Source of the DNA: a virus
Strand: one strand, 5' to 3'
Virus record (IMG/VR): IMGVR_UViG_2867359821_000001
Coordinates: 5,093-69,092 of that record
Length of the DNA stretch: 64,000 bases
Part shown: positions 1-64,000 of the stretch, piece after piece
Numbering within the stretch: the first letter of the stretch is position 1
Layout of the letters: every line of letters begins with the position of its first letter
The notes under the pieces: model-generated
Told to the model about the DNA's origin: nothing
The model's database searches: none
Seen by the model: only the letters and a program-made list of their open reading frames with translations
Made by a program: the position numbers and the translations under genes

Positions 1-1558
1 CCCGCAGCGAGGCGTACATGGCGGCGTCCGCCCGGTCTGGGGAGCCGCCCATCATGGTCTTCATTTTGTCCTTGGGGTCGATCTTGATCGCCCCGCTCAC
101 CAGCTTGTAGGTGATGAGCATCAGTTCGTCCCGGAGGAGGTTGTCCGCAGAATCGATGTCGAGGAGGCCGTCGCGCATGAGGTCGGCGAAGTGGTCGTGG
201 ATCTCGTCGCGCCAGATGCGCCAGCGAGAGATGTCACTCGAGGATCTGGAGCCGATGACGCGGATGACTTCGTACTTCCGATCGGCGAACTCCGGAGACC
301 GCATGAGGTCAGTGGCTACGCCGGAGCCGACGGCGTTGCCGTCGATGCGGACTTCGGTGGCGCCGAGGTGCTTGGCGATCGCGTGGATCCGCCGCGCGTT
401 CGTCAGCGTGTCCTCCTTCGACCAGACGCCGGTGGTCTCACGGGTCTCGGCGCCATCCTGGTACAGGATCGTGTCGGCGAAGAGGCGGAGGTGGCCGCCG
501 CGGTTGACGTAGACGACGGACTCGTCATCACCGGTGGTCGCGATGTCGCAGCCGAGGATAACTGGCGTCTCGGGCTCGTACTCGATCTCCGTCTCGCGGG
601 CCTTCGTGATGTGGTCCTCGGCGAAGAACGTGTTGTCGGCGTCGCCGGGGAACTCGCCCATCACCTTGGCGAGGAAGCGGCCGTTGGGTGTGCCACCCTC
701 GCGCCGCATGTACTGGTCGTCGTCCGGGTGCTCCTCGTCAGGGATCAGGTCGCCGCCGACCTTCCACGCCCGCTCCTTGTGCGCGATCCAGAGCTTGCTC
801 GTGAGGCCGGAGAGCATTCCCGCTTGCTTCGCTGGGTCGTCGGGGTAGACGATCTCCCCGGTCATCGTCGGCAGCTCGTAGGCGGTGATCGTGTGCAGGT
901 TCCAGTCGGCGCCGGCGTCGGTGTTGAAGAGGTTGTAGAACGGGGTCGCGCGGTGGTCGGGGTTCCCGATACCAAGGATTCGAGAGTCGAGTCCTGTCAT
1001 CACGGCCTCGGCCGCGGTGAACAGATCCTCCGGGAGGCCGCCCATCTCATCGAGCCCGACCAGCGTGCGGTACTTTCGCGTTCCCTGGAACGCGGAGACG
1101 ATGTCGGTGTCGGCGGGGCGCTTGCCGATCGCGATCGCCTCCTTACCTGAACCGTCAGGCTTCTGGTAGTTCCATTCGAGTTGTTCGCTGATCCAGCCGA
1201 TCGGGCGCTGCCCACCGCTCTCTTTCGCCTGGGTTGCCATGTAGCCGTAGGCGTCTTTCAGGTACTTGAAGATGACGGACTTGATCTGGTCGCGGCCGTT
1301 CGCTGAGAACAGCGCGAGGGACTCCTCGGGCGGGAAGGCAGTGACCCACCAAACGCCGAGGTCCGAGACGGCGAAAGACTTCCCGCAACCGTTGGCGCTC
1401 TTGATCGCGTTGCGGATCTTGCCGTTGGTCGGCGTCGCACACTCGACCATGATCCCGGCCATCTTCTCGTAATAGCGGCGTCCGAGAACGTCGGACGCCC
1501 ATGCGAGATAGTCGTGCTGGTAGATGCGCTTCTTCGACTTCTGGACGAGTTCCTCCAT
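1..1558 (-). CDS. terL: terminase large subunit (3' end runs off left edge)
   Basis: Manual minus-strand translation from ATG at 1556-1558: MEELVQKSKKRIYQHDYLAW...VECATPTNGKIRNAIKSANGCGKS (Walker A)...SPDRADAAMYA (nuclease C-term). Absent from ORF track because no stop in window. Plus ORFs 111..512, 191..1150, 534..848 are antisense shadows. Confidence 0.85.
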   Translation of the reverse strand, partial: MEELVQKSKKRIYQHDYLAWASDVLGRRYYEKMAGIMVECATPTNGKIRNAIKSANGCGKSFAVSDLGVWWVTAFPPEESLALFSANGRDQIKSVIFKYLKDAYGYMATQAKESGGQRPIGWISEQLEWNYQKPDGSGKEAIAIGKRPADTDIVSAFQGTRKYRTLVGLDEMGGLPEDLFTAAEAVMTGLDSRILGIGNPDHRATPFYNLFNTDAGADWNLHTITAYELPTMTGEIVYPDDPAKQAGMLSGLTSKLWIAHKERAWKVGGDLIPDEEHPDDDQYMRREGGTPNGRFLAKVMGEFPGDADNTFFAEDHITKARETEIEYEPETPVILGCDIATTGDDESVVYVNRGGHLRLFADTILYQDGAETRETTGVWSKEDTLTNARRIHAIAKHLGATEVRIDGNAVGSGVATDLMRSPEFADRKYEVIRVIGSRSSSDISRWRIWRDEIHDHFADLMRDGLLDIDSADNLLRDELMLITYKLVSGAIKIDPKDKMKTMMGGSPDRADAAMYASLR

Positions 1559-1593
1559 CGCCAGGTCAAAGGAACGCGCGCTGATCGCAGAGG

Positions 1594-2247
1594 TCACGAT
1601 GCGTTCTCCAGATAGGTGATCGCTGCGCGCAGAGTGTCGATGTCGTCCCCGAAGGCGCCGAGGCCCATGTTGCACGAGGTGCAGAGCACGCCTCGAACGC
1701 ACTGTCCGCAGGCTGGTGAGACAGGGCAGCAGGCGTGGTCGTGGTCGATGGCGAAGTCCAAGCCTCCCGGCTCGTCACTCCCGCAGATGTCGCAGGTTAC
1801 ATCCGCCAGCAGCTCGACCAGGCGCTCATCGGAGATCCCGTACCGCATGGCGCGGCGGTGATGCTTAGCGCAGACGGTGCGGCCCCGTGCGCCGCGCTGA
1901 CAGCGCGGCATTGCGCACGGGACGGTCACCTCGATTGCTTGCGGTGAGAGACCCCGCTTGGTCTGGTAGTAGTGCGTCGCGCAGAGGTCTGTGCTGTAGT
2001 GCGCACGGTCACAGCCCTCGAACGAGCAAGTTGCGCCAGACGGGCGCCGCGCGCGAATGTCACGGGTCTCGCCGTACAGCCGGAGATGTCGCAGGTGGGA
2101 GTGGCAAAAGCCGCTCCCCTTGCAGAAGCGCCCGCACGAGACGTGTGAGCAGACCGCGTCAGCGATGACCTGGCTCAATCCTCCACCGCTTTCTGTTCGA
2201 TCACGGTCTGCGCGTGCCGCATCGCCTCGATGACGAGCTGGTCCCAC
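1594..2247 (-). CDS. Endonuclease VII / HNH-family nuclease with N-terminal Cys/His repeats
   Basis: C-terminal AIDHDHACCP...CGQCVRGVLCTSCNMGLG matches Endonuclease_7 DHDH...C..C..N motif. N-terminal repeats CSFEGCDRAHYSTDLCATHYYQ / CAMPRCQRGARGRTVCAKHHRR. Lies between terS and terL. Start uncertain (ATG 2247 overlaps terS by 72 nt; alternative TTG at 2178). Confidence 0.7.
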   Translation of the reverse strand: MGPARHRGDAARADRDRTESGGGLSQVIADAVCSHVSCGRFCKGSGFCHSHLRHLRLYGETRDIRARRPSGATCSFEGCDRAHYSTDLCATHYYQTKRGLSPQAIEVTVPCAMPRCQRGARGRTVCAKHHRRAMRYGISDERLVELLADVTCDICGSDEPGGLDFAIDHDHACCPVSPACGQCVRGVLCTSCNMGLGAFGDDIDTLRAAITYLENAS

Positions 2248-2672
2248 AGGTCTGGGTCGACTTCCGAGCGCAGCGCGCCCTTCATGTAGGAGAGGCTTTG
2301 GTCGACGACCTGCCCGAGGACGCGCGCGACGTTCAAGTCGTACGTCTCGAGGTCAATCTTCGTGGCCTCGCGGCGCTTGTCGAGGCGAGCGCCGATCTCC
2401 TTGAGGAAGCGCAGCTGCACGAGTGCGTTGTCCAGGTCGAGGTACTTCTCTTCGAGTTGGGCGAGGATGTTGCGCAGCCGGTAGAGGACCAGCTCGTCCT
2501 GTTCGGCAGCATCAACCCACCGCTTCGAGGTGAGAAGCACCGTCTTCTGGGCTGCGACTCGTTCGGGAGTGATGACGCCGCCGAGCCGGCGGGAGATCTC
2601 CTCGGCGGATTCGGAATCGCAGTACCGGAGGATCGTCTGGTCGATCTTGCTCAGCACGACATCAGTGGACAT
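2175..2672 (-). CDS. putative terminase small subunit
   Basis: 165 aa, position immediately upstream of HNH-terL, N-terminal HTH-like SAEEISRRLGGVITPERVAAQ. No diagnostic motif. Confidence 0.5.
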   Translation of the reverse strand: MSTDVVLSKIDQTILRYCDSESAEEISRRLGGVITPERVAAQKTVLLTSKRWVDAAEQDELVLYRLRNILAQLEEKYLDLDNALVQLRFLKEIGARLDKRREATKIDLETYDLNVARVLGQVVDQSLSYMKGALRSEVDPDLWDQLVIEAMRHAQTVIEQKAVED

Positions 2673-2673
2673 C

Positions 2674-2698
2674 CCCCAAGTCTAGGGCGAATTACGTG
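2674..2698 (-). promoter_or_regulatory. partial copy of the recurrent promoter-like motif (AATTCGCCCTAGACTTG) directly upstream of terS ATG
   Basis: Minus orientation cacgtAATTCGCCCTAGACTTGggggATG resembles consensus ...AAATTCGAGCCTAGCCTTGA. TAGACT hexamer 6 nt before the start codon. Confidence 0.35.
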
Positions 2699-2762
2699 CG
2701 TAAAGCGTGAACATCGTGTTATGCTCTACTCGTGTGATGGTGTGTCCCCGCCGGTGAACTGA

Positions 2763-2814
2763 AGGCCCCACCCCCATGATGCCGGATTGTTAACCCGGCG
2801 GAGGGGTGGGGCCT
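2763..2814. terminator. 12-bp perfect stem-loop (AGGCCCCACCCC / GGGGTGGGGCCT), putative intrinsic or bidirectional terminator
   Basis: Inverted repeat seen directly in sequence, about 28-nt loop. T-rich run (TTCTGTTTGTCTC) follows on plus strand. Sits between DGQHR gene stop and terS start. Confidence 0.5.
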
Positions 2815-2829
2815 TCTGTTTGTCTCGGA

Positions 2830-4263
2830 CTATTTCGTCTTGCCAGCCTTCGGCATTGAGGCCTCGAACTCGGCGTTCGCCGCCAGCAGTTGCTCCAACG
2901 CAGGATCGGCGAGGAGATCCGCATCGAGCGACTCTTGCTCGGCGGTCGGCGGCGCGGGGGGCGCATCCTTCGGTTCGGCCCACAGCCACGGTGCGCCCTT
3001 CTTGCCAAGGATCGCGGCGTCGACCAGCGTCTTGACGATCCCGCGGATGTCCTGGCCGCGCCCGTTCGGCGAGAAGGCGTTCACGCTGAATGCCTCGTTG
3101 GGCATGTTGTTGATCCAGATGGAGTTGAGGTGCGCGCCACCCAAGAGGTGAGGCTCGATCACCTTGAAGAAGTCCTTCACCTGCTCGCGGGTCCACTGGT
3201 GCTTCTCGCTCATCAGGTCGTGGTAGACGCCGGCGAGAACGCGCAGCATGGCGGGGGAGCCCAGGAGAGTGGTCGACCGCAGTGTCTCGACCGAGACTTG
3301 GCCGATCTTCATCGCCTCAAGCTGCGGGAACGTCTCGGACACGAGGTCGAGGAACGAGCGCGCATCCTCGGCGACCTTCTGATCACCGAGGATTCGCTCC
3401 TGCACCTTGCCGATTCGGCCTTCAAGCCCCACCTGCACGGCGCGGATGATGTCGGCGACGTGGCGTGCGGTGGCGTAGTCACTGCTGTTGCGCTTCAGGC
3501 GATCGTTTTCGAGGTCAACGCGCTTGTCGAGAAGGGGGTGCTCGAGCACGGTGGGCAGCGCACGGTTGACGACCTTGAAGCTGTCGAAGCGTGAGCGCAC
3601 GGAGGCGGTGATGCCGAGCGCATTGTCTGCGATGTCGAAGAACATCTGACGGTACTCACGGGTGTCGTCGGTCACCTGTAGTTCGACGGAGACGCGCTCT
3701 GAGCTGAAGCGATCCTCGAGTGATCGGGCGGCGCGCAGGGCGGCCTCGGCTTCGCGGACGGCCGACGAGGTCTTGTCTCCGTGCTCGGCGCGCATGGCCC
3801 GTGCTCGGAAGTCCTGCGCCTTCTCGATTTGCTGGGCGATCAGCTGTAGTGCGATATGGAAGCCGAGGATACGGTGTTGGCCGTCAAGGATCTGAATCTT
3901 TGAGGCGGAGCGCTTCGGGTAGGACATGACGCCCCACTGCGCGAAGCCGTCCGAGGGCTCCATCTCGGAATCGAACTTGAAGATGGAGGGTGCCCGCAGG
4001 ATGATGCCGGGAATGACCCAGCTCTCGCGCGAGAGGTAGTAGTCGGCGAAGGCCTTCGCGTGGTTCTCCCGGATGGCGCGGTTGCCAGGGTTCGGGACGC
4101 TCGGATCCGGGCGCGGAACCATGTTGACGATCTGTGCGGGGGACAGCGAAAGCCCGAAGACCGTGCGCCCACCCTGCTTATAGCGGGTCGCGTACGTCTG
4201 CTCTTCGGTCGCGATCCCAGCGACAACGCGGTCGCGTGTCGGTTCAGTAACGGTTTTGGCCAC
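2830..4263 (-). CDS. DGQHR-domain protein (DndB/DpdB-like, ParB/Srx superfamily)
   Basis: 477 aa. KIQILDGQHRILGF (DGQHR motif) and QMFFDIADNALG (F-x-D-x-N motif typical of DndB). Own upstream motif copy and downstream hairpin. Confidence 0.7.
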   Translation of the reverse strand: MAKTVTEPTRDRVVAGIATEEQTYATRYKQGGRTVFGLSLSPAQIVNMVPRPDPSVPNPGNRAIRENHAKAFADYYLSRESWVIPGIILRAPSIFKFDSEMEPSDGFAQWGVMSYPKRSASKIQILDGQHRILGFHIALQLIAQQIEKAQDFRARAMRAEHGDKTSSAVREAEAALRAARSLEDRFSSERVSVELQVTDDTREYRQMFFDIADNALGITASVRSRFDSFKVVNRALPTVLEHPLLDKRVDLENDRLKRNSSDYATARHVADIIRAVQVGLEGRIGKVQERILGDQKVAEDARSFLDLVSETFPQLEAMKIGQVSVETLRSTTLLGSPAMLRVLAGVYHDLMSEKHQWTREQVKDFFKVIEPHLLGGAHLNSIWINNMPNEAFSVNAFSPNGRGQDIRGIVKTLVDAAILGKKGAPWLWAEPKDAPPAPPTAEQESLDADLLADPALEQLLAANAEFEASMPKAGKTK

Positions 4264-4295
4264 GAGAGGTCCCCTTCAATAGTGACGTGAATATG

Positions 4296-4318
4296 TACTT
4301 TACGCTCTAATTTGGGGG
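4296..4318 (-). promoter_or_regulatory. weak copy of recurrent promoter-like motif upstream of DGQHR gene
   Basis: TACTTTACGCTCTAATTTGGGGG on plus strand. Shares CTCTAATTTGG / TTAATTTGG core with other copies. About 30 bp upstream of 4263 start. Confidence 0.35.
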
Positions 4319-4352
4319 CGGCGCAACAACGCGCGGGGGAGAGCTGACTTCA

Positions 4353-4631
4353 ATGTCGGAGGGCTCCGCCTATGCTTCTGAGCATTCGAAGAAATGTTCT
4401 AATGAGGACCGACGGAGGGGTTGGCCAGTGAAGACCGAGACAGTCAAATTCAAAGAGTTCGATGGAGGAAGGTCCGTGGAGATGCAGAGCGCCCCCGACT
4501 TCGTGTTCGTCGAAGCCGGGGGCCACTGCTACGCGTTCGATCGCGCACTGTTCCTACATGGAGTGTCGAAGCTCCTCGGGATCTCCGTCATCCTCGAACG
4601 CGACGTCGAAGGGGACTTTGCGCTCCCCTGA
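4353..4631 (+). CDS. hypothetical protein (doubtful)
   Basis: 92-aa ORF with GGGGAGAG RBS-like sequence 10 nt upstream and protein-like composition (K/F/E). But GC3 is atypically low and the 3' end overlaps dNMP kinase gene by 78 nt. Confidence 0.25.
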   Translation: MSEGSAYASEHSKKCSNEDRRRGWPVKTETVKFKEFDGGRSVEMQSAPDFVFVEAGGHCYAFDRALFLHGVSKLLGISVILERDVEGDFALP

Positions 4632-5225
4632 CCGGTGACCGGCGATGACGTCCGCCTTCGCCTCCAGCTCGGCCAGCGTGCCGTCATTCAGGAGGGTCGA
4701 GTGGAAGTCGTCCGCCGACACTGAGTTCTCGCTGGCGTGCGCCGCGGTTCCAGCTGTGGGGGCATGGACACCTGGACGCTCGATCCAGAGGGCCTGACCA
4801 CCGAGCTGCGCGATCATCCTGACTTCGTTGGGGAAGCGGATGCCGGTCACCACGACAGGGTGGCCGGCGGCGCGGTGATCGTCGATCTTCCGGGCCATGA
4901 TCTGCACCCAGACGTTCTCGCCGATCATGTTGCGGCCGACCTCCGTCCCGAGCTGCTGCAGCAAGCGCCGCACCTCGGGAATCTTCTTCGCCTCTACGTA
5001 CCCGACCTCCGCGATCAGCTCGGAGTATCTAGCGAATTCCACCTCGGTGTCGTAAACGTTCCCGTAAGCCTCGACGATCGGGTCGATCGCGAGCATGGCC
5101 TCGTGGAGTGCGTCCGACATCCCGAGCTTGACGTATCCGTGCTTGTCGACCAGGCGATCGGCGAATGCGTCCTTGCCGGAGCGGAGGCGACCGCCGAGAC
5201 CAATGAGGGGTTGCGAGAGGTTCAT
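4554..5225 (-). CDS. deoxynucleoside monophosphate (dNMP) kinase
   Basis: Start trimmed to MNLSQPLIGLGGRLRSGKDAFADRL (P-loop GxxxxGKD typical of phage dNMP kinases). ATG at 5223-5225 overlaps upstream stop (ATGA). Confidence 0.65.
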   Translation of the reverse strand: MNLSQPLIGLGGRLRSGKDAFADRLVDKHGYVKLGMSDALHEAMLAIDPIVEAYGNVYDTEVEFARYSELIAEVGYVEAKKIPEVRRLLQQLGTEVGRNMIGENVWVQIMARKIDDHRAAGHPVVVTGIRFPNEVRMIAQLGGQALWIERPGVHAPTAGTAAHASENSVSADDFHSTLLNDGTLAELEAKADVIAGHRSGERKVPFDVAFEDDGDPEELRHSM

Positions 5226-5785
5226 GCGGGCACCCCCAGCCCGTCGATGAGGAGGGGCATCTCCGCCCAGTCGTGGAGCCGTGCGCGATCGGTGACGTGC
5301 CTGTTGTAGGCATAGTCGCCGAAGACGATGTGCTTCCAGGTCGGCTCCATCGAGCCACTGATCTTGGGCTTGTCGTCGATGAGGAAGTCGCCGTGCACGA
5401 TCGTCTTGTCGTTGGTCAGCACGAGGCGGGAGGCCCAGTGCGAGCCGTAGTGGCGCATGATCCACGCGAGCTTGTCGCTCGCGCACGTCGGGTTCGAGAT
5501 GTACGGGCTCGAGACGATCCGCACGTCGTGGCCGGCCTTGACGGCAGCCTTCAGCGCCTCTCGGGCGCCGGGGATCGGCTCCAGCCGGCTATAGAAGCCC
5601 GGCTTGGTCATGATCTGTTCGATGAGCACCTTCTCGGCATCAGTGCGGCCGAAAGTGAGATCCCACTGCGCCTGGAAGGCGGTTCGCGGGATGTTTGCTG
5701 CGGCGTCGCCGGCCAGATCGAGGCAGCGGTCGAACTCGTCACCCCAGTGGGCGATGACCGCGTCCATGTCGACGAGAATGCGCAT
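5222..5785 (-). CDS. 5'(3')-deoxyribonucleotidase, HAD superfamily
   Basis: MRILVDMDAVIAHWGDEF (DxD HAD motif I); start trimmed to ATG 5783-5785 (ATGA overlap). Confidence 0.65.
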   Translation of the reverse strand: MRILVDMDAVIAHWGDEFDRCLDLAGDAAANIPRTAFQAQWDLTFGRTDAEKVLIEQIMTKPGFYSRLEPIPGAREALKAAVKAGHDVRIVSSPYISNPTCASDKLAWIMRHYGSHWASRLVLTNDKTIVHGDFLIDDKPKISGSMEPTWKHIVFGDYAYNRHVTDRARLHDWAEMPLLIDGLGVPA

Positions 5786-6381
5786 CAGAACTCCCGTCCG
5801 TAGTCGATGCCAGTGACGCGGAGCTTCTTGCCCAACAGCCACGACCGGGCCTCGGGAATTCCCGCGTAGCTCGCGACCTCTGGGCGCAGGTAGGCGAGCG
5901 TCAGGTGCGGCTTGTACTCGGCGAACGAATCGACGTGCGGCAGGATGCTGAGCGCCGCGTTCATCTCTGCCAGCTCGTCACCGCCGAGGCGTGCCACGAG
6001 GCAGCCGTAGGGGAGGTCGGCGTAGGGGGACTCGAAAACCTCGATATCGACAACCTCGACCGACACCTCACGCGGCCATCCGATCAGCTCGTTGATGACG
6101 TCCTTGCGCTGATGCGATGGCGTAAGCAGTCCGTACTTTGCGGTGACGTGAGCGCTGGCCTCGGCCACGGGGCCCTGGACCCAGTGTCGCCAGTCGCCGT
6201 CCGGCGCGTAGACATAGTCGCTCTCAATGATCCGTACACCCCAGGACTGCCTATCGAGCTGCTCGCGAACGTCGAGCGGATCGAACGTCAGTCCAACGAA
6301 TCCGAGCCGCTTCATCTCGACGCCGGCGGCGTCGAGAATGTCATCGCGTCCGATGAACTGGTTCTTGTCTGCGGCAGCCAT
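5785..6381 (-). CDS. 2H phosphoesterase (LigT / 2'-5' RNA ligase-like cyclic phosphodiesterase)
   Basis: Two H-x-T-x motifs (SAHVTAKYG and KPHLTLAYL) about 80 aa apart, 198 aa. Confidence 0.6.
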   Translation of the reverse strand: MAAADKNQFIGRDDILDAAGVEMKRLGFVGLTFDPLDVREQLDRQSWGVRIIESDYVYAPDGDWRHWVQGPVAEASAHVTAKYGLLTPSHQRKDVINELIGWPREVSVEVVDIEVFESPYADLPYGCLVARLGGDELAEMNAALSILPHVDSFAEYKPHLTLAYLRPEVASYAGIPEARSWLLGKKLRVTGIDYGREF

Positions 6382-6545
6382 CAGCTCGCCTTCCTGAGCG
6401 CGACCGGATCCACGATGCGGGTGTCGAGCCCAACCTGGATGATGGCCTGGCTCGCGGCCAGGCCATTCGGGGCGCCGAGGTACTTCACGAAGGTGGCGCG
6501 AGTGGGGCCGGCGAAGACGGTGTCTCCGGGCTTGAAGTCGTTCAT
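6381..6545 (-). CDS. hypothetical protein (54 aa)
   Basis: MNDFKPGDTVFAGPTRATFVKYLG...; start ATG 6543-6545 overlaps upstream stop. Confidence 0.45.
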   Translation of the reverse strand: MNDFKPGDTVFAGPTRATFVKYLGAPNGLAASQAIIQVGLDTRIVDPVALRKAS

Positions 6546-6766
6546 GAGTTTCTCCTTATCGAAGTTGAGGTGCTGTCGTCGGGGGCGCCGGTGATGGTTG
6601 CGGCCTCGACGGCCTCGAGCACGATCGTCCGGCCGTCGTCGAGGCGGTACGCGCGCCATTCGACGTTCGGGTCGCGGTCGATGAGCTTCCCGAGTGGGAA
6701 CCGCCAGCGCTCGTCCGGCTTGACGAGACCGACGTGGCTGCCGGGGTTGAGGGCGACGGTGGTCAT
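6542..6766 (-). CDS. hypothetical protein (74 aa)
   Basis: MTTVALNPGSHVGLVKPDERWRF...; coupled ATGA overlaps at both ends. Confidence 0.45.
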   Translation of the reverse strand: MTTVALNPGSHVGLVKPDERWRFPLGKLIDRDPNVEWRAYRLDDGRTIVLEAVEAATITGAPDDSTSTSIRRNS

Positions 6767-6993
6767 GCCGGCTCCATCACTCGCTCGACGGGCATGAATG
6801 CCGTCAGCTTCTCGACAGGGAACGTGCGGATCATCCCGGTGAGCCCGGAGGTGACGGTGGCGTACGCGACGTCGTCCGCGGCCTGCTGGAAGCTCAGGAT
6901 CTTCCAGGTCGTCTTCTGCGTGAGATCCGCGGCCGGGCCGACGAACACGGTGTCGCCGACCCGGTGTCCATGCGAGATGGCGATCGCGCTCAT
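6763..6993 (-). CDS. hypothetical protein (76 aa)
   Basis: MSAIAISHGHRVGDTVFVGP...; start trimmed to ATG 6991-6993 overlapping upstream stop. Confidence 0.45.
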   Translation of the reverse strand: MSAIAISHGHRVGDTVFVGPAADLTQKTTWKILSFQQAADDVAYATVTSGLTGMIRTFPVEKLTAFMPVERVMEPA

Positions 6994-7307
6994 TCGGTGC
7001 GCTCCCAGATCTTCGGCCATTCGAAGCGGTGCGAGCGCAGGCCCCGGTCGGTGCCGAGGATGCGCGCGATGCCCGGCCGGCGGATCTCGACCGACGCGAC
7101 CTTGTCGATGTCATGGCCGAGCGCCTCGATTAGCGCCTTAATCCGCTCGCCGGGCGTGGCCTCCTCGATGATCGCATCGGCGATCTCGACCGCGCCGGGC
7201 TCGATCGAGACGGGGGGCGCAGCCTCGCCGACGGGCACCGCGGGCTCGGTAAGCACCGCGAGCAGCGCTTCGTCGGCTTGCGGCTTGGTGTTCTTGGCGG
7301 ATGCCAT
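6990..7307 (-). CDS. hypothetical protein (105 aa)
   Basis: MASAKNTKPQADEALLAVL...; start ATG 7305-7307 overlaps nrdH-like stop. Confidence 0.45.
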   Translation of the reverse strand: MASAKNTKPQADEALLAVLTEPAVPVGEAAPPVSIEPGAVEIADAIIEEATPGERIKALIEALGHDIDKVASVEIRRPGIARILGTDRGLRSHRFEWPKIWERTE

Positions 7308-7576
7308 CAGTTCTCCTCGTTGTTGAGCGCGGCCTGCTCGGCCGCGAGTTCGCGTTGGATGGTGGGGAATTCGGCGATCGTGCGGAGCTTGCCCTTCCAG
7401 CCGAAGACTGGCGCCCGCTCCATGCCGGCGTCCTTCAAGCGCTGCGCAGCCGCCTCGTCCTCCTCGACGTTCACCACGGTGTACGGAAGGGCGGCGGCGT
7501 CGAGGCGCTTCATCACCGTGTTGCAGGTGGCGCAGATCGTGGTCTTGTAGATCTTGAGCTTGTTCGCCACAGTCAC
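7307..7576 (-). CDS. nrdH: NrdH-like glutaredoxin
   Basis: KIYKTTICATCNTVMKRLDAAALPYTVVNV: CxxC redox motif in thioredoxin-fold context, 89 aa, GTG start. Confidence 0.55.
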   Translation of the reverse strand: MTVANKLKIYKTTICATCNTVMKRLDAAALPYTVVNVEEDEAAAQRLKDAGMERAPVFGWKGKLRTIAEFPTIQRELAAEQAALNNEEN

Positions 7577-7857
7577 AGCTCCAGGCCAGACGGTCGCGTG
7601 GGCAGCTCCAGGGTCTGCGCGGTAGAGCCGAAGCGTGCCTCAAGCTCCAGCACCTTCGCGCTCACTTCCCGCAGAACCTTCACGAGATCCGCGAGGCGGA
7701 ACATCCCGAGCACGCGCTCCTCGCCGTCCTCGGGGTCGATGTACTGCAGCTGCACCTCGACGATGTCCCTGTTGCCGGGGCGGGGCTCGGCAAAGAGCAC
7801 GCGCCTGTCCTCGGGGAGGAAATCGTCTTGGCCGGTGGCCTCGAGCTTGATGGTCAT
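7573..7857 (-). CDS. hypothetical protein (94 aa)
   Basis: ORF-track ORF, coupled to neighbours. Confidence 0.45.
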   Translation of the reverse strand: MTIKLEATGQDDFLPEDRRVLFAEPRPGNRDIVEVQLQYIDPEDGEERVLGMFRLADLVKVLREVSAKVLELEARFGSTAQTLELPTRPSGLEL

Positions 7858-8123
7858 TTGTGGTCTCGCTTTCTGCGCCAGAGGGGGCGCCGTGTGGCTT
7901 GGATCGCGGCGTGCTGCGCCGCAGGGAGTGGGGGAGTGAGCGCGGCGGCGATGTCTCGGCCGTCGAACTCGCCGAGCGTCACCCAGCGATCGTCCTCGCC
8001 GTCGAAGTCATCGGTGTAGGTGTGGCTGATGCGGACGGTGCTCGTGTGAGCGCTGAACGCGATGGCTAGGGAGTTGCGGCCATCGCGCGACTCGAGCGTC
8101 AGTGTCTGTTCGAGCGCGGTCAT
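7854..8123 (-). CDS. hypothetical protein (89 aa)
   Basis: ORF-track ORF, coupled to neighbours. Confidence 0.45.
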   Translation of the reverse strand: MTALEQTLTLESRDGRNSLAIAFSAHTSTVRISHTYTDDFDGEDDRWVTLGEFDGRDIAAALTPPLPAAQHAAIQATRRPLWRRKRDHK

Positions 8124-8320
8124 GCAAACGCTCCCGGCGTCGGGCCGTTGTGGTGGCTGATGAACGCCAGCACACCGAAGAGGACGAACAGGGCAACAAG
8201 CGTCCAGTAGGTCACCGCATGGATGCCGGAGAACGGCAGCCGCATGATCGCGCCGAGTGCAGCCTGCCCGAGCGCCATCAGGCCCACGGTGAAGCTGGCG
8301 AGGATCAGCACGCCGGTCAC
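8120..8320 (-). CDS. small membrane protein (2 TM)
   Basis: VTGVLILASFTVGLMALGQAALGAI...YWTLVALFVLFGVLAFI; start trimmed to GTG 8318-8320 (GTGA overlap with upstream stop). Confidence 0.4.
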   Translation of the reverse strand: MTGVLILASFTVGLMALGQAALGAIMRLPFSGIHAVTYWTLVALFVLFGVLAFISHHNGPTPGAFA

Positions 8321-8886
8321 AGCGAGGCCGCCATCACGAGTCGGAAGTTCCGCGCGTACTGGATCGACCACTCGATGTCGGATGCCGCGCGGTGCGCCTG
8401 GTCCGTGTCCGGTACGTCGAAACGGGCGACCTGCTCGGGGACCAGCGGCAGCGACGCCACCGTCTCCTGCAGCGTCCGCACGTCGAAGTTCCGGTAGTGG
8501 ACCATGTCGTCGACCTGTGACGTCTTGCGAGCGAGCATCCGGCGGTCAAACTCGACGCTGCTCCCGAAGAGGTAGGGTTTCTCGCCGAGCGGAACGCGGT
8601 TGTTGACTGCGATCTGCATGTCGGCGACTACCGAATGGAGCGAGCGGCGGGGCCCGCCGGGTCGGATGGCGTCGAGGAGCAGCCCGTTCTGCTCGTGCAT
8701 CTCGTATGCGAAAGGGCTCCGCTCGAGCAGCGCGATGACGTCATCTCTCTTGTTCGCGATGACGGCCGACTGGATCGGCACGATCTCCTCGAGATCGGGG
8801 CCGAGCAGACCCCACGCCACCTCGAGGATCAGATCATCATCGATGAGCCCGGTGGTCTCGATGTCTACAGGCAGGAAGTAGGTCAT
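8317..8886 (-). CDS. oligoribonuclease (Orn)-like DEDD 3'-5' exoribonuclease
   Basis: LPVDIETTGL...FGSSVEFDRRMLAR...HYRNFDVRTLQE...HRAASDIEWSI parallels Orn motifs (IDLEMTGL / GNSIGQDRRFL / HYRYLDVSTLKEL / HQAMDDIRESV). Confidence 0.6.
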   Translation of the reverse strand: MTYFLPVDIETTGLIDDDLILEVAWGLLGPDLEEIVPIQSAVIANKRDDVIALLERSPFAYEMHEQNGLLLDAIRPGGPRRSLHSVVADMQIAVNNRVPLGEKPYLFGSSVEFDRRMLARKTSQVDDMVHYRNFDVRTLQETVASLPLVPEQVARFDVPDTDQAHRAASDIEWSIQYARNFRLVMAASL

Positions 8887-9095
8887 TAGCTCGTCCTCTC
8901 AAAGGCTTCCGGGTCGACGATGGGCGGCGGTGGCCACGCGCCTTCCGTGGCGACGCCACCGTTCCACCAGCGTGACTTCATCTCCTGACCTGCGGGCGTG
9001 ATCGGGAGGTCGTTGAAGATCGGGCCGACGTAGTGGGGGATCCGGCTGAAAGCCAGCCCCGTGAGGATGCCGGCGATGAACGCGAGGGTCTTCAT
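8886..9095 (-). CDS. small membrane protein
   Basis: MKTLAFIAGILTGLAFSRIPHYVGPIF...; start trimmed to ATG 9093-9095 overlapping upstream stop. Confidence 0.4.
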   Translation of the reverse strand: MKTLAFIAGILTGLAFSRIPHYVGPIFNDLPITPAGQEMKSRWWNGGVATEGAWPPPPIVDPEAFERTS

Positions 9096-9412
9096 TCGTC
9101 GCCCTCCTTCACGAAATCCGGGTGCGTCGGGCACTCAGGGGTGCACGTCGCGTGTATCGGGGCGTCGATGTCGACCGAGTACAGCCAGTCGAGAAACTTG
9201 CCGCGCAGCTGTGCCTCGTTCAGGCGGCTCGCCTGGGTGGTGAGCGCCTCGGCATTCTCGGAACGCTGGATGCCGATGTCGGGCCTGGTGTTGTTCGGCC
9301 AGCGACGCAGGAAGTCTTCCTCGTCGGGCACCCACTTGCCGTGCTCGTCCTGCTTCACGGCACGCTTGGTGGCGTTCAGGATGAACATGGTCGGTGCGGT
9401 TGCGGTGGTCAT
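9092..9412 (-). CDS. hypothetical protein (106 aa)
   Basis: MTTATAPTMFILNATKRAVKQDEHGKWVPDEEDF...; trimmed start, ATGA coupling. Confidence 0.45.
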   Translation of the reverse strand: MTTATAPTMFILNATKRAVKQDEHGKWVPDEEDFLRRWPNNTRPDIGIQRSENAEALTTQASRLNEAQLRGKFLDWLYSVDIDAPIHATCTPECPTHPDFVKEGDE

Positions 9413-9657
9413 GCCGATACCTCCGGTTCGATCTCGATGGCGGGAAGGATGGCGTCCGGCTCCGAGATCTCGGCCTCCAGGACGGGGATGAACTGGTCGA
9501 AGATCGCCATGGGGATCTTCAGGTTCACCTTGACGGCGATCTGGCCGGACTCGAGCGCCGGCTTCCTGACCTTCATGGCGGCCACGCGGGGTGGCTTCCA
9601 CGTATGCGAGTGCGGCTCGAGGATGAGGTAGACGGAGGTGGTGCGAGTGTCTCTCAT
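9409..9657 (-). CDS. hypothetical protein (82 aa)
   Basis: ORF-track ORF, coupled. Confidence 0.4.
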   Translation of the reverse strand: MRDTRTTSVYLILEPHSHTWKPPRVAAMKVRKPALESGQIAVKVNLKIPMAIFDQFIPVLEAEISEPDAILPAIEIEPEVSA

Positions 9658-9902
9658 CGCGTGCCCCTCTCCCGGATGGTCCAGCCGTTCTCCGCGATCG
9701 CGGCCTCGAGGGCTGCCACGGCGGTCGCAAATGTGGCGCCGTGACGGGTCATCTCCACGCGCTCACCGGTGGAGAGGTAGCCGTCCAGGGTCGCGGTCCA
9801 CTGGTACGTGACCATAGGCTCTGCGCTGGAGAGGCCCGTCTCCTCATCCAGCACGTCCTCGGTCGCGTTGATCGAGCGGCGAGTGACGTACGGAGCGGTC
9901 AT
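9654..9902 (-). CDS. hypothetical protein (82 aa)
   Basis: ORF-track ORF, coupled. Confidence 0.4.
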   Translation of the reverse strand: MTAPYVTRRSINATEDVLDEETGLSSAEPMVTYQWTATLDGYLSTGERVEMTRHGATFATAVAALEAAIAENGWTIRERGTR

Positions 9903-10102
9903 GCTCGGTACCCCCGCGAGTCAGTCTCGCCCGGAGCGGTCGCTCGAATGGTGATCCAGCTGCCCCAGAGAGGGCCCTGGCTGGCTACGTACGCCTCGGC
10001 GTCATCCACGGACGCGAACGGGCCGATGTAGCGCGGCAGCTGGTCGCTGTGGCCGGAGTCCCGACCCAGCTCGGCCTCGATGAAGAACGGCTTGTCGGTC
10101 AT
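9899..10102 (-). CDS. hypothetical protein (67 aa)
   Basis: MTDKPFFIEAELGRDSGHSDQLPRYIGPF...; trimmed from longer ORF 9899..10558. Confidence 0.4.
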   Translation of the reverse strand: MTDKPFFIEAELGRDSGHSDQLPRYIGPFASVDDAEAYVASQGPLWGSWITIRATAPGETDSRGYRA

Positions 10103-10359
10103 TTCGATCCCCTGCCGAAGATGACGCTCAGGATCAGGAGTGTCGGCAGGATGAGCCCGAGGACGTTGGACAGCGTCGCCGGGTGACCGTTCGCCAGTTC
10201 CACGATGCTCGAGGCGAGCCAGACGAGCGCCACGAGAGCGCAGAGCCCAGCCGCGAGAGCGAGGGCCACGATCACTGCCCCCAGGCCGACGAGCGACCAG
10301 TCGAAGGGCCGGCGGCGCGTCTGCCTGGACGCGAGCCGCTGTGCAACGGTGGGACTCAT
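10099..10359 (-). CDS. membrane protein (2 TM)
   Basis: LVGLGAVIVALALAAGLCALVALVWLASS...LGLILPTLLILSVIFG hydrophobic segments. Confidence 0.45.
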   Translation of the reverse strand: MSPTVAQRLASRQTRRRPFDWSLVGLGAVIVALALAAGLCALVALVWLASSIVELANGHPATLSNVLGLILPTLLILSVIFGRGSK

Positions 10360-10646
10360 CGCGCCACCGGGCCGCGCTGGGCGTTCGGCATCTGCGGGCC
10401 GCCGGTCTTGGCGACTCGCGCCGTGTGGCCGGTTTGCATGTGCGTGAGGCGCGGCGCGTCGAAGACGGCCTCGATGACCTGCTTGCGCTCGGTGTCATAC
10501 GTCTCGAGGCAGACCCGCTCGCAGGCGTGCTGGAAGAACGACACCGAGGTGGCGACACCTTCGAAGCCGGTCTGCTTGTCGATGTAGCGCTCGCCCGTGA
10601 TGATGTCGCTCTCGTAGGCGTGCTTCCTGCGTGCTCCGATGGTCAT
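10356..10646 (-). CDS. hypothetical protein (96 aa)
   Basis: ORF-track ORF, coupled. Confidence 0.4.
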   Translation of the reverse strand: MTIGARRKHAYESDIITGERYIDKQTGFEGVATSVSFFQHACERVCLETYDTERKQVIEAVFDAPRLTHMQTGHTARVAKTGGPQMPNAQRGPVAR

Positions 10647-10948
10647 ACTGCGCTCTCCTCTGCTTCTGCGCTCAGGAGCGCGGTGATGGTGGTGGGGTCT
10701 TCGGTGACGGCGGACAGGAGTTCGATCAGGTCGCCGAGGAAGGCCCCGATCCCGTCGTTCGGCGCGGCGTTGCTCAGTGTGACGCTGACCTCCACCTCGG
10801 TCTCCGCCTCGTTCATGTCGATGTCGATCAGGATCCGCATGGGGCCGGTCGGGCCGAAAGCGACCGTGCGCAGCTCGCCGGTGGAGCCGCCTGGCGGGAA
10901 GTTCTTGATCTGGATGTTGACGGCATCCGGGCTGGTCTCATCGGTCAC
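10643..10948 (-). CDS. hypothetical acidic protein (101 aa)
   Basis: ORF-track ORF, coupled. Confidence 0.4.
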   Translation of the reverse strand: MTDETSPDAVNIQIKNFPPGGSTGELRTVAFGPTGPMRILIDIDMNEAETEVEVSVTLSNAAPNDGIGAFLGDLIELLSAVTEDPTTITALLSAEAEESAV

Positions 10949-11670
10949 TTCTTGCCCTCCGACTTCTTCTTGGCGGGCTTCTTCGGGACTGGCTCCGGGG
11001 TCGTCCCCTTGATGTCGTCGATGCGGATGCGACCATCGTCGAAGATGCTCGCGAAGACGGCGGCGCCTCCGGCCGCCGGGTCGAAGCCGATGCGCGGGTA
11101 GTAGAACGAGAGCTGCTGCGCCGGGGCGAGCCCGGCGACCTTCTTCTCGGTGGCCTCTCGCTCGTCGGCTGCCTTCTTCTCTGCGCGGACCTCGAGCGCG
11201 GTCTGGATGTCGGCCCAGAAGCGGTCGGTGTCGTGACCCAGCGTGACCTGTTCGATGTCGCCGCGCTTCGTGACCTTGGGGTAGCCGTGACGCTCGTACC
11301 CCTTGATCTCGAGGGCGTTGAGCAGGGCGGCGATCGTGTTGCGGCGGGCCAGATCTGCGGCGGTGCGCAGTTCTGCAGCCCAGCGCTCGGCGTCCGTGCT
11401 CGAAGCGTCCTTCGGGGCGGTCCAGTACGTCGTGAGCAGGGGGCCATGCGTGCCAACAGATGCGGGACCGGGGCTGGAGGTGAAGCCGGCCTTCCGAAGA
11501 GTGGTCTCCGCACGCTGCTTATCCCACTCGAGCTGTTCGATGCGGTCGCGCTGCTGCTCGACGCGGACTTCGTGGGATGAGACGCGCGATTCCGCGGCTT
11601 CGCGGTCGCTCTCCGAGCGCTCCAGCGCCTCGCGGAGCTGGCGGCGCGTCCTGGGGGTGGGGGTCGCCAT
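10945..11670 (-). CDS. hypothetical protein, coiled-coil N-term, Lys-rich C-term
   Basis: 241 aa, heptad-like N-terminus, PKKPAKKKSEGKK tail. Confidence 0.45.
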   Translation of the reverse strand: MATPTPRTRRQLREALERSESDREAAESRVSSHEVRVEQQRDRIEQLEWDKQRAETTLRKAGFTSSPGPASVGTHGPLLTTYWTAPKDASSTDAERWAAELRTAADLARRNTIAALLNALEIKGYERHGYPKVTKRGDIEQVTLGHDTDRFWADIQTALEVRAEKKAADEREATEKKVAGLAPAQQLSFYYPRIGFDPAAGGAAVFASIFDDGRIRIDDIKGTTPEPVPKKPAKKKSEGKK

Positions 11671-12257
11671 CAGAACTTCCTTCCGTGCTTGTGGGCACGC
11701 GTGGCGTTGTACGCGAGCTTCTCGAAGATGATCGAGGCTAGGTCGAAGCCCGCCTCGTGGGCGAAGTCGAAGGAGCGGATCACGATGTCGGCGATCTCGG
11801 AGGGGACGCCCTCCGGCTTGCCGATCGCGTCGTCCAGGACGTCGGGCTTCTCGCCGGCTGCCCAGGCGTAGGTGTCGCCGTTGACCTTCGCGGAGTACCA
11901 GGTCTCGTCGGAGCGGCGGCCGTTGCGGAGCTCCTCGATCGCTTCGGCAGCCTCGGTGACGATGAGGGCGAGGCGGGCGGTCTGGTAGTTGCGGAGGATC
12001 GCCTCCCAGTTCTCCTCTGGATCAGGCTTGCCATCCGGGCCCTCGGACAGACCGCCCGCGCGGTTGATGGAGCGGACGGCGTCGAGCTGGTCGCGGATCT
12101 TCAGACCCTCCTCGTGGAAGCCCTTGGCGGCGTTCGCTTCGCCGATGCGCTTCTGGATGTCGCGGAGTACGTTCTGCACGAGGTCCGGCGGGAAGTGAAA
12201 CTCGCGCTTGTGGACGATGCCGGCGGGGTCATAGCCCACCCCAGTGAAGCCGCTCAC
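11670..12257 (-). CDS. mazG: MazG-like nucleoside triphosphate pyrophosphohydrolase
   Basis: LIVTEAAEAIEELRNG (E-x-x-E-x-x-x-E metal-binding helix), SEIADIVIRSFDFAHEAG, C-terminal KLAYNATRAHKHG resembling MazG K-N-x-x-R-Y tail. Confidence 0.5.
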   Translation of the reverse strand: MSGFTGVGYDPAGIVHKREFHFPPDLVQNVLRDIQKRIGEANAAKGFHEEGLKIRDQLDAVRSINRAGGLSEGPDGKPDPEENWEAILRNYQTARLALIVTEAAEAIEELRNGRRSDETWYSAKVNGDTYAWAAGEKPDVLDDAIGKPEGVPSEIADIVIRSFDFAHEAGFDLASIIFEKLAYNATRAHKHGRKF

Positions 12258-12547
12258 GCGGGGGCCTCCGTCGGGATCTCGACCTTGCTGAGGACGGGGA
12301 GGGCGCCGAGGTGAAGGAGCACCGTCCGCTCGACGTACTCGCCGATGGTCTTGGCGTACTGGGCGGGGTCGGCACCGTGCGGGTGGTCGAGCTTCGACCC
12401 GTAGGTGACGTCCTTCTCGCCTTCGGTCTCGAAGTCGAGTCGGATGCTCGTCGACCTCTTGGGCGGTTCGACCGGTGCCGGCGGCGTCTCGGGCGTGATC
12501 TCCGTGCCGTCGGCGAGATCGGGCTGGGTGAGCGTGGGGTCAGTCAT
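12254..12547 (-). CDS. hypothetical protein (97 aa), first gene of the long minus-strand operon
   Basis: MTDPTLTQPDLADG...; start trimmed to ATG 12545-12547 preceded by AAGGGAGCACC RBS 8 nt upstream. Confidence 0.45.
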   Translation of the reverse strand: MTDPTLTQPDLADGTEITPETPPAPVEPPKRSTSIRLDFETEGEKDVTYGSKLDHPHGADPAQYAKTIGEYVERTVLLHLGALPVLSKVEIPTEAPA

Positions 12548-12630
12548 GAATGGTGCTCCCTTGTCTGTGCGTGGGTGTGGTCTGCGCCAAAACTTAGGCG
12601 TGTAATTCACCATACATGATGTTTAAGGGC

Positions 12631-12646
12631 GTGGGAAGAGTCCCAC
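12631..12646. promoter_or_regulatory. palindromic operator-like site GTGGGAagagTCCCAC
   Basis: 6-bp inverted arms, near-identical second copy at 13471-13486. Confidence 0.35.
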
Positions 12647-12756
12647 GAAAAGTTCCTCAGAGACGCGAGATGCCCCTCGGGCGGGAGGGGCGCCGAGGGG
12701 CTCGAGCGGACCACTCGCTCGCTGTCCTTTGTTGCCGAGGGGCGTTGGGACACGTC

Positions 12757-12789
12757 CAGCCTACGGGTGGATCTGGGCCTTAATTTGGG
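12757..12789 (-). promoter_or_regulatory. copy of recurrent promoter-like motif upstream of minus-strand operon
   Basis: CAGCCTACGGGTGGATCTGGGCCTTAATTTGGG; shares GGCCTTAATTYTGG core. Confidence 0.4.
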
Positions 12790-12801
12790 CGGGGGAGCCG
12801 C

Positions 12802-13014
12802 TCACTCGGCCGGTGCGTCGGTGCGGTACATCCGCGAGGCGGCGGTGGCCATGATGCCGAGGGCGTCGCCGATCTCGGCCCACGTCATGCCGGCCTGGCG
12901 GGCGGCGTGGATCGCTGCCCAGCGGGTGCGCCGGTAGTTCTCGGCGCGGAGCGCGATCAGGCGCTGCTCGGCGGCGGCTCGGGACGGGCTCTCGTTGGAC
13001 ATGATGTTCATCAT
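12802..13014 (-). CDS. small helix-turn-helix DNA-binding protein (candidate immunity/regulatory protein)
   Basis: C-terminal 65-70 aa of long spurious ORF: MNIMSNESPSRAAAEQRLIALRAENYRRTRWAAIHAARQAGMTWAEIGDALGIMATAASRMYRTD, sigma-r4/LuxR-like HTH. Confidence 0.45.
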   Translation of the reverse strand: MMNIMSNESPSRAAAEQRLIALRAENYRRTRWAAIHAARQAGMTWAEIGDALGIMATAASRMYRTDAPAE

Positions 13015-13049
13015 AGGGTGAAACGGGCGGCCTGGGAAAGCCCGATGCG

Positions 13050-13346
13050 TCAGCCGCGGAACGACAAGGGCTGTGCGTCGCGGCGTGCGCGGTCCCGCTC
13101 GCGTGATGCGTGAACCTCGAGCGCGTCGAACGTCCGGCTGCCGACCTCCTTGGCGTGCAACGACAGCAGCCAAGCGGTGAGGGCGAGGCTGATGAGTCCG
13201 GCGCCGATCGAAAGCCCGAGGATGTTGGCGGCGGCCGTCTGCGACGTTTCGAGGAAGGATCCGCGCGGCCAGCTGAGCGCGGAGACGAGGAGGAAGACCA
13301 GGCCGAGCAGGAGCGAGGTCAGCGAGACGATGGCGAGCGGCTTCAT
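13050..13346 (-). CDS. membrane protein (2-3 TM), candidate lysogen-expressed/superinfection-exclusion protein
   Basis: MKPLAIVSLTSLLLGLVFLLVSAL...ILGLSIGAGLISLALTAWLLSL. Minus strand, divergent from early plus-strand genes. Confidence 0.45.
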   Translation of the reverse strand: MKPLAIVSLTSLLLGLVFLLVSALSWPRGSFLETSQTAAANILGLSIGAGLISLALTAWLLSLHAKEVGSRTFDALEVHASRERDRARRDAQPLSFRG

Positions 13347-13470
13347 GGGCCCGAGTGTAGCGGTCGACCGGCATCCTGCGCGCCCGGCGGTCGATAACCT
13401 TATCGCCGGCGCCGCAGCTCCGCCAGTTCCGCCGCTGATGGAAGGCAAAAATTTCTGGAACGCAGTGAAA

Positions 13471-13486
13471 GTGGGACGTTTCCCAC
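13471..13486. promoter_or_regulatory. palindromic operator-like site GTGGGAcgttTCCCAC in divergent regulatory region
   Basis: Second copy of GTGGGA-N4-TCCCAC. Also CGATAAccTTATCG palindrome at about 13396-13409. Confidence 0.35.
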
Positions 13487-13820
13487 CAGGAAACGGCTGA
13501 ACAGCACCAAATTTGTACGGTGGCAGCCCAACCCAGGTCACGCGCCCCGCCCGCTGCACAATCCGTCACCTTTGCCGCGTGCTTCCAATGCGTCGCGCCG
13601 CCCGTTCACCCGCGACGCGGCCCCGCGCCCCGCTGTGCGCGCCGTTGCGCCCCGCCTTGGGCTATCGCATGCCCTAGGTGTGCGGGTGTGTTGTGCGTGG
13701 CGTGGAGCGCGTGCCCTGCCCTGGCATGGGGGATGGGTGCCCCTGCCTACTGGCCTCGCATGCGCCAATGTAACGGATGGGTAACGGTCTCGTTTTTAGG
13801 TCTTTATCGCGATTAACGTA

Positions 13821-14105
13821 ATGTTCAACACCTTGGTACGGATGCCGGGGTTGGACGAATGGGATCGCATCATGGCTAACACCTTCACCCTTACCGATAC
13901 TGAACTCGCATGCGGCGTCACTCTCGGCGCCGTGCACGCGGCGCGGGACCGTGGCCTAGTGCGGGATGAGCGTTCTGTCTTCGTCGCAGAGCGCCACCAG
14001 GCTCCCGCTGTGGCAGGTGCAGCCGCACGCATGGCCCTTGGTGGCCCTGTGGAGTTTTCACACCTGGCCTACGGATGCCCGGTCTACCGTCTGGTGCGTG
14101 CCTGA
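13821..14105 (+). CDS. hypothetical protein (94 aa), first early gene
   Basis: ORF-track ORF; stop overlaps next start (TGATG). Confidence 0.45.
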   Translation: MFNTLVRMPGLDEWDRIMANTFTLTDTELACGVTLGAVHAARDRGLVRDERSVFVAERHQAPAVAGAAARMALGGPVEFSHLAYGCPVYRLVRA

Positions 14106-14254
14106 TGCGCCGCTACGCGGTGCGCGTGCTGTCCTATGGCCGATGGGGATGGGAGCAGGGACCGGCGCTCACGCTGACAGAGGCTGCAGCACAGGCCGCG
14201 CGCTTGCTCGCCCTCCCGCATGTGACCGCTACCAAGGTCGAATCGATCTACTAG
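14105..14254 (+). CDS. small protein (49 aa), MR-Y family paralogue 1
   Basis: MRRYAVRVLSYGRWGWEQGP...; below ORF-track size cutoff, found by manual translation. Confidence 0.35.
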   Translation: MRRYAVRVLSYGRWGWEQGPALTLTEAAAQAARLLALPHVTATKVESIY

Positions 14255-14260
14255 CCCGCC

Positions 14261-14425
14261 ATGCGCTACCGCATCGAAGTCCACTTCGGGCGGGGCTGGG
14301 AGTGGTACGGCTCCGACGATCAGCAACTCAGGGCCTGCCGCGTGGCTAAGGGGATAGCCGAGTCAGGCTTCCCCGCCCGTGTCCTCGACACCCACGATTC
14401 CGACCGCATTATCTACGCACGATAG
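14261..14425 (+). CDS. small protein (54 aa), MRYRI family paralogue 2
   Basis: MRYRIEVHFGRGWEWYGSDDQQLRACRVAKG...; tandem to paralogue 1. Confidence 0.35.
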   Translation: MRYRIEVHFGRGWEWYGSDDQQLRACRVAKGIAESGFPARVLDTHDSDRIIYAR

Positions 14426-14531
14426 CGCGCCATTGTCCCGCCTGCCGGATACTCACGGCAACCACACCGGGCACCCGGCAGGCGGGGCTGTAGTTCGCAG
14501 TACACACATGTTCACAACCATTGGAGACACC

Positions 14532-14957
14532 ATGAGCACCTTCGAATTCGACTCCACCTATTCTGCGCTCACCGGCGAGAACGTCGGCGGCGTCTACATT
14601 CCCACCGTTGAGCACAGCGACACCGCAGACATTCTCATCGACGGCGTCGGCCTGGTAGACGGCCCCGGCCCGCTGGGAGAGTGGAGCGCCCTCACCGGCT
14701 ACACCGGCCAGCATGGCTACCGCGGCGCTGTGATGCACCCCTCAGAGACCGCCGACGATGACACGATCCGGGAATGGGTACGTGACGCCGGGGGGGACGT
14801 GTTCGCGATTGTGGAGGTCCGCGAGGACGACGGCTCGTTCCCGGACGGTGACCCCATCGGATGGGCGATCATCTACTGCGTCGCCGACCCCCACACCGAC
14901 CCCGCGCACCCGCGATGCTCATTCGACTGCCCCGCGCCCATGATGGTCCCGGCATGA
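14532..14957 (+). CDS. hypothetical protein (141 aa)
   Basis: MSTFEFDSTYSALTGENVGGVYIP...; start trimmed to ATG 14532 preceded by GGAGACACC. Confidence 0.45.
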   Translation: MSTFEFDSTYSALTGENVGGVYIPTVEHSDTADILIDGVGLVDGPGPLGEWSALTGYTGQHGYRGAVMHPSETADDDTIREWVRDAGGDVFAIVEVREDDGSFPDGDPIGWAIIYCVADPHTDPAHPRCSFDCPAPMMVPA

Positions 14958-15082
14958 CCCCTCAGACCCGCCTACGCCCCCGCTGGCCGGACATCGCCGC
15001 CGCGCTCGCTGTCGCCGCGTTCGCCGTCGCCCTGCCCCTCACCCTCCTCACACTCGCCGCCGCCGAAAGGATCGCCCCATGA
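14954..15082 (+). CDS. small membrane peptide (42 aa)
   Basis: MTPQTRLRPRWPDIAAALAVAAFAVALPLTLLTLAAAERIAP; ATGA overlap with upstream gene. Confidence 0.35.
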   Translation: MTPQTRLRPRWPDIAAALAVAAFAVALPLTLLTLAAAERIAP

Positions 15083-15615
15083 GCACCAACAGCCTCACCT
15101 ACGCACAAGCCACCGGCATCACGTCCGACGCACAGCGCAACCGGATCGCCGCCGACCACGCCCGCTATCAGCAGGCCTTGAAGGCGGCGTCGCGGGCCGT
15201 TCTCGACGGGTATGACGCCCTGGCCGTTCTCGACGGGTATGACGCCCTGGCCGCTCACGCCTATGAATCGGCGCGCAGGGTCGCTCACGTCGCCTCGACG
15301 CACGGCAACCCCGGCCCACTGATCGACCAACTCGAACGGGCCTACGCCGACGACAGCGAGGACGAGGGCGCGCTCATGGCTGTCTGGGCTCGCGTGCGTC
15401 GCCGCCTACCTGGCAGTGACGGCGCTCCGCGCCTGGCTGATGCTGTGAGCCTCACTGCCGAAGATCACAGATCTAAAGCGGGGGAGTCAGACCGTCGAGC
15501 GCTGCGCGCGCACTCACCCGCCGAAAGTCGTGCACTGCGACGGGAAGCACGCGAACACCGTCTGTCGGCTCTGCTGGCTGAGTATCACCTGTCAGACAGC
15601 CCGACCCGAGTTTAA
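15079..15615 (+). CDS. hypothetical protein (178 aa) with internal tandem repeat
   Basis: Contains AVLDGYDALAVLDGYDALA from 27-bp x2 DNA repeat. Confidence 0.45.
   Translation: MSTNSLTYAQATGITSDAQRNRIAADHARYQQALKAASRAVLDGYDALAVLDGYDALAAHAYESARRVAHVASTHGNPGPLIDQLERAYADDSEDEGALMAVWARVRRRLPGSDGAPRLADAVSLTAEDHRSKAGESDRRALRAHSPAESRALRREAREHRLSALLAEYHLSDSPTRV
15196..15249 (+). repeat. perfect 27-bp tandem duplication (GCCGTTCTCGACGGGTATGACGCCCTG x2)
   Basis: seen directly in sequence inside CDS 15079..15615. Confidence 0.9.
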
Positions 15616-15739
15616 GACGCAAATCTTGAGGTATCACACGCACGCACGTCGCGAGGTTGAGCGGACAGCCGCGAGCCACCTGGAGAGAGTTATCCACAGC
15701 CCTTTTCACACCGCCTTTCCCGCAAGTTTGCACACACCT

Positions 15740-16180
15740 CCCTAGACCCCTCTACATATCTACTCTTCAACAGTATGAATGTAGTAGTAGAGGTTTGTGT
15801 GTGTAGAGCGTTGAACCCCTCTCCCTTGAAACCATTGGGATCGCGAGGCTCTCAGGAACCTCCCAGCCTTACACATACCCGTTTTTTACACATTCACGCC
15901 TCAACATTCAACACGTAGTGCCGACACAGCCTATCTGCAAATTGTTGAGGCTAACAGTCCAAATGTAGAAATGGCGTGAAGCTCATGTGTAAGAAAACGT
16001 GAATGTGTACTTCGGCGCGAATATGTAGCAGCATCTGGCGCGACATCGCCAGCCGACTTATCCACAGCCCTTCGTTACCCAACCGTGACCGAAAACAAGC
16101 GGCTAACTGTTGAACATCTAGTTCAACATCGCTACTGTTGAACTACTGGGCAACGAAGCCACCCCCACACGAAACGGAGA
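15740..16180. promoter_or_regulatory. AT-rich (about 45% GC) non-coding region with iteron-like repeats; candidate operator cluster and/or replication origin
   Basis: No ORF >=60 aa. Repeated TGTTGAAC (15810, 16108, 16136) with inverted GTTCAAC (16121). ATGTAG x3, TACACAT x2, CAACATTCAACAC. Confidence 0.45.
16110..16138 (+). promoter_or_regulatory. sigma-70-like promoter TTGAAC-N17-TACTGT overlapping palindrome GTTGAACatctaGTTCAAC
   Basis: -35/-10 spacing 17 nt; 7-bp perfect inverted arms at 16109-16127; about 45 nt upstream of gene at 16187. Confidence 0.45.
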
Positions 16181-16186
16181 ATGACC

Positions 16187-16309
16187 ATGGCACGACAGGA
16201 CCCGAAGCGGACCGCGCAGAGCAAGCAGCAGACCATCGCCCGCCGTCAGGCTCGCGCCGTTCGTGAGCGCCAGACGTTCCGCACCACGGCCTCCGGCCGC
16301 GCTCGCTGA
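16187..16309 (+). CDS. small arginine-rich basic protein (40 aa)
   Basis: MARQDPKRTAQSKQQTIARRQARAVRERQTFRTTASGRAR; GGAGA RBS 7 nt upstream. Confidence 0.4.
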   Translation: MARQDPKRTAQSKQQTIARRQARAVRERQTFRTTASGRAR

Positions 16310-16364
16310 TCCTCCCGGTTTAGCCCCTAAATTCTCTCCACCACCACACATCCTGGAGCACATC

Positions 16365-16925
16365 GTGACCACTCTCTCCGCAGAAACCGCCGACCGCTAC
16401 CACCGCTCAATCCTCGCCGCATGCGACGCTGATGCCCCGTTCGGATACGTCAACCGCCAGACCGACGAGCAGGCCCACGACTTCGACGAACTGGCACAGG
16501 CGCTCGACCTGGCGCCCCGCGTGCTGGATGACATGCTGACCATCGCCGACCGGATCGAGTCCGGCGAACTGCTGGAGGACGGTTCCGACTGGTACGACGA
16601 GAACGGCGACGAGCGCACGCTGCCCGACGACGCCGAACCGCACCCGACCCGCGCCGAGATCCTGGGCGACTGGGAGCCCGCGAGCGCTCAGGACTACCTC
16701 CAGGACGCCCTGAGCATCCGCTACACGGCGAGCGGGCGCGGCGCGGATGACTACATGAGCGCGGATATCGCTATCGCGATCGGCGGACCCAACGTCTGGA
16801 TTTCGACGGGCGATAAGACGCTGACCGTCTACTGGGGCGGCGAGCCGGAAACGCGCGGCCTCCCGTTCGAGTTCTGCGAGCAGCTGGACGAAGCGTGCGC
16901 CGAATACTGGGGGATGAGCGAGTGA
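16365..16925 (+). CDS. hypothetical acidic protein (about 186 aa)
   Basis: GTG start after GGAGCACATC; VTTLSAETADRYHRSILAACDADAPFGYVN... Confidence 0.45.
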   Translation: MTTLSAETADRYHRSILAACDADAPFGYVNRQTDEQAHDFDELAQALDLAPRVLDDMLTIADRIESGELLEDGSDWYDENGDERTLPDDAEPHPTRAEILGDWEPASAQDYLQDALSIRYTASGRGADDYMSADIAIAIGGPNVWISTGDKTLTVYWGGEPETRGLPFEFCEQLDEACAEYWGMSE

Positions 16926-17215
16926 GCTACCGCGACACCGCCCGCGCATTCGCCACGGCCTCAGCGACGGAAGAGCGCTGGTCACCCCAGGCGCACTGGT
17001 TGGACTCGATCACGCGGGGCACCCCCTCACACGATGCAACCGGCTACGACCCGAACGCCACCGCGCGCGCATACGGTCGCCACGTCGAGAAGCTCGCCGC
17101 CGACCTGCGCGAGGCGCTGAGCGACGACGCACAAGAGAAGCCGCTCCGCGCCTACGCCGTCACGCTGGAGGACGCCGCCCGCGCCCTGCTCGCCGCTATC
17201 GGAGAGGACGCCTGA
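16922..17215 (+). CDS. hypothetical protein (about 97 aa)
   Basis: GTGA overlap with upstream stop; start uncertain (alternative GTG 16895). Confidence 0.4.
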   Translation: MSYRDTARAFATASATEERWSPQAHWLDSITRGTPSHDATGYDPNATARAYGRHVEKLAADLREALSDDAQEKPLRAYAVTLEDAARALLAAIGEDA

Positions 17216-17463
17216 TGCCCCCGTACTGCGAAGAACACGCGATGTACCACGACGAGCCGGGAGAGTGCGATGCGATGCGCGCCGCCGACCGTTTGAAAGC
17301 CAAGATCGCCGCGCGCCGGAAGCGCGCCGAGCGGATCGCTCAGCGAGTAGCGACAGACCATTCCGTCAAAAACAACCCTTTCCCCGACTCCTGGGACGCG
17401 CTGGAAGAAATGCTCACCGCCGCCGCCCTGCAAGCCCTCACCGAAACGGAGAACACGAAATGA
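17215..17463 (+). CDS. hypothetical protein (82 aa)
   Basis: ORF-track ORF, ATGA coupling. Confidence 0.45.
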   Translation: MPPYCEEHAMYHDEPGECDAMRAADRLKAKIAARRKRAERIAQRVATDHSVKNNPFPDSWDALEEMLTAAALQALTETENTK

Positions 17464-18182
17464 CCATGATCGACACCGCCCCCACCGCCCCCGACACCGC
17501 AGAGGCCCTGCTCCCGGTGCTGGAAATCCCGCTCTCGGTCGCGATCCAGTCCGCCGCCGCCATGCTCACCAGCGCAAGCAAGGATGACGTGACGCCAGTG
17601 CTCACCACGGCACATTTCGACGGGACTCACCTGAACGCAACCGACCGTTACAAGGTGGCCCGCTTCGAGATGCCGACCAAGCCGGCGAGCGAGGAAGGCA
17701 GGCTCACGCTGGGCGAGGCGTTCCTGATCCCTCGCGCCGCCCTCGAATGGGTGACCAAGATCACCGTCAAGTCGCTGCGGCAGAGCGGCATCCTGTCCGG
17801 CCTCTACACCATCCGCTACGAGCGCGAGTCGGACCCGCGCGGCGAGGGATACCAGAACGCCCCCGGCACCGTGACTGTCTCCGTCGTCGACCATGCGGGC
17901 AAGACGGAGCGCTCGCAGGCGTTCGACGGCGTGGTCGGCAACTTCCCGCCCGTCGCCCGCCTGTTCCCGGAGAACCCCGACGAGGAGGTGACCACCGGAA
18001 CGCAGGCGTTCAACCCCGCCTACATGGGCGTGATCCTCGCCTACATCGCCAAGTACAGCGACCGGGGCGCACCGTTCCGCTTCCGAGTGGCACAGTCCAA
18101 CGCGGGACACAAGCTCGCCCCCGCGCTCATCACCGGCGCGGGCGCATCGTTCCTGATCCAGCCCCACCTGATCCTCCGCTGA
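17460..18182 (+). CDS. DnaN-like (beta sliding clamp-like) protein, short form
   Basis: LSVAIQSAAAMLTSASKDDVTPVLTTAHFDGTHLNATDRYKVARFE resembles clamp N-terminus (TLPILS..LLEA.DG.L.LTATDLE). Only about 240 aa. Start trimmed to ATG 17460. Confidence 0.4.
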   Translation: MTMIDTAPTAPDTAEALLPVLEIPLSVAIQSAAAMLTSASKDDVTPVLTTAHFDGTHLNATDRYKVARFEMPTKPASEEGRLTLGEAFLIPRAALEWVTKITVKSLRQSGILSGLYTIRYERESDPRGEGYQNAPGTVTVSVVDHAGKTERSQAFDGVVGNFPPVARLFPENPDEEVTTGTQAFNPAYMGVILAYIAKYSDRGAPFRFRVAQSNAGHKLAPALITGAGASFLIQPHLILR

Positions 18183-18196
18183 GAAAGGCGCGCACG

Positions 18197-18541
18197 ATGA
18201 GCACCAACCGATACCCCGGCATCAGCGACGAGAACGCAGCCCGCATCGTTGCCCGCGAGCCTTTCGAGAGCGTGCAGAGCCGCGGATACGTCCGCAGTGA
18301 CGGCGCGTACATCATCGGCAGTGGTCGCCTGATGAACGACGACAATAAAGCTCGCGACCTGCTCGCCGTCTACCCGGACGACCGGATCGAACCGCTCCGC
18401 ATCACCGCGAACGCCGAGCCGATCGCCCGCATCCTGGCCGACGCTCGCGAAGAGAAGGAGCGCCACGCGACGTACGCCGACATGCTGGAGCGTGGCTACA
18501 GCGACCATGAAGCTCGCGAGGAAGCATGGGGTCACGAATGA
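18197..18541 (+). CDS. hypothetical protein (114 aa)
   Basis: MSTNRYPGISDENAARIVAREPF... Confidence 0.45.
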   Translation: MSTNRYPGISDENAARIVAREPFESVQSRGYVRSDGAYIIGSGRLMNDDNKARDLLAVYPDDRIEPLRITANAEPIARILADAREEKERHATYADMLERGYSDHEAREEAWGHE

Positions 18542-18834
18542 GCACCGCAACCGCCCTCGAAATCGGCGCATTTAACCGATCCGGCCTCGCGCAGATCACC
18601 GACACCAACTGGGATTCGAACGGCACGCTGCGCGTCACCGTCCGCGAGATGATCGGCGGCTTCGACTGCTGGATCGGCGGCAAGAAGCGCGCGATCCGCG
18701 TCATGCGAGACCTGGCCCGCCGCGCGCTCCCCGAGTACCACGAGGGTCAGACGAAGGGCGCCCGCCTGGTGCGCACGTTCTACGCAGACGGCGGCCACCA
18801 CGCCACGTTCGCAGTGACGAGGGTCGCGCGATGA
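18538..18834 (+). CDS. hypothetical protein (98 aa)
   Basis: MSTATALEIGAFNRSGLAQITDTNWDSNG...; ATGA coupling. Confidence 0.45.
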   Translation: MSTATALEIGAFNRSGLAQITDTNWDSNGTLRVTVREMIGGFDCWIGGKKRAIRVMRDLARRALPEYHEGQTKGARLVRTFYADGGHHATFAVTRVAR

Positions 18835-19001
18835 GGCAGCAGAGGCGACACCGACGGGTCTCGACCACCCGACTCCGTTTCGAGCCGTTCGGCGGGCGCA
18901 ACGCCTACCGCACCAGCTACACCCGGTACGCCAACCACCGCCGCATCTACTCGGTGCCGTTCGGCGCCTACTGGATCGACCTGGAGGAAAGAGCAGCATG
19001 A
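18831..19001 (+). CDS. small basic protein (56 aa)
   Basis: MRQQRRHRRVSTTRLRFEPFGG...; found manually, coupled both sides. Confidence 0.35.
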   Translation: MRQQRRHRRVSTTRLRFEPFGGRNAYRTSYTRYANHRRIYSVPFGAYWIDLEERAA

Positions 19002-19192
19002 GCGCCGCCCTCCGAGCCGCCTGGCTGGCCGACATGGCCCGCCTGGTCCCGCAGATCGAACCGCACCTGTTCGTCATCGACGGCCAGCCCTACATTGGGG
19101 ACACCTGCCCGCCGCACCTGGCGGAGCTTCACACCAAGCTCGCGAGCATCGGCTACGCGAACGGCTTCTACGAGACAGAGAGCGCAGCATGA
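18998..19192 (+). CDS. hypothetical protein (64 aa)
   Basis: ORF-track ORF. Confidence 0.4.
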   Translation: MSAALRAAWLADMARLVPQIEPHLFVIDGQPYIGDTCPPHLAELHTKLASIGYANGFYETESAA

Positions 19193-19518
19193 CCACCTTC
19201 CATCTGAGCATCACGCTCGACCCGGCCACCGTCCACTCGGGCGACGACGTGCAACGCGCGCTGGCCTTGACCGGCGCAGAGCTGGCGAACAAGTACGACG
19301 GGCTGCACCTGCCCGACCACCTGACCGGCATCATCCGCGACGCGAACGGGAACGCGGTCGGGACGTGGAGCACGGGTACGCCGCCCGTCATCCTCACAGA
19401 ATCCATCGCACTCGCAGCCGCCGAAGACTACAGCGCGGAAGGCTCCACCTCCGAGCAGAGCGTCGGCCGATGGGCGCGCGAGTTCGTGGAGCGCGCACAG
19501 AACGGAGAATTCGCATGA
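19189..19518 (+). CDS. hypothetical protein (109 aa)
   Basis: ORF-track ORF. Confidence 0.45.
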   Translation: MTTFHLSITLDPATVHSGDDVQRALALTGAELANKYDGLHLPDHLTGIIRDANGNAVGTWSTGTPPVILTESIALAAAEDYSAEGSTSEQSVGRWAREFVERAQNGEFA

Positions 19519-19808
19519 CCACCAAGACTCACACCAAGGAAGCCGCCGACGAGGCGATCATCGAGCGAGCGTTCGAGCAGATCGGCGCGGACAATCCGAT
19601 GTCATTCATCACCCGCGCCGACGTGCGCCAGTGGCTCGACCTGCTCCGCCCGCTCATCTCCGAGCGCCTGGTCGTATCGAGCGCCAGTGGCGACGTGCGC
19701 ACCTGGATCGGCGGCGACACCGTGGCCGACCTGCTCGAAACCGTCAACGGCTACCTGGCAGACGGCTACAAGCCGGAAGAGCTCGTGATCGAAGGGCTGA
19801 CGCGATGA
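19515..19808 (+). CDS. hypothetical protein (97 aa)
   Basis: MTTKTHTKEAADEAIIERAFEQIG...; trimmed from ORF 19095..19808. Confidence 0.45.
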   Translation: MTTKTHTKEAADEAIIERAFEQIGADNPMSFITRADVRQWLDLLRPLISERLVVSSASGDVRTWIGGDTVADLLETVNGYLADGYKPEELVIEGLTR

Positions 19809-19951
19809 GATACCGCATCCACTACACGCTGGCCGACGGCTCCGAGGACAGCATCGTCTTGGCCGGCGACTCCATCGAGTCCATCCGAGAGCAAGCCGCC
19901 GAAGAACTCGCCAAGCGAGGCGGCACGAACCCCTGGTCGGAGGAAGCATGA
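19805..19951 (+). CDS. small protein (48 aa), MRYRI family paralogue 3
   Basis: MRYRIHYTLADGSEDSIVLAGDSIESIREQAAEELAKRGG. Confidence 0.35.
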   Translation: MRYRIHYTLADGSEDSIVLAGDSIESIREQAAEELAKRGGTNPWSEEA

Positions 19952-20196
19952 GCACCAAGACCCCCGAGGCAGCCACAGACCACAGCGCCGAGGTGACGAT
20001 CACCCTCCCGAGCGGCCAGGAAATCACCGCCTGGATCGGAACGTCACTCGCCGACGGCTCCGCTCTGGTTCAGATCGACACGAACGGCACTCCTGGCAAC
20101 GTGCGCGTGTTCATCAACGACAGCGACCAGCCACTCCTGGACGAGAACCCGGAGACGGGCCAGTACGAGGACGTACTGGAAGGAGCGGGCGAATGA
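19948..20196 (+). CDS. hypothetical protein (82 aa)
   Basis: ORF-track ORF. Confidence 0.45.
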   Translation: MSTKTPEAATDHSAEVTITLPSGQEITAWIGTSLADGSALVQIDTNGTPGNVRVFINDSDQPLLDENPETGQYEDVLEGAGE

Positions 20197-20486
20197 AGAC
20201 CGCAGAGCAGATCGCAGAACAGACCCTCGACCACTGGCTCACCAACCTAGCCGACACTCGATCCGTCACCCAGATCATCGCGCAGGCGATCGAGGCCGAC
20301 CGGGCGCAGCGCGCCGCCGATCTGCAAGTGCTGGCAAACGCCGCGAGCCACTGGGCAACCGAGCTGACCGAGTATGTCATCGACGGCTCACGCGAGGCGG
20401 GGGATGCCGAGAGCGCAGAGGCTCAGGAGGTCGAGCGCGACGCAATCCAGGCGGTGCTGGGCCGCTACCTCGGAGGTGTCGCATGA
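20193..20486 (+). CDS. hypothetical protein (97 aa)
   Basis: ORF-track ORF. Confidence 0.45.
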   Translation: MKTAEQIAEQTLDHWLTNLADTRSVTQIIAQAIEADRAQRAADLQVLANAASHWATELTEYVIDGSREAGDAESAEAQEVERDAIQAVLGRYLGGVA

Positions 20487-20653
20487 CCCGCACAGAGTGG
20501 GACGACCAGCGCACCGCCCTGGCCGAGCGCATCGACCGCTTCCCCACCCGAAAGCACCCCGCGGTTAGGCCACTAATCCGCGAGCATGACCGGCTCACCG
20601 AGTACGGCCTGCAGCACGAATTCATCAGTCCGGCCGAAGCCGCGCGAGCGTAA
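20483..20653 (+). CDS. small protein (56 aa)
   Basis: MTRTEWDDQRTALAERIDRFPTRKHPAVRPLIREHDRLTEYG...; GGAGGTGTCGC before ATG. Confidence 0.35.
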   Translation: MTRTEWDDQRTALAERIDRFPTRKHPAVRPLIREHDRLTEYGLQHEFISPAEAARA

Positions 20654-20663
20654 GGAGCAGCAC

Positions 20664-21065
20664 ATGGGAATGCACTACAACATCACCTTCCACAACGCAC
20701 TCATCAAGCCCGAGAGCTACGCCGCCATGATCGGCTGGACACCCGAGGCTGCCGCCGCCGAGCCGGAAAGGGTCGCGGAGCTGGCCCTCGCGCACGTCAC
20801 CGAGTTGCTCGGAGAGTGGAGTGATCCCGTCCAGGACGAGGACGGCATTCTCATGGACGGTGACGGCTTCAACGACAGTGCGAGCTACGGCTACGGAGAG
20901 CAGTTGAGCGGCCTCCTGGCTCACTGCGAACCGGGTGCGTACATCCACGAGATCGACGACGAGGAGTCCAGCGGCGAGCAGTGGCGCATCCTCGTGATGC
21001 CGGATCGCACGGTCAAGGTCATCCAGCCGGTCATTATCTGGCCGGGGATAGAGGGGGCAGCATGA
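20664..21065 (+). CDS. hypothetical acidic protein (133 aa)
   Basis: AAGGAGCAGCAC before ATG 20664. Confidence 0.45.
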   Translation: MGMHYNITFHNALIKPESYAAMIGWTPEAAAAEPERVAELALAHVTELLGEWSDPVQDEDGILMDGDGFNDSASYGYGEQLSGLLAHCEPGAYIHEIDDEESSGEQWRILVMPDRTVKVIQPVIIWPGIEGAA

Positions 21066-21322
21066 GTACCGCACCCGAGCCTTACTTCCGCGGCATCAAC
21101 TCCGACGCCTCCGAGTGGCGCGACCGCGACGACCAGCACGCACTCCGCTACGAGGTGGTGGACCTGAACATCACCGCGACCCTGACCCGAGATGTCATGT
21201 TCAACGGCACCGAGCGGGCCGAGCGCCTAGTGTCCGTCATCGAGTGCCGCGAATGCGGCGCGATCCTCCGCACAGCCAACCGACGTAAGCACGAACGATT
21301 CCACGGAAGGGTGGGCAACTGA
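21062..21322 (+). CDS. hypothetical protein (86 aa)
   Basis: trimmed from ORF 20981..21322; ECRECG motif. Confidence 0.4.
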   Translation: MSTAPEPYFRGINSDASEWRDRDDQHALRYEVVDLNITATLTRDVMFNGTERAERLVSVIECRECGAILRTANRRKHERFHGRVGN

Positions 21323-21771
21323 TGACCGAGAACATTCCCCAGACCAGCGCCAGCGAGCGCATCGAGCAGGCCCAGAAGGTGCTGGCCGAGTTCAGGAATG
21401 CCACACCTGAGAATGGCAAGAACGACATCGACCGCTACCGCCTGGCCCTGGAGATGGCCGACCGGCTCGAAGCCCTCATCACTCCGCCTGGAGTGCACGA
21501 TAGCGAGCGAAGCCTTGCGCGAGACCTGATCACGAAGACCCCAGCACACGTCAGCGGTCAGGGTATCCGCTTCCAGTATGACGATCTGATGGAGATGCTC
21601 ATGAGCGCCATCCGCGCCGGCATCCAGTACGCCCATGAGCGCTGGGAGCCCGCCGACCACCCGAGCCAGGAGATGATGCTCCGCTGGCTGGGGATCACGC
21701 ACGAAGAGTCTGTGCGAGAACACGAAGCCTGGTTCATCCCCGAGCAGTACATCGAGAAGGAAGTCGACTGA
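21322..21771 (+). CDS. hypothetical protein (149 aa)
   Basis: ORF-track ORF. Confidence 0.5.
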   Translation: MTENIPQTSASERIEQAQKVLAEFRNATPENGKNDIDRYRLALEMADRLEALITPPGVHDSERSLARDLITKTPAHVSGQGIRFQYDDLMEMLMSAIRAGIQYAHERWEPADHPSQEMMLRWLGITHEESVREHEAWFIPEQYIEKEVD

Positions 21772-21974
21772 TGGATGTGATCGACGCTATCGACGCGCGT
21801 ATCGCCGCGTCTGCCAAGAAGCGTGAGCGCCTCGCGCAGGCGGTTCAGGCATTCCTTGACGAGGACAATCTGGGGCGAGGCTTCACCGACGCGGCAATCC
21901 TCGACGGCCAGCCGACAACGGTGCTGGTCGAGTTCCAGAACGAGACCTTCGCCATCACCGTGGAGGACGCATGA
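21771..21974 (+). CDS. hypothetical protein (67 aa)
   Basis: ORF-track ORF. Confidence 0.4.
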   Translation: MDVIDAIDARIAASAKKRERLAQAVQAFLDEDNLGRGFTDAAILDGQPTTVLVEFQNETFAITVEDA

Positions 21975-22201
21975 GCACGCCCGCTGCGCCGGTTGCCCGC
22001 GTACACGTCGACGACTACGACCCTGAGGTCTACCGGGGTGAGGATGCGCTTCTTGTCGCAGAAAAGATGGCGAACGTGTTCCGCGGAGACTTCCCCGGCG
22101 CCATTGTCGGCGTGAGCTACAACCCCGAAGCCGCTGAATCGAAGCGCCGCCTCGTGCTGGAGAGCTTCGGGTTCAACGCAGACCAAGGAGAGAACGCATG
22201 A
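21971..22201 (+). CDS. hypothetical protein (76 aa)
   Basis: ORF-track ORF. Confidence 0.4.
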   Translation: MSTPAAPVARVHVDDYDPEVYRGEDALLVAEKMANVFRGDFPGAIVGVSYNPEAAESKRRLVLESFGFNADQGENA

Positions 22202-22428
22202 CCACCCCCAACCCCTACTACAGCCCCCAGAACCTCGACCTGTCCCGCGCCTACGGCCTCCCGGTCAAGACGGTGGATGACGCGATCCAGGGTGCGCTGG
22301 AGCACGCTGTCAAGGTGGAGGGCTGGTCGGGCATCCCCGACCTGAACCCGCTCATCTGGAACTTCATCTCCGACGACGTGCTCCACACCCTGGACGGCCA
22401 CGTCACGATGGGGGAGGCGGCGGCGTGA
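22198..22428 (+). CDS. hypothetical protein (76 aa)
   Basis: ORF-track ORF. Confidence 0.4.
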   Translation: MTTPNPYYSPQNLDLSRAYGLPVKTVDDAIQGALEHAVKVEGWSGIPDLNPLIWNFISDDVLHTLDGHVTMGEAAA

Positions 22429-22727
22429 GTACGAACGCAGACCTGATCGCCCGGTTCGACTCGTGGGCCGCCATGCCGCAGACGGGCAGCCTCAACCAGC
22501 AGCAGCGCTGGCGCTCGTTCGCAACCGAATTGCGCGACGCGCTGGAGTCGGTCGAGAACGCGAGCCAGAGCCCAGAGCGAGAGGAGGCGTACCGAGTCCT
22601 CTCCGAGCACGCAGCGGCGCACCTCGACGTCGCCCTCTCGGACTCGAACCAGAGCCAGGCCGAGGGGTCGCTCGCGCTCATGGAGAGCGTCAACATCCTG
22701 CACCACGGAAGAAGGACTCGCGCATGA
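22425..22727 (+). CDS. hypothetical protein (100 aa)
   Basis: ORF-track ORF. Confidence 0.4.
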   Translation: MSTNADLIARFDSWAAMPQTGSLNQQQRWRSFATELRDALESVENASQSPEREEAYRVLSEHAAAHLDVALSDSNQSQAEGSLALMESVNILHHGRRTRA

Positions 22728-22909
22728 TTGCGATCCCACTCCCAGCCGCCCGCGCGGCCACCTAGACCGATGACGCGGCACAGGAGGGCTTGATGCCGCG
22801 CATCACAGCACGCCTGGAGCGTGCGGCTGACTCTCGATCTGGGGTCGAGGGCCGGTCGGATGAAACCAGACACTCAACACGAACACCTCACCGACAGAAG
22901 GAGAAGAGC

Positions 22910-23125
22910 ATGAGCCCGAAGACTGAAGCCGAGCGTGACCTCATCGACACGCAGATCAAGCTGAAAGCCACGAAGTCCCGGATGCACAAGGTCGAGCTGG
23001 TTCTCCAGTTCAATCGCAAGCACGGGCAGCTTCCCGTCAGTCTGCTGGATGTGTTCGGCCACTCTGAGTACGTGCGTGGATTCGGAGCTGGCGTCAAGGA
23101 TGCGACCGGAGAGGACGACGACTGA
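22910..23125 (+). CDS. hypothetical protein (71 aa)
   Basis: MSPKTEAERDLIDTQIKLKATKSRMHK...; GAAGGAGAAGAGC before ATG. Confidence 0.45.
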   Translation: MSPKTEAERDLIDTQIKLKATKSRMHKVELVLQFNRKHGQLPVSLLDVFGHSEYVRGFGAGVKDATGEDDD

Positions 23126-23484
23126 TGACCCTCCTGACCCCCGAGTTCGAGACCCTGCACTCGATCGCCCGCTCCCTCGACCGTCTCCCGCTGACCACCG
23201 AGCAGCGCGCCGACATCTTCCACGCCTGGGAGACGGCGCCCGATGAGCCGATCCCCTCCTGGCCCCAGTCGGCCGCCGACGACGAGAGCTACGACCGCTA
23301 CTGCGAGAGCGCCGCGGGCCGCGCATGGCGCCGGGTGCGGTACTTCCGTCTTCACCGACAGAGCGGCAGCCACTACGCCACCGACCTGGACGAGGCCAGC
23401 AACTACGAGTCCGCGCCGACCAAGACCGAAATCCTCCAAGCATTGACCAACGCCGAGCACCTCCTCGCCGGCGGGAAGGAATGA
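23125..23484 (+). CDS. hypothetical protein (119 aa)
   Basis: ORF-track ORF. Confidence 0.45.
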   Translation: MTLLTPEFETLHSIARSLDRLPLTTEQRADIFHAWETAPDEPIPSWPQSAADDESYDRYCESAAGRAWRRVRYFRLHRQSGSHYATDLDEASNYESAPTKTEILQALTNAEHLLAGGKE

Positions 23485-23789
23485 CCATGATCGAACCACT
23501 CAACCTCCAGGTTGCACGCGGCCAGAGGGCCGCCGCAGACCTCCGCGACGCAGAGAACATGATGCGGCGCATGGCCGCATGGGACCAGCTCTTGGCGCAG
23601 GAGAAAGCCGCCGAGTACGAGAAGGGCAAAGAGTCGCGCTACGCGGACCTGCCCGACTTCGCGCCGGTGTTCTGCGTGGACTGCCGGGACGACGTGTTCC
23701 CCGACTTCACCAAGGAGCCCGACGGCGCGTGCCCGTTCGACATCAATCATGTGCTGGGCACCCACGCCCTCGACCGGGCTGCGGCCTGA
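23481..23789 (+). CDS. hypothetical protein (102 aa)
   Basis: MTMIEPLNLQVARGQRAAADL...; GGAAGGA RBS. Confidence 0.45.
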   Translation: MTMIEPLNLQVARGQRAAADLRDAENMMRRMAAWDQLLAQEKAAEYEKGKESRYADLPDFAPVFCVDCRDDVFPDFTKEPDGACPFDINHVLGTHALDRAAA

Positions 23790-23806
23790 GAATTAAGGAG
23801 CAAATC

Positions 23807-24382
23807 TTGAGCGCGACAAAGCAAGCCCTGTTCGACAAAGGCCTCGAACTGCACCTCGCATACAAGGGCGCCAAGACCCGAGAGCGGGAGATCGCACGCC
23901 TCCAGGCCGAGGCGCGCGTCCAGGATGTCCTCGACCAGCGCAACATCTTCCTGGCGGCCCTGGTCGACGACGAGGGCTTCTCGATCAACGACGTCACCCG
24001 CATCCTCGACAACAAGAACTGGGACTGGGCAAAGAAGGCGGTTGAGGCCGGCCGCGCCGCCCGCCAGGCGGCGGCACCCGCGCCGATCATCTCCATCGAC
24101 GCTCACCAGCCGGACGGCCCGTACAGCTGGATCGCGGCGGAGCAGCGGCTCGAGGTGAGCATGGCTCAGGCCGAGTTCGAGGAGTACCTACCGATGCTCG
24201 CCCGCCACCCGCACCACGAAGGCGAGCAGTGGGAGTTCTCGTATGCCGACGGCAAGCTCCTCCCGCACTTCGCCGACGATGACGCCACCTGGGAGCACCC
24301 GGTCGTCCAGGTCGTGATGACCGAGCGCGGCAAGCAGCAGGCGATCGCCTACATCGAAGCACAGAGCAAGGCCGCGGCATGA
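23807..24382 (+). CDS. hypothetical protein (191 aa)
   Basis: TTG start 6 nt after AAGGAG; SATKQALFDKGLELHLAYKGAKTRERE... Confidence 0.45.
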   Translation: MSATKQALFDKGLELHLAYKGAKTREREIARLQAEARVQDVLDQRNIFLAALVDDEGFSINDVTRILDNKNWDWAKKAVEAGRAARQAAAPAPIISIDAHQPDGPYSWIAAEQRLEVSMAQAEFEEYLPMLARHPHHEGEQWEFSYADGKLLPHFADDDATWEHPVVQVVMTERGKQQAIAYIEAQSKAAA

Positions 24383-24534
24383 AGTCCCCCGAGGAGAGCG
24401 GCGCACGAGCGGTCCAGCGCTACGTCGATCGGGTCAAGGGGGAGCACGGCTTCCACCCGATCCTGATCCCCACCGAAGTCGTGGCCGGCCTCATCGCCGC
24501 TGCGATCCGCGCCGACCGCAAGAAGCGCCAGTAA
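24379..24534 (+). CDS. small protein (51 aa)
   Basis: MKSPEESGARAVQRYVDRVKGEHGF...; ATGA overlap. Confidence 0.35.
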   Translation: MKSPEESGARAVQRYVDRVKGEHGFHPILIPTEVVAGLIAAAIRADRKKRQ

Positions 24535-24542
24535 GGAGCACC

Positions 24543-26108
24543 ATGGAACGCCTCACCCCCCACGACTACCAGCAGGCAGCAATCGACAAGATCCTCGCCG
24601 AGCCGACGCGCGCCGCGCTGATCGGCGACGAGGTGGGCATGGGTAAGACCTTGCTCGCGGCCGAGGTGGCAATCCAGGCCGGGTGGCGGCGTGCACTATT
24701 CATCGGCATCGCGGACACCTTCGACCAGTGGAAAGACCACCTCGAAGGGCAATCGGAGGGTGCGGTGACCATCCGCCGCATGGAGTCCACGAAGGCGGGG
24801 CGCGCGGCGTTCAAGGACTTCTTGGCAGGCGAGCCTGGCTTCTACTTCGCGGGCATCGCGTGGCTGGTGGCGCAGGACTGGAAGTACCAGAACAAGCTCG
24901 ACTTCCAGGGCAACCCGATCGAGAAGATCGACAAGAAGACGGGCATGCCCACCGGGAAGATGGAGCGCGAGCGCATCCACCTGAAGACGTTCGAGAAGAT
25001 GTCGAAGCGCAAAGGGAGCGCGGTCGACGCGGTGGTTTTCGATGAGGCGCACCAGGTCGCCAACAAGGATTCGATCGGCCGCAAGACACTCATCACGTTT
25101 CGCGGGGCGCCCGACGCCGACGGCAACCCCACGATGCCGTGGAAAATCGCGCTCAGCGCGACGTGGGCCGGCAACTCGTTCGAGAACGCCTGGAGCCTCC
25201 CGCGCTGGTGCTGGCCCGACCTAGTGCCGGCGTTCTGGAACTGGCACGACATCTGGTGCGCGACCGAGAAGGTCTACGTGCCCGGCCGCAAAGAGCCGGT
25301 CAACCGCGTCATCGGCGAGAAGGTGCCGGGCGAGTTCATCAAGACGCTGCCCTGCTACATCGACAACCGCAACCATGAGAAGGCGCCAGCTCCGACCATC
25401 ATCCACGTCGACCCGACGCCGCAGCAGGCCTCACAGTTCGAGGATCTGAAGAAAGATCTGATGACCTGGGTCGAGACCGAGGCGGGGGAGACTCCACTGG
25501 TGGTCGACGTGCCGGGCGGGCTGTACGCCCGCTTCAAGCAGCTAGCGCTGGCCGAGTTGACTGTTGATGAGGACGGCGGCGTGGCGTTCGCACCGAACGC
25601 AGCATCCGCGAAACTGCGCGTGCTGAAAGGCATCCTCGACCACTGGGGCGACCAGCCGGTCATCCTGTTCACCGATTCGAAGATCTTCGCCCACCTGGCC
25701 GCCGACCGGATGCGCGCCGCAGGGTATAGCGCCGAGGCATGGACGGGCGACGTCAGCCGGTTGGAGCGCGCTCGGATCAAGGCGGACTTCGTCGAGGGGC
25801 GCCTGCAGTACCTGATCGGCACCGTGCAGTCGATGGGCACGGGCCTCGACGGGCTGCAGAAGGTCTGCTCGAAAGCTGTCTGGCTGAACGTGCCCGACGG
25901 TGACCCGAAGCTTGAGGAGCAGGCGCTCGGTCGCGTGTTCCGTCAGGGCCGCACGCTCGCCCACGGCGAGTTCGAGCACGTCCGACTGGTCATGCGTGAT
26001 TCACAGGACGAGGGAATCCTTGAGCGACTGCTCGTCAAGGGCGCCTCCATCCGCTCCTCGATCGACAGCCGGATGGCGAACACCGTCGAACAAGCTATTG
26101 CAGCTTGA
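24543..26108 (+). CDS. SNF2/DEAD-box-like superfamily II helicase
   Basis: Walker A GDEVGMGKT, DEAH box (AVVFDEAHQV), helicase-C motifs (SMGTGLDG, QALGRVFRQGR), 521 aa. Confidence 0.75.
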   Translation: MERLTPHDYQQAAIDKILAEPTRAALIGDEVGMGKTLLAAEVAIQAGWRRALFIGIADTFDQWKDHLEGQSEGAVTIRRMESTKAGRAAFKDFLAGEPGFYFAGIAWLVAQDWKYQNKLDFQGNPIEKIDKKTGMPTGKMERERIHLKTFEKMSKRKGSAVDAVVFDEAHQVANKDSIGRKTLITFRGAPDADGNPTMPWKIALSATWAGNSFENAWSLPRWCWPDLVPAFWNWHDIWCATEKVYVPGRKEPVNRVIGEKVPGEFIKTLPCYIDNRNHEKAPAPTIIHVDPTPQQASQFEDLKKDLMTWVETEAGETPLVVDVPGGLYARFKQLALAELTVDEDGGVAFAPNAASAKLRVLKGILDHWGDQPVILFTDSKIFAHLAADRMRAAGYSAEAWTGDVSRLERARIKADFVEGRLQYLIGTVQSMGTGLDGLQKVCSKAVWLNVPDGDPKLEEQALGRVFRQGRTLAHGEFEHVRLVMRDSQDEGILERLLVKGASIRSSIDSRMANTVEQAIAA

Positions 26109-26153
26109 GTAAACACTATGTACCGTGAAATAAGACTTAAAAGGAGATTAAAC

Positions 26154-27434
26154 ATGAGCGAAACCACCGCACAGTATCCCGTCAAGCTGAGGGGCACAGG
26201 GGCCCCCGTCCTGATGTGGGCCCACGAGCACGAAGTAGAAGCATCCGCGCTGCAGCAGCTCCGCGACGTCAGCGAGCTGCCGGGCCTCCACGGCCTGCGC
26301 GTGATGCCCGACGTGCACTGGGGCAACGGCGCCACCGTTGGCTCCGTCATCGCGATGGAGCAGGCCCTGGCGCCGGCTGCCGTAGGCGTCGACATCGGCT
26401 GCGGCGTCAATGCCGTCCGTACCAACCTCACGCTCGAGGACCTCGGCGATCGCGACCTCCACGCCTTGCGACTGCGTTGGGAGAAGGTCGTGCCCGTCGG
26501 TTTCAGCAGCTACGAGCGCGCCGGCGATCAGCTGAAGGTACTCAACCCCCAAGAGAAGCAGCGCACTGCGCGGTTCCTCGACTCGGTGGACACCCTCCGC
26601 GCTGACCTCACGGAGCGGAGGAACAGCGACGCAGCAGTGCGCGGCCGGGCGGCCCACCAGCTGGGCTCCCTCGGCGGCGGCAACCACTTCATCGAGCTGT
26701 GCTCGGACTCGATTGGCCGACTCTGGATCACGCTGCACTCGGGAAGCCGGAACATCGGCAAGAGCCTCGCGGAGCGGCACATCCAGATCGCCAAGGGCCT
26801 GAAGGAGAACGAGGAGCTGCCGAAGCACCTGCAGCCGCTGAGCCTGTTCTACAAGGGCACGAAGGAAATGGATGACTACCTCCACGACCTGCGCTGGGCT
26901 CAGGAGTTCGCGATGCTCTCGCGTACCGTGATGATGGAGGCGGTCAAGCACGAGCTGCAGGACTACTTCGAGAACTCGGGCCTCTCGGCGCCGCGCCGGT
27001 ACGTCAACTTCGACGAGGAGATCAACTGCCACCACAACTATGTGGCGGAAGAGATGATCGACGGCAAGATGATGATCGTCACCCGGAAGGGCGCGATCAG
27101 CGCGAAGAAGGGCGAGCGGGCGCTGATCCCCGGCTCCATGGCCACAGGCTCATACGTGGTGCGCGGCCTCGGCAACGAGGCCTCCTTCCAGTCCGCGTCA
27201 CACGGCGCCGGCCGCAAGATGAGCCGAGGCGCTGCGAAGGAAGCCTTCCGGGGCGTGGATGACGGAGCGGCTCAGATCGCACGTCAGCTGGGCAGCGTGG
27301 AGTCCCGCCGTGATAGCGGCATCCTCGACGAGCTGCCCGAAGCGTACAAGCCGATCGAGCAGGTGATCGCGGCAGAGAAGGATCTGGTCGAGGTCGAACA
27401 CAAGCTCGAGACGATTCTCTGCGTGAAGGGCTGA
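26154..27434 (+). CDS. rtcB: RtcB RNA 3'-phosphate/5'-OH ligase
   Basis: GNHFIEL, LIPGSMATGSYVVRGLG, SFQSASHGAGR signature. AAGGAG RBS in an AT-rich 40-nt leader. Confidence 0.85.
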   Translation: MSETTAQYPVKLRGTGAPVLMWAHEHEVEASALQQLRDVSELPGLHGLRVMPDVHWGNGATVGSVIAMEQALAPAAVGVDIGCGVNAVRTNLTLEDLGDRDLHALRLRWEKVVPVGFSSYERAGDQLKVLNPQEKQRTARFLDSVDTLRADLTERRNSDAAVRGRAAHQLGSLGGGNHFIELCSDSIGRLWITLHSGSRNIGKSLAERHIQIAKGLKENEELPKHLQPLSLFYKGTKEMDDYLHDLRWAQEFAMLSRTVMMEAVKHELQDYFENSGLSAPRRYVNFDEEINCHHNYVAEEMIDGKMMIVTRKGAISAKKGERALIPGSMATGSYVVRGLGNEASFQSASHGAGRKMSRGAAKEAFRGVDDGAAQIARQLGSVESRRDSGILDELPEAYKPIEQVIAAEKDLVEVEHKLETILCVKG

Positions 27435-27841
27435 TGATGGCCGTCAAGGAACGAATGGGCTACGCCATCGAGTGCGACTTCCCGGACTGCGGGACGAGCA
27501 CGCAGGACCTCGGCGACTACGCCTTCTGGGGCTCGCTGGAGGATGCCGTGCAGGAGTGGGTTGACCATGACGGCTATGCCGACGACCTGGGCTACTACTG
27601 CCACGGTCACACGGTGTGGAACGACTCCGAGGAAGAGGGTATTGAGGAGCGTGTGCCGATGCCCTACTCGATCGACACACTCTTCGACCTCGCTGAACGC
27701 CGGATCGCGTCGAAGATCGACTACCTGACGCGGAACGCGCTCTACAACCACGGCAACCGCGTCCGCGACCTTGCATCGCGCCAGGCTGCTCGCTATGCAC
27801 GCGCCAGCCGTGAAGTGAAGATCAGGATGGTGCAGCGATGA
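27434..27841 (+). CDS. hypothetical protein (135 aa)
   Basis: ORF-track ORF; Cys/His-containing. Confidence 0.45.
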   Translation: MMAVKERMGYAIECDFPDCGTSTQDLGDYAFWGSLEDAVQEWVDHDGYADDLGYYCHGHTVWNDSEEEGIEERVPMPYSIDTLFDLAERRIASKIDYLTRNALYNHGNRVRDLASRQAARYARASREVKIRMVQR

Positions 27842-28257
27842 GCGAGCCCACAAAGATCGAGAAGCGCGGCTTCCGGGTGCCGGTGAGCGAGGAGTTCACG
27901 CTCATGCTGTCCGGCTTCGAACGCAAGGGGCACTGGGAGGAAACACCGTTGACCAACGAAGACCGCGAGTTGCATGCGCGCGCCGTCGCCGCGGTCGAGG
28001 AAGTCAACTCCAACCCGTGGGTCCGACTCTCGGGCTACGACTACGACCTCGACGTCGCCCCACTCAAGCCGAAGCGCCACTTCGTGCCCGAAGAGACGCA
28101 CGAGGAGCACCTGGCCCGGTGGATCGCCGCCGGCCGCCCGGAGCGCTCATTCGCTCGCGACGCCATGCAGCAGCGCATCGCGCACACCTTCGCCAGCGGG
28201 ATCATCTCGCCGGAGAGCGCGTTCCGCAACGCAGCCAGACTGACAGGAGCAGCATGA
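27838..28257 (+). CDS. hypothetical protein (139 aa)
   Basis: ORF-track ORF. Confidence 0.45.
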   Translation: MSEPTKIEKRGFRVPVSEEFTLMLSGFERKGHWEETPLTNEDRELHARAVAAVEEVNSNPWVRLSGYDYDLDVAPLKPKRHFVPEETHEEHLARWIAAGRPERSFARDAMQQRIAHTFASGIISPESAFRNAARLTGAA

Positions 28258-28748
28258 GCACCGAACTGATCGCGGAAGCCCGCGGCTTTATCGAAGGCAG
28301 CGACCCGAACAACGCCCGCACGACGCTCATCCGCGACCTCGCGGACGCACTCGAGAAGGCTCACACCCCGAGCGCCCCTACCGACGACGAGCGGGAAGCG
28401 CTGGCTCAGGCTCTCCACAACGCCGTCGAAGAGATCTACCCCGTGTCACTCTCGGTGCGCCGTGATCGGTACTACGCACAGGCCGATGTCGTGCTCGCTG
28501 CTGGCTTCCGTCGCACCTCAGTACCGGAGCCGAGCGCGCACTGCGATGGATGCGCGAAGTTCCAGCATCATCACTGCTACCACTGCGGGAAGCGCGCCGG
28601 ACTGTCTCACCCGATGTACTGCCCGAACTTCACCAAGGATGATCCGATCGCGGCACACGGTCGCGAGCTTCGACGCAAGTACGGCGATGACGTGACGGTC
28701 CCCGGTGGAACGCGCGTCACCGACCAGGGAGAGGAGAAGAACGCATGA
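28254..28748 (+). CDS. hypothetical Cys-rich protein (164 aa)
   Basis: CDGCAKFQHHHCYHCGKRAGLSHPMYCP cluster; trimmed start ATG 28254. Confidence 0.45.
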   Translation: MSTELIAEARGFIEGSDPNNARTTLIRDLADALEKAHTPSAPTDDEREALAQALHNAVEEIYPVSLSVRRDRYYAQADVVLAAGFRRTSVPEPSAHCDGCAKFQHHHCYHCGKRAGLSHPMYCPNFTKDDPIAAHGRELRRKYGDDVTVPGGTRVTDQGEEKNA

Positions 28749-28999
28749 GCGGCAAGACGTACTTCGAGCGGAACAACGAGGGCATCGGGCGTGCGATTGC
28801 TCGCAACGAGTGTGCTGAGCCCGGCCCTTGGGGAACTGTGTGCACGGAGGACATCTGGCACCGCTACTCGCACTATGACAGCGGTGATGACTCATCGTGG
28901 CAGGACGACTGGCGCGACTACGGCCCGGATGACGAGGACGATCCCGACACCCGTCCCGCCACCCCACCCGAGAACCGAGAGGAACAGAGCAATGGCTGA
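28745..28999 (+). CDS. hypothetical acidic protein (84 aa)
   Basis: ORF-track ORF. Confidence 0.4.
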   Translation: MSGKTYFERNNEGIGRAIARNECAEPGPWGTVCTEDIWHRYSHYDSGDDSSWQDDWRDYGPDDEDDPDTRPATPPENREEQSNG

Positions 29000-29000
29000 G
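28958..29000 (+). repeat. 45-bp direct repeat copy 1 (GCCACCCCACCCGAGAACCGAGAGGAACAGAGCAATGGCTGAG), contains RBS + start codon of next gene
   Basis: 41/45 identity with copy at 29985-30027. Confidence 0.85.
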
Positions 29001-29234
29001 ACGCCGAGCATCAAGATCCAGATCGATGAGGCCGCGCTCAAGGAGCAGGTCACGAAAGCGCTACAGGAGTCCATGCAGGATGCAGCCATGCGACTCCGGT
29101 CCGCCGCCGACGCGCTCGACGGTGGCCGGTGGATCACCGAGTTCGAGGAGTATCAGGCGAAGCGACTCCGCGATGAGTTCGAGCGAGGGCGACGGGATGC
29201 TCTGGCCGAGAACCGAGAGAGCTACGAGCGATGA
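28992..29234 (+). CDS. hypothetical protein (80 aa)
   Basis: MAETPSIKIQIDEAALKEQVTKAL...; GAGAGGAA RBS inside repeat. Confidence 0.45.
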   Translation: MAETPSIKIQIDEAALKEQVTKALQESMQDAAMRLRSAADALDGGRWITEFEEYQAKRLRDEFERGRRDALAENRESYER

Positions 29235-29398
29235 CGTTTCGCGGCGGCGACGGCCTTGTCCCTGATCCAGGTGGACGGAGGGACTTCACCAGCCGCGTTC
29301 TCGATGAGCGCGAGTTCGGCGTCCGAGAGGCGGAGGTTGATCGCGTTGGTGCGGGCGTTGCCGGTGGATGGTCGTCCGCGGGGTCGCTTGTCGGTCAT
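29222..29398 (-). CDS. ribbon-helix-helix-like DNA-binding protein with AT-hook (58 aa)
   Basis: MTDKRPRGRPSTGNARTNAINLRLSDAELALIENAAG. Minus-strand gene embedded in plus-strand region. Confidence 0.45.
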   Translation of the reverse strand: MTDKRPRGRPSTGNARTNAINLRLSDAELALIENAAGEVPPSTWIRDKAVAAAKRHRS

Positions 29399-29411
29399 AC
29401 GGATGACTATA

Positions 29412-29457
29412 CCGTAAAGCGGAAAAGAGTGGACATGGACGGATTTATGCTTTACGA
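29412..29457. promoter_or_regulatory. inverted repeat CCGTAAAGC ... GCTTTACGA between divergent RHH and Zn-ribbon genes (putative operator)
   Basis: 8/9 matching arms separated by 28 bp, seen in sequence. Confidence 0.4.
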
Positions 29458-29464
29458 TAAATAC

Positions 29465-29659
29465 ATGGAGAACGCAACGATGCAGTGCAAGCACCCCCTC
29501 GGATTCGCCACCCTTCGCAACGGCGAGGTCACCTGCTTCGACTGTGGCACCCCGACCCCCGGACGCTGCGTGTGCGGTGCTCTCTTTCGCACGATGCACT
29601 GCATGAGCCGCGGGCACATGAAGGGTCCGACGCTGGTCGTTGAACAGGGAGAAAACTGA
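29465..29659 (+). CDS. zinc-ribbon protein (63 aa)
   Basis: MENATMQCKHPLGFATLRNGEVTCFDCGTPTPGRCVCGALFRTMHCMSRGH. Confidence 0.4.
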   Translation: MENATMQCKHPLGFATLRNGEVTCFDCGTPTPGRCVCGALFRTMHCMSRGHMKGPTLVVEQGEN

Positions 29660-30546
29660 TGCCTGAACCACTGAACGCCGAACGAGAGAATGCCGCAGCC
29701 GCCTACGTGCGAGCGGATGACGGAGGGCTCTACTCCACATCGGACGACAGGTTGCATAACGCGTTCGTGTCGGGCGCCGAATGGGAGCGCGACGAACATG
29801 GGGCGGGAGGAATCGCCGGTCTTCCACCTACGGCGACTCCCGCCCCAGCAGGCGCACCCAGTGACGAAGCGCGGAAGGGGTGGAGTGCCGCGGACCGTAG
29901 AGACGCTGAGACTGAGGCCAAGCGACGTTTCAGCGAGTGGCAGAACAGCAACTCGGGGCCGAGTGGTGGAAGTCGATCCATTCCGCCACCCCACCCGAGA
30001 ACCGAGAGGAACAGAACCTTGGCTGAGCACACGCTAACCACCGAGACGATCCGTGAGCGCTTCGCTGATGCGTATGGCAACTACGCGAACGGCTTGGAGG
30101 ACTTCGACCGCTGGCTGGCTGCTCACGATGCCGAGGTGCGGGCCGATCACGAGAGTGAGGCCGCGGAGCGACTGGGCCTGCTGTTGTGGCATCTGACCGG
30201 TGGTCGGCTCTCGAAGAGCACCTATGACGTGTCGACGATGGTCGCTCAGATCGAGGACACGTTCGAGCGCGAGCGAGCTGCGGAGCAGGCGGATGTGGTG
30301 CGGGCTGGTGTCGTAGCCGAGGAACCGGACTGGGAGTACGGATACGAGCTCATCGAGTCCGACACCCGTGACGTTCTCACGCGGGGATTCCCGTTCGATA
30401 CGGCTGCTCAGGCAGCAGTGGATGCGCTCCGTCGCGCCGACGAGGAGTTCGACCCGGAATACCCACCGCTGTCGCCGGAGGTCGTTCGTCGTCGCAAGGC
30501 TGGCCCGTGGGTACCGGTGAACCAGGAAGGAGCAAGTCATGCGTGA
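29659..30546 (+). CDS. hypothetical protein (295 aa); may be two genes split at TTG 30019
   Basis: The second 45-bp repeat copy lies in-frame mid-gene and reproduces an RBS+start context. Confidence 0.4.
   Translation: MPEPLNAERENAAAAYVRADDGGLYSTSDDRLHNAFVSGAEWERDEHGAGGIAGLPPTATPAPAGAPSDEARKGWSAADRRDAETEAKRRFSEWQNSNSGPSGGSRSIPPPHPRTERNRTLAEHTLTTETIRERFADAYGNYANGLEDFDRWLAAHDAEVRADHESEAAERLGLLLWHLTGGRLSKSTYDVSTMVAQIEDTFERERAAEQADVVRAGVVAEEPDWEYGYELIESDTRDVLTRGFPFDTAAQAAVDALRRADEEFDPEYPPLSPEVVRRRKAGPWVPVNQEGASHA
29985..30027 (+). repeat. 45-bp direct repeat copy 2
   Basis: GCCACCCCACCCGAGAACCGAGAGGAACAGAACCTTGGCTGAG. Confidence 0.85.
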
Positions 30547-31081
30547 TCCGTACGCAAGCCAGAGAAGGCAGTTCATCAGCGAGACGCAGCGCCACGAGAT
30601 GCGCGTTCTCCACGACGAGGGGCTCTATCGCCACCTCCGCTTCCAGGCGCCGGGCACCGGCATCTGGCACTGGGATCTCATTACCTGGCCCGGCTCGCTT
30701 GCGATCCGCGGCGACATCGGCGAAGGCCATATCTTCACCCGTGTCGACGACATGCTGCGGTTCTTCGATCACGGCCAACACGCCCACCAGATCAACGCCG
30801 ACTACTGGGCGGAGAAGCTGGATCTCGGTCGCAACTCCGTGAAGGAGTTCTCGGCCGAGCGTTTCGGCGTGTGGTGCGCCGATGGCGAGTACCCGATCAA
30901 CTCAGCGGATGGGCTCGTCGACCACGAGCAGGCCGCGATCGACACCCTGGACGATCTGGGCGTCGAGTGGGACTTCGAGGACCTCGAGTCGTGGCGTGAC
31001 TACGGCCACCACTTCATCATCGCGCTGCACGCGATCCTCTGGGGTGCGAAGCGGTATCACGAGAGCAAGGAGCGAGCATGA
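30539..31081 (+). CDS. hypothetical protein (180 aa)
   Basis: ORF-track ORF. Confidence 0.5.
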   Translation: MRDPYASQRRQFISETQRHEMRVLHDEGLYRHLRFQAPGTGIWHWDLITWPGSLAIRGDIGEGHIFTRVDDMLRFFDHGQHAHQINADYWAEKLDLGRNSVKEFSAERFGVWCADGEYPINSADGLVDHEQAAIDTLDDLGVEWDFEDLESWRDYGHHFIIALHAILWGAKRYHESKERA

Positions 31082-31227
31082 ACGAGGAAGAGGAGACGGC
31101 CACGCCGTACCAGGTGTACGTGTTCGACTGCCCGAGGTGCGGCGGTCGGACGGAGATCGGCGATCAGGATCCGGCCGCCGTTGAGGAGTGCGCGGATTGC
31201 GGCGTAGATGTGGTGATGGGCCGATGA
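31078..31227 (+). CDS. zinc-ribbon protein (49 aa)
   Basis: MNEEEETATPYQVYVFDCPRCGGRTEIGDQDPAAVEECADCGVDVVMGR: two CxxC pairs. Confidence 0.4.
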   Translation: MNEEEETATPYQVYVFDCPRCGGRTEIGDQDPAAVEECADCGVDVVMGR

Positions 31228-31229
31228 CG

Positions 31230-31541
31230 TCACTGACCGCGGCTCGCGCGCCAGGCCTCGATGCGCCGTCGGCGCTCCAGCCAGTCGCGCGTCTGCAGGA
31301 TACCCTCCGGGTCGACGTGGGCACGGAGCACTCGGTCGCATTGGCCGTCGAAGTCGGCGTCGGCACCCAACTTCACGGGCTCGCGCTCGAGGAAAACGAC
31401 CGCCTCGAAGAAAGGGTGGCGGGCGCGACCGATGCGGACCTGCTCGATCCGTCCGATGAGCGCACCATCGAGCTTGACCTGCCACTCGGGCGGCCGACGG
31501 GGGTCGAGCTGGGTCTGGGTGACAGCGAGACGGGAGTCCAT
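31230..31541 (-). CDS. hypothetical protein (104 aa), minus-strand gene embedded in plus-strand region
   Basis: MDSRLAVTQTQLDPRRPPEWQVKLDGALIGRIEQVRIGRARHPFFEAVVF... has protein-like composition, whereas overlapping plus frames are R/S-rich. Confidence 0.4.
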   Translation of the reverse strand: MDSRLAVTQTQLDPRRPPEWQVKLDGALIGRIEQVRIGRARHPFFEAVVFLEREPVKLGADADFDGQCDRVLRAHVDPEGILQTRDWLERRRRIEAWRASRGQ

Positions 31542-31622
31542 GGTCGCAATGTAGCCCGAGCCCCCCGCACAGCGAATCCGGCGAGGATCAAAGCTCTCCA
31601 CGAGGAAGGTCTCGACGCTAAG

Positions 31623-31943
31623 GTGATCGCCCAGCGCACAGGGCTCAGTGAGAGGCAGGTGCATCGGTGGCTCGGCAGAATGTTCGGCGAGGGGTGGCAG
31701 CGGATGCCGCGCGTGAGCCCGGTGGCAAAGGCGCGGGTGCTCCAGTTGAGCGCCGAGCAGGTGCCGCCGGATTGGATCGCCGAGACGGTCAAAATCAGCC
31801 GCACAGCCGTCGACAAGATCCGCGAGAAGGCGGGATTGAATCTCGATCAGGAATGGAAGGTCGTTCGCCTGGCCATCCAGCACGACGCGAAGCTCTTCAA
31901 CCTGCACAAGCAGTTCAGCCCCACCTCTACCCGGAGACTGTGA
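31623..31943 (+). CDS. helix-turn-helix DNA-binding protein (about 106 aa)
   Basis: GTG start; VIAQRTGLSERQVHRWLGRM classic HTH. Confidence 0.4.
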   Translation: MIAQRTGLSERQVHRWLGRMFGEGWQRMPRVSPVAKARVLQLSAEQVPPDWIAETVKISRTAVDKIREKAGLNLDQEWKVVRLAIQHDAKLFNLHKQFSPTSTRRL

Positions 31944-31962
31944 TGGGGGTTATCCAGGATGG

Positions 31963-32181
31963 ATGACCACTGACGAAAAGATTCAAGCCGTCGAGGAATT
32001 CCTCGCATGGCGGGAGAACGCCCACCCCACGACCGCCCCCATCCAGCTCGTCGAGACCTGGCGCGCCGCTCTCCAAGCCGTCGATGACGCGGCGCTGCTC
32101 GCGGACATCCGCAAGGAGGCTGCGTTTGTCAGCACCTCGGATGAAGCGCTGGCGCTGGTGGAGAGGATCGCTCGTGGTTAG
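31963..32181 (+). CDS. hypothetical protein (72 aa)
   Basis: ORF-track ORF. Confidence 0.4.
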   Translation: MTTDEKIQAVEEFLAWRENAHPTTAPIQLVETWRAALQAVDDAALLADIRKEAAFVSTSDEALALVERIARG

Positions 32182-32548
32182 GCACAAGCACGGGCGCCGC
32201 CCTTTTAAGCCCTTCACTGACGCGCTGGCCGCCGCCAACGAGAACGAGAACGCTCCCCAGCCGTACTGCATCGACCTCCCGGAGAAGTACGTCGACTACG
32301 AGGTGGGCCAGCATCCCGACGAACATACTGCGGCAGCGATGTGCGCGCCGTGCCCCCTGCTCGAGCTGTGCAACATCAACGCTCGTCAACAGTTGCCGGA
32401 GCACGGCGTGTGGGGCGGGATCGCCTGGGTGAACCGCCGGCAGGCCCACCTGCTGCCGATCGAAGAGAAGGTCGTAACGCTGACAGTGGTCGCCGTGGAC
32501 GCGGGGCCCGCGTCCACGGCGATCGCAGGCGTGCTCGAAGCGGCCTAA
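32174..32548 (+). CDS. whiB: WhiB-family transcriptional regulator (Fe-S)
   Basis: Four Cys (YCIDLP, CAPC, LELC) followed by GVWGG motif; GTG start after GGAGAGGA. Confidence 0.55.
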   Translation: MVRHKHGRRPFKPFTDALAAANENENAPQPYCIDLPEKYVDYEVGQHPDEHTAAAMCAPCPLLELCNINARQQLPEHGVWGGIAWVNRRQAHLLPIEEKVVTLTVVAVDAGPASTAIAGVLEAA

Positions 32549-32579
32549 ACAAAATGTCCAAGAAATAACGTTCAGATCC

Positions 32580-32608
32580 TTGACCTGTCCGGCGGGGATG
32601 TGTAATTT
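32580..32608 (+). promoter_or_regulatory. near-consensus sigma-70/SigA promoter TTGACC-N17-TAATTT
   Basis: seen directly; unusual in a 67% GC genome; drives 270-bp non-coding structured region upstream of gene 32882. Confidence 0.55.
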
Positions 32609-32880
32609 AGTTCTTGTTCCACTACGGGACACAGAAGCCAGATCACACACGAACGGGGACCATGATGAACGGATGCGGAGGCCTTCCAAGGAGGAGGCCG
32701 GGATGCGCCAAGCATCCCGAGAAGTCACTGGCAGCGAGGGCGAAGCGCCCGCCGGTGAACACCAAGCGTTCGAGGTGGGTGGCTCGCTAACGACCTGCCA
32801 CCCGCCTCGAATTAAGCGCGTATTACACATCTAGACTGGTCGAACGCCCCGCGCACGACCACGGCAAAAGGGAGAAGCAC
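32609..32880 (+). ncRNA. candidate structured leader / small RNA (no convincing ORF)
   Basis: Hairpins GGGATGCgccaaGCATCCC (about 32696-32714), GGGCGaagCGCCC, GGTGGGTGGC...GCCACCCGCC (about 32776-32808). Flanked by inverted 10-mers GATGTGTAAT (32597-32606) / ATTACACATC (32822-32831). ORF 32580..32834 has poor composition. Confidence 0.3.
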
Positions 32881-32881
32881 C

Positions 32882-33205
32882 ATGAGCATGACCATTGAAG
32901 AGATGGTGGCCCGGAGGGTTCACCTCGACGAGCAGATCGCCCGTCTGACGGACGAGAAGAAGCAGATCGACGAGAAGCTCCGCGAAGAGCACGACTACGG
33001 AACGATCCCCGCCGGTGAATGGCGGGTCAGCATCGGCCGCAACCCTCAGTTCCTGAAGGAAGACTTCGAAAAGCGCTTCCCGGTCGCCATGTACCCGCAC
33101 CTCTACAAGCCGGTGCCGGACACCGCTCAGGTCAAGGAGTTTTTCGCCCCCGTGGAGCTGAAGAAGTTCTACGCCGAAGGCGCCAAGAAGATCACGGTCA
33201 AGTGA
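32882..33205 (+). CDS. hypothetical protein (107 aa)
   Basis: AAAGGGAGAAGCACC before ATG; Lys/Glu-rich. Confidence 0.5.
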   Translation: MSMTIEEMVARRVHLDEQIARLTDEKKQIDEKLREEHDYGTIPAGEWRVSIGRNPQFLKEDFEKRFPVAMYPHLYKPVPDTAQVKEFFAPVELKKFYAEGAKKITVK

Positions 33206-33789
33206 TGAGCGCCACCACTCTCGCCCCGCCGCTCGACGGCCTGCGCTACGAGGTAGTCCACGCGATCGACGAGACCGAGGACTACACCGAAGGCGAATCG
33301 CGCCGCCTCACTGACGACATCGCCGAAGCGAACGTGATCACGTCGCGCGTCTCCGGCGAGGAGAACCTCCACAAGGTGATCCTTGATATCGACTTCCCGG
33401 CCAAGCTCGTGCCCTCGAGCACAGACGGCCACTTCCACTTGTACATCGACAAGGCCATCCACTGGGAGGCATACGTCGACCTGCTCGGCGCGATGGCGGA
33501 TGCCGGCCTGGTCGAGGAGGGCTACGTCTCGGCATCACTCGAGCGCGGTCACACTGCCGCCCGCCTGCCGTGGGTGAAGAAGTCCGACGGGCCGCGCCCC
33601 ATCTGCGTCGGGTGCCGCAAGCGACCCCACGAGTTCTCCACGTACCGCTACATGGTCGCGGAGGATGGATACGCCGACGCCGACGAGGCGGTGCGTCGCA
33701 ACGAAGGCACCTACAACCGCGAGAACGGCCACTTCTGGTGCGACGGCTGCTACATCCGCGCCGGTCAGCCGCTGGGGGTCGCGCAGTGA
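33205..33789 (+). CDS. hypothetical protein (194 aa) with C-terminal Cys cluster
   Basis: ICVGCRKRPHE...HFWCDGCYIRAG; trimmed start ATG 33205. Confidence 0.45.
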   Translation: MSATTLAPPLDGLRYEVVHAIDETEDYTEGESRRLTDDIAEANVITSRVSGEENLHKVILDIDFPAKLVPSSTDGHFHLYIDKAIHWEAYVDLLGAMADAGLVEEGYVSASLERGHTAARLPWVKKSDGPRPICVGCRKRPHEFSTYRYMVAEDGYADADEAVRRNEGTYNRENGHFWCDGCYIRAGQPLGVAQ

Positions 33790-34202
33790 GCGCCATCACG
33801 ATCGCCTACGGCCCGACCGCTTCCGGCAAGTCGACCGCGGCTCACGCCTGGCGGAAGGAGGCGCAGAGTGCGGACCTCCAGCGTGTCATCATCGACGAGG
33901 CCACGTTCAGCGCCGCCGAGCTGCGCCGCGTCGACAACCTGCTCGACGGCGGGACGGACGTCTGGCTCAACTATCTGACCGATGCGGCCGAGCCCGCGCT
34001 GCCCAGCTTCCCGAATCACGATGTCGCGATCCGGCGTTTCCACCGACGGATGCATGATGCCGTGCGTACGTACGGACTGATGCAGGAGTGCAATGGTGTC
34101 GCGATCTACGCTCCCAACCCTTACCGCGAGGAGCTGTGGGGAGACGTGAATCCTGAATGGATGTGCGCCTGCCAGCGGTACGAGGCGGCGATGGACATAT
34201 GA
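33786..34202 (+). CDS. P-loop NTPase (138 aa)
   Basis: Walker A GPTASGKST; GTGA overlap start. Confidence 0.5.
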   Translation: MSAITIAYGPTASGKSTAAHAWRKEAQSADLQRVIIDEATFSAAELRRVDNLLDGGTDVWLNYLTDAAEPALPSFPNHDVAIRRFHRRMHDAVRTYGLMQECNGVAIYAPNPYREELWGDVNPEWMCACQRYEAAMDI

Positions 34203-34378
34203 GCGCCCACGACCTGAACTCGGCCGACTACGAGCGGATTGAGGCCGCCCTCCGCCACCTCATCCCCGAGACCAAGCGCACCGCTGCCAAGTGGCACCCG
34301 AAGGGGCTGCGGGCCTTCAACCGCACGCTCCGCAAGATCGAGCGGATCAACAAGACCGGAGAGTTCACCCAGCAATGA
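34199..34378 (+). CDS. small protein (59 aa)
   Basis: MSAHDLNSADYERIEAALRHLIPETKR... Confidence 0.35.
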   Translation: MSAHDLNSADYERIEAALRHLIPETKRTAAKWHPKGLRAFNRTLRKIERINKTGEFTQQ

Positions 34379-35079
34379 CAAACCCCGTCCGCGCCGAGAT
34401 CGACGCCATCCTCGAGAAGGCAATGATCGGCGAGCCCCGCAACATGCAGCAGGCGATGGGGCCCAGTGAGATCGGGTCCGACTGCGACCACTGCGTCGCC
34501 GCCAAGCTCGCGGGCTGGGTCCAGATGGACGAGGCCGCATGGCTGCCGTGGGTCGGCACCGCCATGCACGCCTACCTCGAGGGCGTCTTCAAGAACCTCA
34601 CCGACTGGCTCACGGAAACGCGCGTCTGGGTCACCTCCGAGATTCCCGGCACGTCCGACCTTTTCCACATCCCCACCCGCACTGTCGTCGACTGGAAGCT
34701 GGTCGGCGCCACCACGCTGAAGAGCGCCAAGCGCGGCCCGACGCCGCAGTATCGCGTCCAGGCTCACGGCTACGGCCTCGGATTCTTCCGCGCCGGCTTC
34801 GACGTGCAGAACGTCGCCATCTATTACCTGCCGCGCAACGCGATCAGCCTCAAGTCCGGCATCTTCTGGTCCGAAGAGTGGGATCCCATGGTCGCACTCA
34901 ACGCGCTCGACCGCCTCGACGAGATCCGGGCGACTCTCGCGAAGTTCCGCACCACCGAAGCTCGCGATGCGTACATCAGCGGCCTGCCCCGCGCAGACCA
35001 CTGCTGGGACTGCCATCGCTACCCCGACGCCCCCAAGGCGGCGGCTCCAAGCTCCCTGGAAGCCATGATCGGCCTCTAG
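34375..35079 (+). CDS. Cas4/RecB-like PD-(D/E)xK exonuclease with Fe-S cysteines
   Basis: N-terminal SDCDHC, VVDWKLV (D-x-K), QYRVQAHGY (Q-x-x-x-Y), C-terminal CWDCHRYPD. Confidence 0.6.
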   Translation: MTNPVRAEIDAILEKAMIGEPRNMQQAMGPSEIGSDCDHCVAAKLAGWVQMDEAAWLPWVGTAMHAYLEGVFKNLTDWLTETRVWVTSEIPGTSDLFHIPTRTVVDWKLVGATTLKSAKRGPTPQYRVQAHGYGLGFFRAGFDVQNVAIYYLPRNAISLKSGIFWSEEWDPMVALNALDRLDEIRATLAKFRTTEARDAYISGLPRADHCWDCHRYPDAPKAAAPSSLEAMIGL

Positions 35080-35118
35080 GAAGAACAAAAGAATCCACAG
35101 AGACAAAAGGAGCACAAC

Positions 35119-35823
35119 ATGAACGAATCCCTCGACGACCTGCTGGCAGGCGGCGGAAAGACTGCGAAGTTCGAAACCGTCGGCACGCGCTGGAGCGGCG
35201 TGGTCACCAAGGCGGAGCCCCGCCAGGCGACGAACTTCGACACCGGCAAGCCCGACTTCTGGGACGATGGCCAGCCCAAAATGCAGGCGGTCGTCTCGAT
35301 CCAGACGGACGAGCGCATCGACGAGACCGACGACGGCGTCCGCGCCATCTACATCAAGATGTGGGGCGACCAGAAGAAGGCGTTCCGTCTCGCTGCGCAG
35401 GCGGCCGGCGGATCCCCGAAGCCCGGTGACACGTTCACCGCGACCTACATCGCCGACGGCGAGAAGCCGCAGCGTGGCTTCGCTCCGAAGATCTTCAAGT
35501 ACGAGATCCAGAAGGCCAGCGCGCTGGACGCGATCGTCAACGGCACCGCACCCGCGGTGCAGCAGCCGGTCGCTCAGCAGCCGGTCGCTCAGCAGCCGGT
35601 CGCTCAGCAGGTGCAGCAGCCGGTCGCTCAGGCGGCCCCGGTGCAGCAAGCCGTGAACGTGCCGCAGGCAGGGCTCACCGCCCAGCAGGAGGCTCAGGTG
35701 AAGCTGCTGATCGGGAAGTCCCTCGAGGACGACGCGATCGCCGCGGTCATCGACGGCGCGACGCCCCAGGCCATCCAGGCGGTGCGCCTGCAGCTCGCAG
35801 CCGCGAGCAGCAACGGCTTCTGA
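35119..35823 (+). CDS. hypothetical protein (234 aa) with Gln/Pro/Val/Ala tandem repeats; possible ssDNA-binding/recombination partner of upstream exonuclease
   Basis: QQPVAQQPVAQQPVAQQVQQPVAQ repeat; function by position only. Confidence 0.4.
   Translation: MNESLDDLLAGGGKTAKFETVGTRWSGVVTKAEPRQATNFDTGKPDFWDDGQPKMQAVVSIQTDERIDETDDGVRAIYIKMWGDQKKAFRLAAQAAGGSPKPGDTFTATYIADGEKPQRGFAPKIFKYEIQKASALDAIVNGTAPAVQQPVAQQPVAQQPVAQQVQQPVAQAAPVQQAVNVPQAGLTAQQEAQVKLLIGKSLEDDAIAAVIDGATPQAIQAVRLQLAAASSNGF
35560..35628 (+). repeat. 15-nt tandem repeat (CAGCAGCCGGTCGCT) x3 + 1 spaced copy
   Basis: seen directly inside CDS 35119..35823. Confidence 0.85.
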
Positions 35824-35884
35824 GTCACGTAGCCGGGGTCCGCGCTCGCCCGCGGACCCCGGCACTACAGAAGGGAGGGCGACC

Positions 35885-36013
35885 GTGACACTCATCGGAG
35901 TCCTGCTCGTCGCGCTGATCGTCGGCGCACTGGCAACGCTCATCATCATCACCCTCGTCGGCGCGGATCGAAAACTCCGCAGGGCCCGACGTGAATCCGA
36001 AACGGAGAAATAG
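35885..36013 (+). CDS. small membrane peptide (42 aa)
   Basis: VTLIGVLLVALIVGALATLIIITLVGADRKLRRARRESETEK; GTG after GAAGGGAGGG. Confidence 0.3.
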   Translation: MTLIGVLLVALIVGALATLIIITLVGADRKLRRARRESETEK

Positions 36014-36016
36014 ACC

Positions 36017-36961
36017 ATGTTCCTGTTCATCCTCGCGATCATCCTCGCGATCATCGCAGTCGTCGGCGTGTTCGTCGCCACATCCTCAAAGGATCTGCGC
36101 TTCGGCGCGATCATCACCACCGCAATCACAGCGCTGGGCGCCATCATCGCTATCTTCTTCGCCACCTTCTACGCCAACGGCGTCGGTGAGGCGAAGGTCA
36201 AGGTCAGCTCCGTCGACCGGCAGGTCGTCGGGACTGTTGAAGAGCCTGGATCCGGCTTCAGAGCGCCGTGGGAAGACTTCGTCGAGTTCGACCTGTTCTC
36301 TCAGGAGCTGCTGTTCGCCGGCAGTGACGGCGGCGCCCCGAGCTACACCGGCGGCACGGTCAACGGCCGCGAGATCACCGTCTCTGTCGGCGGCGTCTCG
36401 GGCGGCTCCACGCAAGCCCAAGTCGACATGACCTTCGTCTACTCCGTGAACGCCGACGCCATCAAAGAGATCTACTCGGAGTACCGGTCGCAGGAGCGGT
36501 TCACTGAGCAGATCGTGACCCGCCAGGTGCTCTCGATCTCTCGGCAGGTGCCCTCCGAGTACAGCGCCATCGAGTTCCGCGGCTCCAAGCGAGGCGAGGC
36601 CGAGACGCGCATCCTCGACGCGCTCAACGAGAAGCTGGGCAAGTACGGGGTCGAATTCTCTGCGGTGACCATTCAGGACGTGCGATTCTCTGAGGACGTC
36701 GAGAAGTCGCTCACGTCCATCGAGCAGGCCAACCAGAAGGCGCAGGAGGCCGAGGCCAACCAGCGCACGAAGGAAGTCGAGAATGAGACGCTGATCGCAT
36801 CCGCTCAGGCTGAGGCGGACGCCAACAAGATCCTGTCGCAGTCGCTGTCGGCACCCGTGCTGCAGCAGCGCTACCTCGACACACTGGCGAAGCTCGCCAA
36901 GGAGGGCAACCTCGTGGTCGTCCCCGAGGGCTTCAACGGCCTGGTGAACGTCGGCAAGTAG
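36017..36961 (+). CDS. SPFH/band-7 (stomatin/prohibitin-like) membrane protein
   Basis: N-terminal TM segments then VDRQVVGTVEEPGSGFRAPWEDFVEFDLFSQELLF... and coiled-coil C-half, 314 aa. Confidence 0.6.
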   Translation: MFLFILAIILAIIAVVGVFVATSSKDLRFGAIITTAITALGAIIAIFFATFYANGVGEAKVKVSSVDRQVVGTVEEPGSGFRAPWEDFVEFDLFSQELLFAGSDGGAPSYTGGTVNGREITVSVGGVSGGSTQAQVDMTFVYSVNADAIKEIYSEYRSQERFTEQIVTRQVLSISRQVPSEYSAIEFRGSKRGEAETRILDALNEKLGKYGVEFSAVTIQDVRFSEDVEKSLTSIEQANQKAQEAEANQRTKEVENETLIASAQAEADANKILSQSLSAPVLQQRYLDTLAKLAKEGNLVVVPEGFNGLVNVGK

Positions 36962-37160
36962 CCCAAGACCACAACTGAATACTCCGGTGAATGCACGCGT
37001 GGGGACGCGCGAGGGGAACCGGCGGCCTGGCCCTCCGAGGAACGGGCTTCACGGGCAGGAGTGCAGTAGGGCACAGCGCAGCGCGCATGCGTTACACGGG
37101 TTCGATCCCCGACCTGCCACGCAGATCAAGATCTTAAATTCGACCGAAAGGAGCAGCGTC

Positions 37161-39680
37161 ATCAATTCCATCGACAAAGCTCTGGCACTAGCCGACCTGG
37201 ACATCTACGTCTTCCCCGCCTATGAGGCGGACGAAGTCGTGGACGGGCGACTGAAGGAAGCGAAGACGCCGCGCACGCGCAGGGGTCACCACGAGGCGGT
37301 CACAGACCGCCAGCAGATCATCACCTGGTTCACCCGCTGGCCGCATGCACTCGTCGGCGTCAACGCCGGCAAGTCAGGGCTCATCTGCGGTGACATCGAC
37401 ATGGGCGAGGACAAGCACGGCAACGTGCACGACGGCTGGGCCACCCTCGTCGAGAACGGGCTGGACGAGCTGCCCGACACGTTCAACTACGAGACCCGCC
37501 GCGGCGGCAGTCACTACATCTACGAGCCAGTCGACGGGCGGTACCTGAACGGCACGAAGAATCACGTCACCCCCCAGGGTGTCGTGCTCGACTCGATCGA
37601 CCGCCGCGCCGGCTCCTCGTACTTCATCTGGTGGGGCGACGAGGTGCCCACTGCTCGCGACGAGTTCGCGCCGGCGCCGGAGTGGCTCCTCACCCCGGCC
37701 ACCGAGCCCGACTACTCCCCGTTCGGTGGCACCGCCGATGAGTGGCTCGCGAAATGCGAGCCCGGCGAGCCCGGCAGCTTCCTCCTCGAGTTCGTCGACA
37801 ACATCCCGAAGGAAGACTTCGGCCACGACGAGATGATCCAGATGCAGGCGGCCCTCATCGGCCTCGGCGCATCAGGCAAGCCCGGCGTCCCGTGGGCGCT
37901 CGACCAGCTCCGCCGGGAGTGGCTGCGACCGCCTTACGACACGGAGGTCTATCAGGCCGACTGGCTCATGGGACTCCGCGGTGCGATCGACAAGTACGGA
38001 GCTTTCGAGGGCGACATCCTGGCCGACTTCGCGGGGCCGAAGGCGGCGCCCGTGGAGATCGACTACGTGGATGCTGCTGGGCGCGTGAACGACCCCGCAT
38101 TCTTCACCGCCTGGACGTCGCTGCCCGCTGCAGTGACACCCGAGTCGCTCACAGAGCGCGTGCGGCACGTCCTCACCCTGGTCCTTGCAGATGGTGCAGT
38201 CAGCCGCCGGGAAGCCGTCGAGATCGCATGGAACGCAGCCGCGCGGAAGCACGCGGACTGCACGATTCAATCGCGCGAGGGTGTGGAGGCCCTCGCCGCC
38301 GACACGTTTCCGGGCGAGCGGCTATTCACGATGGAAGAGGCGCAGGCCCAGCCCGAACTAACCCAGGGCGCGAAGTCCAGCAGGCGCGTTCACCTACTCA
38401 AGCCGACCGAAGAGGCCGCGCTGGAAAGCATCACCTGGTGGGGCGACGGAAAGAGAGAGGAGAACTTCATGGCACGCATGCACGAGATCAACCCCGTCAT
38501 GAGCGAGGCGTACTACCGCCTGACGCGCTGGATGCTGCTCTCGCTCATTTTCGCGAGCAAGGCGGTCATCCCCGCGGAGAACGGCACCATGGTGCCCCTG
38601 AACTTCTACGGCATTCGCCTAGGCCCGTCCGGCTCCGGCAAGTCGGAGTCGCTGCAGCCGATCCAGGACATGATGGCGGCCTACTACCTCCCCGAGGAAG
38701 ACCCCGACATTGGTGGAGACTCGACGACCGCCGGCCTCACGCAGGCTCTGATTCGCAGAGACGGCCGCACGTCGTTCTTCCACGCAGACGAGGCCGACGC
38801 GGTCTTCCGCAGCTGGTCTGAGTCGCAGGGCGCGTTCAGCGGCATGAAGAACCGAATCATGGACATCTTCGGCAGCAAGGTGCCGATGCTCAACCGCACT
38901 GGGGCTAAGGAAATCTCCGGCATCCGCGCCACGGCGTACCTGTGCGTCGATCTCACCGGAGTCGACGATCGAATCACCGACGCTATCGAGCCGCACGATT
39001 GGGAGAGCGGGTTCGTCAACCGCTTCGTCTGGGCGAAGGGCGAGCGGAAGCGGATGTCCGACGAGCAGAAGATGTTCCGCATCAGAAGGCCTGGCCAGAC
39101 CGGCGGCAGAGGGATCGAGAACTGGTACGGCCAGTGGGCAGCACAGTTCCGTGCAGTCTCCGAGACCCGACTGACGTCGCCGGACGGCAAGCCGGTGTGG
39201 ATCGACATGAAAGACGATGTCCTCCTGCGAGATGTCGAGGTGCAGAACCGCTTCGAGGCGCTCGCTCAGAACAGCGCCTACCCGGAGAGACTCAGGCCTA
39301 CGTTCACTCGAATGACGATGACCATCCGCAAGTGCGCCGCGCTCGTGGCAATCACGAAGAGGCGCACTGTCATCGAGATGGAGGACTATCTCATCGCGCT
39401 CGAGCAGGCGGAGGAGTGGGTCGAGAACATCCTCGAGATGGTGGAAGCCACCGACGAATCCCCGCGGGCTCGCCAGGCCAACCGTCTCGCCGCGCTTATC
39501 GCCTCGCGGCCGGGCCGGTCCATGAAGCGCACCGAGATCCACGCGCAGAAGGGCTACGCCGGCAACTCGAAAGACACCAACTCGCTGATCGACGAACTCG
39601 TCCAACAGGGGCGAGCGGAGATCCTGCCCATCGGCAAGACCGAAGCACTCATCCGCCTCGAAGAAGGGAGCGCAGCATGA
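37161..39680 (+). CDS. bifunctional AEP primase-polymerase / P-loop helicase (DUF3987-like C-terminus)
   Basis: AEP motifs LICGDIDMGEDKHG (DxD) and GGSHYIY (sxH). C-terminal Walker A LGPSGSGKSE. Start uncertain: no canonical start near AAAGGAGCAGC; ATC at 37161 is first in-frame codon after the RBS. Confidence 0.7.
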   Translation: MNSIDKALALADLDIYVFPAYEADEVVDGRLKEAKTPRTRRGHHEAVTDRQQIITWFTRWPHALVGVNAGKSGLICGDIDMGEDKHGNVHDGWATLVENGLDELPDTFNYETRRGGSHYIYEPVDGRYLNGTKNHVTPQGVVLDSIDRRAGSSYFIWWGDEVPTARDEFAPAPEWLLTPATEPDYSPFGGTADEWLAKCEPGEPGSFLLEFVDNIPKEDFGHDEMIQMQAALIGLGASGKPGVPWALDQLRREWLRPPYDTEVYQADWLMGLRGAIDKYGAFEGDILADFAGPKAAPVEIDYVDAAGRVNDPAFFTAWTSLPAAVTPESLTERVRHVLTLVLADGAVSRREAVEIAWNAAARKHADCTIQSREGVEALAADTFPGERLFTMEEAQAQPELTQGAKSSRRVHLLKPTEEAALESITWWGDGKREENFMARMHEINPVMSEAYYRLTRWMLLSLIFASKAVIPAENGTMVPLNFYGIRLGPSGSGKSESLQPIQDMMAAYYLPEEDPDIGGDSTTAGLTQALIRRDGRTSFFHADEADAVFRSWSESQGAFSGMKNRIMDIFGSKVPMLNRTGAKEISGIRATAYLCVDLTGVDDRITDAIEPHDWESGFVNRFVWAKGERKRMSDEQKMFRIRRPGQTGGRGIENWYGQWAAQFRAVSETRLTSPDGKPVWIDMKDDVLLRDVEVQNRFEALAQNSAYPERLRPTFTRMTMTIRKCAALVAITKRRTVIEMEDYLIALEQAEEWVENILEMVEATDESPRARQANRLAALIASRPGRSMKRTEIHAQKGYAGNSKDTNSLIDELVQQGRAEILPIGKTEALIRLEEGSAA

Positions 39681-40066
39681 ACCTCACGCCGCTAGAAGAG
39701 GCCCACTGGGTCTACACGCACCGCGAGGAGTATGACCGTCAGCAGCGCTATGACGCCGCCGTCTCGCTCTCTCAGTGGGGGCGATTCTCGCTCCGTCAGG
39801 TGGCCGCGATCTGCGGGATCGCCCACTCGACCGTGAAGGTGGTCGCGGGCTCCAAGTCCGAGAAGACCGGCGGACGGTTCAACCCCGCCTGTCTCCCGAT
39901 CCTCATCGACATCCGCGGCAGAAGGGTGCGCGGTGAGGCCGTCGACGCGGACACCGTCAGGCGTCTCGTCTCCACCGGCACATCCCTCGGCTTCGCGGCA
40001 CGCCTCAGCGAAATCCCCGAGTCCTATCTCAGGCGCAGGCTCGAACGATCCGAGGAGGCAGCGTGA
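39677..40066 (+). CDS. HTH DNA-binding protein (129 aa)
   Basis: SLRQVAAICGIAHSTVKVVAG HTH-like. Confidence 0.45.
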   Translation: MNLTPLEEAHWVYTHREEYDRQQRYDAAVSLSQWGRFSLRQVAAICGIAHSTVKVVAGSKSEKTGGRFNPACLPILIDIRGRRVRGEAVDADTVRRLVSTGTSLGFAARLSEIPESYLRRRLERSEEAA

Positions 40067-40434
40067 ACGACGAGACCATGCCACTGCCCGTCTACCCGTG
40101 GCCCATCAGCGAGGCGCGCATGGCGCTGCTCCGGGAGGCGAAGGCCCGTATTGACATCCCGATCCGCGTGGTCCCTGTGGAGGCCGCTCATGGCTCGCCT
40201 GGGCGCGTTCTGTGCTTCGGCCTGACGCCGCCGTTCATGTGCAAGACGGCGCCGATTGCGCCGCAGAACGTGTTGAGCGTCGACTCGATCGAGAACGCGC
40301 TCCGGTTCTGGCTCAACCCGTTCTCCGATGAGCGTCAGTTCGACGAGGCGCACTGGATGAGCAACGTCATGGGGTGCGACGTCACCCTCGTTGCCGAAGA
40401 GGACCACACGGGCAAGGTTCGATTCGATGTCTGA
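40063..40434 (+). CDS. hypothetical protein (123 aa)
   Basis: GTG start, GTGA coupling. Confidence 0.45.
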   Translation: MNDETMPLPVYPWPISEARMALLREAKARIDIPIRVVPVEAAHGSPGRVLCFGLTPPFMCKTAPIAPQNVLSVDSIENALRFWLNPFSDERQFDEAHWMSNVMGCDVTLVAEEDHTGKVRFDV

Positions 40435-40951
40435 TTCCTGGGCACCCATCCCCGGCTGGGAGAAGCTCTACGAGGTGTCGAATGCCGGCCGGGTCCGCAG
40501 CTTGGATCGGCACTGTAACCGCGGGTTCCGAGGATTTGGCCTGGTGCCGGGTCGCCTACTGAAGGCGATCTACCGCGAGGGCTACCCCTCCGTCAACCTT
40601 CGGGATGGCGAGCGAGTGGAGCAACACGGTATCCATGTCCTCGTGGCCAGCGTCTTCGTTCCAGGCCGTGGTGAAGGGCTCGAGGTATGCCATCGCAACG
40701 GCGACCGCCGCAACCCCCAAGCTTCGAACTTGCGGTGGGGCACTCGCCAGAGCAACATCCTCGATCAGATCGCGCACGGCACACACGCGCAGTCGTCGAA
40801 GACGCACTGTCCGCAGAGACACCCGTACACCAAGGCGAACACCTACTCGCCTCCATCTAGGCCCACTGCGCGCCATTGTCGAGCTTGCATGAGAGCCCGG
40901 CACCAGGGGATCGATCCATCGTCCGTCATCGTTGAGGAGGAGATCCGATGA
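40427..40951 (+). CDS. HNH homing endonuclease (NUMOD4 + HNH_3)
   Basis: WAPIPGWEKLYEVSNAGRVRS (NUMOD4) and EVCHRNGDRRNPQASNLRWG (HNH). Confidence 0.7.
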   Translation: MSDSWAPIPGWEKLYEVSNAGRVRSLDRHCNRGFRGFGLVPGRLLKAIYREGYPSVNLRDGERVEQHGIHVLVASVFVPGRGEGLEVCHRNGDRRNPQASNLRWGTRQSNILDQIAHGTHAQSSKTHCPQRHPYTKANTYSPPSRPTARHCRACMRARHQGIDPSSVIVEEEIR

Positions 40952-41598
40952 GCCTCTCGCCCGAAGGGACCGCCTGGGACGCCTACTTCGAGAAGTACGG
41001 CATGAAGGGCACCGGCGCCAAGGCGAAAGCCGACCAGGACGAGTCCGACGAGACGAAGTTCGACCTGCTGGAGACGCGACTGCCGCTGGGCGAGCTGACC
41101 GGCACGCAGGCGCGCATCTGGTCGGAGGCCGAGCAGGCAGGCTTCGAGCTGCAGGGGTACTCGTCACTCGTGCACTTCTACGACAAGGTGCAGAAGACCA
41201 ACGGAAAGACGGCCAATGCCGGCGACATCACCAAGCCCGCGCACGACTTCCGCAACATCTTCATCGGCGGGCACCTCGCGAAGATGAAGCTGCGCTTCCA
41301 CGCGAGCTGGCTGGAGAGCGGATTCACGGCGTTCGTGTGGGATCCGGTGGGTCGCTACATGTACGCGAACTCGCGCGCCGAGGACGAGCGTGAGACCCAC
41401 TGGGTGATCCGCGGCTCCCAGGAATTCGAGCTGTGGATCGACGAATGGCGCGAGAGATTCACCGGCGACAGTCGCCGCCTCGAGAAGGAGCGCGCGGAGG
41501 CCCGCAAGCAGGCGCGACGGGACGCGATCTACCAGGACTACCTCGACTACCAAGACGGCGTCGGAAAGTACGCAGACGAGCGAGAGGAGGCGGCATGA
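40948..41598 (+). CDS. hypothetical protein (216 aa)
   Basis: ORF-track ORF. Confidence 0.5.
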   Translation: MSLSPEGTAWDAYFEKYGMKGTGAKAKADQDESDETKFDLLETRLPLGELTGTQARIWSEAEQAGFELQGYSSLVHFYDKVQKTNGKTANAGDITKPAHDFRNIFIGGHLAKMKLRFHASWLESGFTAFVWDPVGRYMYANSRAEDERETHWVIRGSQEFELWIDEWRERFTGDSRRLEKERAEARKQARRDAIYQDYLDYQDGVGKYADEREEAA

Positions 41599-41810
41599 GC
41601 AAGGTTCGACCGACACAGGGTCTGCGCAACAAGCGCGCGAGAAGGACCAAGGAGCTGGTCATCGCGCTGAACGACGAGGAGCACAAGGCGATCTTCGGCG
41701 CCGCGGCGTTCACCCGCGACTTCGCTGCTGTCTGGGCGCGAGACGTGCTGCTCTCGCGCGCCGCTGGCCTCTACAGGCAGCGGAATCTCCTGGACGGGGT
41801 CACCTCGTGA
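41595..41810 (+). CDS. hypothetical basic protein (71 aa)
   Basis: MSKVRPTQGLRNKRARRTKELVIALNDEEHKAIFG... Confidence 0.4.
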   Translation: MSKVRPTQGLRNKRARRTKELVIALNDEEHKAIFGAAAFTRDFAAVWARDVLLSRAAGLYRQRNLLDGVTS

Positions 41811-42325
41811 CCTTCCAGCTGAGCGCCGACCCCGGCAAGAACACCGGCATCTCGCTCGGATACTACGACGCCACCACGCCGTACCAGCTGCTCCAGCGTT
41901 GGCAGGTCCATCACGGGCTCGAGGGCTTCCTGCGGTGGCTCGACGCGGTCGTCGACGAGCTGGAGCACGTCGACGAGATCATCGTGGAGCGGTTCATCGC
42001 CAACCACGACGAGGACGGCGACCTCTCCGGCGTGCCGATCGAGGGCGCGATCGCGCTCTGGGCCCGCCAGATCGGCGCGGTGGTCATCTGGCAGACGCGC
42101 TTCGACAAGGGCGCACTCACTGGCTACCCGGACGACGCGGTCACCAAGGCGCAGCGTCAGCGGGTCCGGTTCGACTGGCTCGCCGAGCACGGCTTCGCGA
42201 AGGCCGGCACCGAGAACGACGACACCAACGACGCAATCACCCACGGCATTGTCTCGCTCAGGAAGCGGAAGCACATGCCGACAATCAGGGCCTTCTGGGG
42301 TCGTGGAAGGAAGGATGCAGCATGA
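41807..42325 (+). CDS. RuvC-like Holliday junction resolvase
   Basis: LSADPGKNTGISLGYY (RuvC motif I) ... DDTNDAITHG (C-terminal catalytic Asp/His). Confidence 0.5.
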   Translation: MTFQLSADPGKNTGISLGYYDATTPYQLLQRWQVHHGLEGFLRWLDAVVDELEHVDEIIVERFIANHDEDGDLSGVPIEGAIALWARQIGAVVIWQTRFDKGALTGYPDDAVTKAQRQRVRFDWLAEHGFAKAGTENDDTNDAITHGIVSLRKRKHMPTIRAFWGRGRKDAA

Positions 42326-42573
42326 AGGAAGTCTGCAGTTGCAACGCGAGCTTCGAGTACGACCGCACCGGCGGGACCATGCCAGACGACCGGGTGGAGC
42401 GTGTCCACGAGATGCTGCTCGATTGGCGGAAGAGCCACCGCCACGAGTTCGCGCCGGAGCCCGAAAGCCATCCGACGATCCTCGAGTCCAGCTCGTCGCA
42501 CGAGCGGGTCGACCAGTACCTGAGCACGGAGAACGACATCCCGTTCGGATTCACGCGGAACGAGGTTCGATGA
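42322..42573 (+). CDS. hypothetical protein (83 aa)
   Basis: trimmed from ORF 41899..42573. Confidence 0.4.
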   Translation: MKEVCSCNASFEYDRTGGTMPDDRVERVHEMLLDWRKSHRHEFAPEPESHPTILESSSSHERVDQYLSTENDIPFGFTRNEVR

Positions 42574-42761
42574 GCGTCGCGGCGAGGAAAGCGCGAAAGA
42601 GGCTCCAGCGAAGCCTCCGCCTGTTCGACCAGCGCGAGGCAGCGGCAGCACTGTGGCGCCCGAAGGCGAAGACGCCGACCGGTCGCTACGGCGATCCTCG
42701 CGGGCTCGGGTGGATCAGCGGTCCCGAGATCATGGCTCGGATCCTCGCGCGCAGGGCATAA
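42570..42761 (+). CDS. hypothetical basic protein (63 aa), last plus-strand gene
   Basis: MSVAARKARKRLQRSLRLFDQREAAAALWRPKAKTPTGRYGDPRGLGW... Confidence 0.4.
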   Translation: MSVAARKARKRLQRSLRLFDQREAAAALWRPKAKTPTGRYGDPRGLGWISGPEIMARILARRA

Positions 42762-42794
42762 CTCGCCGATATAGCTCACCTGCGCATGCGCCAA

Positions 42795-42818
42795 GCGGGC
42801 GACCCGAAGGTCGCCCGC
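42795..42818. terminator. perfect 10-bp stem / 4-nt loop hairpin (GCGGGCGACC cgaa GGTCGCCCGC) at convergence of plus and minus transcription
   Basis: seen directly; no U-tract (I-shaped, bidirectional candidate). Confidence 0.5.
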
Positions 42819-42841
42819 CCAGAGATGGGATCACGCTCCTC

Positions 42842-43315
42842 TCAGACGGCGTTGCCCCACGGGGGCGTGGTGGGGTTGCCGTCATTCTCGACGATCTGCT
42901 CAACCTGTTTGATGTAGCCTGCACCGATCGTGTCGACTGCATCCTCAGAGAGAACGACTTCGCCTTCGTTGATCACGGCGACTTCCGACTCAGGGGTGAC
43001 AGTGGCGGCGACTTCAGGCGCGACATAGACCGGCTGCGAGGAAGAACCGATCAGCCACTTCTCGGCGGCGGGCCAGCGGCGACCGATCTGCCGCGCGACC
43101 CAGTAGTAGGCGTAGATCACGGCGGCCGCCGCAATGAAACCAGCGAGCTGACGCCAGCCGGAGCCAACCTGCTCGTCGATGAAGGCGAAGAAGTCGGCCA
43201 CAGCCGGGATCTGCGCGGCGAGGAACGCCAGGAGCGAGCCCCACCACACGGGCACCGCCGTGCGGAAGTATGCGGTCGCGTCAATCTTCGGGAGGATGGG
43301 TGCGAGGTTCGTCAT
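42842..43315 (-). CDS. membrane protein (3 TM), lysis-cassette associated
   Basis: AVPVWWGSLLAFLAAQIPAVADFFAFI...LAGFIAAAAVIYAYYWV. Confidence 0.45.
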   Translation of the reverse strand: MTNLAPILPKIDATAYFRTAVPVWWGSLLAFLAAQIPAVADFFAFIDEQVGSGWRQLAGFIAAAAVIYAYYWVARQIGRRWPAAEKWLIGSSSQPVYVAPEVAATVTPESEVAVINEGEVVLSEDAVDTIGAGYIKQVEQIVENDGNPTTPPWGNAV

Positions 43316-43347
43316 GCGTTCTCCTTCTATTCAGTGGGGGTGGGTGG

Positions 43348-44640
43348 TCAGAGGATCGCGAGCGAGGCCAGGTCAAAGCCGTCTTCGGTCACATCGAAGA
43401 TGAGGGTGCCGGGCAGCGAGTCGCGGCCCTTGACGTTGCGATACCAGTCCGAGCCGCTGTCGAGCGTCGGGGCTCCGACCCAGAAGCGCTCGCGCTTGGT
43501 GAACGGGTTCTGGCCGGCGACGCCGGCGCCGAACGAGTGGTAGTGCGCGGTGACCATGACGTCGGCGCGGGTGACCGCCTGGTCGCCGAAGGTCTGCCCC
43601 TGCCACCAGTCGATGGCTTTACCGGGCGCGAACTGGTTGCCGTGGACGAGCCCGATCGGCGTGCCGGCGAAGTCGACGCAGAGCGACTCGTCGAACTCGG
43701 CGGGGAAGTGCCAGGTGGCGTCGATGCCGGCGATCTCCGCGGCCTGCTGCACGCGCTTGTGAGCGTGGATGCCCCAGTCGTCGGACGGGTTGCCGAGGTT
43801 CTGCTTGCCGTGCCGCCACGCGGCATGGTTACTCGAGACGACGCCCACTTCGATGTCGTCGACATGGTCTTTCGCCACGTGTACGAACTTCAGCAGCTCG
43901 GTCGCGTAGCAGGCGATCTGGTCGGGGAGTGACAGGTCGTTGGTGAACATCGGGTTGCCACCGGACTCGAAGCCCTCGATGCCGTCGCCGCCGTCGAGGA
44001 TAAGCACGGACTCGGGAGCGCGCTTGGCCAGCTCTTCGTCGACCTTGCGCCGTGCCTCCGTCAGGCGGGCGAGCAGCTCAGGGGTGCCACCGCGGCGGCC
44101 AGTCTTGCCGATCTGCCAGTCAGCCACCACGACCACGGTGGAGCGACCAGAGGCGGGTCCGCGGAGCACGGGCGTCACGCTCTCGGCAATCCTGCGTGCC
44201 TCGGCGTACAGCTGCTCGAGCGGGAGCGCCTCGGCCATCGCGATCCCGGTCTTCGGCCACGCGCTAATCTTGTTCGACGACTGGTCGATGCCATAGGCGA
44301 TCGTCCTGATTGCGAAGTTGTAGAGGTCCGGGTTATCGCCGGACGAGCGGACGAGTTCGCGCGCGTCCTCGAGGGTGACGGGGCGATGCCTGATGAACCG
44401 GAACTCCTTCCCCTTGTCGGTATCTTTGCTCTCGTTCTCCTCACCGGGCAGGAGGCCGTCGGCGCCGGGGGCCGCGGACGACGCGGTCAGGACGCCCGCC
44501 TCACGCGCCTTCCTGCGGCGAGACGAGACGTAGCCGGCGCTGGCGTTCCACTTCTCGCAGACGGCGTCACGGGTCAGCTCGTCGTCGAGCAGGTCGGCAT
44601 AGAACTCAGCGTTGTCCTCAAGGTCCGGTCGTGAAGGCAT
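43348..44640 (-). CDS. calcineurin-like metallophosphoesterase with N-terminal HTH-like region
   Basis: VVVADWQIG, LILDGGDGIEG, VSSNHAAW, GLVHGNQF, VTAHYHSF metallophosphatase motif order; 430 aa. Confidence 0.55.
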   Translation of the reverse strand: MPSRPDLEDNAEFYADLLDDELTRDAVCEKWNASAGYVSSRRRKAREAGVLTASSAAPGADGLLPGEENESKDTDKGKEFRFIRHRPVTLEDARELVRSSGDNPDLYNFAIRTIAYGIDQSSNKISAWPKTGIAMAEALPLEQLYAEARRIAESVTPVLRGPASGRSTVVVVADWQIGKTGRRGGTPELLARLTEARRKVDEELAKRAPESVLILDGGDGIEGFESGGNPMFTNDLSLPDQIACYATELLKFVHVAKDHVDDIEVGVVSSNHAAWRHGKQNLGNPSDDWGIHAHKRVQQAAEIAGIDATWHFPAEFDESLCVDFAGTPIGLVHGNQFAPGKAIDWWQGQTFGDQAVTRADVMVTAHYHSFGAGVAGQNPFTKRERFWVGAPTLDSGSDWYRNVKGRDSLPGTLIFDVTEDGFDLASLAIL

Positions 44641-44658
44641 TTCGTGTGGTCCCTCTCG

Positions 44659-44689
44659 TGGTCGATTAGCGCTCTAATCGCGTGGTCGT
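44659..44689 (-). promoter_or_regulatory. degenerate copy of promoter-like motif (GTGGTCGATTAGCGCTCTAATCGCG) upstream of phosphoesterase gene
   Basis: shares GTGGTCGATT...CTAATC with copy at 58617-58650. Confidence 0.3.
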
Positions 44690-44691
44690 GG

Positions 44692-45135
44692 TCAGGCGGA
44701 TTCGGGGGCCTCATGGGCGGGCAGCAGTGTGAGATGCCCGATACCCAGGCGGCGGAGGATGGGGAGGGGAAGCTCGGGCATCGGGCCCAGTCGCTTCTCG
44801 ATGTTGTTCCAGAGCCAGAGCCGGGTCTCGCGGGAACGGATGGCGTCGTTCATCTCGTGGGACTCCTGCTGGACGACGGCCAGCTTCGCGGCGAGATCGG
44901 TGACCTGCGTCTGTAGGTCTGCGACTGCAGCAGTGACTCGCTGCTGAACGACGCCTTCGACAAACTCCTGGAACTCGACCTGGCCGTTGAGGAAAGCGGT
45001 CGTGGCCGCCGATTCAGTCTTCGTCTCCTCGGTTTCCGCCTCCACCTTCTTTCCGCGGAACAGCAGCCACGCGCCGCCGAGGCCAACCGAGATGCTGCCG
45101 AGCACCGTCAGCGCAGTCCGAACAATCTCATCCAT
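44692..45135 (-). CDS. membrane-anchored coiled-coil protein (147 aa), lysis-associated
   Basis: MDEIVRTALTVLGSISVGLGGAWLLFRGKK TM then coiled coil; trimmed start ATG 45133-45135. Confidence 0.45.
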   Translation of the reverse strand: MDEIVRTALTVLGSISVGLGGAWLLFRGKKVEAETEETKTESAATTAFLNGQVEFQEFVEGVVQQRVTAAVADLQTQVTDLAAKLAVVQQESHEMNDAIRSRETRLWLWNNIEKRLGPMPELPLPILRRLGIGHLTLLPAHEAPESA

Positions 45136-45644
45136 TACGACACCTGGGCGATGGCTGCAGCGACGACCGCATCCTGCGCATCCTGCTTGCGCCGCTCGCG
45201 GTTGATGCGCCAGAGCGTCCACATGGGGAAGGCGAGCAGGGCGGTGAAAGCGCAGGCGACTACGCCGCGGTCCCCCACGCCCTGGAACACCAGCGTCCAG
45301 AGAGCTGCCGCGTAGCCCCCAAGGACGAAGAGCATCAGGAGCTTGCCGGCTCCCTCGAGGTACCAGAAGCGCGGGAAGATGAGCCCGAAGGCGGCGCTCA
45401 CCGATGCGACGAGGAGGGTCCAGGAAGAGATCGACGAGATCTCGGAGTTGAGGACGATGTCGAAGCTCGGCATGCCCAGCTTGATCGCGAGGATCGCCAT
45501 GACGATGAGCACGCCGTCGAAGTACGGCAGGACGTACCGCTTGAGTTCCGCGGACGTCGCGTCCCGATCCACGCCCGCGGGGATCGCATCTGGATGCCAG
45601 ATGGTGGCTCGGAAGATGCGTGCAGCCAGCACTTTGAGGATCAA
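45135..45644 (-). CDS. holin-like membrane protein (4 TM, 169 aa)
   Basis: four hydrophobic segments; immediately downstream of endolysin. Confidence 0.45.
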   Translation of the reverse strand: MILKVLAARIFRATIWHPDAIPAGVDRDATSAELKRYVLPYFDGVLIVMAILAIKLGMPSFDIVLNSEISSISSWTLLVASVSAAFGLIFPRFWYLEGAGKLLMLFVLGGYAAALWTLVFQGVGDRGVVACAFTALLAFPMWTLWRINRERRKQDAQDAVVAAAIAQVS

Positions 45645-45674
45645 GGTCTCACCTGTTTTCAGTCCTGCGGGTGG

Positions 45675-45715
45675 AAACGCAGGGGCGTTGGCGGCTGCCG
45701 AGCGCCCCTGCGTTT
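45675..45715. terminator. 13-bp perfect stem-loop AAACGCAGGGGCG...CGCCCCTGCGTTT between endolysin and holin genes (bidirectional A-/T-tract terminator candidate)
   Basis: seen directly; 15-nt loop. Confidence 0.5.
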
Positions 45716-45716
45716 A

Positions 45717-46412
45717 TCAGGCGTTCTTGATCTCGTCGACCTGCGCCTTGGTGGCGTCCCACGCCTTGGCGCCATTGAGCTTCGCGGCCTCCCATTCAGC
45801 CTTGGAGAGAGGGCGCTTCTTCCCGGTGATCGGGTGGATCACGTAGACGCGGTCGTACGGTGCTCGGTTGTAGACGTAGCTCGGTTCCATGTCGTCCTCC
45901 TCGGACTCGTCGGGCTTGGGTGCCGGCTTCGGAGCCGGCTTGGGGTTGAGGTGGGATCCGCTGCCACTGGAGGCGAACGCGGGGATGACCCAGGGGTTGT
46001 TGAAGTCGCCGACGTGCCACTGCTCGCGCGGCGAGACGAAGTCGACGCGGAGGCCGGCGAGGCGCATGAGCGCGGCGAAGCGGGCCCAGCCCATCTCGGC
46101 CCAGTTGTCCACGTCGATCGCGAAGACTTCCTGGTTGTGGTACCAGCCGCCGTGGCTCGACCATCCCGGCACCGCGGCTAGCTGGCCGAAGGCGTTGCGG
46201 TAGAGCTTCTGCGCGCTCAGAGGCCGGTAGCCGTTCCAGGTGTACTTCCCGGTACTGTTCTGCCCGGTGATGCGCAGGCGAACGCCGTACTTCTTGACGC
46301 CCTGCTGCACGGCCCAGTTCCAGCGTGCGAGCGTGCCGGCGGGCAGCCAGATGTTGTTCTGGACGTGGATCAGCTTGTGGAGGGGGACTTCGCCGTTGCG
46401 GTAGGCCATCAC
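45717..46412 (-). CDS. endolysin, M15 zinc peptidase family (D-Ala-D-Ala carboxypeptidase-like)
   Basis: SSHGGWYHNQEVFAIDVD and EQWH zinc-ligand motifs; Pro/Lys linker PKPAPKPAPKP; position before holin. Confidence 0.55.
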   Translation of the reverse strand: MMAYRNGEVPLHKLIHVQNNIWLPAGTLARWNWAVQQGVKKYGVRLRITGQNSTGKYTWNGYRPLSAQKLYRNAFGQLAAVPGWSSHGGWYHNQEVFAIDVDNWAEMGWARFAALMRLAGLRVDFVSPREQWHVGDFNNPWVIPAFASSGSGSHLNPKPAPKPAPKPDESEEDDMEPSYVYNRAPYDRVYVIHPITGKKRPLSKAEWEAAKLNGAKAWDATKAQVDEIKNA

Positions 46413-47086
46413 GCCACCTCGTATTCGAATGTCAGGTAGGCGTTGGTGCCCACGGCATGGGCGGCGCTCGTCGGATAGGTCGCGTTGACGTTGGTCCCGT
46501 GCGTGAGCGCCGATCCGACGACCTGGGGGAGACTGATGGTGAAGCTGCTTGCGCCGGTGTAGCGGGCGATGGCGATGTACGCCGTCGTGTTGTTCGCGAG
46601 GTAGAAGGACCCGTCGCCGAGGCTGCGTACCGACGTGGTGTCGAGCGGGGTGACAGGCAGGGAGACGCTGATGTTGCCCGAGGGCGAGCCGGCGCCTGTG
46701 CGCTGGATGCGGACACGGCCGCGGACCACCTTCCCTTCCTGTTCGTAGGAAGCGGTGACGGAGATCTGCGAAGCGGTGAGCCCGGTGACCGTCGGCGTGT
46801 AGGCGGTGCGGGGGCGGCTCTCGATGCTCCAGGCGCCGGCGGTGTAGCGCCAGGTCACGCCTGTCTCGACGACCAGCCAGCCGACCCCGTTACGGAGCTT
46901 CGGGGCGGCGAGGGCGAGGCGGTCGGCGTTGCTGCCGGTGTAGTAGCCCTGGCTGACGGCGATCTCCTCGACCATGTCGTCCAGGGCGTCATTGACCGCA
47001 GTGGCCATGGCGTTGAGGGTCGTCTGGATCGGGTTGACGATGGTTGTCTCGTCAGCCAGAGGGATCCCTCTCGGAGTGCTCGCCAT
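46409..47086 (-). CDS. minor tail / structural protein (225 aa)
   Basis: position between fibre genes and lysin; Thr/Ser/Gly-rich. Confidence 0.45.
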   Translation of the reverse strand: MASTPRGIPLADETTIVNPIQTTLNAMATAVNDALDDMVEEIAVSQGYYTGSNADRLALAAPKLRNGVGWLVVETGVTWRYTAGAWSIESRPRTAYTPTVTGLTASQISVTASYEQEGKVVRGRVRIQRTGAGSPSGNISVSLPVTPLDTTSVRSLGDGSFYLANNTTAYIAIARYTGASSFTISLPQVVGSALTHGTNVNATYPTSAAHAVGTNAYLTFEYEVA

Positions 47087-47089
47087 ACG

Positions 47090-47125
47090 TTCAACGCTAG
47101 ACGCGAATTTGGCGCTTAATTCTAG
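47090..47125 (-). promoter_or_regulatory. promoter-like motif copy (TTCAACGCTAGACGCGAATTTGGCGCTTAATTCTAG); TAGCGT 7 nt upstream of ATG (leaderless arrangement)
   Basis: seen directly. Confidence 0.5.
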
Positions 47126-47475
47126 AGCGCGGGAGGCATGTGAAACCAGCCGGTGAGCCAGACGTTCGCATTCTCCTTCGAGAGGAGCGCCGGGTTCACC
47201 GGGGTAACGCTCGTGCCCATGTAGAAGAAGATGTCGGCGTAAGCCAGCCCCACGCTCGCGCCAACGCGCACATTCGCCGCCGTGAATTGCTCATCGGGCG
47301 TCGCGTGGAACGAAGACACCTTTGCAGCGGTGAACGTGTAGTGGACGCGCAGCCGGTCGAGCTTCAGCTCCACGGAGGCGATCCCCGTGGACGTGTGGCC
47401 CGCGTCATTGATGGCTTGCCACGCTGTCGCGGAAACGCGACGAATGGTGCCCGAGATGTCGGGAAGATTGCTCAT
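47122..47475 (-). CDS. minor tail protein (117 aa)
   Basis: position downstream of fibre gene. Confidence 0.4.
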   Translation of the reverse strand: MSNLPDISGTIRRVSATAWQAINDAGHTSTGIASVELKLDRLRVHYTFTAAKVSSFHATPDEQFTAANVRVGASVGLAYADIFFYMGTSVTPVNPALLSKENANVWLTGWFHMPPAL

Positions 47476-47498
47476 GATTCTCCTTGGGTGGTGGGCGG

Positions 47499-50400
47499 CT
47501 ATGAGAACACCGGGGTGGCGGCGATGTAGCGGTCGCGCAGTACGACGGACTGGGTGCCGGTCGCGTTGGATACTCCGAACGTGGAGAAGTCCATGTCGAG
47601 TACGTAGGTAACGCCCGGCGTGGTGTCGATCCGCGTTCCGCCGCGCGCCTGCACCCAGCGCCGGGAGCCATCTGACTGCCAGGCTTGGAGGTCACGGGTC
47701 GGGCTCGCGTTGATACGGTGACCCGCGGTGGTCGCGGGCGTTCCGTTGATTCGCAGACCGACGAAGGGAACCACAACCGCGTTGGAGCTGGCGCTGTACG
47801 CGGTCGTCCATGCTTCACTGAAGTCGACGATGTAGACGGAGGCGACTGCAGTGAAGGTCAGGGTGCAGGTGTCGCTACTGTGCCTGGTGAATGCGGCCTG
47901 CGTACCTGCGGCCGACACTGAAGCGTTGTAGACGAGCGCATCCGAGTTCGCGACGCTCACCAGTCCGAATGCTGCGTTCGCCAGGGGCACCAGGGTGCCC
48001 GTGGCGGGGTTGCGCACCTCCATCCCGGTCGCGATGCCGTAGCCGATCCGCACGAGTTCCTGATTGCTCGCGTTGAGCGCGCGGAAGCCCTGGTTGGTCA
48101 TCTCCGTCCGGGCGCCCGATGCGGACGAGCGGATGAGAGCACCTGTGATCGTGTGTTTCGCGGTGATGGCGTTCGCATCGAGCTTGTCCACCGTGACCGC
48201 GTTGGCCGCGAGCTTGTCCGTGGTCACGGCCAGCGCGTCGAGCTTCACCGTACTAACGGCGCCAGCGAGGATCTTGTCGGCGGTGACCGCGTTGGCCGCG
48301 AGCTGCCCTGCCGTGACCGCCAGGGCCGCGATCTCGCGTGTCGTGATGGAGTTGATCACGAGCTTGTCGCCGGTGATCGTGTTGGCGAGGATCTCATTGG
48401 CCGTGACCGCGCCGGCGGCAATCTTCGCGGTGGTTACCGCATTGGCCTCGAGCTTCGCCGTGGTGACCGCCAGCGCGTCGAGCGTCCGCGTGGTGATGGC
48501 GCCGTCGACGATCAGTTCACCGGCGACCATCCGGCGGATCCGCACGTCGCGAACGCGAACGCGGGTGGTGGAAGGCATGTCGGCAAGAGTGAAGAAACCG
48601 ACTCGGACAGCGGTCGCCCCGGCCGGGATTTCGCGCTCGGCGGTGAAGGTCCCTGCCGTCGGCAGATCCATGAGGACCACCGCGCTGGCGCCATCGAACG
48701 CCAGGTTGACTCGTGCGGTCCCGACGGATCCGGCCACATTCTCGCGGGTCACGGTGAAGCGGAAGCGTTCGCCTGGAGTCACGGGGAAGCTGGTGCTTGC
48801 GTGGTACGCGCCTTGCTGCGTGCCTGTTCCGTTCTTCTCCAGTCCGCCGTTTGCCGGGGTCCATGGCGCATACCCCGCTGGGTTAGCAAAGGTGGGGTCG
48901 TTGAAGTAGTTCTGAAAGTCGGTGACCAGAAGCTTCTCAACGGAGACGGTGTTCGCCTCGAGGCGGTCGCCTTTCATCAGGCCGTACGTGCCGGAGCCGA
49001 TGTTCACCAGCGGCAGGTAGGTCTCGTCGAGGGTGCCCTTCACCCACGCGTCCCCACTCCATCGCCAGAAGGCGAGCAGCTTGCCACCGACGCCAAGGGA
49101 GGACCACTGCTCCCATGTGTCCTCCACAGCAGTGCCCACACCGGATGGCTCGGTGGTAGCCCGGTAGGTTTTGGACTTGCCGGATGCGGTCTCCTGGGCC
49201 TGGTTGGCGGTCGTTTGAGCGTTCCCGGCAGCGGTCTGCGCGGCGGTCGCGGTCGTCTGTGCTGCGTCGGCGGCGGCCTTGGCCTGCGAGGCGCGGAGCT
49301 GCGCCGCGTTTGCCTCAGAGAGGGAGACGCCGGCGAAGAGTTGCTTCGAAGTGCCGCCCGAGACCATGTAGTTAGCGAGCAGGAGAACCTTCGCCTGAGA
49401 CGTGGCGGGCGGGAAGGACGTGGTGGCGGCCCCGTCCGTGCTGAGATGTACCCCCTGGTAGGGAGCCGTAGCAGTGAGCTTCGTCCACTCGCCAGAGGCG
49501 TTGGGCACGACGGCTGCGCTGATGCCTGGCGCGTACATGAAGCTTCCGCCAGCCGCGTTGTTGCTGACCGGAGTTCCCGCCGGAGCGGCGGGAAGAGACC
49601 AGGGTGCGGGCAGTGTCACGGTGTTTCCACTGATGGCGCCGTTCGCGTAGACGACGAGGTTGCGGGTGTACTCGCCTGCCGCCCACTTCTTGCCCTTGCC
49701 GTCGACATAGTTCCACACAGCGAGGTAACTATTCGCCGGGGTCGAGCCATTGTGCCAACCCGCGGTGGAGGCGAGCTGGACGACGGTATCGCCAGGGTTG
49801 AGGGGGGCAGCGAGGACCGTTCGCGTGCCCGCCCGCTCGGAGTACTGGGGCACCGCGATGGCAAGTCCATCCACGTCATACGGCTCGAGGGCGAAGTACA
49901 CGCGAGAAGCGACACCGGGGTTAACCTGCTTCACCCAGGTCGAAGCGAGGAGGGGCTTCGATGGGTCGATAGGCACGAACTCATCCAGCTTGCGCGAGAC
50001 CGCTGTACTCGTCCCGGCGTAAAACGCTCCAGAAGTGCCCGTCGGCTGGTCGCCGACCTCGAGGGTGAACTGCGAGAAGTTCAGCGAGCCGAGGGCGGCG
50101 TCACCGTTGGTGATGAGGTCTGTGCCACGCGCCTTGATTGCATCTGCGTCAAGCTGCGCGGCGTCGGCGGCCGCCTTCGCGCTGTCGGCTTTCTGCTGGG
50201 CGGTGGACGCGGCGGTGGACGCGGCGACCGCGACGCCGGATGCAGTACCAGCGTCGGTGAGTGCTTGATCGATCTTGCCGTTGACCGCGTCCGAAATCTT
50301 CTCTTCAGTGATCGCACCGGCCTTGATGACTTCGGCCTGAATGGAGTCGAGCTTGAGGTTCCCGCCGTCGATGATGCGGCCGATGAGATCCGTGTCGACG

Positions 50401-51263
50401 GTCGGCTTGGTGGTGACGGGGACGCGATCGGACTCGAGGGAACGGTTGCCCGAAAAATCGACTGCTACGACGGCGTAGTGGAAGGTGGCGTTGTAGGCGG
50501 TCTCTGGGGCGACGATCGTGTCGACCCGGTCGATACGCCCGACGGGCACGGCCGTGCCGCCTGTCGCGGCGGCGTAGCGGAGCACCTCGCCGTGCGAGAA
50601 GTCAGCGGGCTGGGAGGCGCTCGTGGAGGTTCGCCCGGCCCAGGAGAGCAGCACCTGGCCTTGGCGAGACGTACCCGTAAGGGGCTCGGGCTTCGGTGGC
50701 GGCGTGGTGTCCTTAGCAAGCGTGAGTACGACGGGCGCCGAAAACTCGCCCGCGACGCCGGTGCCGGACACGGCGCGGATCTTGAATGCCCACTCCATCC
50801 CGGCGGGCAGGCCGAGCGCCTTCAGCTGCGGAGCGCCCTCGGTGCGAGGTTCCTCGGCGACATTCACCCACGACTCGCCGGCGACGTTGGGGCGCCCGAA
50901 CAGCTCGTAGCGAGCGATGCTCAGCGGGAGCCCGTCGACGTCGGAGTCGACCTGCGTGGAGGTCGCGAAGACGGTCGCTCGCGGGTAGCCGTACTCATCG
51001 AAGTAGGCATCTGACGTGGCGCTGGGCTCGGCGGGAGCTGCGGGCACGCGCGCGGCCTGCGCGAGCTGCTCCTGCTGGTCGGCGAGGCTGAGGTTCGCGT
51101 CCGCGAGCGCACGGCGCGTAGCGGCGGACCCCTGCTGTGCAGCCTTGCTGTTGGACTTCGCGATGGTCGCGTTGCGAGCCGCGAAGTCCAGGTTCTCCTC
51201 GACCTTGCGGCGCCATGCCTGCGACACGTCGTCCAGGTTGGAGTCGGGCCAGTTGATAGTCAC
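47499..51263 (-). CDS. tail fibre / receptor-binding protein (1254 aa)
   Basis: GTG start overlapping upstream stop (GTGA). Ala/Thr-rich coiled regions (AKAAADAAQ), 11-aa periodic repeats AVTTAKLEANAVTTAKIAAGAVT..., large size. Confidence 0.6.
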   Translation of the reverse strand: MTINWPDSNLDDVSQAWRRKVEENLDFAARNATIAKSNSKAAQQGSAATRRALADANLSLADQQEQLAQAARVPAAPAEPSATSDAYFDEYGYPRATVFATSTQVDSDVDGLPLSIARYELFGRPNVAGESWVNVAEEPRTEGAPQLKALGLPAGMEWAFKIRAVSGTGVAGEFSAPVVLTLAKDTTPPPKPEPLTGTSRQGQVLLSWAGRTSTSASQPADFSHGEVLRYAAATGGTAVPVGRIDRVDTIVAPETAYNATFHYAVVAVDFSGNRSLESDRVPVTTKPTVDTDLIGRIIDGGNLKLDSIQAEVIKAGAITEEKISDAVNGKIDQALTDAGTASGVAVAASTAASTAQQKADSAKAAADAAQLDADAIKARGTDLITNGDAALGSLNFSQFTLEVGDQPTGTSGAFYAGTSTAVSRKLDEFVPIDPSKPLLASTWVKQVNPGVASRVYFALEPYDVDGLAIAVPQYSERAGTRTVLAAPLNPGDTVVQLASTAGWHNGSTPANSYLAVWNYVDGKGKKWAAGEYTRNLVVYANGAISGNTVTLPAPWSLPAAPAGTPVSNNAAGGSFMYAPGISAAVVPNASGEWTKLTATAPYQGVHLSTDGAATTSFPPATSQAKVLLLANYMVSGGTSKQLFAGVSLSEANAAQLRASQAKAAADAAQTTATAAQTAAGNAQTTANQAQETASGKSKTYRATTEPSGVGTAVEDTWEQWSSLGVGGKLLAFWRWSGDAWVKGTLDETYLPLVNIGSGTYGLMKGDRLEANTVSVEKLLVTDFQNYFNDPTFANPAGYAPWTPANGGLEKNGTGTQQGAYHASTSFPVTPGERFRFTVTRENVAGSVGTARVNLAFDGASAVVLMDLPTAGTFTAEREIPAGATAVRVGFFTLADMPSTTRVRVRDVRIRRMVAGELIVDGAITTRTLDALAVTTAKLEANAVTTAKIAAGAVTANEILANTITGDKLVINSITTREIAALAVTAGQLAANAVTADKILAGAVSTVKLDALAVTTDKLAANAVTVDKLDANAITAKHTITGALIRSSASGARTEMTNQGFRALNASNQELVRIGYGIATGMEVRNPATGTLVPLANAAFGLVSVANSDALVYNASVSAAGTQAAFTRHSSDTCTLTFTAVASVYIVDFSEAWTTAYSASSNAVVVPFVGLRINGTPATTAGHRINASPTRDLQAWQSDGSRRWVQARGGTRIDTTPGVTYVLDMDFSTFGVSNATGTQSVVLRDRYIAATPVFS
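48160..48530 (-). repeat. about 33-bp periodic tandem repeats encoding 11-residue AVTxxKLxANx units inside fibre gene
   Basis: seen in DNA (GTGACCGCGTTGGCCGCGAGCTTGTC... repeated) and protein. Confidence 0.7.
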
Positions 51264-52804
51264 GCGGAGGCTCCGTTCATGGGGTTGGCGCTGAGTTCGC
51301 CTGCAGTGATGCCGGCCGGGTGGAAGTCGTTCCACTGCGCGGCGGTGCGGATGGTGGTGCGAGTGGCGAAGTCGAACATGGAGGACCACCAGGGCCCACC
51401 GCAGTGCTGCTCGGCCTTGAATGTGGCGCCGTCCGGGGCGTAGGTCACCGAGCGGATACGGAACAGGAGACCGTCAGCCACGAAGAAAGACCCCTCGAGG
51501 TTCCCGAGCGGGTGCGTAGCCGGGTCCTGCTGAGCTACCACTTCACCTCCGAAGAACGCCTCGGGAGTCGTGAAGAGCGTCTCGATCGTGCCGATAGTTC
51601 CGGTGATCGAGTACGTCGCAGAGGAGTGACGGGAGAGCAGCGCCTGTGCTGCGCGCCACGCCTGTTCGTACGAGTTCAGGAACGGCATCTCGACGATCGG
51701 CGCGACCTCCTGCGGCGCCCGATCGGCGCTCAGCCCGGTCGACATACGGAGCACGCTGCGCTGATAGAGCATCCCGGTGCCGTAGATGCGGAGCGAGGAG
51801 TAGTCCCCCTCGCTGGCCGTCATCGAGATTTGATACGGCGCGTACTGTTCGTCGCTCGGGCCCGTGATCGTGACCTTGATGCGGGATCCGCCGTCGAGCA
51901 GCTCGAGCTTCATGTCTCCGCCGCCCGCCTTCCACTGCGCGGCCTTGATCGGCAGGTTATCCTTGCCGGAGACGGCGTAGACCGAGGCGGAGCCGACGTA
52001 CTCTCGAAGCACGGAGTCGACCACGGAGGGCTGCAGGATGGAAGTGGCGCTAATTCCATAGGCGCCGGAGGTGTCCTCGTCGGGCGTGAGGTCGATGTTG
52101 TACTCGACGATCTCGTTGGCGTCGACCTGGAAGACCTGGACGTCCTCGTTCCAGCCGCCGACGGGGTAGATGAGCTGGTTCGCGGGTGCGAAGGTCTTGC
52201 TCCACGCCACCTCGACGTTCTGAGCCAGCTGACCTTCGCTCGCAGACCAGCTGTAGTCGGCGAAAGACCGCGCGCTAATGACGGAGCAGCCGGTGAGCGT
52301 GCGGAACGCGTACTTGTCGCCGATGAGGGAGAGGGCGATCTGTTGCGCGATGCACAGATCCTTCAGGTGGTCGAGGACGTTCCCTTCCCAGCCGATGTAG
52401 TTCACCGGCCGGGCGGATGCAGCGGCGGAGACAACGATGTTGGTGGTGATGCCGCACAGGCCGAGGTAGTAGAGGATTGCCCCTCGCAGCGTGCCGGAGT
52501 ACGCCTCCGCCGTGCGAGTGACGTTCAGCTTGGCGATCTTCGACAGCCCGGTCACGCTGGCGTTCACGCCGTTCCCGCTCCCCAGGCCCAGCTCGCCGGT
52601 GGTCGTACCCATCTCGGCGTCGCGAAGCGTGACAGGCTTCCCTTTCAGCACGCGGGTCGAGGGTGTCTCGGGCAGCGTGAAAGACATGGCGCCGGCGCCA
52701 CCTGTCGTGTCGCCAGGGATCAGCGGGGTGGAGTCAGCGACGACAGACCAGTCGCTCAGGTTGTGGTGCCAGACATCCCCGACCTTGACGTCGACGGCGC
52801 TCAC
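51260..52804 (-). CDS. tail-associated (Tal-like) minor tail protein (514 aa)
   Basis: position between Dit-like and fibre; size. Confidence 0.45.
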   Translation of the reverse strand: MSAVDVKVGDVWHHNLSDWSVVADSTPLIPGDTTGGAGAMSFTLPETPSTRVLKGKPVTLRDAEMGTTTGELGLGSGNGVNASVTGLSKIAKLNVTRTAEAYSGTLRGAILYYLGLCGITTNIVVSAAASARPVNYIGWEGNVLDHLKDLCIAQQIALSLIGDKYAFRTLTGCSVISARSFADYSWSASEGQLAQNVEVAWSKTFAPANQLIYPVGGWNEDVQVFQVDANEIVEYNIDLTPDEDTSGAYGISATSILQPSVVDSVLREYVGSASVYAVSGKDNLPIKAAQWKAGGGDMKLELLDGGSRIKVTITGPSDEQYAPYQISMTASEGDYSSLRIYGTGMLYQRSVLRMSTGLSADRAPQEVAPIVEMPFLNSYEQAWRAAQALLSRHSSATYSITGTIGTIETLFTTPEAFFGGEVVAQQDPATHPLGNLEGSFFVADGLLFRIRSVTYAPDGATFKAEQHCGGPWWSSMFDFATRTTIRTAAQWNDFHPAGITAGELSANPMNGASA

Positions 52805-53679
52805 GGCCCCACCTCGACCAGTCGGGCAGAGACGCTCATCCGGCCGAAGTACGCGGAGATCGGAACCTCGGTCGGCGGGTCGAACATCCGGCAGCCGGAG
52901 TTCCCGCCGCCGCGAATGAAGCCGGCGCCGACCGGGGACTGGCCGATGGGGAGGACTTCCACCATCATCCCCGCGATCGTCCCGGAGCTGGGAAGGAGGG
53001 TGCCGCCGACGTTCAGGCCAGGCTGCACCCGGATGCCGATGCCCGTCATGTTTCCGGCCTGGGGGATCACGGTGGTGAAGCGCGTCGGGTCGCTCGCGGC
53101 GATCGCCGGGAGCGCCTGTGACGGAGCGAGTGCCGTGTGCCCATTGAAGGTCTGCAGGCTGACGATGCTGCGCTCCGCGGCGGCACTCGCAGAATGGATG
53201 CCGACGTGTGCGGCAAAGCCGGGCGGGACGGGGACGTAGCAGACGGGGGCCTGGCCGCCGGTGGTCGTGAACAGCGCGGACACCTTCGGCAGCTTCTTGG
53301 CGTTCGCTGCGGTCACTACCCCAGTCGGGCGCTGGAGGGCACCGATGATAGGCCCGTCCGTCACGCTGAGCCCAGGGAAGGACCAGTGGGCGGGGAGGGC
53401 GTTCTTGATCATGGGATCAAGCCAGTGGACAAGCTCGTCGACGTTCGTCGAGTCGACGCCGTAGTACATGTCGCTGAGCAGGCGTGCCGTCTCGGTGGGG
53501 ACCGTGTTCCACGAGAGGTCGTATTCCATGTGGGTCGCGCGCGAGCGCCGCCCGGAGGTGCGTCCGTTGCGGTCTTGCGTCGTGGCGCTCCAGCCAACGG
53601 GTTGGAACGCGGTTCGCGGCGCGGGCGCCTTGATCCACTGCTCCGAGCCCCGAAGGCCCATCCAGACCGTGCTTCCCAT
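52801..53679 (-). CDS. distal tail protein (Dit-like, 292 aa)
   Basis: immediately downstream of tape measure gene. Confidence 0.45.
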   Translation of the reverse strand: MGSTVWMGLRGSEQWIKAPAPRTAFQPVGWSATTQDRNGRTSGRRSRATHMEYDLSWNTVPTETARLLSDMYYGVDSTNVDELVHWLDPMIKNALPAHWSFPGLSVTDGPIIGALQRPTGVVTAANAKKLPKVSALFTTTGGQAPVCYVPVPPGFAAHVGIHSASAAAERSIVSLQTFNGHTALAPSQALPAIAASDPTRFTTVIPQAGNMTGIGIRVQPGLNVGGTLLPSSGTIAGMMVEVLPIGQSPVGAGFIRGGGNSGCRMFDPPTEVPISAYFGRMSVSARLVEVGP

Positions 53680-56600
53680 TACGCTGCCCCTCTCCGGGCG
53701 GTGACGACGTTGTGCGAGCCCACCGAGCCCGCAAGTGCGGCGCCCGGCAGGATGAGCTGCAGGTTCGCTGCCAGCAGGTCGGCGAGGAGGCGAGCGGAGG
53801 ACGCGGAGATGTCCATGGGGCCGCCGCCACCGGCTCCGATGCCTGCGGGCGCGACAGCCTTGCCCTGCTTGGCCATGCGGTGCATGAATGCCAGGTTGTT
53901 GACGCCGATCGTGCGGGTGGCGTCGGCATTGAAGACGAACTCTTTGCCGTGGACGGCGCCGCGAACCTCAGAGGAGCTAGCGCCGCCGGTGTAGCCGCCG
54001 CCGGAGAAGCCGGCGCCGTCCACCTGGATCGAACCGGTGCCCCTGTCGAACTTGGCGCCGATACGCCGTCCGGCGAGGGTCGCTCTGAGGCCCTCGGCGA
54101 GACCACCGCCGACCTGCGAACCGAGGCGAACGCCGCTGTTCCAAGCGTTGGCGCCCTGTCCGTTGGCCCAGTTGCCTGTCGGGTTGTAGCCCTTGAGGCC
54201 CTGCTCGAGACCTGCTCGAACCCCGCCGGAAGTCTTCGATCCGACCTGACCACCCGCGGCCTGGCCGAGCGTCTGCTGCTCGTTGGCCCAGCCGCTACGG
54301 ATGACGTCGATCTCGCCCATGTCTGCCTTGAGGCGGTTGTCGAAGGTGTCTGCGACGCCGATCGCAAGCTCGTCACCGGCGTAGAAGGCGTCGAGCAGGC
54401 CGCCCTCGGCTGCGATGGCGATGGAGCGGCCCACGGCGTCGCCCATCTTGCGGCCGCCTGTGTTTTCGCCGAGGCCAAGGTCGAAGCCCTCACCGAATGC
54501 CGCGCCCGCGCCTGCTCCGCCCGAGGCGGCCGTAGTGGCGGCCTGGGCCATGAACTCGCTGAGCGCCTGCATGGCGGGATCGCCATTGAATTCGACCGTG
54601 ATGTTGCGCGGGACGTGCTGGATGATCGTTCCCATGTCGCCGAACGACTTGGCGTACTTCTCGATCTCCGCACGGTTGTACCCGAGCCCCGTCGCCTGGT
54701 TGACGAACTCGCCACGGAGGCGAGCGGCGATGCGGATCAGCTCCTCCTGGCTGGTTCCGGAAGCGGCCAGCGACTGGAGGTATGACTGGTAGTTGCCGAC
54801 GAGGCCGAGGATCTCGCCGCGGTTCTCTGCGGCCGCAGCGTTGTTGCCGACGAGGCTCTTGTTGGCCTTCGCCTGCTCGGCTGCCAGGTTCTTCTTCTCG
54901 GCGGCCATGTCGGCGTCCAGCTCTGCCAGTTCAGCGCGCAGCTTCGCGGCGCGCAGCTCGTCCTTGTAGTTGACGGCGACGGACAGCCAATACTGCTTGA
55001 TGGAGCGGTCGGCGCCCATCTCGGAGAGCTTGCGCTGATGGGCTGCTGCTGCCTCGCGCGCGGCATGCGCGGCGTCGCGGATCTTCTGCCAGCCGCTGAG
55101 GATTGAGTCGAAGCTCTGGTCGCTGCCGAAGCGGATGTCGGTGGACCGCTTCATCACGGTCTGGAGGTCGTTGGCGTAGTCGGCGAGGGTGCGTACCTTC
55201 TGGGCGGCGTCCTCCGCTGCCCCGCCCAGACCCTCTGCGCCGTCGGTCGGGGCCTCCCAGTCGAGGCCTGCCAGAGTGTCGGTCAGCTCGTCACCTGCGC
55301 CGGCGGCCAGTCCGAACCCTTCAGCGAGGCCACCCGTGGCGGCGCCCGCGCCGTTGGCCGAATCGGCGAGCCCGAACAGCAGGTCGGCTGCGGCAGTGAC
55401 GATACCGATGACGATGGTAGCGCGGCCGAGCGCGATGAGCGCTCCTCGTGCGGTGAGGGCGGCACCAGCGAGCGTGCGCATGCCGCCTGCCGCTCCCGCG
55501 GCAGCATTGCCGGCGGTGGCGGCGCCCGCAGCGGCCACCGTCCCTGCCGTACGTAGCCCGAGCAGGGAGGCAATGAGTCCGCCGACGCCGCGCGAGGTAC
55601 CGGCCGTGACGATACCCAGCTCGATGGCAGCGAGGCGCATGGCGAACAGAGATCCAGCCCACACGGCCGCGACCGACCCGATGCCGGCGAGAGTGGCGAA
55701 CAGCGCGGCCGCAGTGCCTGCGAGCCGGAACATGTAGGCGCCGAAAGGGGACTCGGCGAACGAAGCGAGCATCTGCAGGAGGCCCGACAGCGCGTCGATC
55801 GCCTTGATGATGTTCGGGGCCAGGGTGGCACCGATCGCGCCGCCGGCCTCCGCGAGGGCGTTGACGAAGATCTGCCACCGCGAAGCCAGGTCGTCGAGGA
55901 CCTTGTTGAACTGACTGCTCAGCTCCGTGCCCTCCGTCCACCCCTGGTTGGAGTCTCCGAGAGCCTTGTTGAAGACGTCGACGTTCGAGGCGACACGGCC
56001 GAAGACCTCACCGGCGCGGATGCCCTGCAGGCCCAGCGCCTCGAGGGCACCCGTGCGGGAGATGGAGTCCATCTTCCCGAGTCCGACGGCAACGCGCTCG
56101 AAGAATTCGACGGGGTTGGAGCGGACGAGTCCCTCCACCTCGCCAGTGGCCACACCTGCGACGCTGGCGAAGGAGTCGAGGCGAGCCCCACCGTTCGCGA
56201 TGGCGGTATTTAGGCGGTTGAAATACACCTCCATCACACCCTGAGCACGCTCGGGGGCGACACGGAGGGATGCCAGGGCGCCGGACAGTGCGATGACTTC
56301 CTGCGCGGAGAAGCCCGCGCTGGTGGCGGAGGCCGCAAGGCGAGTCGACATGGACACGATCTCCGCCTCGGTGGCGACCGAGCGGCGGCCTACGAGGGCG
56401 ATGGCGGATCCGAGGTTCTCGAACTGGTCGACCCGAAGCTCAGTGCCGTCGGTGTTGCGCAGCAGCTCACCGAGTGCACCGAACGCGGTAGCGGATGCTT
56501 CCACGGTGAGTCCGGTGACGGCAGCGAATCGGGCGGTCGTCTCGGTGAAGCCTGCTACCTCGCCCGACGTGATGCCGAGCTGGTTGCCGAGGGTCGCGAT

Positions 56601-57344
56601 CTCCGACACCTGCGTGAATGTGAGGGGGATCTCGCGGGTAAGCCCCATGAGTTCGCTACGCAGCGCGGCGACACCCTCAACGCCCATCGACTCACTGCCG
56701 TCGAGGGTACGCTCCACGTTCGTGAACGCAGACTCCTGAGCAGCGGCCAGCGCGGCCACAGCGATAGTGGCGCCGCCGAGAGCGATGGAAGTGGTGCGGG
56801 CGGTGGTGGCCACGTCGTAGAGCGCGTAGCGAAGACGGGGGGAGGCCTGGTCGGCGAGTTCACGTTCTGCCTGAGCGAGCGAGCGAACCTGCGCGGCGGC
56901 CTGCTTGGACTCGTCAGCGAGGAGGTTCGCCCCGGAGCCCTGGCGATACTGCGCGACATCCTGGCCAGAGACGCCCTGGCTGGCCATGAACCTGCGGGGG
57001 TCGACGGGAGCCCCGCCAGCTGCTGCTTGCGTCTTCGAGATGGCGCGGTAGGCATCCTCAGCCTCGCGGATGCGCCCGGCGAGGGCCCGCCACTCGTCGG
57101 ATGCGCCCTCGGCGCCTGGCCCGAGATCCTTGCGTGCGGCGCGGGCAGCCGTGCCAGTCTCCCTCAGCGCGCCAGTCGTCTTCTCGATGAAGCGAGCGGC
57201 CTCCCGGCTGGAAGCACCTACCCGGTCGAAGAGATCGTCGAGATCGCCGCCCCGTTCACGGAACGTCTCCATGTCGTTGAGCGCTTGGCGCAGGTCAACG
57301 GCGATGGATAGCGCTGCCCGTGCGTCGAATGCGTCTGCCATCAT
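53679..57344 (-). CDS. tail tape measure protein (1221 aa)
   Basis: size, Ala/Gly-rich, internal hydrophobic segments (LAGTAAALFATLAGIGSVAAVWAGSLFAM), position after chaperones. Confidence 0.85.
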   Translation of the reverse strand: MMADAFDARAALSIAVDLRQALNDMETFRERGGDLDDLFDRVGASSREAARFIEKTTGALRETGTAARAARKDLGPGAEGASDEWRALAGRIREAEDAYRAISKTQAAAGGAPVDPRRFMASQGVSGQDVAQYRQGSGANLLADESKQAAAQVRSLAQAERELADQASPRLRYALYDVATTARTTSIALGGATIAVAALAAAQESAFTNVERTLDGSESMGVEGVAALRSELMGLTREIPLTFTQVSEIATLGNQLGITSGEVAGFTETTARFAAVTGLTVEASATAFGALGELLRNTDGTELRVDQFENLGSAIALVGRRSVATEAEIVSMSTRLAASATSAGFSAQEVIALSGALASLRVAPERAQGVMEVYFNRLNTAIANGGARLDSFASVAGVATGEVEGLVRSNPVEFFERVAVGLGKMDSISRTGALEALGLQGIRAGEVFGRVASNVDVFNKALGDSNQGWTEGTELSSQFNKVLDDLASRWQIFVNALAEAGGAIGATLAPNIIKAIDALSGLLQMLASFAESPFGAYMFRLAGTAAALFATLAGIGSVAAVWAGSLFAMRLAAIELGIVTAGTSRGVGGLIASLLGLRTAGTVAAAGAATAGNAAAGAAGGMRTLAGAALTARGALIALGRATIVIGIVTAAADLLFGLADSANGAGAATGGLAEGFGLAAGAGDELTDTLAGLDWEAPTDGAEGLGGAAEDAAQKVRTLADYANDLQTVMKRSTDIRFGSDQSFDSILSGWQKIRDAAHAAREAAAAHQRKLSEMGADRSIKQYWLSVAVNYKDELRAAKLRAELAELDADMAAEKKNLAAEQAKANKSLVGNNAAAAENRGEILGLVGNYQSYLQSLAASGTSQEELIRIAARLRGEFVNQATGLGYNRAEIEKYAKSFGDMGTIIQHVPRNITVEFNGDPAMQALSEFMAQAATTAASGGAGAGAAFGEGFDLGLGENTGGRKMGDAVGRSIAIAAEGGLLDAFYAGDELAIGVADTFDNRLKADMGEIDVIRSGWANEQQTLGQAAGGQVGSKTSGGVRAGLEQGLKGYNPTGNWANGQGANAWNSGVRLGSQVGGGLAEGLRATLAGRRIGAKFDRGTGSIQVDGAGFSGGGYTGGASSSEVRGAVHGKEFVFNADATRTIGVNNLAFMHRMAKQGKAVAPAGIGAGGGGPMDISASSARLLADLLAANLQLILPGAALAGSVGSHNVVTARRGAA

Positions 57345-57377
57345 CCTCCGCCTGGGGCTCGTACTGCCGCGATCTCT

Positions 57378-57412
57378 TCAAGGCTAGGCTCGAATTTGGG
57401 CCTTAATTCTGG
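57378..57412 (-). promoter_or_regulatory. promoter-like motif copy (TCAAGGCTAGGCTCGAATTTGGGCCTTAATTCTGG) 35 bp upstream of TMP start
   Basis: seen directly; followed by GGCGGAGGATG RBS. Confidence 0.5.
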
Positions 57413-57415
57413 GGC

Positions 57416-57855
57416 TCAATCGTCTTCATCTTCGACCTCTTCGGCCCGCTCGGCAGCGAGCTGCTCGTAGTACAGCGAGCGGAAGTCGCTGAGGGGAGTG
57501 TCGTCGGTCGAGTAGAACTCGGGGTAAGCGACTCCTGACTTGCTGTCGTCGTTTACGTGCTTCTTCTCCTCCTTCTTCACCTCGTTGGAGGCGTAGCAGT
57601 CGTCGAACTTGACCTTCACCTGGAGGCGCGGGTCGGAGTTCCTGCAGAGCCATCGAGGCAGGCCGCACTGCGAGCACTGCTCGTCCTTGACGATTTGATA
57701 CGCCTGCATGATGAGCACGTCGAGGTGTGACCAGGGCTTGCGGTTGTCCTCTCCGAGGATCATGGTGGTGGGCCGAACGCCGGCGGCCAGACTGGCCTTG
57801 ATGAGGCTCAAGTACCTGCCGCCGGCGTTAGACGACAGGTACTCGGCTAAAAATC
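57416..57855 (-). CDS. tail assembly chaperone, -1 frameshift extension (T-part)
   Basis: -1 frame open from T5 run (GATTTTTAG) at the end of upstream chaperone ORF through 57416; ORF-track M is actually TTG. Confidence 0.45.
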
Positions 57856-58590
57856 CGCGTCGTCGGTGGCGTTGTGCTCGATCGCGACTTCGTACGACAG
57901 CTCCAGCATCGCGCGCTCAAGGCGCGGGAACTGGCCCTCGGGGAGGTAGTCGCGAAAGGTCCGGGCTCGTTCGATCGACAGCGACGAGTGCGTTTCGTCC
58001 TGCTCGACGTCCGTCCAGGATTCGACGGAGGCGACAAGCGAGACCGCGGAGTGCTCCAGCTCGTACTCGTCCACCATGTCGGCGGGGACGTTCTTGCCCC
58101 TGATGCCGAGGTTCAGGCGGGCTCGACGACGCATGTCCCGCTTGATGATGTCGGGCAGGCTGTGGAGGGTGAACTTGAAGGCCGTGGCCTCGAGGCGCTT
58201 CTTGAGCGCCGTGACTTTTCGCTTCTCCTTCGCCAGCTCGGCCTGGATCTCCTTGGCTCGCTCGGTGTCGGCCTCCGGGACTTCCAGCCCTGCCTCGACC
58301 TGATGCTCGATGCGCTTCACGAGGGAGTTGCCTTCCTCCTCGAGCTGGTCAATGCGGCCGGCGATGCCCCTACGGACGCGGCGGCCGGTTCGGATCCCGC
58401 CCTCGGTCTGGTCGAGCGCGTACCCCAGCTGGGCTCCTGCTTCCGAGTCGGTGTAGATCGTCACGGACTTGCGGCGCTTCGACTTGCCGGCCAGGCGGTT
58501 GACCAGCTCGAAGTCCGTTCGAGCTGATTCCTGGATGCCGTCGAGTTCCGCTTCGATCTCGGCGGTGGCGTCCTTCTGCTTCTTGGCCAT
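57847..58590 (-). CDS. tail assembly chaperone (G-part, 247 aa)
   Basis: acidic coiled protein directly upstream of TMP; AGGAGGGCCTC RBS. Confidence 0.5.
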   Translation of the reverse strand: MAKKQKDATAEIEAELDGIQESARTDFELVNRLAGKSKRRKSVTIYTDSEAGAQLGYALDQTEGGIRTGRRVRRGIAGRIDQLEEEGNSLVKRIEHQVEAGLEVPEADTERAKEIQAELAKEKRKVTALKKRLEATAFKFTLHSLPDIIKRDMRRRARLNLGIRGKNVPADMVDEYELEHSAVSLVASVESWTDVEQDETHSSLSIERARTFRDYLPEGQFPRLERAMLELSYEVAIEHNATDDADF

Positions 58591-58616
58591 GAGGCCCTCC
58601 TTCGTTCGTGGTCGAT

Positions 58617-58650
58617 TCCAGGCTATGTGCGATTTAAGACGCTAATCAGG
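58617..58650 (-). promoter_or_regulatory. degenerate promoter-like motif copy (TTCCAGGCTATGTGCGATTTAAGACGCTAATCAGG)
   Basis: seen directly; 25 bp upstream of chaperone start. Confidence 0.35.
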
Positions 58651-58705
58651 GGTGCACGACGAAGCCCCCGATTCCTCGAGGGCTCCGTCGTCCTAGGTAG
58701 CGAGA

Positions 58706-59461
58706 CTAGGGAGCGGTGACCGTGATTGCCTTCGTCGTACCGGCGGCCGAGCCGGGGTATGTCGCCGTGATGTCCACGGAGCCTGCGGCGATGCCGATCA
58801 CGATGCCGTGCTTGGTCACGATGGCCTTCGTCTCGTCGGAGGAGACGTAGGTGGCGCCGATCGTGATGTCGTTGCCCTCGTAGACCGACTTGAGCTGGAT
58901 CGAGGCGCCCGCAGCGACCGTGGTGCCACCGGTGACGGTGACAGCCGTGGGCGTGGCCGACGGGATGATCCGGTTGATGCCCACGAAGCCCTTCGGCTTG
59001 AAGTCCACCGAGTAGTACCGGTTCTTGTCACCGCGCTGCTCGGAACGCGCGTCGGTGATCGTGTGGAAGACGTTGACGACCTGGCCGGGTGCGAACGGCG
59101 TCGAGGCGGGGTAGCCGTCGCGCTGAATCAGCACCAGCTCCGTGTGCGGAACTGCGACCAGGTTGCGAGTCTGGCGATAGATCGAGGACGTGTCGGCGGG
59201 CGTCGGGGTGTAGAACGAGATGCTGCCACCGAAGTTCTCGTTGCCTCGGGTGGAGGCGCCGGCCGCGTCGGTGAGGGCGCGGTCCTCGTCCTGCTCCGAT
59301 GCTTCGATGCCGAAGTCGTAGCCGTCCCACTTCGTGGCCTCGGAGATGTTCTTGGCGCTGAGGAACTCAGACAGCGCCGGCGTGAGCACGCTGGCGAAGG
59401 AGGCCTTCGGGGCGACGGCGAGCAGCGTGTTCTTGTTGCTGGCGATTTTCTTGCTGGGCAT
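58706..59461 (-). CDS. major tail protein with C-terminal Ig-like (Big_2-type) domain
   Basis: MPSKKIASNKNTLLAV...; C-terminal TVTGGTTVAAGASIQLKSV...VDITATYPG Ig-like repeat; trimmed start ATG 59459-59461. Confidence 0.55.
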   Translation of the reverse strand: MPSKKIASNKNTLLAVAPKASFASVLTPALSEFLSAKNISEATKWDGYDFGIEASEQDEDRALTDAAGASTRGNENFGGSISFYTPTPADTSSIYRQTRNLVAVPHTELVLIQRDGYPASTPFAPGQVVNVFHTITDARSEQRGDKNRYYSVDFKPKGFVGINRIIPSATPTAVTVTGGTTVAAGASIQLKSVYEGNDITIGATYVSSDETKAIVTKHGIVIGIAAGSVDITATYPGSAAGTTKAITVTAP

Positions 59462-59472
59462 GACTCGACTCC

Positions 59473-60069
59473 TTACGCCGCGAGGACGTAGTTGGGCTTG
59501 GCCGTGGACTTGGAGATGAAGACCTGCTGGATCTTCTGCTTCTGGCCATCCGCGTGAACGTTGACCGGGAGGTCCGTGTGCGAGTAGTACACGTCGATCT
59601 CCTGGCCGACCGCGAACGGGACGGTGGAGGCGTAGCCCACGCGGTGGACGATGATGTAGGGCACGTCCGGCGCGAAGGTGAGAGCCTTCCACAGCGCGAA
59701 CACGCTGTCGGCAGCGGCGGGGTTGGCATCCCGGAAGCCGGTCATGTCGTTGTCGAAGCCGAAGTCGGTCAGGTCGACGGAGTTGGCGGGCTCGCAGAGC
59801 GTCTTCTCATCGTCCTCCTGAGAATCCGTGAAGCTCAGCGTGAAGCCGTCGGACACGATGGCGCAGGACACGTTGCCGCCCGCGCCCGCATTCGCGTGGC
59901 CGGTGCTCGTGATCGGCGCGTAGCGGTTGAGGACCGCGGTCGTCAGCGCGTCGTACGCGACGAGACCCGTGGGGGTGATGGCATTCGGGATGCCGAGCAC
60001 CTCGTGGGCAGGGATGAGAAGGACCGTGTCTGTCTCATTGATCAGCTTGTCAGGAATGGGAACCACCAC
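59473..60069 (-). CDS. major tail protein paralogue (198 aa)
   Basis: shares YIIVHRVGYASTVPFAVGQEIDVYYSHTD with downstream gene (LVLIQRDGYPASTPFAPGQVVNVFHTITD); GTG start. Confidence 0.5.
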   Translation of the reverse strand: MVVPIPDKLINETDTVLLIPAHEVLGIPNAITPTGLVAYDALTTAVLNRYAPITSTGHANAGAGGNVSCAIVSDGFTLSFTDSQEDDEKTLCEPANSVDLTDFGFDNDMTGFRDANPAAADSVFALWKALTFAPDVPYIIVHRVGYASTVPFAVGQEIDVYYSHTDLPVNVHADGQKQKIQQVFISKSTAKPNYVLAA

Positions 60070-60101
60070 CTTGTCTATGGGCCCACACCTGGGGCTTCAG
60101 G

Positions 60102-60137
60102 TTCAAGGCTAGGCGGGTTTTGCTCCCTTAATTTTGG
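60102..60137 (-). promoter_or_regulatory. promoter-like motif copy (TTCAAGGCTAGGCGGGTTTTGCTCCCTTAATTTTGG)
   Basis: seen directly; upstream of major tail gene; forms left flank of HNH insertion. Confidence 0.5.
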
Positions 60138-60159
60138 AACACAATGTTAGCCTTGCTGC

Positions 60160-60912
60160 ATGCCATCACGCCCGCATTCGAAATCCCAGCCGTTCTGCCA
60201 CGTAGAGGGTTGCTTCAACTTCCGCCGAAGCAACCGATACTGCCCTGGGCATACGAAGCAGGAGCGAGCGGGGCTCGCATTCTCGACGCTCCCCAAGCAA
60301 AAGCTCGAGGCGTGGGCCGTCCCGGAGTGCTCGTTCGAGGCATGCGAGAACTTCGCGTCCCGTCGAGGCCTGTGCGATGGTCACTATGCCCAGTCGAAGC
60401 GAGGTGAGGGGTTGCGCCCGCTACGCAAGCACTCATGGCAGCGTGGAGGTGTGTGCTCCTTTGATGGATGTATGCTCCCGATGAAAGCGAACGATCTCTG
60501 CGCGACACATGCCAGCCAGCGTTACTTCGGGCACGAGCTTCACCCGATTCGCGGCCGCATTTCGTGCCCGGTGCCAGACTGTGAAGGGACCTACACCGCG
60601 AAGTCGTCGATCGAGTTCTGCGCGAAGCACACACGAGTCCTGCGCCTCTATGGGCTCACTCCCGAGCGGCTCATGCAGATGTACGTCGCTGGCTCAGTTT
60701 GCGAACTCTGTGGCGACCGGACGAAGACCGCGATCGACCATGACCACGCCTGCTGCGCTGGTGAAGGCTCTTGCGGCGAATGCGTTCGCGGGACCCTTTG
60801 CCTGAACTGCAATCACATGCTGGGCAGCGCCCGTGATAGCCCGGAGGTCCTGCGCGCGGCTATCGCTTACCTGCAGAGTCACGCCGAGCGGTCTTTGCGT
60901 CTCGCCGCGTGA
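60160..60912 (+). CDS. Endonuclease VII / HNH-family nuclease with four N-terminal Cys/His repeats (free-standing, plus strand inside minus-strand module)
   Basis: AIDHDHACCAGEGSCGECVRGTLCLNCNHMLG; repeats CHVEGCFNFRRSNRYCPGHTKQ / CSFEACENFASRRGLCDGHYAQ / CSFDGCMLPMKANDLCATHASQ / CPVPDCEGTYTAKSSIEFCAKHTRV; paralogue of gene 1594..2247. Confidence 0.7.
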   Translation: MPSRPHSKSQPFCHVEGCFNFRRSNRYCPGHTKQERAGLAFSTLPKQKLEAWAVPECSFEACENFASRRGLCDGHYAQSKRGEGLRPLRKHSWQRGGVCSFDGCMLPMKANDLCATHASQRYFGHELHPIRGRISCPVPDCEGTYTAKSSIEFCAKHTRVLRLYGLTPERLMQMYVAGSVCELCGDRTKTAIDHDHACCAGEGSCGECVRGTLCLNCNHMLGSARDSPEVLRAAIAYLQSHAERSLRLAA

Positions 60913-61117
60913 CGTTCCCCTCACCCGACTTCTCTTCGTGGGACGCGAGATAGTCGGCGACTGCCTCGCTGGGGATCGGGGTGAAAGCGAGAGGCTTCGC
61001 ATCGACGTCAACTTCGATGAGGTTTGGATCCTCGAGAGCGACTCGGCGGTCGTAGACGCCGATGAGCCCGGTGCGTGCATGGCGGTACGTCCTCGGCGCG
61101 TTCAGGTCATCCATACG

Positions 61118-61153
61118 CTCAAGGCTAGGCGCGATTTTGGCGCTTAATTCTGG
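61118..61153 (-). promoter_or_regulatory. promoter-like motif copy (CTCAAGGCTAGGCGCGATTTTGGCGCTTAATTCTGG), right flank of HNH insertion
   Basis: seen directly; no minus-strand gene immediately downstream (HNH gene intervenes). Confidence 0.5.
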
Positions 61154-61608
61154 ACGGAGTGGTCCCAGTCGACGCCCTGATTCACCGTGGTCTCCAGGTA
61201 GAGCCCCTCGATGTACCGGGTAGGGACGTTTTCGGTTGCGGGGCGGCGCGATCCGAAGCCGCCCTTCGCCTCGTAAGCATCAGCGGATTCTGACGGCTTC
61301 CAGTCGACCAGCAGCTCGATGACGTCAGCCATGAGATCCTGCGCGTCATCGGGGTCGCCGGCGACGCACGCGATAGTGGCGCCCAGGACGTGAGGCTGGC
61401 CCAGCTCGCTGTTGGTGAGGTTTCGGTCGCGCTTCGTCTTCACGGGGGCGCCGAACGTGATCACCGCGTAGGCCATCACTGAACCGTCTTCGGTGTGACG
61501 CGGGATGATCGCTTCGTCGTCGACCGACCCTTGCCAGGCGCGGCCGCCGTTGATCGTCTTCAGTTTCGCCAGGGTGTTGCGTCGCTCCTGGAGTCCGTGT
61601 GCGGCCAT
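61144..61608 (-). CDS. neck / tail terminator-like protein (154 aa)
   Basis: MAAHGLQERRNTLAKLKTINGG...; position immediately upstream of major tail gene; trimmed start. Confidence 0.4.
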   Translation of the reverse strand: MAAHGLQERRNTLAKLKTINGGRAWQGSVDDEAIIPRHTEDGSVMAYAVITFGAPVKTKRDRNLTNSELGQPHVLGATIACVAGDPDDAQDLMADVIELLVDWKPSESADAYEAKGGFGSRRPATENVPTRYIEGLYLETTVNQGVDWDHSVQN

Positions 61609-62108
61609 CAGCTCACCTTCAGTCCTGCGTTGCTCAGGCGCTCGAGCATCATCTCTCGCGCCTCGACGTACGACTGCTGGAGGGCCATCATTCCTTCGAT
61701 GTCCGCGGTGCCGTACTCCTGGTAGAGGTAGTAGATCTCGAGGCCAAGCTCCCAGCCCCACGAGCCTTCGACTCGGCTGCCGCCGAAGAGGTCGATGTTG
61801 GATTGGATGTCGTCGATCATGTTGCCGCTGTCAATGCGGCCGGGATGTCCGCCGCTCGTAGCAGCGCGCTCTGCACCCGTCCTGGTGATCGCCGTCTCGA
61901 TGATCTCCTTCATGCGGTCCTCGCCGAAGAGGGTGGCGTCCTCGATGATCCCGTGGGCGAAGTCGAGAAGCTGCTCTTCGAGTTGGCCGCGCATCCAGTC
62001 CTCGATGTCGCCGATCGCGAGAGTCACCGATTTGCGCGCGGTGCCGTGGCGACCGCGATTAGCCACGGCCGCCCTCGGTGACTGTCTCGATCGTTCGGAG
62101 TGCGGCAT
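61608..62108 (-). CDS. head-tail connector protein (HK97 gp10-like?)
   Basis: position; GHPGRIDSGNMIDDIQSNIDLFG segment; 166 aa, real start may be internal. Confidence 0.35.
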   Translation of the reverse strand: MPHSERSRQSPRAAVANRGRHGTARKSVTLAIGDIEDWMRGQLEEQLLDFAHGIIEDATLFGEDRMKEIIETAITRTGAERAATSGGHPGRIDSGNMIDDIQSNIDLFGGSRVEGSWGWELGLEIYYLYQEYGTADIEGMMALQQSYVEAREMMLERLSNAGLKVS

Positions 62109-62511
62109 GCGACGAGTTCGTGGCGAACCGCACCTGGAACTTCATCTTCGCAAGCTCTGGATCGCGGCCGCCGGTGAACTCCACGACGAGTCCCTGAGTG
62201 ACCGACTCCTCGGTGATCTCCGGGTCGCCGGCGAGGATCTCGCACTGGAAGCGGTAGCGACGACTCGACTGAGCACCGCCCCCGCTGCTCGTCTCTTTCG
62301 GCGCTTGGAGGTGCTGCGCGCGGGCCCGCCGTCGACTAAGCACGATCTCGCCGGGCGTGTACGGCCCGTAGTCGCCGGTCACCTTGTCGCGTGTGCCTCG
62401 CGTGCCTTTCGTGCTGACGGTGATCTCGCCGTTGAACTCGAGGACGGCCTCGTCGCGGATCTCGTCAGCCCAGCTCGAGCTAGTGCGCGAGGGGGGACGG
62501 GAGAGGGCCAT
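62059..62511 (-). CDS. head-tail joining / structural protein (150 aa)
   Basis: position; TAAACT hexamer 6 nt upstream of ATG (leaderless arrangement). Confidence 0.35.
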   Translation of the reverse strand: MALSRPPSRTSSSWADEIRDEAVLEFNGEITVSTKGTRGTRDKVTGDYGPYTPGEIVLSRRRARAQHLQAPKETSSGGGAQSSRRYRFQCEILAGDPEITEESVTQGLVVEFTGGRDPELAKMKFQVRFATNSSHAALRTIETVTEGGRG

Positions 62512-62517
62512 TCGTCC

Positions 62518-62549
62518 AGTTTAGGTTCGACCTCGTTGCCTAATTCTGG
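62518..62549 (-). promoter_or_regulatory. variant promoter-like motif (AGTTTAGGTTCGACCTCGTTGCCTAATTCTGG) between integrase stop and neck genes
   Basis: seen directly. Confidence 0.4.
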
Positions 62550-62551
62550 CG

Positions 62552-64000
62552 TCAGATGCGGCCGATCTCATCGCCGCCGGTGGTCATCCAAACGATCCGC
62601 TCGCCACCCCGCCCCTCTCGCGTGAGGTGGCCGACGACGGTCGCCTGCGCCAAAGAGCGCTTCCGCTCCGTCTCCATTACCCGGAATGATCGCGCGAAGG
62701 TCGAGAGGGACTGGCTCCACAGATCGAAGTCGATCCCGCTCGCCGCCCACGCGCCGCGTGCGCCCTCGAGGATCCGCTCCGTCCCCCGCTGAGCGAGCGC
62801 CCGATCCAACGCTAGGCGTACCTCACCGCGCTCGGCCGAGTATCGCTGCAGCAAGCTCAGTGACGTCGTCGAGCCGGTGAGCGCGTACACCTCCTCGGCA
62901 CGAGCGCGCTGCTCGTCAATGCCTGCCAACTGGGCGCGGAGATCGGCTACCGCGGTGTCCTCGCCTGTTTCGGCGCCGGCTCCGAGGGCGGCGTAGAGGG
63001 CAGCCATCGCAGAACTCTCGGCGATGGAGGCGGCGATCGAGACGTGTTGCCCGTCGAATCCGTCGGTCGTCTCAATGACCGCACGGCAGACGTATGTGCG
63101 CGTCTTGGATCCCCGAGAGTGCTTCCAGCTGGACCCCAACCGCGCACCGCATGGGCAGGTGAGCACTCCCGCCAGCCACGCCTCAGAGGGGGTGCGCCCT
63201 CGGTTTGCTCGCCGATCCGGGTCAAGGATGATCGCACGCAGCTCCTCCCAAGTCTCACGATCGAGGATCGGCTGGATTTGGCTCACCGGCTGCGCGATGC
63301 CTCCGCGGACCAGGATGCCCGCGATCCGATGCCGGGTCAGGAGCGTGCGGACAGATGCATTCGTCCAGCGCCCGCCACGCGGCGCCGAGATCTCATGAGA
63401 CTCGAAGTACCGGATCACCGAGCGCAGCGAACCGCCTTCAAGGATGATCCGCGCCGCCTCTCGGATGTGTACGGCCTCCGACTCTCGAACCTGGTTGCCC
63501 CCCAGTTCCCACCCGAACGGACGGTTGCCGCGGTGAGAGAACCCGCGCTCGGCGTTCTGTTCATTCGACCGTTTCTGGCGTGCGCTCTTCCGCTCGACCT
63601 CCGCGCGCGCGACAGACGCCTTGATGCGCGCGTACATGCGTCCGCCATCCGTGGATAGGTCGGCCTCACCGTTCGCCGTGACAACGATCAGGTCGCGATC
63701 GGTGGCGAGGTCGATCCAGTCCTCGAGTTGCCGCGGCTGGCGCGTAAGGCGGTCGAGATCCCAGCACACGAGGGCGTCGAAGTTGCCCGCCTCGTAGTCC
63801 GTACGCATCCGGTCATACCCCGGACGCCGGACGTCGCGCTTGCTGGCGCTGACACTGTCGCTGTAGGTCTGCGTGATCTCCCAGCCGCGGTCCCGAGCGA
63901 TCTTCTCGCAGTCGCTTCGCTGGCGGTCGATGGCAAGCCCGTCGCCGTGACGGTCAATGGATATTCGGAGGTAGATCGCGGCACGGACTGACATGCCCAT
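62552..64000 (-). CDS. int: large serine recombinase (phage integrase); start at or just beyond right edge
   Basis: AAIYLRISIDRHGD (catalytic Ser), resolvase + recombinase domains, zinc ribbon LTCPCGARLG...YVCR, long coiled-coil C-terminus; 482 aa. Confidence 0.9.
   Translation of the reverse strand: MGMSVRAAIYLRISIDRHGDGLAIDRQRSDCEKIARDRGWEITQTYSDSVSASKRDVRRPGYDRMRTDYEAGNFDALVCWDLDRLTRQPRQLEDWIDLATDRDLIVVTANGEADLSTDGGRMYARIKASVARAEVERKSARQKRSNEQNAERGFSHRGNRPFGWELGGNQVRESEAVHIREAARIILEGGSLRSVIRYFESHEISAPRGGRWTNASVRTLLTRHRIAGILVRGGIAQPVSQIQPILDRETWEELRAIILDPDRRANRGRTPSEAWLAGVLTCPCGARLGSSWKHSRGSKTRTYVCRAVIETTDGFDGQHVSIAASIAESSAMAALYAALGAGAETGEDTAVADLRAQLAGIDEQRARAEEVYALTGSTTSLSLLQRYSAERGEVRLALDRALAQRGTERILEGARGAWAASGIDFDLWSQSLSTFARSFRVMETERKRSLAQATVVGHLTREGRGGERIVWMTTGGDEIGRI

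What the first reader, a model, noticed from the sequence alone, without database searches (positions are those of the whole stretch)
26154..27434. Phage-encoded RtcB RNA ligase next to an SNF2 helicase: candidate tRNA-repair counter-defence
A full-length RtcB carries the GSM..SY..G and HGAGR signatures. It has an unusually AT-rich leader in a 67% GC genome, which suggests horizontal acquisition. RtcB alone can reseal 2',3'-cyclic-phosphate/5'-OH breaks made by anticodon nucleases and other RNA-targeting defence toxins. No archease or tRNA genes are visible in the window.
Basis: partly seen in the sequence, partly recalled or inferred. Interest (0 to 1): 0.55.

Follow-up and report, generated by a model that had tools for sequence, protein, structure and literature searches.

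The report
Ordinary RtcB RNA ligase in prophage
This is an intact RtcB RNA-repair ligase carried by a prophage in a Microbacterium chromosome; hundreds of phages carry such a gene, its proposed role in undoing host RNA-cutting defences was published in 2011, and that role is still untested.

Summary
Window 26154..27434 (+) encodes a full-length 426-aa RtcB (Pfam PF01139, E=3e-108). It is 45% identical to E. coli RtcB, and every metal-binding residue and the guanylylated histidine are conserved.

- The element is a ~69 kb siphovirus-type prophage in the chromosome of Microbacterium sp. CGR2. RefSeq already annotates the protein as "RtcB family protein".
- The AT-rich leader is real and is the most AT-rich 45-mer in the window. 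However, a related prophage fragment has the same helicase and the same leader followed by a different gene. The leader therefore belongs to the backbone and was not imported with rtcB.
- rtcB is the first gene of a ~5 kb variable cargo region.
- The helicase–RtcB adjacency is not conserved, and the helicase does not reach Pfam's SNF2 threshold.
- No tRNA, archease, Pnkp or RtcA was found in the window or in the two 10-kb flanks that cover the rest of the prophage.

RtcB homologues occur in 699 phage records. The counter-defence idea was published in 2011 and has been repeated since, and I found no experimental test of it.

Verdict: a new member of a well-known kind, of low interest. The counter-defence role is plausible but cannot be tested here.

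The parts
26154..27434 (+). rtcB, encoding a 426-aa GTP/Mn-dependent 3'-phosphate/5'-OH RNA ligase. Predicted catalytic residues are D80, C83, N177, H178, H195, H294, H350 (the GMP acceptor) and R354.
   Evidence: Pfam PF01139 E=3e-108. Alignments to P. horikoshii PH1602 and to T. thermophilus and human RtcB structures. 45% identity to E. coli RtcB over the full length, E=4e-106. dN/dS of about 0.28 against the phage orthologues.
26109..26153 (+). 45-nt AT-rich intergenic leader (31% GC). It carries the Shine-Dalgarno sequence AAAGGAG at 26140..26146, 7 nt before the ATG. It is a backbone element that marks the left edge of a variable cargo region.
   Evidence: Lies within the lowest-GC 45-nt stretch in the 64 kb window. 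Conserved in relative L084 up to the ATG, with GACTTAAAAGGAGA identical. No sigma-70-like promoter was found. No significant RNA fold, z = -1.9.
24543..26108 (+). SF2 helicase of 521 aa in the replication module. It is a conserved backbone gene and not a partner of RtcB.
   Evidence: ResIII and Helicase_C pass the Pfam thresholds, while SNF2-rel_dom falls below its threshold. phrog_62 'DNA helicase' E=2e-53. Only weak similarity to the C-terminal parts of DrmD and BrxH. 91% identical in L084, where a different gene follows it.
27434..31227 (+). The rest of the variable cargo region: about 9 small ORFs of unknown function. The first, 27434..27841 (135 aa), overlaps the rtcB stop codon by 1 nt. 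None has a counterpart in relative L084.
   Evidence: No protein or DNA match to L084 between window 26157 and about 31187 (protein level) or 31950 (DNA level). No Pfam hit to any of the ORFs tested; only three PHROG families of unknown function. The downstream genes are not shared with Rasputia or Hendrix.

Best explanation
The gene encodes a catalytically competent, stand-alone RtcB RNA ligase.

Chemistry. This is inferred from the E. coli and Pyrococcus enzymes, drawing on my own knowledge of that literature. Mn2+ ions are held by D80, C83, H178, H195 and H294. H350 is guanylylated by GTP. A 2',3'-cyclic phosphate end is opened to a 3'-phosphate, and GMP is transferred to it to give RNA(3')pp(5')G. 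The 5'-OH of the other fragment then attacks, restoring a normal 3'-5' phosphodiester bond.

Genomic setting (shown). The gene is accessory cargo in a ~69 kb temperate siphovirus-type prophage of Microbacterium sp. CGR2. It sits in the rightward early/replication operon, immediately after a conserved helicase, behind a strong and unstructured ribosome-binding leader.

Biological role (inferred, not shown). RtcB is made early in lytic growth and reseals tRNA, and possibly rRNA or mRNA, cut by host metal-independent RNases that leave cyclic-phosphate and 5'-OH ends. Such RNases include HEPN-type anticodon nucleases, MazF-type toxins and colicin-like tRNases. Resealing would keep translation running, as a one-enzyme equivalent of the T4 Pnkp+Rnl1 answer to PrrC.

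Confidence. About 0.9 that it is an active RtcB ligase, and about 0.5 that counter-defence is its selected role.
For: Family and active site:
- Full-length Pfam RtcB match, E=3e-108.
- All metal ligands and the nucleophilic histidine align with P. horikoshii D95, C98, H203, H234, H329 and H404, and with E. coli D75, C78, H168, H185, H281 and H337.
- 45% identity to E. coli RtcB, which has no archease partner.
- Purifying selection, dN/dS of about 0.28 against Rasputia and Hendrix.

Phage context:
- Terminase, tape measure, major tail protein and integrase are present; capsid and portal lie in the left flank.
- The gene is co-oriented with the helicase, WhiB and PrimPol genes.
- Strong SD sequence with 7-nt spacing.

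Accessory and mobile nature:
- Present here but absent from the same slot in relative L084.
- 79% nucleotide identity to rtcB of otherwise unrelated Microbacterium phages, confined to that ORF.

Distribution and prior hypothesis:
- RtcB homologues were found in 699 phage records.
- The same hypothesis has been published for actinophages and jumbo phages (PMC3203893, PMC7824862, PMC13313380).
Against: - No experiment links any phage RtcB to a defence system in the literature I could search.
- The prophage has no tRNA genes, so the tRNA-plus-RtcB pairing that motivated the 2011 hypothesis is missing.
- Closely related cellular RtcBs are stand-alone housekeeping-context genes, so a general RNA-maintenance role is equally compatible.
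- Overexpressing a mycobacteriophage RtcB was mildly inhibitory to M. smegmatis (PMC11373665), which shows the enzyme is not innocuous.
Confidence: 0.5

Rival explanations
1. General RNA upkeep rather than counter-defence. The ligase repairs tRNA, rRNA or mRNA breaks that arise during infection from stress-activated host toxin-antitoxin RNases or from the phage's own nucleases. It would simply keep the translation apparatus working, as proposed for the E. coli rtcBA operon.
For: Its closest cellular relatives (up to 56% identity) are stand-alone chromosomal genes among housekeeping neighbours. It has the same fold and residues as E. coli RtcB. The prophage also carries other nucleic-acid enzymes: an RNase T-like exonuclease, a 2H phosphoesterase and several HNH nucleases.
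Against: The gene is dispensable cargo that a close relative lacks at this position. That pattern fits conflict-driven accessory genes better than a core maintenance function. No phage-encoded cyclic-phosphate-generating RNase was detected.
Confidence: 0.2
2. Lysogenic-conversion gene. RtcB is expressed from the resident prophage, possibly from a promoter in the AT-rich leader, and protects the Microbacterium lysogen against ribotoxins from competitors or against superinfecting phages.
For: The element is integrated in a chromosome. The leader is the most AT-rich spot in the window, and AT-rich gaps can hold promoters.
Against: No sigma-70-type promoter match in the leader. The same leader precedes an unrelated gene in L084. 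The gene lies inside the co-directional early lytic operon with no terminator upstream of it on the + strand.
Confidence: 0.1
3. DNA-end function in replication or recombination. RtcB enzymes can also act on DNA 3'-phosphate ends (my own knowledge of the E. coli enzyme), and the gene sits beside a helicase in the replication module.
For: Adjacency to the SF2 helicase and position in the same operon as the PrimPol gene.
Against: The adjacency is not conserved. L084 has the helicase without RtcB, and Rasputia and Hendrix have RtcB without the helicase. In other loci the only helicase similarity is weak and 4 kb away.
Confidence: 0.05
4. Processing of a phage or host RNA, such as joining tRNA halves or exons after intron removal, or alternatively a neutral passenger gene with no selected role.
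For: RtcB is the tRNA-splicing ligase of archaea and animals. In archaeal viruses it co-occurs with many tRNA genes (PMC8651126).
Against: No tRNA genes in the window or in the two 10-kb flanks that cover the rest of the prophage. No Rfam family of any kind in the window. An intact active site and dN/dS of about 0.28 argue against a decaying passenger.
Confidence: 0.05

Closest known systems
RtcB-like RNA ligases of Microbacterium phages Hendrix (gp132) and Rasputia (gp126)
   Same: 76-78% amino-acid identity, depending on method, and 79-80% nucleotide identity over essentially the whole ORF, with the same length class and the same host genus. Both are already annotated as 'RtcB-like RNA ligase' or 'tRNA splicing ligase', and Hendrix is described in PMC7302621.
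   Different: The genome backbones are unrelated, and no flanking gene is shared. Hendrix is a 97.7 kb genome with four tRNA genes (PMC7302621). This element is a ~69 kb integrated prophage with no tRNA. In those phages rtcB overlaps the upstream gene, with no AT-rich leader.
E. coli RtcB (b3421, rtcBA operon)
   Same: 45% identity end to end, E=4e-106, with the same ~410-430 aa architecture. D75, C78, N167, H168, H185, H281, H337 and R341 are all conserved. Neither has an archease partner.
   Different: There is no rtcA or rtcR next to it (one search shows the E. coli operon; searches show none here). It does not reach the NCBIfam equivalog cut-off (158 bits against 407). It is phage-borne.
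Phage T4 Pnkp + Rnl1 repair of PrrC-cleaved tRNA-Lys
   Same: The proposed biological logic is the same: a phage enzyme reseals tRNA broken by a host anticodon nuclease that leaves 2',3'-cyclic-phosphate and 5'-OH ends (my own knowledge; discussed in PMC7824862).
   Different: The chemistry and protein families are entirely different. T4 uses end-healing followed by an ATP-dependent ligase. RtcB joins the ends directly with GTP. No Pnkp or Rnl-type ligase was detected in this prophage. The T4 case is experimentally proven and this one is not.
Mycobacteriophage subcluster K1 RtcB (e.g. Anaya gp88, Adephagia gp84)
   Same: An actinophage RtcB in the non-structural region of a temperate siphovirus. 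This was the first place where a role against host tRNA cleavage was proposed (PMC3203893).
   Different: Only about 40-42% identical. K1 phages pair RtcB with a tRNA gene, and this prophage has none.
PrfH-RtcB2 ribosome rescue/repair module, and archaeal/human RtcB-archease
   Same: The same RtcB fold and catalytic residues.
   Different: The TIGR03073 'release_rtcB' score is 130 bits against a cut-off of 272, and there is no PrfH or archease gene. The protein is about 60-80 residues shorter than the archaeal and human enzymes.

Membership tests
RtcB RNA ligase family (Pfam PF01139) | Full-length match to the family profile above the curated threshold | tested here: met
   363.2 bits against a gathering score of 27, covering profile positions 1-426 of 426.
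RtcB RNA ligase family (Pfam PF01139) | Two-metal site formed by Asp, Cys and three His residues (P. horikoshii D95, C98, H203, H234, H329) | tested here: met
   D80, C83, H178, H195 and H294 align with them and are invariant across the E. coli, phage and Nocardia sequences.
RtcB RNA ligase family (Pfam PF01139) | Nucleophilic histidine in the SHGAGR motif that accepts GMP (E. coli H337, P. horikoshii H404) | tested here: met
   H350 in SASHGAGRKMSR aligns with both.
RtcB RNA ligase family (Pfam PF01139) | GTP/Mn2+-dependent joining of 3'-phosphate or 2',3'-cyclic-phosphate ends to 5'-OH RNA ends | not testable with these tools
   Requires a biochemical assay.
E. coli-type RtcB equivalog (NCBIfam NF007153) | Score above the curated equivalog cut-off | tested here: not met
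   158.1 bits against a cut-off of 407. It is a distinct actinobacterial/phage subfamily despite 45% identity.
PrfH-associated RtcB2 (TIGR03073 release_rtcB) | Score above the cut-off and an adjacent prfH gene | tested here: not met
   130.5 bits against a cut-off of 271.8. No release-factor-like gene in the Pfam scans.
Archease-assisted RtcB system | An archease gene (PF01951) in the same genome or element | tested here: not met
   No archease hit in the Pfam scans of ORFs from window 1-47.5 kb and 61-64 kb, nor in the precomputed Pfam lists for both flanks. The tail-fibre ORF at 47.5-51.4 kb has no Pfam check at all; the neighbouring tail genes (about 51.3-62.5 kb) are covered only's precomputed list. 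The rest of the host genome was not seen.
SNF2 helicase (the neighbouring gene) | SNF2-related ATPase domain above the Pfam threshold | tested here: not met
   SNF2-rel_dom scores 15.6 bits against 24.9, while ResIII and Helicase_C pass. The best matches in the defence and NCBIfam libraries cover only the C-terminal part of DrmD and BrxH, far below the NCBIfam cut-off for DrmD. It is therefore a generic SF2 helicase that may be SNF2-like.
Phage counter-defence (anti-RNase) genes | Demonstrated rescue of phage growth from a defined host RNase defence | not testable with these tools
   No such experiment for any phage RtcB turned up in the literature searches.
Integrated temperate phage (prophage) | Phage structural, packaging and integration genes flanked by host genes on one contig | tested here: met
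   Terminase, tape measure, major tail protein, tail protein and serine integrase. Portal and capsid are followed by host genes on the left. Host siderophore and ABC-transporter genes lie on the right. The contig is 3.68 Mb, from Microbacterium sp. CGR2.

The most novel reading that the evidence does not exclude
The conserved AT-rich leader with its strong ribosome-binding site, directly after the helicase, may mark a hot-swappable cargo slot in this small prophage lineage. Recombination occurs exactly at the start codon. One relative carries rtcB plus about 9 unknown ORFs there, and the other carries 8 unrelated unknown ORFs. If this slot is an anti-defence island, the unknown genes beside rtcB would be candidates for new counter-defence functions. 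That includes the 135-aa Cys/His-rich protein whose start overlaps the rtcB stop codon.
Probability: 0.2. Interest if true: 0.4.

Novelty: new member of a known kind. Interest (0 to 1): 0.15.

Why it matters
It matters little as a discovery. RtcB ligases are common and routinely annotated in actinophage genomes, and this exact protein is already in RefSeq as an RtcB family protein. The suggested role has been in print since 2011. Its modest value is as a tractable test case. It is a single-gene RNA-repair cargo with no tRNA genes and no accessory repair enzymes, in a prophage of a culturable Microbacterium strain. A related prophage fragment carries a different gene in that slot. This could be used to test experimentally, for the first time that I could find, whether a phage RtcB counters RNA-cleaving defences.

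Tried and rejected
1. Helicase plus RtcB as a functional module (by analogy with DDX1-RTCB). Rejected: the adjacency is absent from the closest RtcB-bearing phages and from the closest helicase-bearing relative.

2. AT-rich leader as a scar of import. Rejected: it is conserved with the backbone in L084.

3. Leader as a recurring phage promoter or motif. It occurs once in the window. Exact-pattern scans of viral and metagenome collections gave only one unrelated chance hit. There is no sigma-70 match and no significant RNA structure.

4. Downstream ORFs as archease substitutes or conserved partners. They have no Pfam, PHROG or PADLOC hits and are not shared with Rasputia, Hendrix or 80 cellular RtcB loci. 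I did not model their structures, because their 90%-identity cluster has only two members.

5. Y RNA, tRNA-like or other RNA partners. Rfam found nothing at gathering thresholds and ARAGORN found nothing.

6. More relatives through the helicase in viral contigs. Only one turned up, at 41% identity, with neither the leader nor RtcB.

7. Compositional evidence for recent transfer. None: rtcB has GC 65.7% and GC3 0.88, the same as its neighbours.

8. Method caveat. The whole-window Pfam scans used concatenated ORF translations, which may lose some sensitivity. The block from 47.5 to 61 kb (tail genes) was not included. Of that block, only about 51.3-61 kb is partly covered's precomputed Pfam list and a few PHROG scans. 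The 47.5-51.4 kb tail-fibre ORF has no family check.
Full report
**Observation**

The ORF reported at 26154..27434 (+) exists as described. It starts at an ATG, ends at a TGA and encodes 426 aa. It matches the Pfam RtcB family over the entire profile (PF01139, E=3e-108, 363 bits, positions 1-426 of 426) and the phage family phrog_1075 'tRNA splicing ligase' (E=9e-123).

An in-frame ATG 36 nt upstream, at 26118, is unlikely to be the real start. It lies 10 nt after the helicase stop codon and has no ribosome-binding site. The ATG at 26154 is preceded by AAAGGAG with a 7-nt spacer. The closest homologues begin at the equivalent position, and the public annotation also uses the 426-aa form.

**Active site**

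HMMER alignments to solved structures pair the query residues with those of Pyrococcus horikoshii PH1602:

| Query | P. horikoshii PH1602 | Role |
|---|---|---|
| D80, C83 | D95, C98 | metal ligands |
| N177, H178 | N202, H203 | H178 is a metal ligand |
| H195 | H234 | metal ligand |
| H294 | H329 | metal ligand |
| H350 | H404 | GMP-accepting histidine |

The roles come from my own knowledge of the RtcB literature. I fetched E. coli rtcB from the MG1655 record and aligned it. It is 45% identical over the full length (E=4e-106). E. coli D75, C78, N167, H168, H185, H281, H337 and R341 correspond to invariant columns in the five-sequence alignment.

The protein belongs to the short bacterial size class (about 410-430 aa) that includes the E. 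coli enzyme. It does not reach the NCBIfam cut-offs for the E. coli-type equivalog (158 bits against 407) or for the PrfH-associated 'release_rtcB' type (130 against 272). It is therefore best described as an actinobacterial/phage subfamily of RtcB. A Nei-Gojobori comparison with the two closest phage orthologues gives dN/dS of about 0.28, so the gene is under purifying selection.

**What the element is**

The exact protein is encoded on a 3.68 Mb contig, RBHX01000001.1 of assembly GCA_003626735.1. Cluster look-up names the organism as Microbacterium sp. CGR2, and the protein as WP_120775059.1, 'RtcB family protein'.

The window is almost entirely prophage:
- a large terminase subunit runs off the left end;
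- a 1221-aa tape measure protein, a major tail protein, a further tail protein and a large serine integrase are all recognised by PHROGs;
- a GC3-based gene call shows a leftward arm (1-13.6 kb), a rightward early/replication arm (14.2-42.3 kb) and a leftward lysis/tail arm (42.3-64 kb).

I fetched 10 kb on each side. To the left of the window lie portal and capsid genes, followed by host genes for a glyoxalase and a FUSC transporter. To the right, host siderophore and ABC-transporter genes begin about 10 nt beyond the integrase start. The prophage is therefore about 69 kb, running from roughly window position -5200 to 64000.

rtcB lies in the rightward arm, co-oriented with the helicase, HTH and WhiB-like regulators, an SPFH protein and a PrimPol/DUF3987 primase-helicase.

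**Partners claimed to be absent**

ARAGORN finds no tRNA or tmRNA in the window or in either flank. Rfam finds no RNA family at gathering thresholds.

Pfam scans of concatenated ORF translations covering 1-47.5 kb and 61-64 kb found no archease, Pnkp, RtcA, Hen1, Rnl-type ligase or Ro60. The precomputed Pfam lists for the flanks show none either. Two caveats apply. Concatenation may cost some sensitivity. The tail genes between 47.5 and 61 kb were not included in those scans; the tail-fibre ORF at 47.5-51.4 kb has no Pfam check at all, and the rest is covered only's precomputed list.

It is not remarkable. E. coli RtcB also works without archease (my own knowledge). Rhodococcus cluster CR phages are already described as having RtcB without tRNA genes (PMC13313380).

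**The helicase**

The upstream gene, 24543..26108, is an SF2 helicase. ResIII and Helicase_C pass the Pfam thresholds, but the SNF2-related domain does not (15.6 bits against 24.9). PHROGs calls it a DNA helicase (phrog_62, E=2e-53). Defence-system and NCBIfam models give only weak matches confined to the C-terminal domain, for DrmD, BrxH and DEAD-box helicases.

Its adjacency to rtcB is not conserved:
- the closest RtcB-bearing phages have only small hypothetical genes upstream;
- the closest helicase-bearing relative has no RtcB after the helicase;
- in 80 cellular RtcB loci, the only helicase similarity is a 28% match 4 kb away in two MAGs.

I therefore reject a helicase-ligase module.

**The AT-rich leader**

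The leader is real and extreme. The stretch 26109..26153 is 31% GC, and it lies within the lowest-GC 45-nt stretch of the window, which averages 65.4% GC. It was not imported with rtcB, however.

A Logan metagenome contig (L084, 18.9 kb) is syntenic with window 12.8-35.6 kb. Its helicase is 91% identical at the protein level. The DNA alignment (87% identity) runs through the intergenic leader and stops exactly at the start codon (L084 9991-11608 against window 24533-26156). Within the leader, GACTTAAAAGGAGA is identical in both.

After the ATG the two sequences are unrelated. Protein-level homology resumes at the HTH gene (window about 31188) and DNA-level homology at 31951. In L084 the slot holds eight small ORFs with no Pfam or PHROG match. 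In the window it holds rtcB plus about nine small ORFs, of which three match only PHROG families of unknown function.

So rtcB is the first gene of a ~5 kb variable cargo region whose left boundary is a conserved translation-initiation leader. The rtcB coding sequence itself has backbone composition (GC 65.7%, GC3 0.88, against 0.87 for the helicase). The better evidence for horizontal movement is gene-level mosaicism. Among 50,697 phage records, a 5-kb query around the gene matched only at rtcB. The best match was 79-80% nucleotide identity to Microbacterium phages Hendrix and Rasputia, whose flanking genes share nothing with this prophage.

The leader showed no sigma-70-like promoter and no significant RNA structure (z = -1.9). 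It does not recur in the window. It has no informative matches in the viral or metagenome collections.

**Relatives**

A tblastn search finds RtcB homologues in 699 phage records. These include 221 Mycobacterium, 63 Bacillus, 58 Listeria, 25 Gordonia and 19 Microbacterium phages. The closest hits are:

| Relative | Amino-acid identity |
|---|---|
| Rasputia, Hendrix (Microbacterium phages) | 76-78%, depending on method |
| Percival (Microbacterium phage) | 59% |
| Closest cellular homologues in GTDB representative genomes (Nocardia, Cellulomonas, Micropruina and others) | up to 56% |
| Peregrin (Rhodococcus phage) | 46% |
| Mycobacteriophages | about 40-42% |

The neighbours of five of the cellular genes are ordinary chromosomal genes such as hydrolases, transporters and dehydrogenases. 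None has rtcA or archease beside it. The gene thus belongs to a Microbacterium-phage clade related to stand-alone actinobacterial RtcBs.

**Mechanism and role**

The chemistry can be inferred with high confidence from family membership and the conserved catalytic residues. The biological role cannot be determined from sequence. Early lytic expression, accessory status and mobility among phages all fit this.

The idea is not new. Pope et al. proposed it for subcluster K1 mycobacteriophages in 2011 (PMC3203893). Iyer et al. discussed it for jumbo phages (PMC7824862). It was repeated for Rhodococcus phages in 2026 (PMC13313380). Four full-text searches found no experiment demonstrating it for any phage RtcB. 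The only functional datum I found is that overexpressing Adephagia RtcB gives small colonies in M. smegmatis (PMC11373665).

I could not verify whether VapC (PIN-domain) cleavage products are RtcB substrates.

The rivals are general RNA upkeep, lysogenic conversion, a DNA-end role, RNA processing and a neutral passenger. They are weighed in the rival-explanations section, and none is excluded outright.

**Verdict**

Two of its supporting arguments fail: the leader as a sign of import, and the helicase as a partner. The element is a prophage rather than a free phage. This is a new member of a well-known kind, and interest is low.

The most novel reading still open is that the leader-bounded cargo slot is an anti-defence island whose unknown genes deserve attention. 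With only one relative available, that reading is weakly supported.

Noticed in passing
window 5785..6381 (-): A 198-aa protein with two H-x-T-x motifs (HVTA and HLTL), typical of 2H phosphoesterases. It matches phrog_755 'RNA ligase' at E=1e-20, and weakly matches Pfam 2_5_RNA_ligase2 (E=8e-4) and Acb1 anti-CBASS (E=0.014), both below threshold. It could be a LigT/ThpR-like cyclic phosphodiesterase or an Acb1-like degrader of cyclic-nucleotide signals. It lies 20 kb from rtcB on the other arm.
   Followed up: partly
window 2830..4263 (-): A 477-aa DndB-like / DGQHR-domain protein (Pfam DndB E=1e-23; TIGR03187 above its cut-off; PADLOC DndB E=5e-8). It sits alone between the nucleotide-metabolism genes and the gene I tentatively read as the small terminase subunit (2175..2672, by eye only; no PHROG match), with no other dnd genes seen.
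   Followed up: partly
window 62552..63994 (-), with flanks L085 and L086: The large serine integrase sits at the right prophage end, directly upstream of the neck and tail genes. Portal and capsid genes are at the opposite (left) end next to host genes. In the circular phage genome, attP and int would therefore lie between the head and tail modules. A host siderophore-interacting-protein gene lies only about 10 nt from the integrase start.
   Followed up: partly
window 15616..16180: A 565-nt stretch with no convincing ORF and the lowest GC in the window (51%). It is dense in short direct and inverted repeats (TTACACAT, ACTGTTGAAC / TTCAACAGT). It overlaps a stretch (window 15746..16372) that is about 71% conserved in relative L084. 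It may be an operator or origin region, or a non-coding RNA. No Rfam match.
   Followed up: partly
window 4554..12257 (-): The leftward arm carries a cluster of nucleotide-metabolism genes: dNMP kinase (DNMK), NT5C 5'-nucleotidase, NrdH-like glutaredoxin, an RNase T/DnaQ-like exonuclease and a MazG-like pyrophosphatase. This combination can accompany modified-nucleotide pathways.
   Followed up: no
window 1594..2247 (-), 40391..40951 (+), about 60160..60912 (+): Three HNH or endonuclease VII-type genes. One lies next to the terminase. One combines NUMOD4 and HNH_3 after the primase region. One lies on the opposite strand inside the neck/tail operon; it is seen only in the precomputed annotation, and its window coordinates are my own conversion from L086 11600..12352. 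They look like homing-endonuclease insertions.
   Followed up: no
window 27838..28748 (+): The public gene call spans 911 nt but lists a 243-aa product. The sequence reads more naturally as two ORFs with an ATGA overlap, 27838..28257 (139 aa) and 28254..28748 (164 aa, Cys/His-rich). Neither has a Pfam or PHROG match.
   Followed up: partly
window 36017..36961 (+): An SPFH/Band-7 membrane-scaffold protein (Pfam E=1e-21) encoded immediately upstream of the PrimPol/DUF3987 primase-helicase in the early operon. This is an unusual neighbour for a replication gene.
   Followed up: no

Follow-up and report, generated by a model that had tools for sequence, protein, structure and literature searches.

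What lies in the gap between a WhiB-like gene and a recombination module, at positions 32549-32881 of a 64,000-nt stretch of DNA (hereafter the window) that is a prophage within a Microbacterium chromosome? The initial annotation had described a promoter driving a structured non-coding region. In our analysis, the structured stretch proved to be mostly coding sequence of a 41-codon open reading frame with its own Shine-Dalgarno (SD) sequence. On balance, the region is probably an early promoter under operator control, followed by a new micropeptide gene as first cistron of a structured mRNA. The features are compiled in Table 1.

Table 1. Features of the gap and of the surrounding prophage genes (positions in the window).
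Feature	Position	Strand	Remark
Distal 8-mer cluster	15869..16010	.	560-bp low-GC intergenic region
WhiB-like regulator gene	32174..32548	+	Predicted GTG start, from GC3 switch (GC3 frame plot)
A/T-rich stretch (AAACAAAATGTCCAAGAAATAAC...)	32549..32579	+	UP-element-like; putative function
P1 -35 hexamer TTGACC	32580..32585	+	Invariant in group 1
Left 10-mer GATGTGTAAT, operator-like (core ATGTGTAA, 32598-32605)	32597..32606	+	Overlaps P1 -10
P1 -10 hexamer TAATTT (TAnnnT)	32603..32608	+	17-nt spacer after -35
H1, UGUUCC-ACUAC-GGGACA	32615..32631	+	5'-terminal hairpin of predicted P1 transcript
SD GGGGA of small ORF	32655..32659	+	G-rich SD in all lineages
Unannotated small ORF, 41 codons + TAA, MNGCGGLPRRRPGCAKHPEKSLAARAKRPPVNTKRSRWVAR	32665..32790	+	Alternative ATG 32662
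H2, GGCCUUC-CAAGGA-GGAGGCC	32680..32699	+	Sequesters part of AGGAGG (group 1)
AGG AGG AGG (Arg codons 9-11)	32689..32697	+	Invariant AGGAGG, SD-like and rare-codon pair
H3, CGGGAUGC-GCCAA-GCAUCCCG	32699..32719	+	Few nt 3' of AGGAGG
H4, within small ORF	32731..32756	+	Group 1 only
H5, 15-bp stem 32769-32783/32797-32811	32769..32811	+	Loop holds small-ORF stop (32788-32790)
Conserved AATTAAGCG after H5	32810..32818	+	Kept in group 1, L061 and L007 (TTTTAAGCG)
Right 10-mer GATGTGTAAT, second operator-like site	32822..32831	-	Within 91%-identical group-1 block 32822-32843
TAGACT, candidate -10 of weak second promoter P2	32832..32837	+	By-eye comparison
SD AAGGGAGA of downstream gene	32868..32875	+	Invariant in group 1
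107-aa gene, first annotated of recombination module	32882..33205	+	GC3; 10 homologues
Exonuclease gene	34291-35079		PHROG phrog_1674 (34291-35076)
SSB/annealing-like gene	35119-35823		After exonuclease

The element in the gap was kept in 11 distinct related loci from 6 lineages. The gene order is common to all of them, with the WhiB gene 5' of the element in every related locus and recombination genes after it. The WhiB-like gene of the window matched Pfam PF02467 (E=1.4e-7) as well as PHROG WhiB-like families, and the genes upstream of the element all lie on the same strand. The cassette is mosaic, with a group-1 element joined to a group-2-type downstream gene in L066. The GC content of the window was measured as about 65%, not 67% as given initially. 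Searches of annotated phage genomes by megablast, blastn and tblastn returned no match to the region, the 107-aa protein or the small ORF, and a profile-based locus search of viral contigs with the small ORF found none. Scanning viral contigs with the back-translated N-terminus of the small ORF yielded one true relative, L071; L075, L076 and L080 were discarded as false positives that match out of frame within longer coding sequence. The promoter pattern TTGAC-N13-ATGTGTAR-N0-1-TTTA gave 50 matches in viral contigs, all in low-GC genomes and none carrying the small ORF, which were set aside as chance or generic promoters.

The sequence and spacing of promoter P1, TTGACC-N17-TAATTT, were confirmed, but not its description as near-consensus, as the -10 hexamer matches TATAAT at 3/6 positions. 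The putative -10 element fits the actinobacterial TAnnnT form. Within group 1, identity amounted to 100% in the -35 hexamer, 54% in the 5' half of the spacer and 98% in the -10 block, which extends over 25 nt (32597-32621). All other lineages possess TTGACA, TTGACC or TTGCAC as -35, combined with TAGATT, TAAATT, TAGCCT or TAGAGT after a 17-nt spacer or TATGGT after an 18-nt spacer. Thus, the hexamers and the spacing of 17-18 nt are kept in 11/11 sequences, while the spacer sequence drifts. Since this pattern of invariant hexamers, fixed spacing and drifting spacer is classical, P1 is, to judge from its conservation, a real housekeeping-sigma (sigma-70/SigA-type) promoter. Transcription would start at about 32615-32616 according to the geometry of the -10 element. 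TTGAC-N18-TAnnnT occurs once in the 64 kb, both strands considered (0.22 expected; at least one occurrence in 20/100 shuffles), and this rarity by itself lends the promoter modest support. P1 was not called by a simple sigma-70 scanner. The A/T-rich stretch in front of the -35 hexamer showed a mean pairwise identity of 70% in group 1 as compared to 41% in the adjacent 3' end of the WhiB gene, and AAGAAA(T/A) was found again 5' of the -35 hexamer in distant lineages. Further downstream, P2 is proposed as a second promoter with low confidence. TAnnnT hexamers are present at the equivalent place in L061 (TAGACT), L007 (TACAGT), L009 (TAACGT), L064 (TAGGCT) and L063 (TACGGT); P2 has no -35 hexamer and is missing from L071.

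The inverted 10-mers reported initially were also confirmed, with GATGTGTAAT at 32597-32606 and its reverse complement ATTACACATC at 32822-32831, 225 nt apart from start to start. A distant perfect inverted 10-mer arose in 18/1000 shuffles of the region. Their core ATGTGTAA is over-represented: five exact copies were found in the window as compared to 0.11 expected, on both strands and all within two intergenic regions. The distal copies (15869-76(-), 15886-93(-) and 15985-92(+)) are accompanied by ATGTGTAC at 16003-10(+), and GC drops to 0.53 at 15501-16000. Since the 10-mers represent two of the five exact copies, they are best read as putative operators of a phage regulator rather than as an RNA helix. 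Of the three suggestions made initially (small RNA, riboswitch-like leader, looped operator pair), the last fared best in that an operator pair is supported by the over-representation of ATGTGTAA. The sites differ between lineages. In L063, the self-palindromic ATTAG-N4-CTAAT (6 matches vs. 0.28 expected) forms both bracketing arms, with a third, intergenic copy 2.6 kb away. In L071, a perfect 16-bp palindrome spans the spacer and the -10 hexamer, and the right box is absent; the right-hand 8-mer is degenerate or missing in L009, L064 and L061. Candidates for a regulator encoded nearby are a 251-aa HTH_23 protein (31188-31943), WhiB and a 70-aa HTH_23-like ORF (12805-13014), and Pfam identified no repressor among the genes around the motif cluster at 15.9 kb. 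An antisense promoter at the right 10-mer was rejected by eye, since none of the hexamers that might serve as its -10 (TAATAC, TAAATC, TAAGTG) ends in T and only 12 nt separate them from the -35-like TCGACC.

The initial annotation had seen no credible ORF behind the promoter and had named ORF 32580-32834. The latter lies in another frame than the small ORF, and this frame shows a pN/pS of 1.64 and is broken by a stop in L004. The small ORF, by contrast, is conserved and carries a coding signature. Its pN/pS was 0.44 in frame as compared to 1.04 and 1.64 off-frame, and it was below 1 in 35/35 informative pairs. For the real 107-aa neighbour gene, 0.46 was determined in frame and 1.41 and 1.62 off-frame. 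The small ORF is open in all loci, a G-rich SD is located 3-9 nt 5' of its ATG in all lineages, and its stops (TAA, TAG or TGA) fall in a single alignment column. Gly codons (GGA, GGG, GGT and GGC) swap synonymously between lineages, the C-terminal motif K-R-T/S-R-W-A/V is kept through synonymous changes, and amino-acid motifs persist across about 45% identity with synonymous sites saturated. In L071, stop codon and exonuclease start share the bases of an ATGA, and the AGGAGG inside the ORF is the exonuclease SD. As a caveat, high-GC DNA yields long open frames by chance. In L061 and L063, the ORF comprises only 9-11 codons, which suggests that these two lineages can do without the full peptide. 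Judged from this signature, 32665-32790 appears to be a conserved protein-coding gene for a micropeptide that would be translated from its own SD. The predicted peptide is very basic (pI 12) and rich in Arg, Lys, Gly and Pro. No gene caller had annotated it in any source, and it gave no Pfam or PHROG match at E<=10. Profile and single-peptide protein searches returned 0 matches in 5.8 billion clustered proteins and 0 in 1.84 billion representatives, as did tblastn against 50,697 phage records.

Within the small ORF, the Arg-Arg pair is encoded by AGG-AGG in every lineage. In 23 prophage genes, AGG accounts for 5.1% of Arg codons, and 0/51 Arg-Arg dicodons are AGG-AGG. A GC hairpin begins 4-6 nt 3' of the pair in all lineages. 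A functional frameshift product from AGG-AGG was rejected: the alternative frames have a pN/pS of at least 1, and their stops are not conserved. Likewise, the internal AGGAGG was dismissed as SD of a nested ORF, with an ATG 8 nt downstream in the window only and not in L003 to L009. No tRNA gene, and hence no phage-encoded tRNA-Arg(CCU), was found within the prophage window.

Hairpins were predicted by RNAalifold and per-lineage MFE folds, and stem pair types were counted in a structure-registered table; the MAFFT alignment put the stems in different registers. Over all hairpins, 92.7% of the cells pair as compared to 39-51% with slid partners, and 7 pairs are changed on both sides vs. 0-2 in controls, figures that stem from few sequences and from a structure derived from the same alignment. 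The perfect stem GGGATGC/GCATCCC noted initially was located at 32700-32706/32712-32718 and has 8 bp when C32699-G32719 is included. This hairpin, H3, was found in all lineages (-14 to -30 kcal/mol) and is fully paired in 9 lineages. Its stem positions 4 and 5 are occupied by 4 pair types, 3 of its pairs have both members changed within group 1, and its equivalent in L071 is GGGACGC/GCGUCCC. Further hairpins, among them the 15-bp stem of H5, were likewise confirmed. Pairing reached 87% of cells in H1; 97% in H2, with changes solely between G-C and G-U and without evidence of the hairpin in group 2; 88% in H4, with 1 pair changed on both sides; and 94% in H5, with 3 such pairs. In the window, an Arg to Cys change (CGC>UGC) in a 5' arm is matched by an Arg to His change (CGU>CAU) in the 3' arm, so that pairing is kept. 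Other lineages possess a hairpin at or adjoining the small-ORF stop. Loops vary in sequence and length among lineages. The stem of H5 is not followed by a U-tract, and a terminator scan of the + strand detected 0 intrinsic terminators here, the hairpins being without U-tracts. The MFE folds revealed no conserved alternative pairing. Duplexes between leader and downstream SD were at best no better than in shuffles, except in L009 (p about 0.04), and masking of ribosome footprints did not consistently raise the accessibility of the downstream SD. Rfam 15 contained no match to the element; the two noise matches in 31500-34000 at E<=10 fell outside it and far below gathering.

The 107-aa protein matched neither Pfam nor PHROG, and its AlphaFold model (pLDDT 64.7, pTM 0.40) was too poor for a fold search. 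The initial proposal of a leader for the gene at 32882 holds as far as the recombination operon begins with this unit; its riboswitch-like part does not hold, given that Rfam offered no match.

On the reading considered probable, a regulated transcription unit of the prophage, probably an early or delayed-early one, would begin in this region. P1, with its A/T-rich upstream stretch, would fire rightwards from about 32615, and the first cistron would be the 41-codon ORF and not the annotated 107-aa gene. The transcript would run on into the genes for the 107-aa protein, the exonuclease and the annealing/SSB-like protein. The inverted 10-mers would serve as DNA sites for a phage regulator recognizing the core ATGTGTAA, one overlapping the -10 hexamer of P1 and the other about 50 nt 5' of the downstream gene; the cluster at 15.9 kb would belong to a large control region of the prophage. 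Occupancy by the regulator would switch P1 off, as expected of a promoter for lytic functions in a lysogen. The mRNA hairpins within the coding sequence are probably under selection. AGG-AGG, followed after 4-6 nt by the GC-rich hairpin, may together with the stop-codon hairpin slow ribosomes, or hairpin formation may depend on ribosome occupancy. Either could tune the amount of peptide, or the transcription or translation that reaches the downstream genes.

A leader-peptide attenuator is a doubtful alternative to this reading. Here, the ORF would be a mere ribosome track on which pausing at AGG-AGG reports the supply of tRNA-Arg(CCU) or the translation capacity and decides which hairpin is formed, H3 (or, in the short forms, their single hairpin) or the one at the stop codon, and this choice would set read-through into the recombination genes. 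Such a run of regulatory codons in a short upstream ORF, invariant against codon usage, with a hairpin inside the ribosome footprint in all lineages and a stop codon in or adjoining a hairpin, suits an attenuator, as do the 9-11-codon forms, which retain SD, ATG, AGG-AGG and hairpin; actinobacterial precedent exists in polycysteine sORF attenuators (10.1101/834739). However, the searches for a terminator hairpin with a U-tract, for a consistent alternative pairing and for SD sequestration were negative, the C-terminal peptide motif is conserved via synonymous changes, the L071 ORF is coupled directly to the next gene without a hairpin between them, and the prophage window lacks a tRNA gene. 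It is considered unlikely that the micropeptide gene at the same time serves as a phage regulatory leader of a new kind. The AGG-AGG pause site would then lie one ribosome footprint 5' of a covarying hairpin and the second hairpin would hold the stop, so that expression of recombination and replication genes would depend on ribosome speed, i.e., on tRNA-Arg(CCU) supply or host translational capacity, and the Arg-rich peptide might feed back on its own structured mRNA. A non-coding structured RNA, be it a small RNA or a riboswitch-like leader with an incidental open frame, is improbable. The hairpins covary, annotators left the region gene-free and random open frames are common at 65% GC; yet one frame, and no other, has a coding signature on a par with that of a real gene, SD and ATG are conserved, the stop type varies within one column, the ATGA overlap exists in L071, and amino-acid motifs outlast the saturation of synonymous sites. 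As Rfam yielded nothing for the element at E<=10 and the stretch is mostly coding, the suggestion of a small RNA or riboswitch was abandoned.

It is quite improbable that the Arg-rich peptide acts as a lambda-N-like RNA-binding antiterminator or as an autoregulator binding its own leader hairpins. An Arg-rich peptide of pI 12 whose gene adjoins conserved hairpins and heads an early operon would suit this role, but the loops are conserved in neither sequence nor length, no boxA/boxB-like motif was identified and the peptide is cut to 9-11 aa in two lineages. Two further explanations concern the 10-mers. Pairing as RNA in read-through from the WhiB operon, with the helix closing a domain, e.g., as a processing site, is very improbable. 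Complementarity is perfect over 10 nt in the window and 13 nt in L063, L007 has T:A in place of G:C at the outer position and the same-strand upstream genes would permit read-through. Against pairing stand the recurrence of the 8-mer at 15.9 kb on both strands, the self-palindromic arms of L063 with their third copy elsewhere, and the degenerate arms in L009, L064 and L061; besides, 10-13 bp are short for RNase III. Since the left 10-mer lies upstream of the predicted start, it would be outside the P1 transcript and could not pair with the right arm there. An invertible promoter switch, in which a recombinase flips the promoter-bearing segment between the repeats, is scarcely credible: inverted repeats do bracket a segment of about 215 bp adjoining or containing the promoter, but 11/11 independent sequences show the same orientation, the left repeat of the window lies inside the promoter with the -35 hexamer outside, neighbouring genes encode no recombinase domain, and several lineages lack the repeats.

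The gap was left empty by every annotation pipeline, yet it holds a conserved gene and control elements, and thus offers a concrete example of what annotation misses in actinobacterial (pro)phages. The peptide family is missing from Pfam, from PHROGs and from two protein collections of billion scale, as is the RNA structure from Rfam. With the Arg to Cys and Arg to His changes preserving a base pair, the locus is a compact case of protein-coding and RNA-structure constraint on the same bases. Neither a regulated promoter nor a small phage ORF is an uncommon kind of feature; what is unusual is the combination of AGG-AGG with a hairpin. The well-defined cassette of promoter, operator and sORF could serve studies of prophage gene control in Microbacterium or find use as a regulated part for expression.

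In temperate phages, early promoters are controlled by repressors, as in lambda PL/PR with OL/OR and mycobacteriophage L5 Pleft with gp71 operators. As there, a strong promoter of housekeeping-sigma type heads early recombination/replication genes, a short putative regulator site overlaps the core promoter and recurs elsewhere in the genome, and related phages differ in the site sequence but share the promoter architecture. Unlike in lambda and L5, the site of the window is an asymmetric 8-mer, present once at the promoter and once, inverted, about 225 bp downstream, and 5-6 copies in 64 kb contrast with dozens of L5-type stoperators. Lambda N and nut combine an arginine-rich-motif peptide with an RNA hairpin. 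Similarly, a small, very basic, Arg-rich product comes first after the early promoter beside conserved hairpins here; in contrast to lambda, loop sequences are not conserved, boxA/boxB are absent, and the peptide has 41 aa instead of 107 and no sequence similarity to N. Tandem AGG-AGG codons, according to Spanjaard and van Duin in 1988, reportedly cause stalling or +1 frameshifting in E. coli. The pair described here differs from the E. coli frameshifting in that no alternative-frame product is conserved (off-frame pN/pS at least 1). Tandem rare Arg codons near the N-terminus tune translation (PMC6456624), and the EcoVIII restriction endonuclease (PMC6456624) shares with the small ORF two consecutive rare Arg codons near the N-terminus, against codon usage. 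Unlike in the EcoVIII and E. coli cases, the pair forms a perfect SD-like hexamer that is always followed by a hairpin, and the host is a high-GC actinobacterium. In the mycobacterial polycysteine sORF attenuators (Canestrari et al., 10.1101/834739), the sORFs are leaderless, a duplex sequesters the downstream RBS, and the structure is proposed to be governed by where the ribosome stands on the sORF (10.1101/834739). The small ORF studied here differs from them by its 5'UTR and SD, and RBS sequestration was tested and not found. The two systems share an unannotated short ORF as first cistron of an actinobacterial operon and a run of codons for one amino acid combined with an mRNA duplex in the leader, whereas the peptide described here is conserved beyond its Arg run.

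An exact copy of the 107-aa protein encoded directly downstream of the element, i.e., of the gap 32549-32881, was found on one 3.68-Mb contig (RBHX01000001.1, assembly GCA_003626735.1), which is labelled by its source as unclassified Microbacterium. A gene map based on third-position GC content (GC3) revealed a phage-like gene layout, no tRNA genes were found in the 64-kb window, and the annotated phage collection contained no similar sequence by megablast, blastn or tblastn. The Band_7 gene lies within the early/replication block and adjoins the recombination module in the source annotation, too. Near the left end, a 476-aa protein (2830-4263, - strand) carries a DndB domain (DNA-sulfur modification-associated; Pfam E=2e-25) and may represent a defence or anti-defence gene of the prophage or its flank.

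Coordinates of the element, its predicted hairpins and the surrounding genes in the window
Feature	Position	Strand	Remarks
Genes of the left part	~2.2-12.6 kb	-	GC3 gene map
Long block containing the element	~14.3-42.3 kb	+	GC3 gene map
Intergenic region, 560 bp	15616-16180		low GC (0.53), repeat-packed; ATGTGTAA three times plus one variant
HTH_23 protein	31188-31943	+	upstream of element
72-aa ORF		+	upstream of element
WhiB-like protein	32174-32548	+	upstream of element
H1	32615-32631		RNAalifold, group 1
Small ORF (sORF)	32665-32790	+	alternative ATG 32662; open in all loci; preceded by G-rich SD
H2	32680-32699		RNAalifold, group 1
H3	32699-32719		RNAalifold, group 1
H4	32731-32756		RNAalifold, group 1
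H5	32769-32811		RNAalifold, group 1; stop codon in loop
107-aa gene	32882-33205	+	downstream of element
phrog_10893 gene		+	downstream of element
Exonuclease, phrog_1674	34291-35079	+	downstream of element
phrog_1911/SSB-like protein		+	downstream of element
SPFH/Band_7 family protein	36017-36961	+	downstream; Pfam E=4e-23; PHROG 'lipoprotein'
Large genes	from 42.8 kb onward	-	GC3 gene map

The 107-aa protein has few homologues, with 10 clusters among 5.8 billion. Their contigs, together with one genome, two metagenome and one viral-contig hits, contained the region in 11 distinct versions, namely group 1 (the window, L003/L066, L004, L005 and L006), group 2 (L007/L008, L009/L010 and L064) and the single lineages L061, L062/L063 and L071. 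In 11 of 11 versions, the WhiB gene is followed by a gap of 227-345 nt that is unannotated in the source records. Within group 1, neutral parts share about 40-55% identity (WhiB 3' end 0.41, promoter spacer 0.54, 5'UTR 0.49); mean pairwise identity was 1.00 for the -35 hexamer, 0.98 for a 25-nt block spanning the left 10-mer and the start region, 0.92 for the first 12 codons of the sORF and 0.91 for the box with the right 10-mer. In L066, a group-1 copy of the element is joined to a group-2-type downstream gene; therefore, the cassette recombines as a module. Positions 1-347 of L066 are nearly identical to L003 2660-3012, and its downstream protein (P0009) is of group-2 type with 52% identity to the window protein. 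This points to mosaic recombination with a junction inside the 5' end of the 107-aa gene.

The promoter of the element, P1, had been described as near-consensus in the initial annotation. Its -35 hexamer TTGACC agrees with TTGACA at five of six positions, but its -10 hexamer TAATTT agrees with TATAAT at only three of six, fitting the actinobacterial TAnnnT form, and P1 was missed by a simple sigma-70 scanner. The pattern TTGAC-N18-TAnnnT occurs once on both strands of the 64 kb (0.22 expected). A 17-nt spacer separates the hexamers in group 1 (TTGACC/TAATTT), L007 and L009 (TTGACA/TAGATT), L064 (TTGACC/TAAATT), L061 (TTGACA/TAGCCT) and L063 (TTGCAC/TAGAGT), and an 18-nt spacer in L071 (TTGACC/TATGGT). 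Judged by sequence comparison, P1 bears the signature of a working housekeeping-sigma promoter, as the hexamers and their spacing are kept and the spacer sequence drifts. Most lineages have an A-rich AAGAAA(T/A) stretch 5' of the -35, and the promoter geometry would place the transcription start near 32615. By inspection, the right box is followed directly by a TAnnnT hexamer (TAGACT, 32832-32837) that may belong to a weak second promoter; such a hexamer stands at the equivalent place in five other lineages, but not in L071. Just 5' of P1, within the terminal 60 nt of the WhiB-like gene, there is a perfect 16-bp palindrome, TCGCCGTGGACGCGGG C CCCGCGTCCACGGCGA (32490-32522), which may be a terminator or processing site of the upstream operon. 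It is not kept in the group-1 relatives, although some hairpin occurs close to the 3' end of WhiB in several other lineages.

The inverted 10-mers at 32597-32606 and 32822-32831 could be read as the arms of an RNA helix or as an operator pair. A helix is a poor fit, as the left arm precedes the inferred transcription start. Of 1000 shuffled versions of the region, 18 contained a distant perfect inverted 10-mer, and the 10-mer itself, with up to one mismatch allowed, showed no enrichment in the window. Its exact 8-mer core ATGTGTAA, by contrast, is present in five copies in 64 kb (0.11 expected; 0/100 shuffles reach five). Two of these are the arms; three more and a ATGTGTAC variant lie on both strands inside 140 bp at 15.6-16.2 kb. 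The 'inverted repeat' that brackets the element in L063 is made up of copies of the self-palindromic ATTAG-N4-CTAAT (six matches, 0.28 expected), one abutting the -35 and one about 53 nt before the downstream gene; a third copy lies immediately behind a tRNA-Asn gene, in a different intergenic gap. L071 carries a perfect 16-bp palindrome over spacer and -10, and L009, L064 and L061 have a degenerate right arm. Thus, the operator pair considered in the initial annotation gained support, and the inverted 10-mers and the L063 and L071 palindromes are consistent with a regulated promoter whose operators bind protein and differ between lineages.

The intergenic region 15616-16180 looks like the main control region of the prophage or an origin. 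It also contains TTATCCACAGCCCTT twice (about 15688 and 16058) and the inverted repeats GTTGAAC/GTTCAAC (16108-16150) and CCTCTAC...GTAGAGG (15749-15792); no sigma-70-like promoter was called there by the simple scanner. Directly 3' of it lies a second unannotated-looking, very basic ORF of 42 codons with an SD (16182-16310, + strand; MTMARQDPKRTAQSKQQTIARRQARAVRERQTFRTTASGRAR), which has no sequence similarity to the sORF. Near-copies of the 10-mer with two mismatches each, GGCGTGTAAT at 12597 and GATGTTTAAG at 12618, occur in the gap at the -/+ strand switch (12560-12640); these could be chance or degenerate sites for the same regulator. The tRNA gene of the distant relative L063 (5415-5488) is a phage-borne tRNA-Asn(GUU) gene with the third palindrome copy directly 3'.

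All listed sequence features of the initial annotation were present at the positions given, and the observation was largely confirmed; its interpretation was partly right, namely on promoter and operator pair, and wrong on 'non-coding'. In pooled group 1, pN/pS of the sORF was 0.44 in frame and 1.04 and 1.64 in the other two frames, as compared with 0.46, 1.41 and 1.62 for the 107-aa gene, and pN/pS was below 1 in 35 of 35 informative pairwise comparisons, between-group pairs included. Across lineages, three N-terminal Gly codons vary (GGA/GGG/GGT/GGC), as does a Leu codon (CUU/UUA), with the amino acids unchanged, and the stop (TAA, TAG or TGA) always falls in one alignment column. The ORF considered previously (32580-32834) lies in another frame, lacks coding constraint and is interrupted in L004. 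Since the GC3 signal of both flanking genes drops out at about 32560-32860, no gene had been seen there by the initial annotation or by gene callers. Of the readings of the sORF, translation as the first cistron into a new basic micropeptide is the best supported.

The peptides comprise 38-41 aa (pI 12, 11-13 Arg+Lys, 0-1 acidic residues) with the common pattern M-x-G-x-G-G-L/I-x-R-R ... K-R-T/S-R-W/Y-A/V, and had no match in Pfam, PHROGs, the 5.8-billion-cluster collection, the 1.84-billion representative library or annotated phage genomes. L061 and L063 have no more than short forms (MTGCGGIPRRK and MGYKRRRRA, respectively, each followed by the stop), which speak for a function of the 5' part in cis. 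A functional peptide product is favoured by the conserved C-terminus and by L071, in which the stop of the sORF and the start of the following gene overlap (ATGA) and AGGAGG in the last sORF codons is the SD of that gene. Translationally coupled real genes are usually arranged in this way. The coupled gene and the exonuclease gene of the window fall into one PHROG exonuclease family, and a Sak4-like annealing protein follows the former.

Arg-Arg at sORF codons 9-10 is encoded by AGG-AGG in all lineages. In 23 prophage genes, AGG accounts for 5.1% of Arg codons and AGG-AGG for 0/51 Arg-Arg dicodons. Since AGGAGG, a perfect Shine-Dalgarno sequence, is invariant although rare in prophage codon usage, it is selected as nucleotides. 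It was ruled out as SD of a nested ORF, as a start codon follows in the window only, and a frameshift product was ruled out since none is conserved. Tandem rare Arg codons near the N-terminus throttle translation (PMC6456624). In every lineage, a hairpin of -14 to -30 kcal/mol starts 4-6 nt after AGGAGG (H3 in the window); this constant distance suggests that the hairpin's 5' arm would lie under a ribosome dwelling at AGGAGG.

In a test of the group-1 structure, which was itself derived from the same five sequences, 92.7% of cells paired as compared to 39-51% with slid partners, and seven pairs showed both-sided changes as compared to 0-2 (1/500 shuffles reaches seven). H3 is the strongest case of selected structure: in a structure-registered table, all positions of its stem pair in nine lineages, and positions 4 and 5 show four pair types. 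L071 adds GGGACGC/GCGUCCC. In the window, CGC to UGC in the 5' arm (Arg to Cys) is matched by CGU to CAU in the 3' arm (Arg to His); as read from the alignment, the base pair is kept at the cost of amino acids, and the RNA structure is apparently also under selection. No Rfam family was matched by these hairpins.

No hairpin of the element is followed by a U-tract, and masking of a ribosome footprint at AGG-AGG or the stop did not consistently change accessibility of the downstream SD. The best pairing between leader and downstream SD was no better than in shuffles, except for L009 (p about 0.04). There, CCCCUCCCGGU within the sORF (2904-2914) is perfectly complementary to the SD region of the downstream gene, ACCGGGAGG (2987-2995), and also to the sORF's own SD, GGGAGGGG (2837-2844). 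This complementarity is possibly a lineage-specific RBS-sequestration switch not common to other lineages.

In the best supported reading, an operator-controlled promoter would head the recombination operon, the first cistron would be translated into a new basic micropeptide, and selected hairpins within this cistron would be coupled to the pause-prone AGG-AGG site and may tune peptide output, mRNA stability or read-through. The element is an unannotated case of familiar kinds, a regulated phage promoter and a small phage gene with structured mRNA; AGG-AGG with a hairpin inside the coding sequence is the one unusual, conserved feature. Compared with the mycobacterial Cys-sORF attenuators (10.1101/834739), the element is no family member and, since the tests of attenuation models gave no consistent support, their mechanism is a functional analogue at most.
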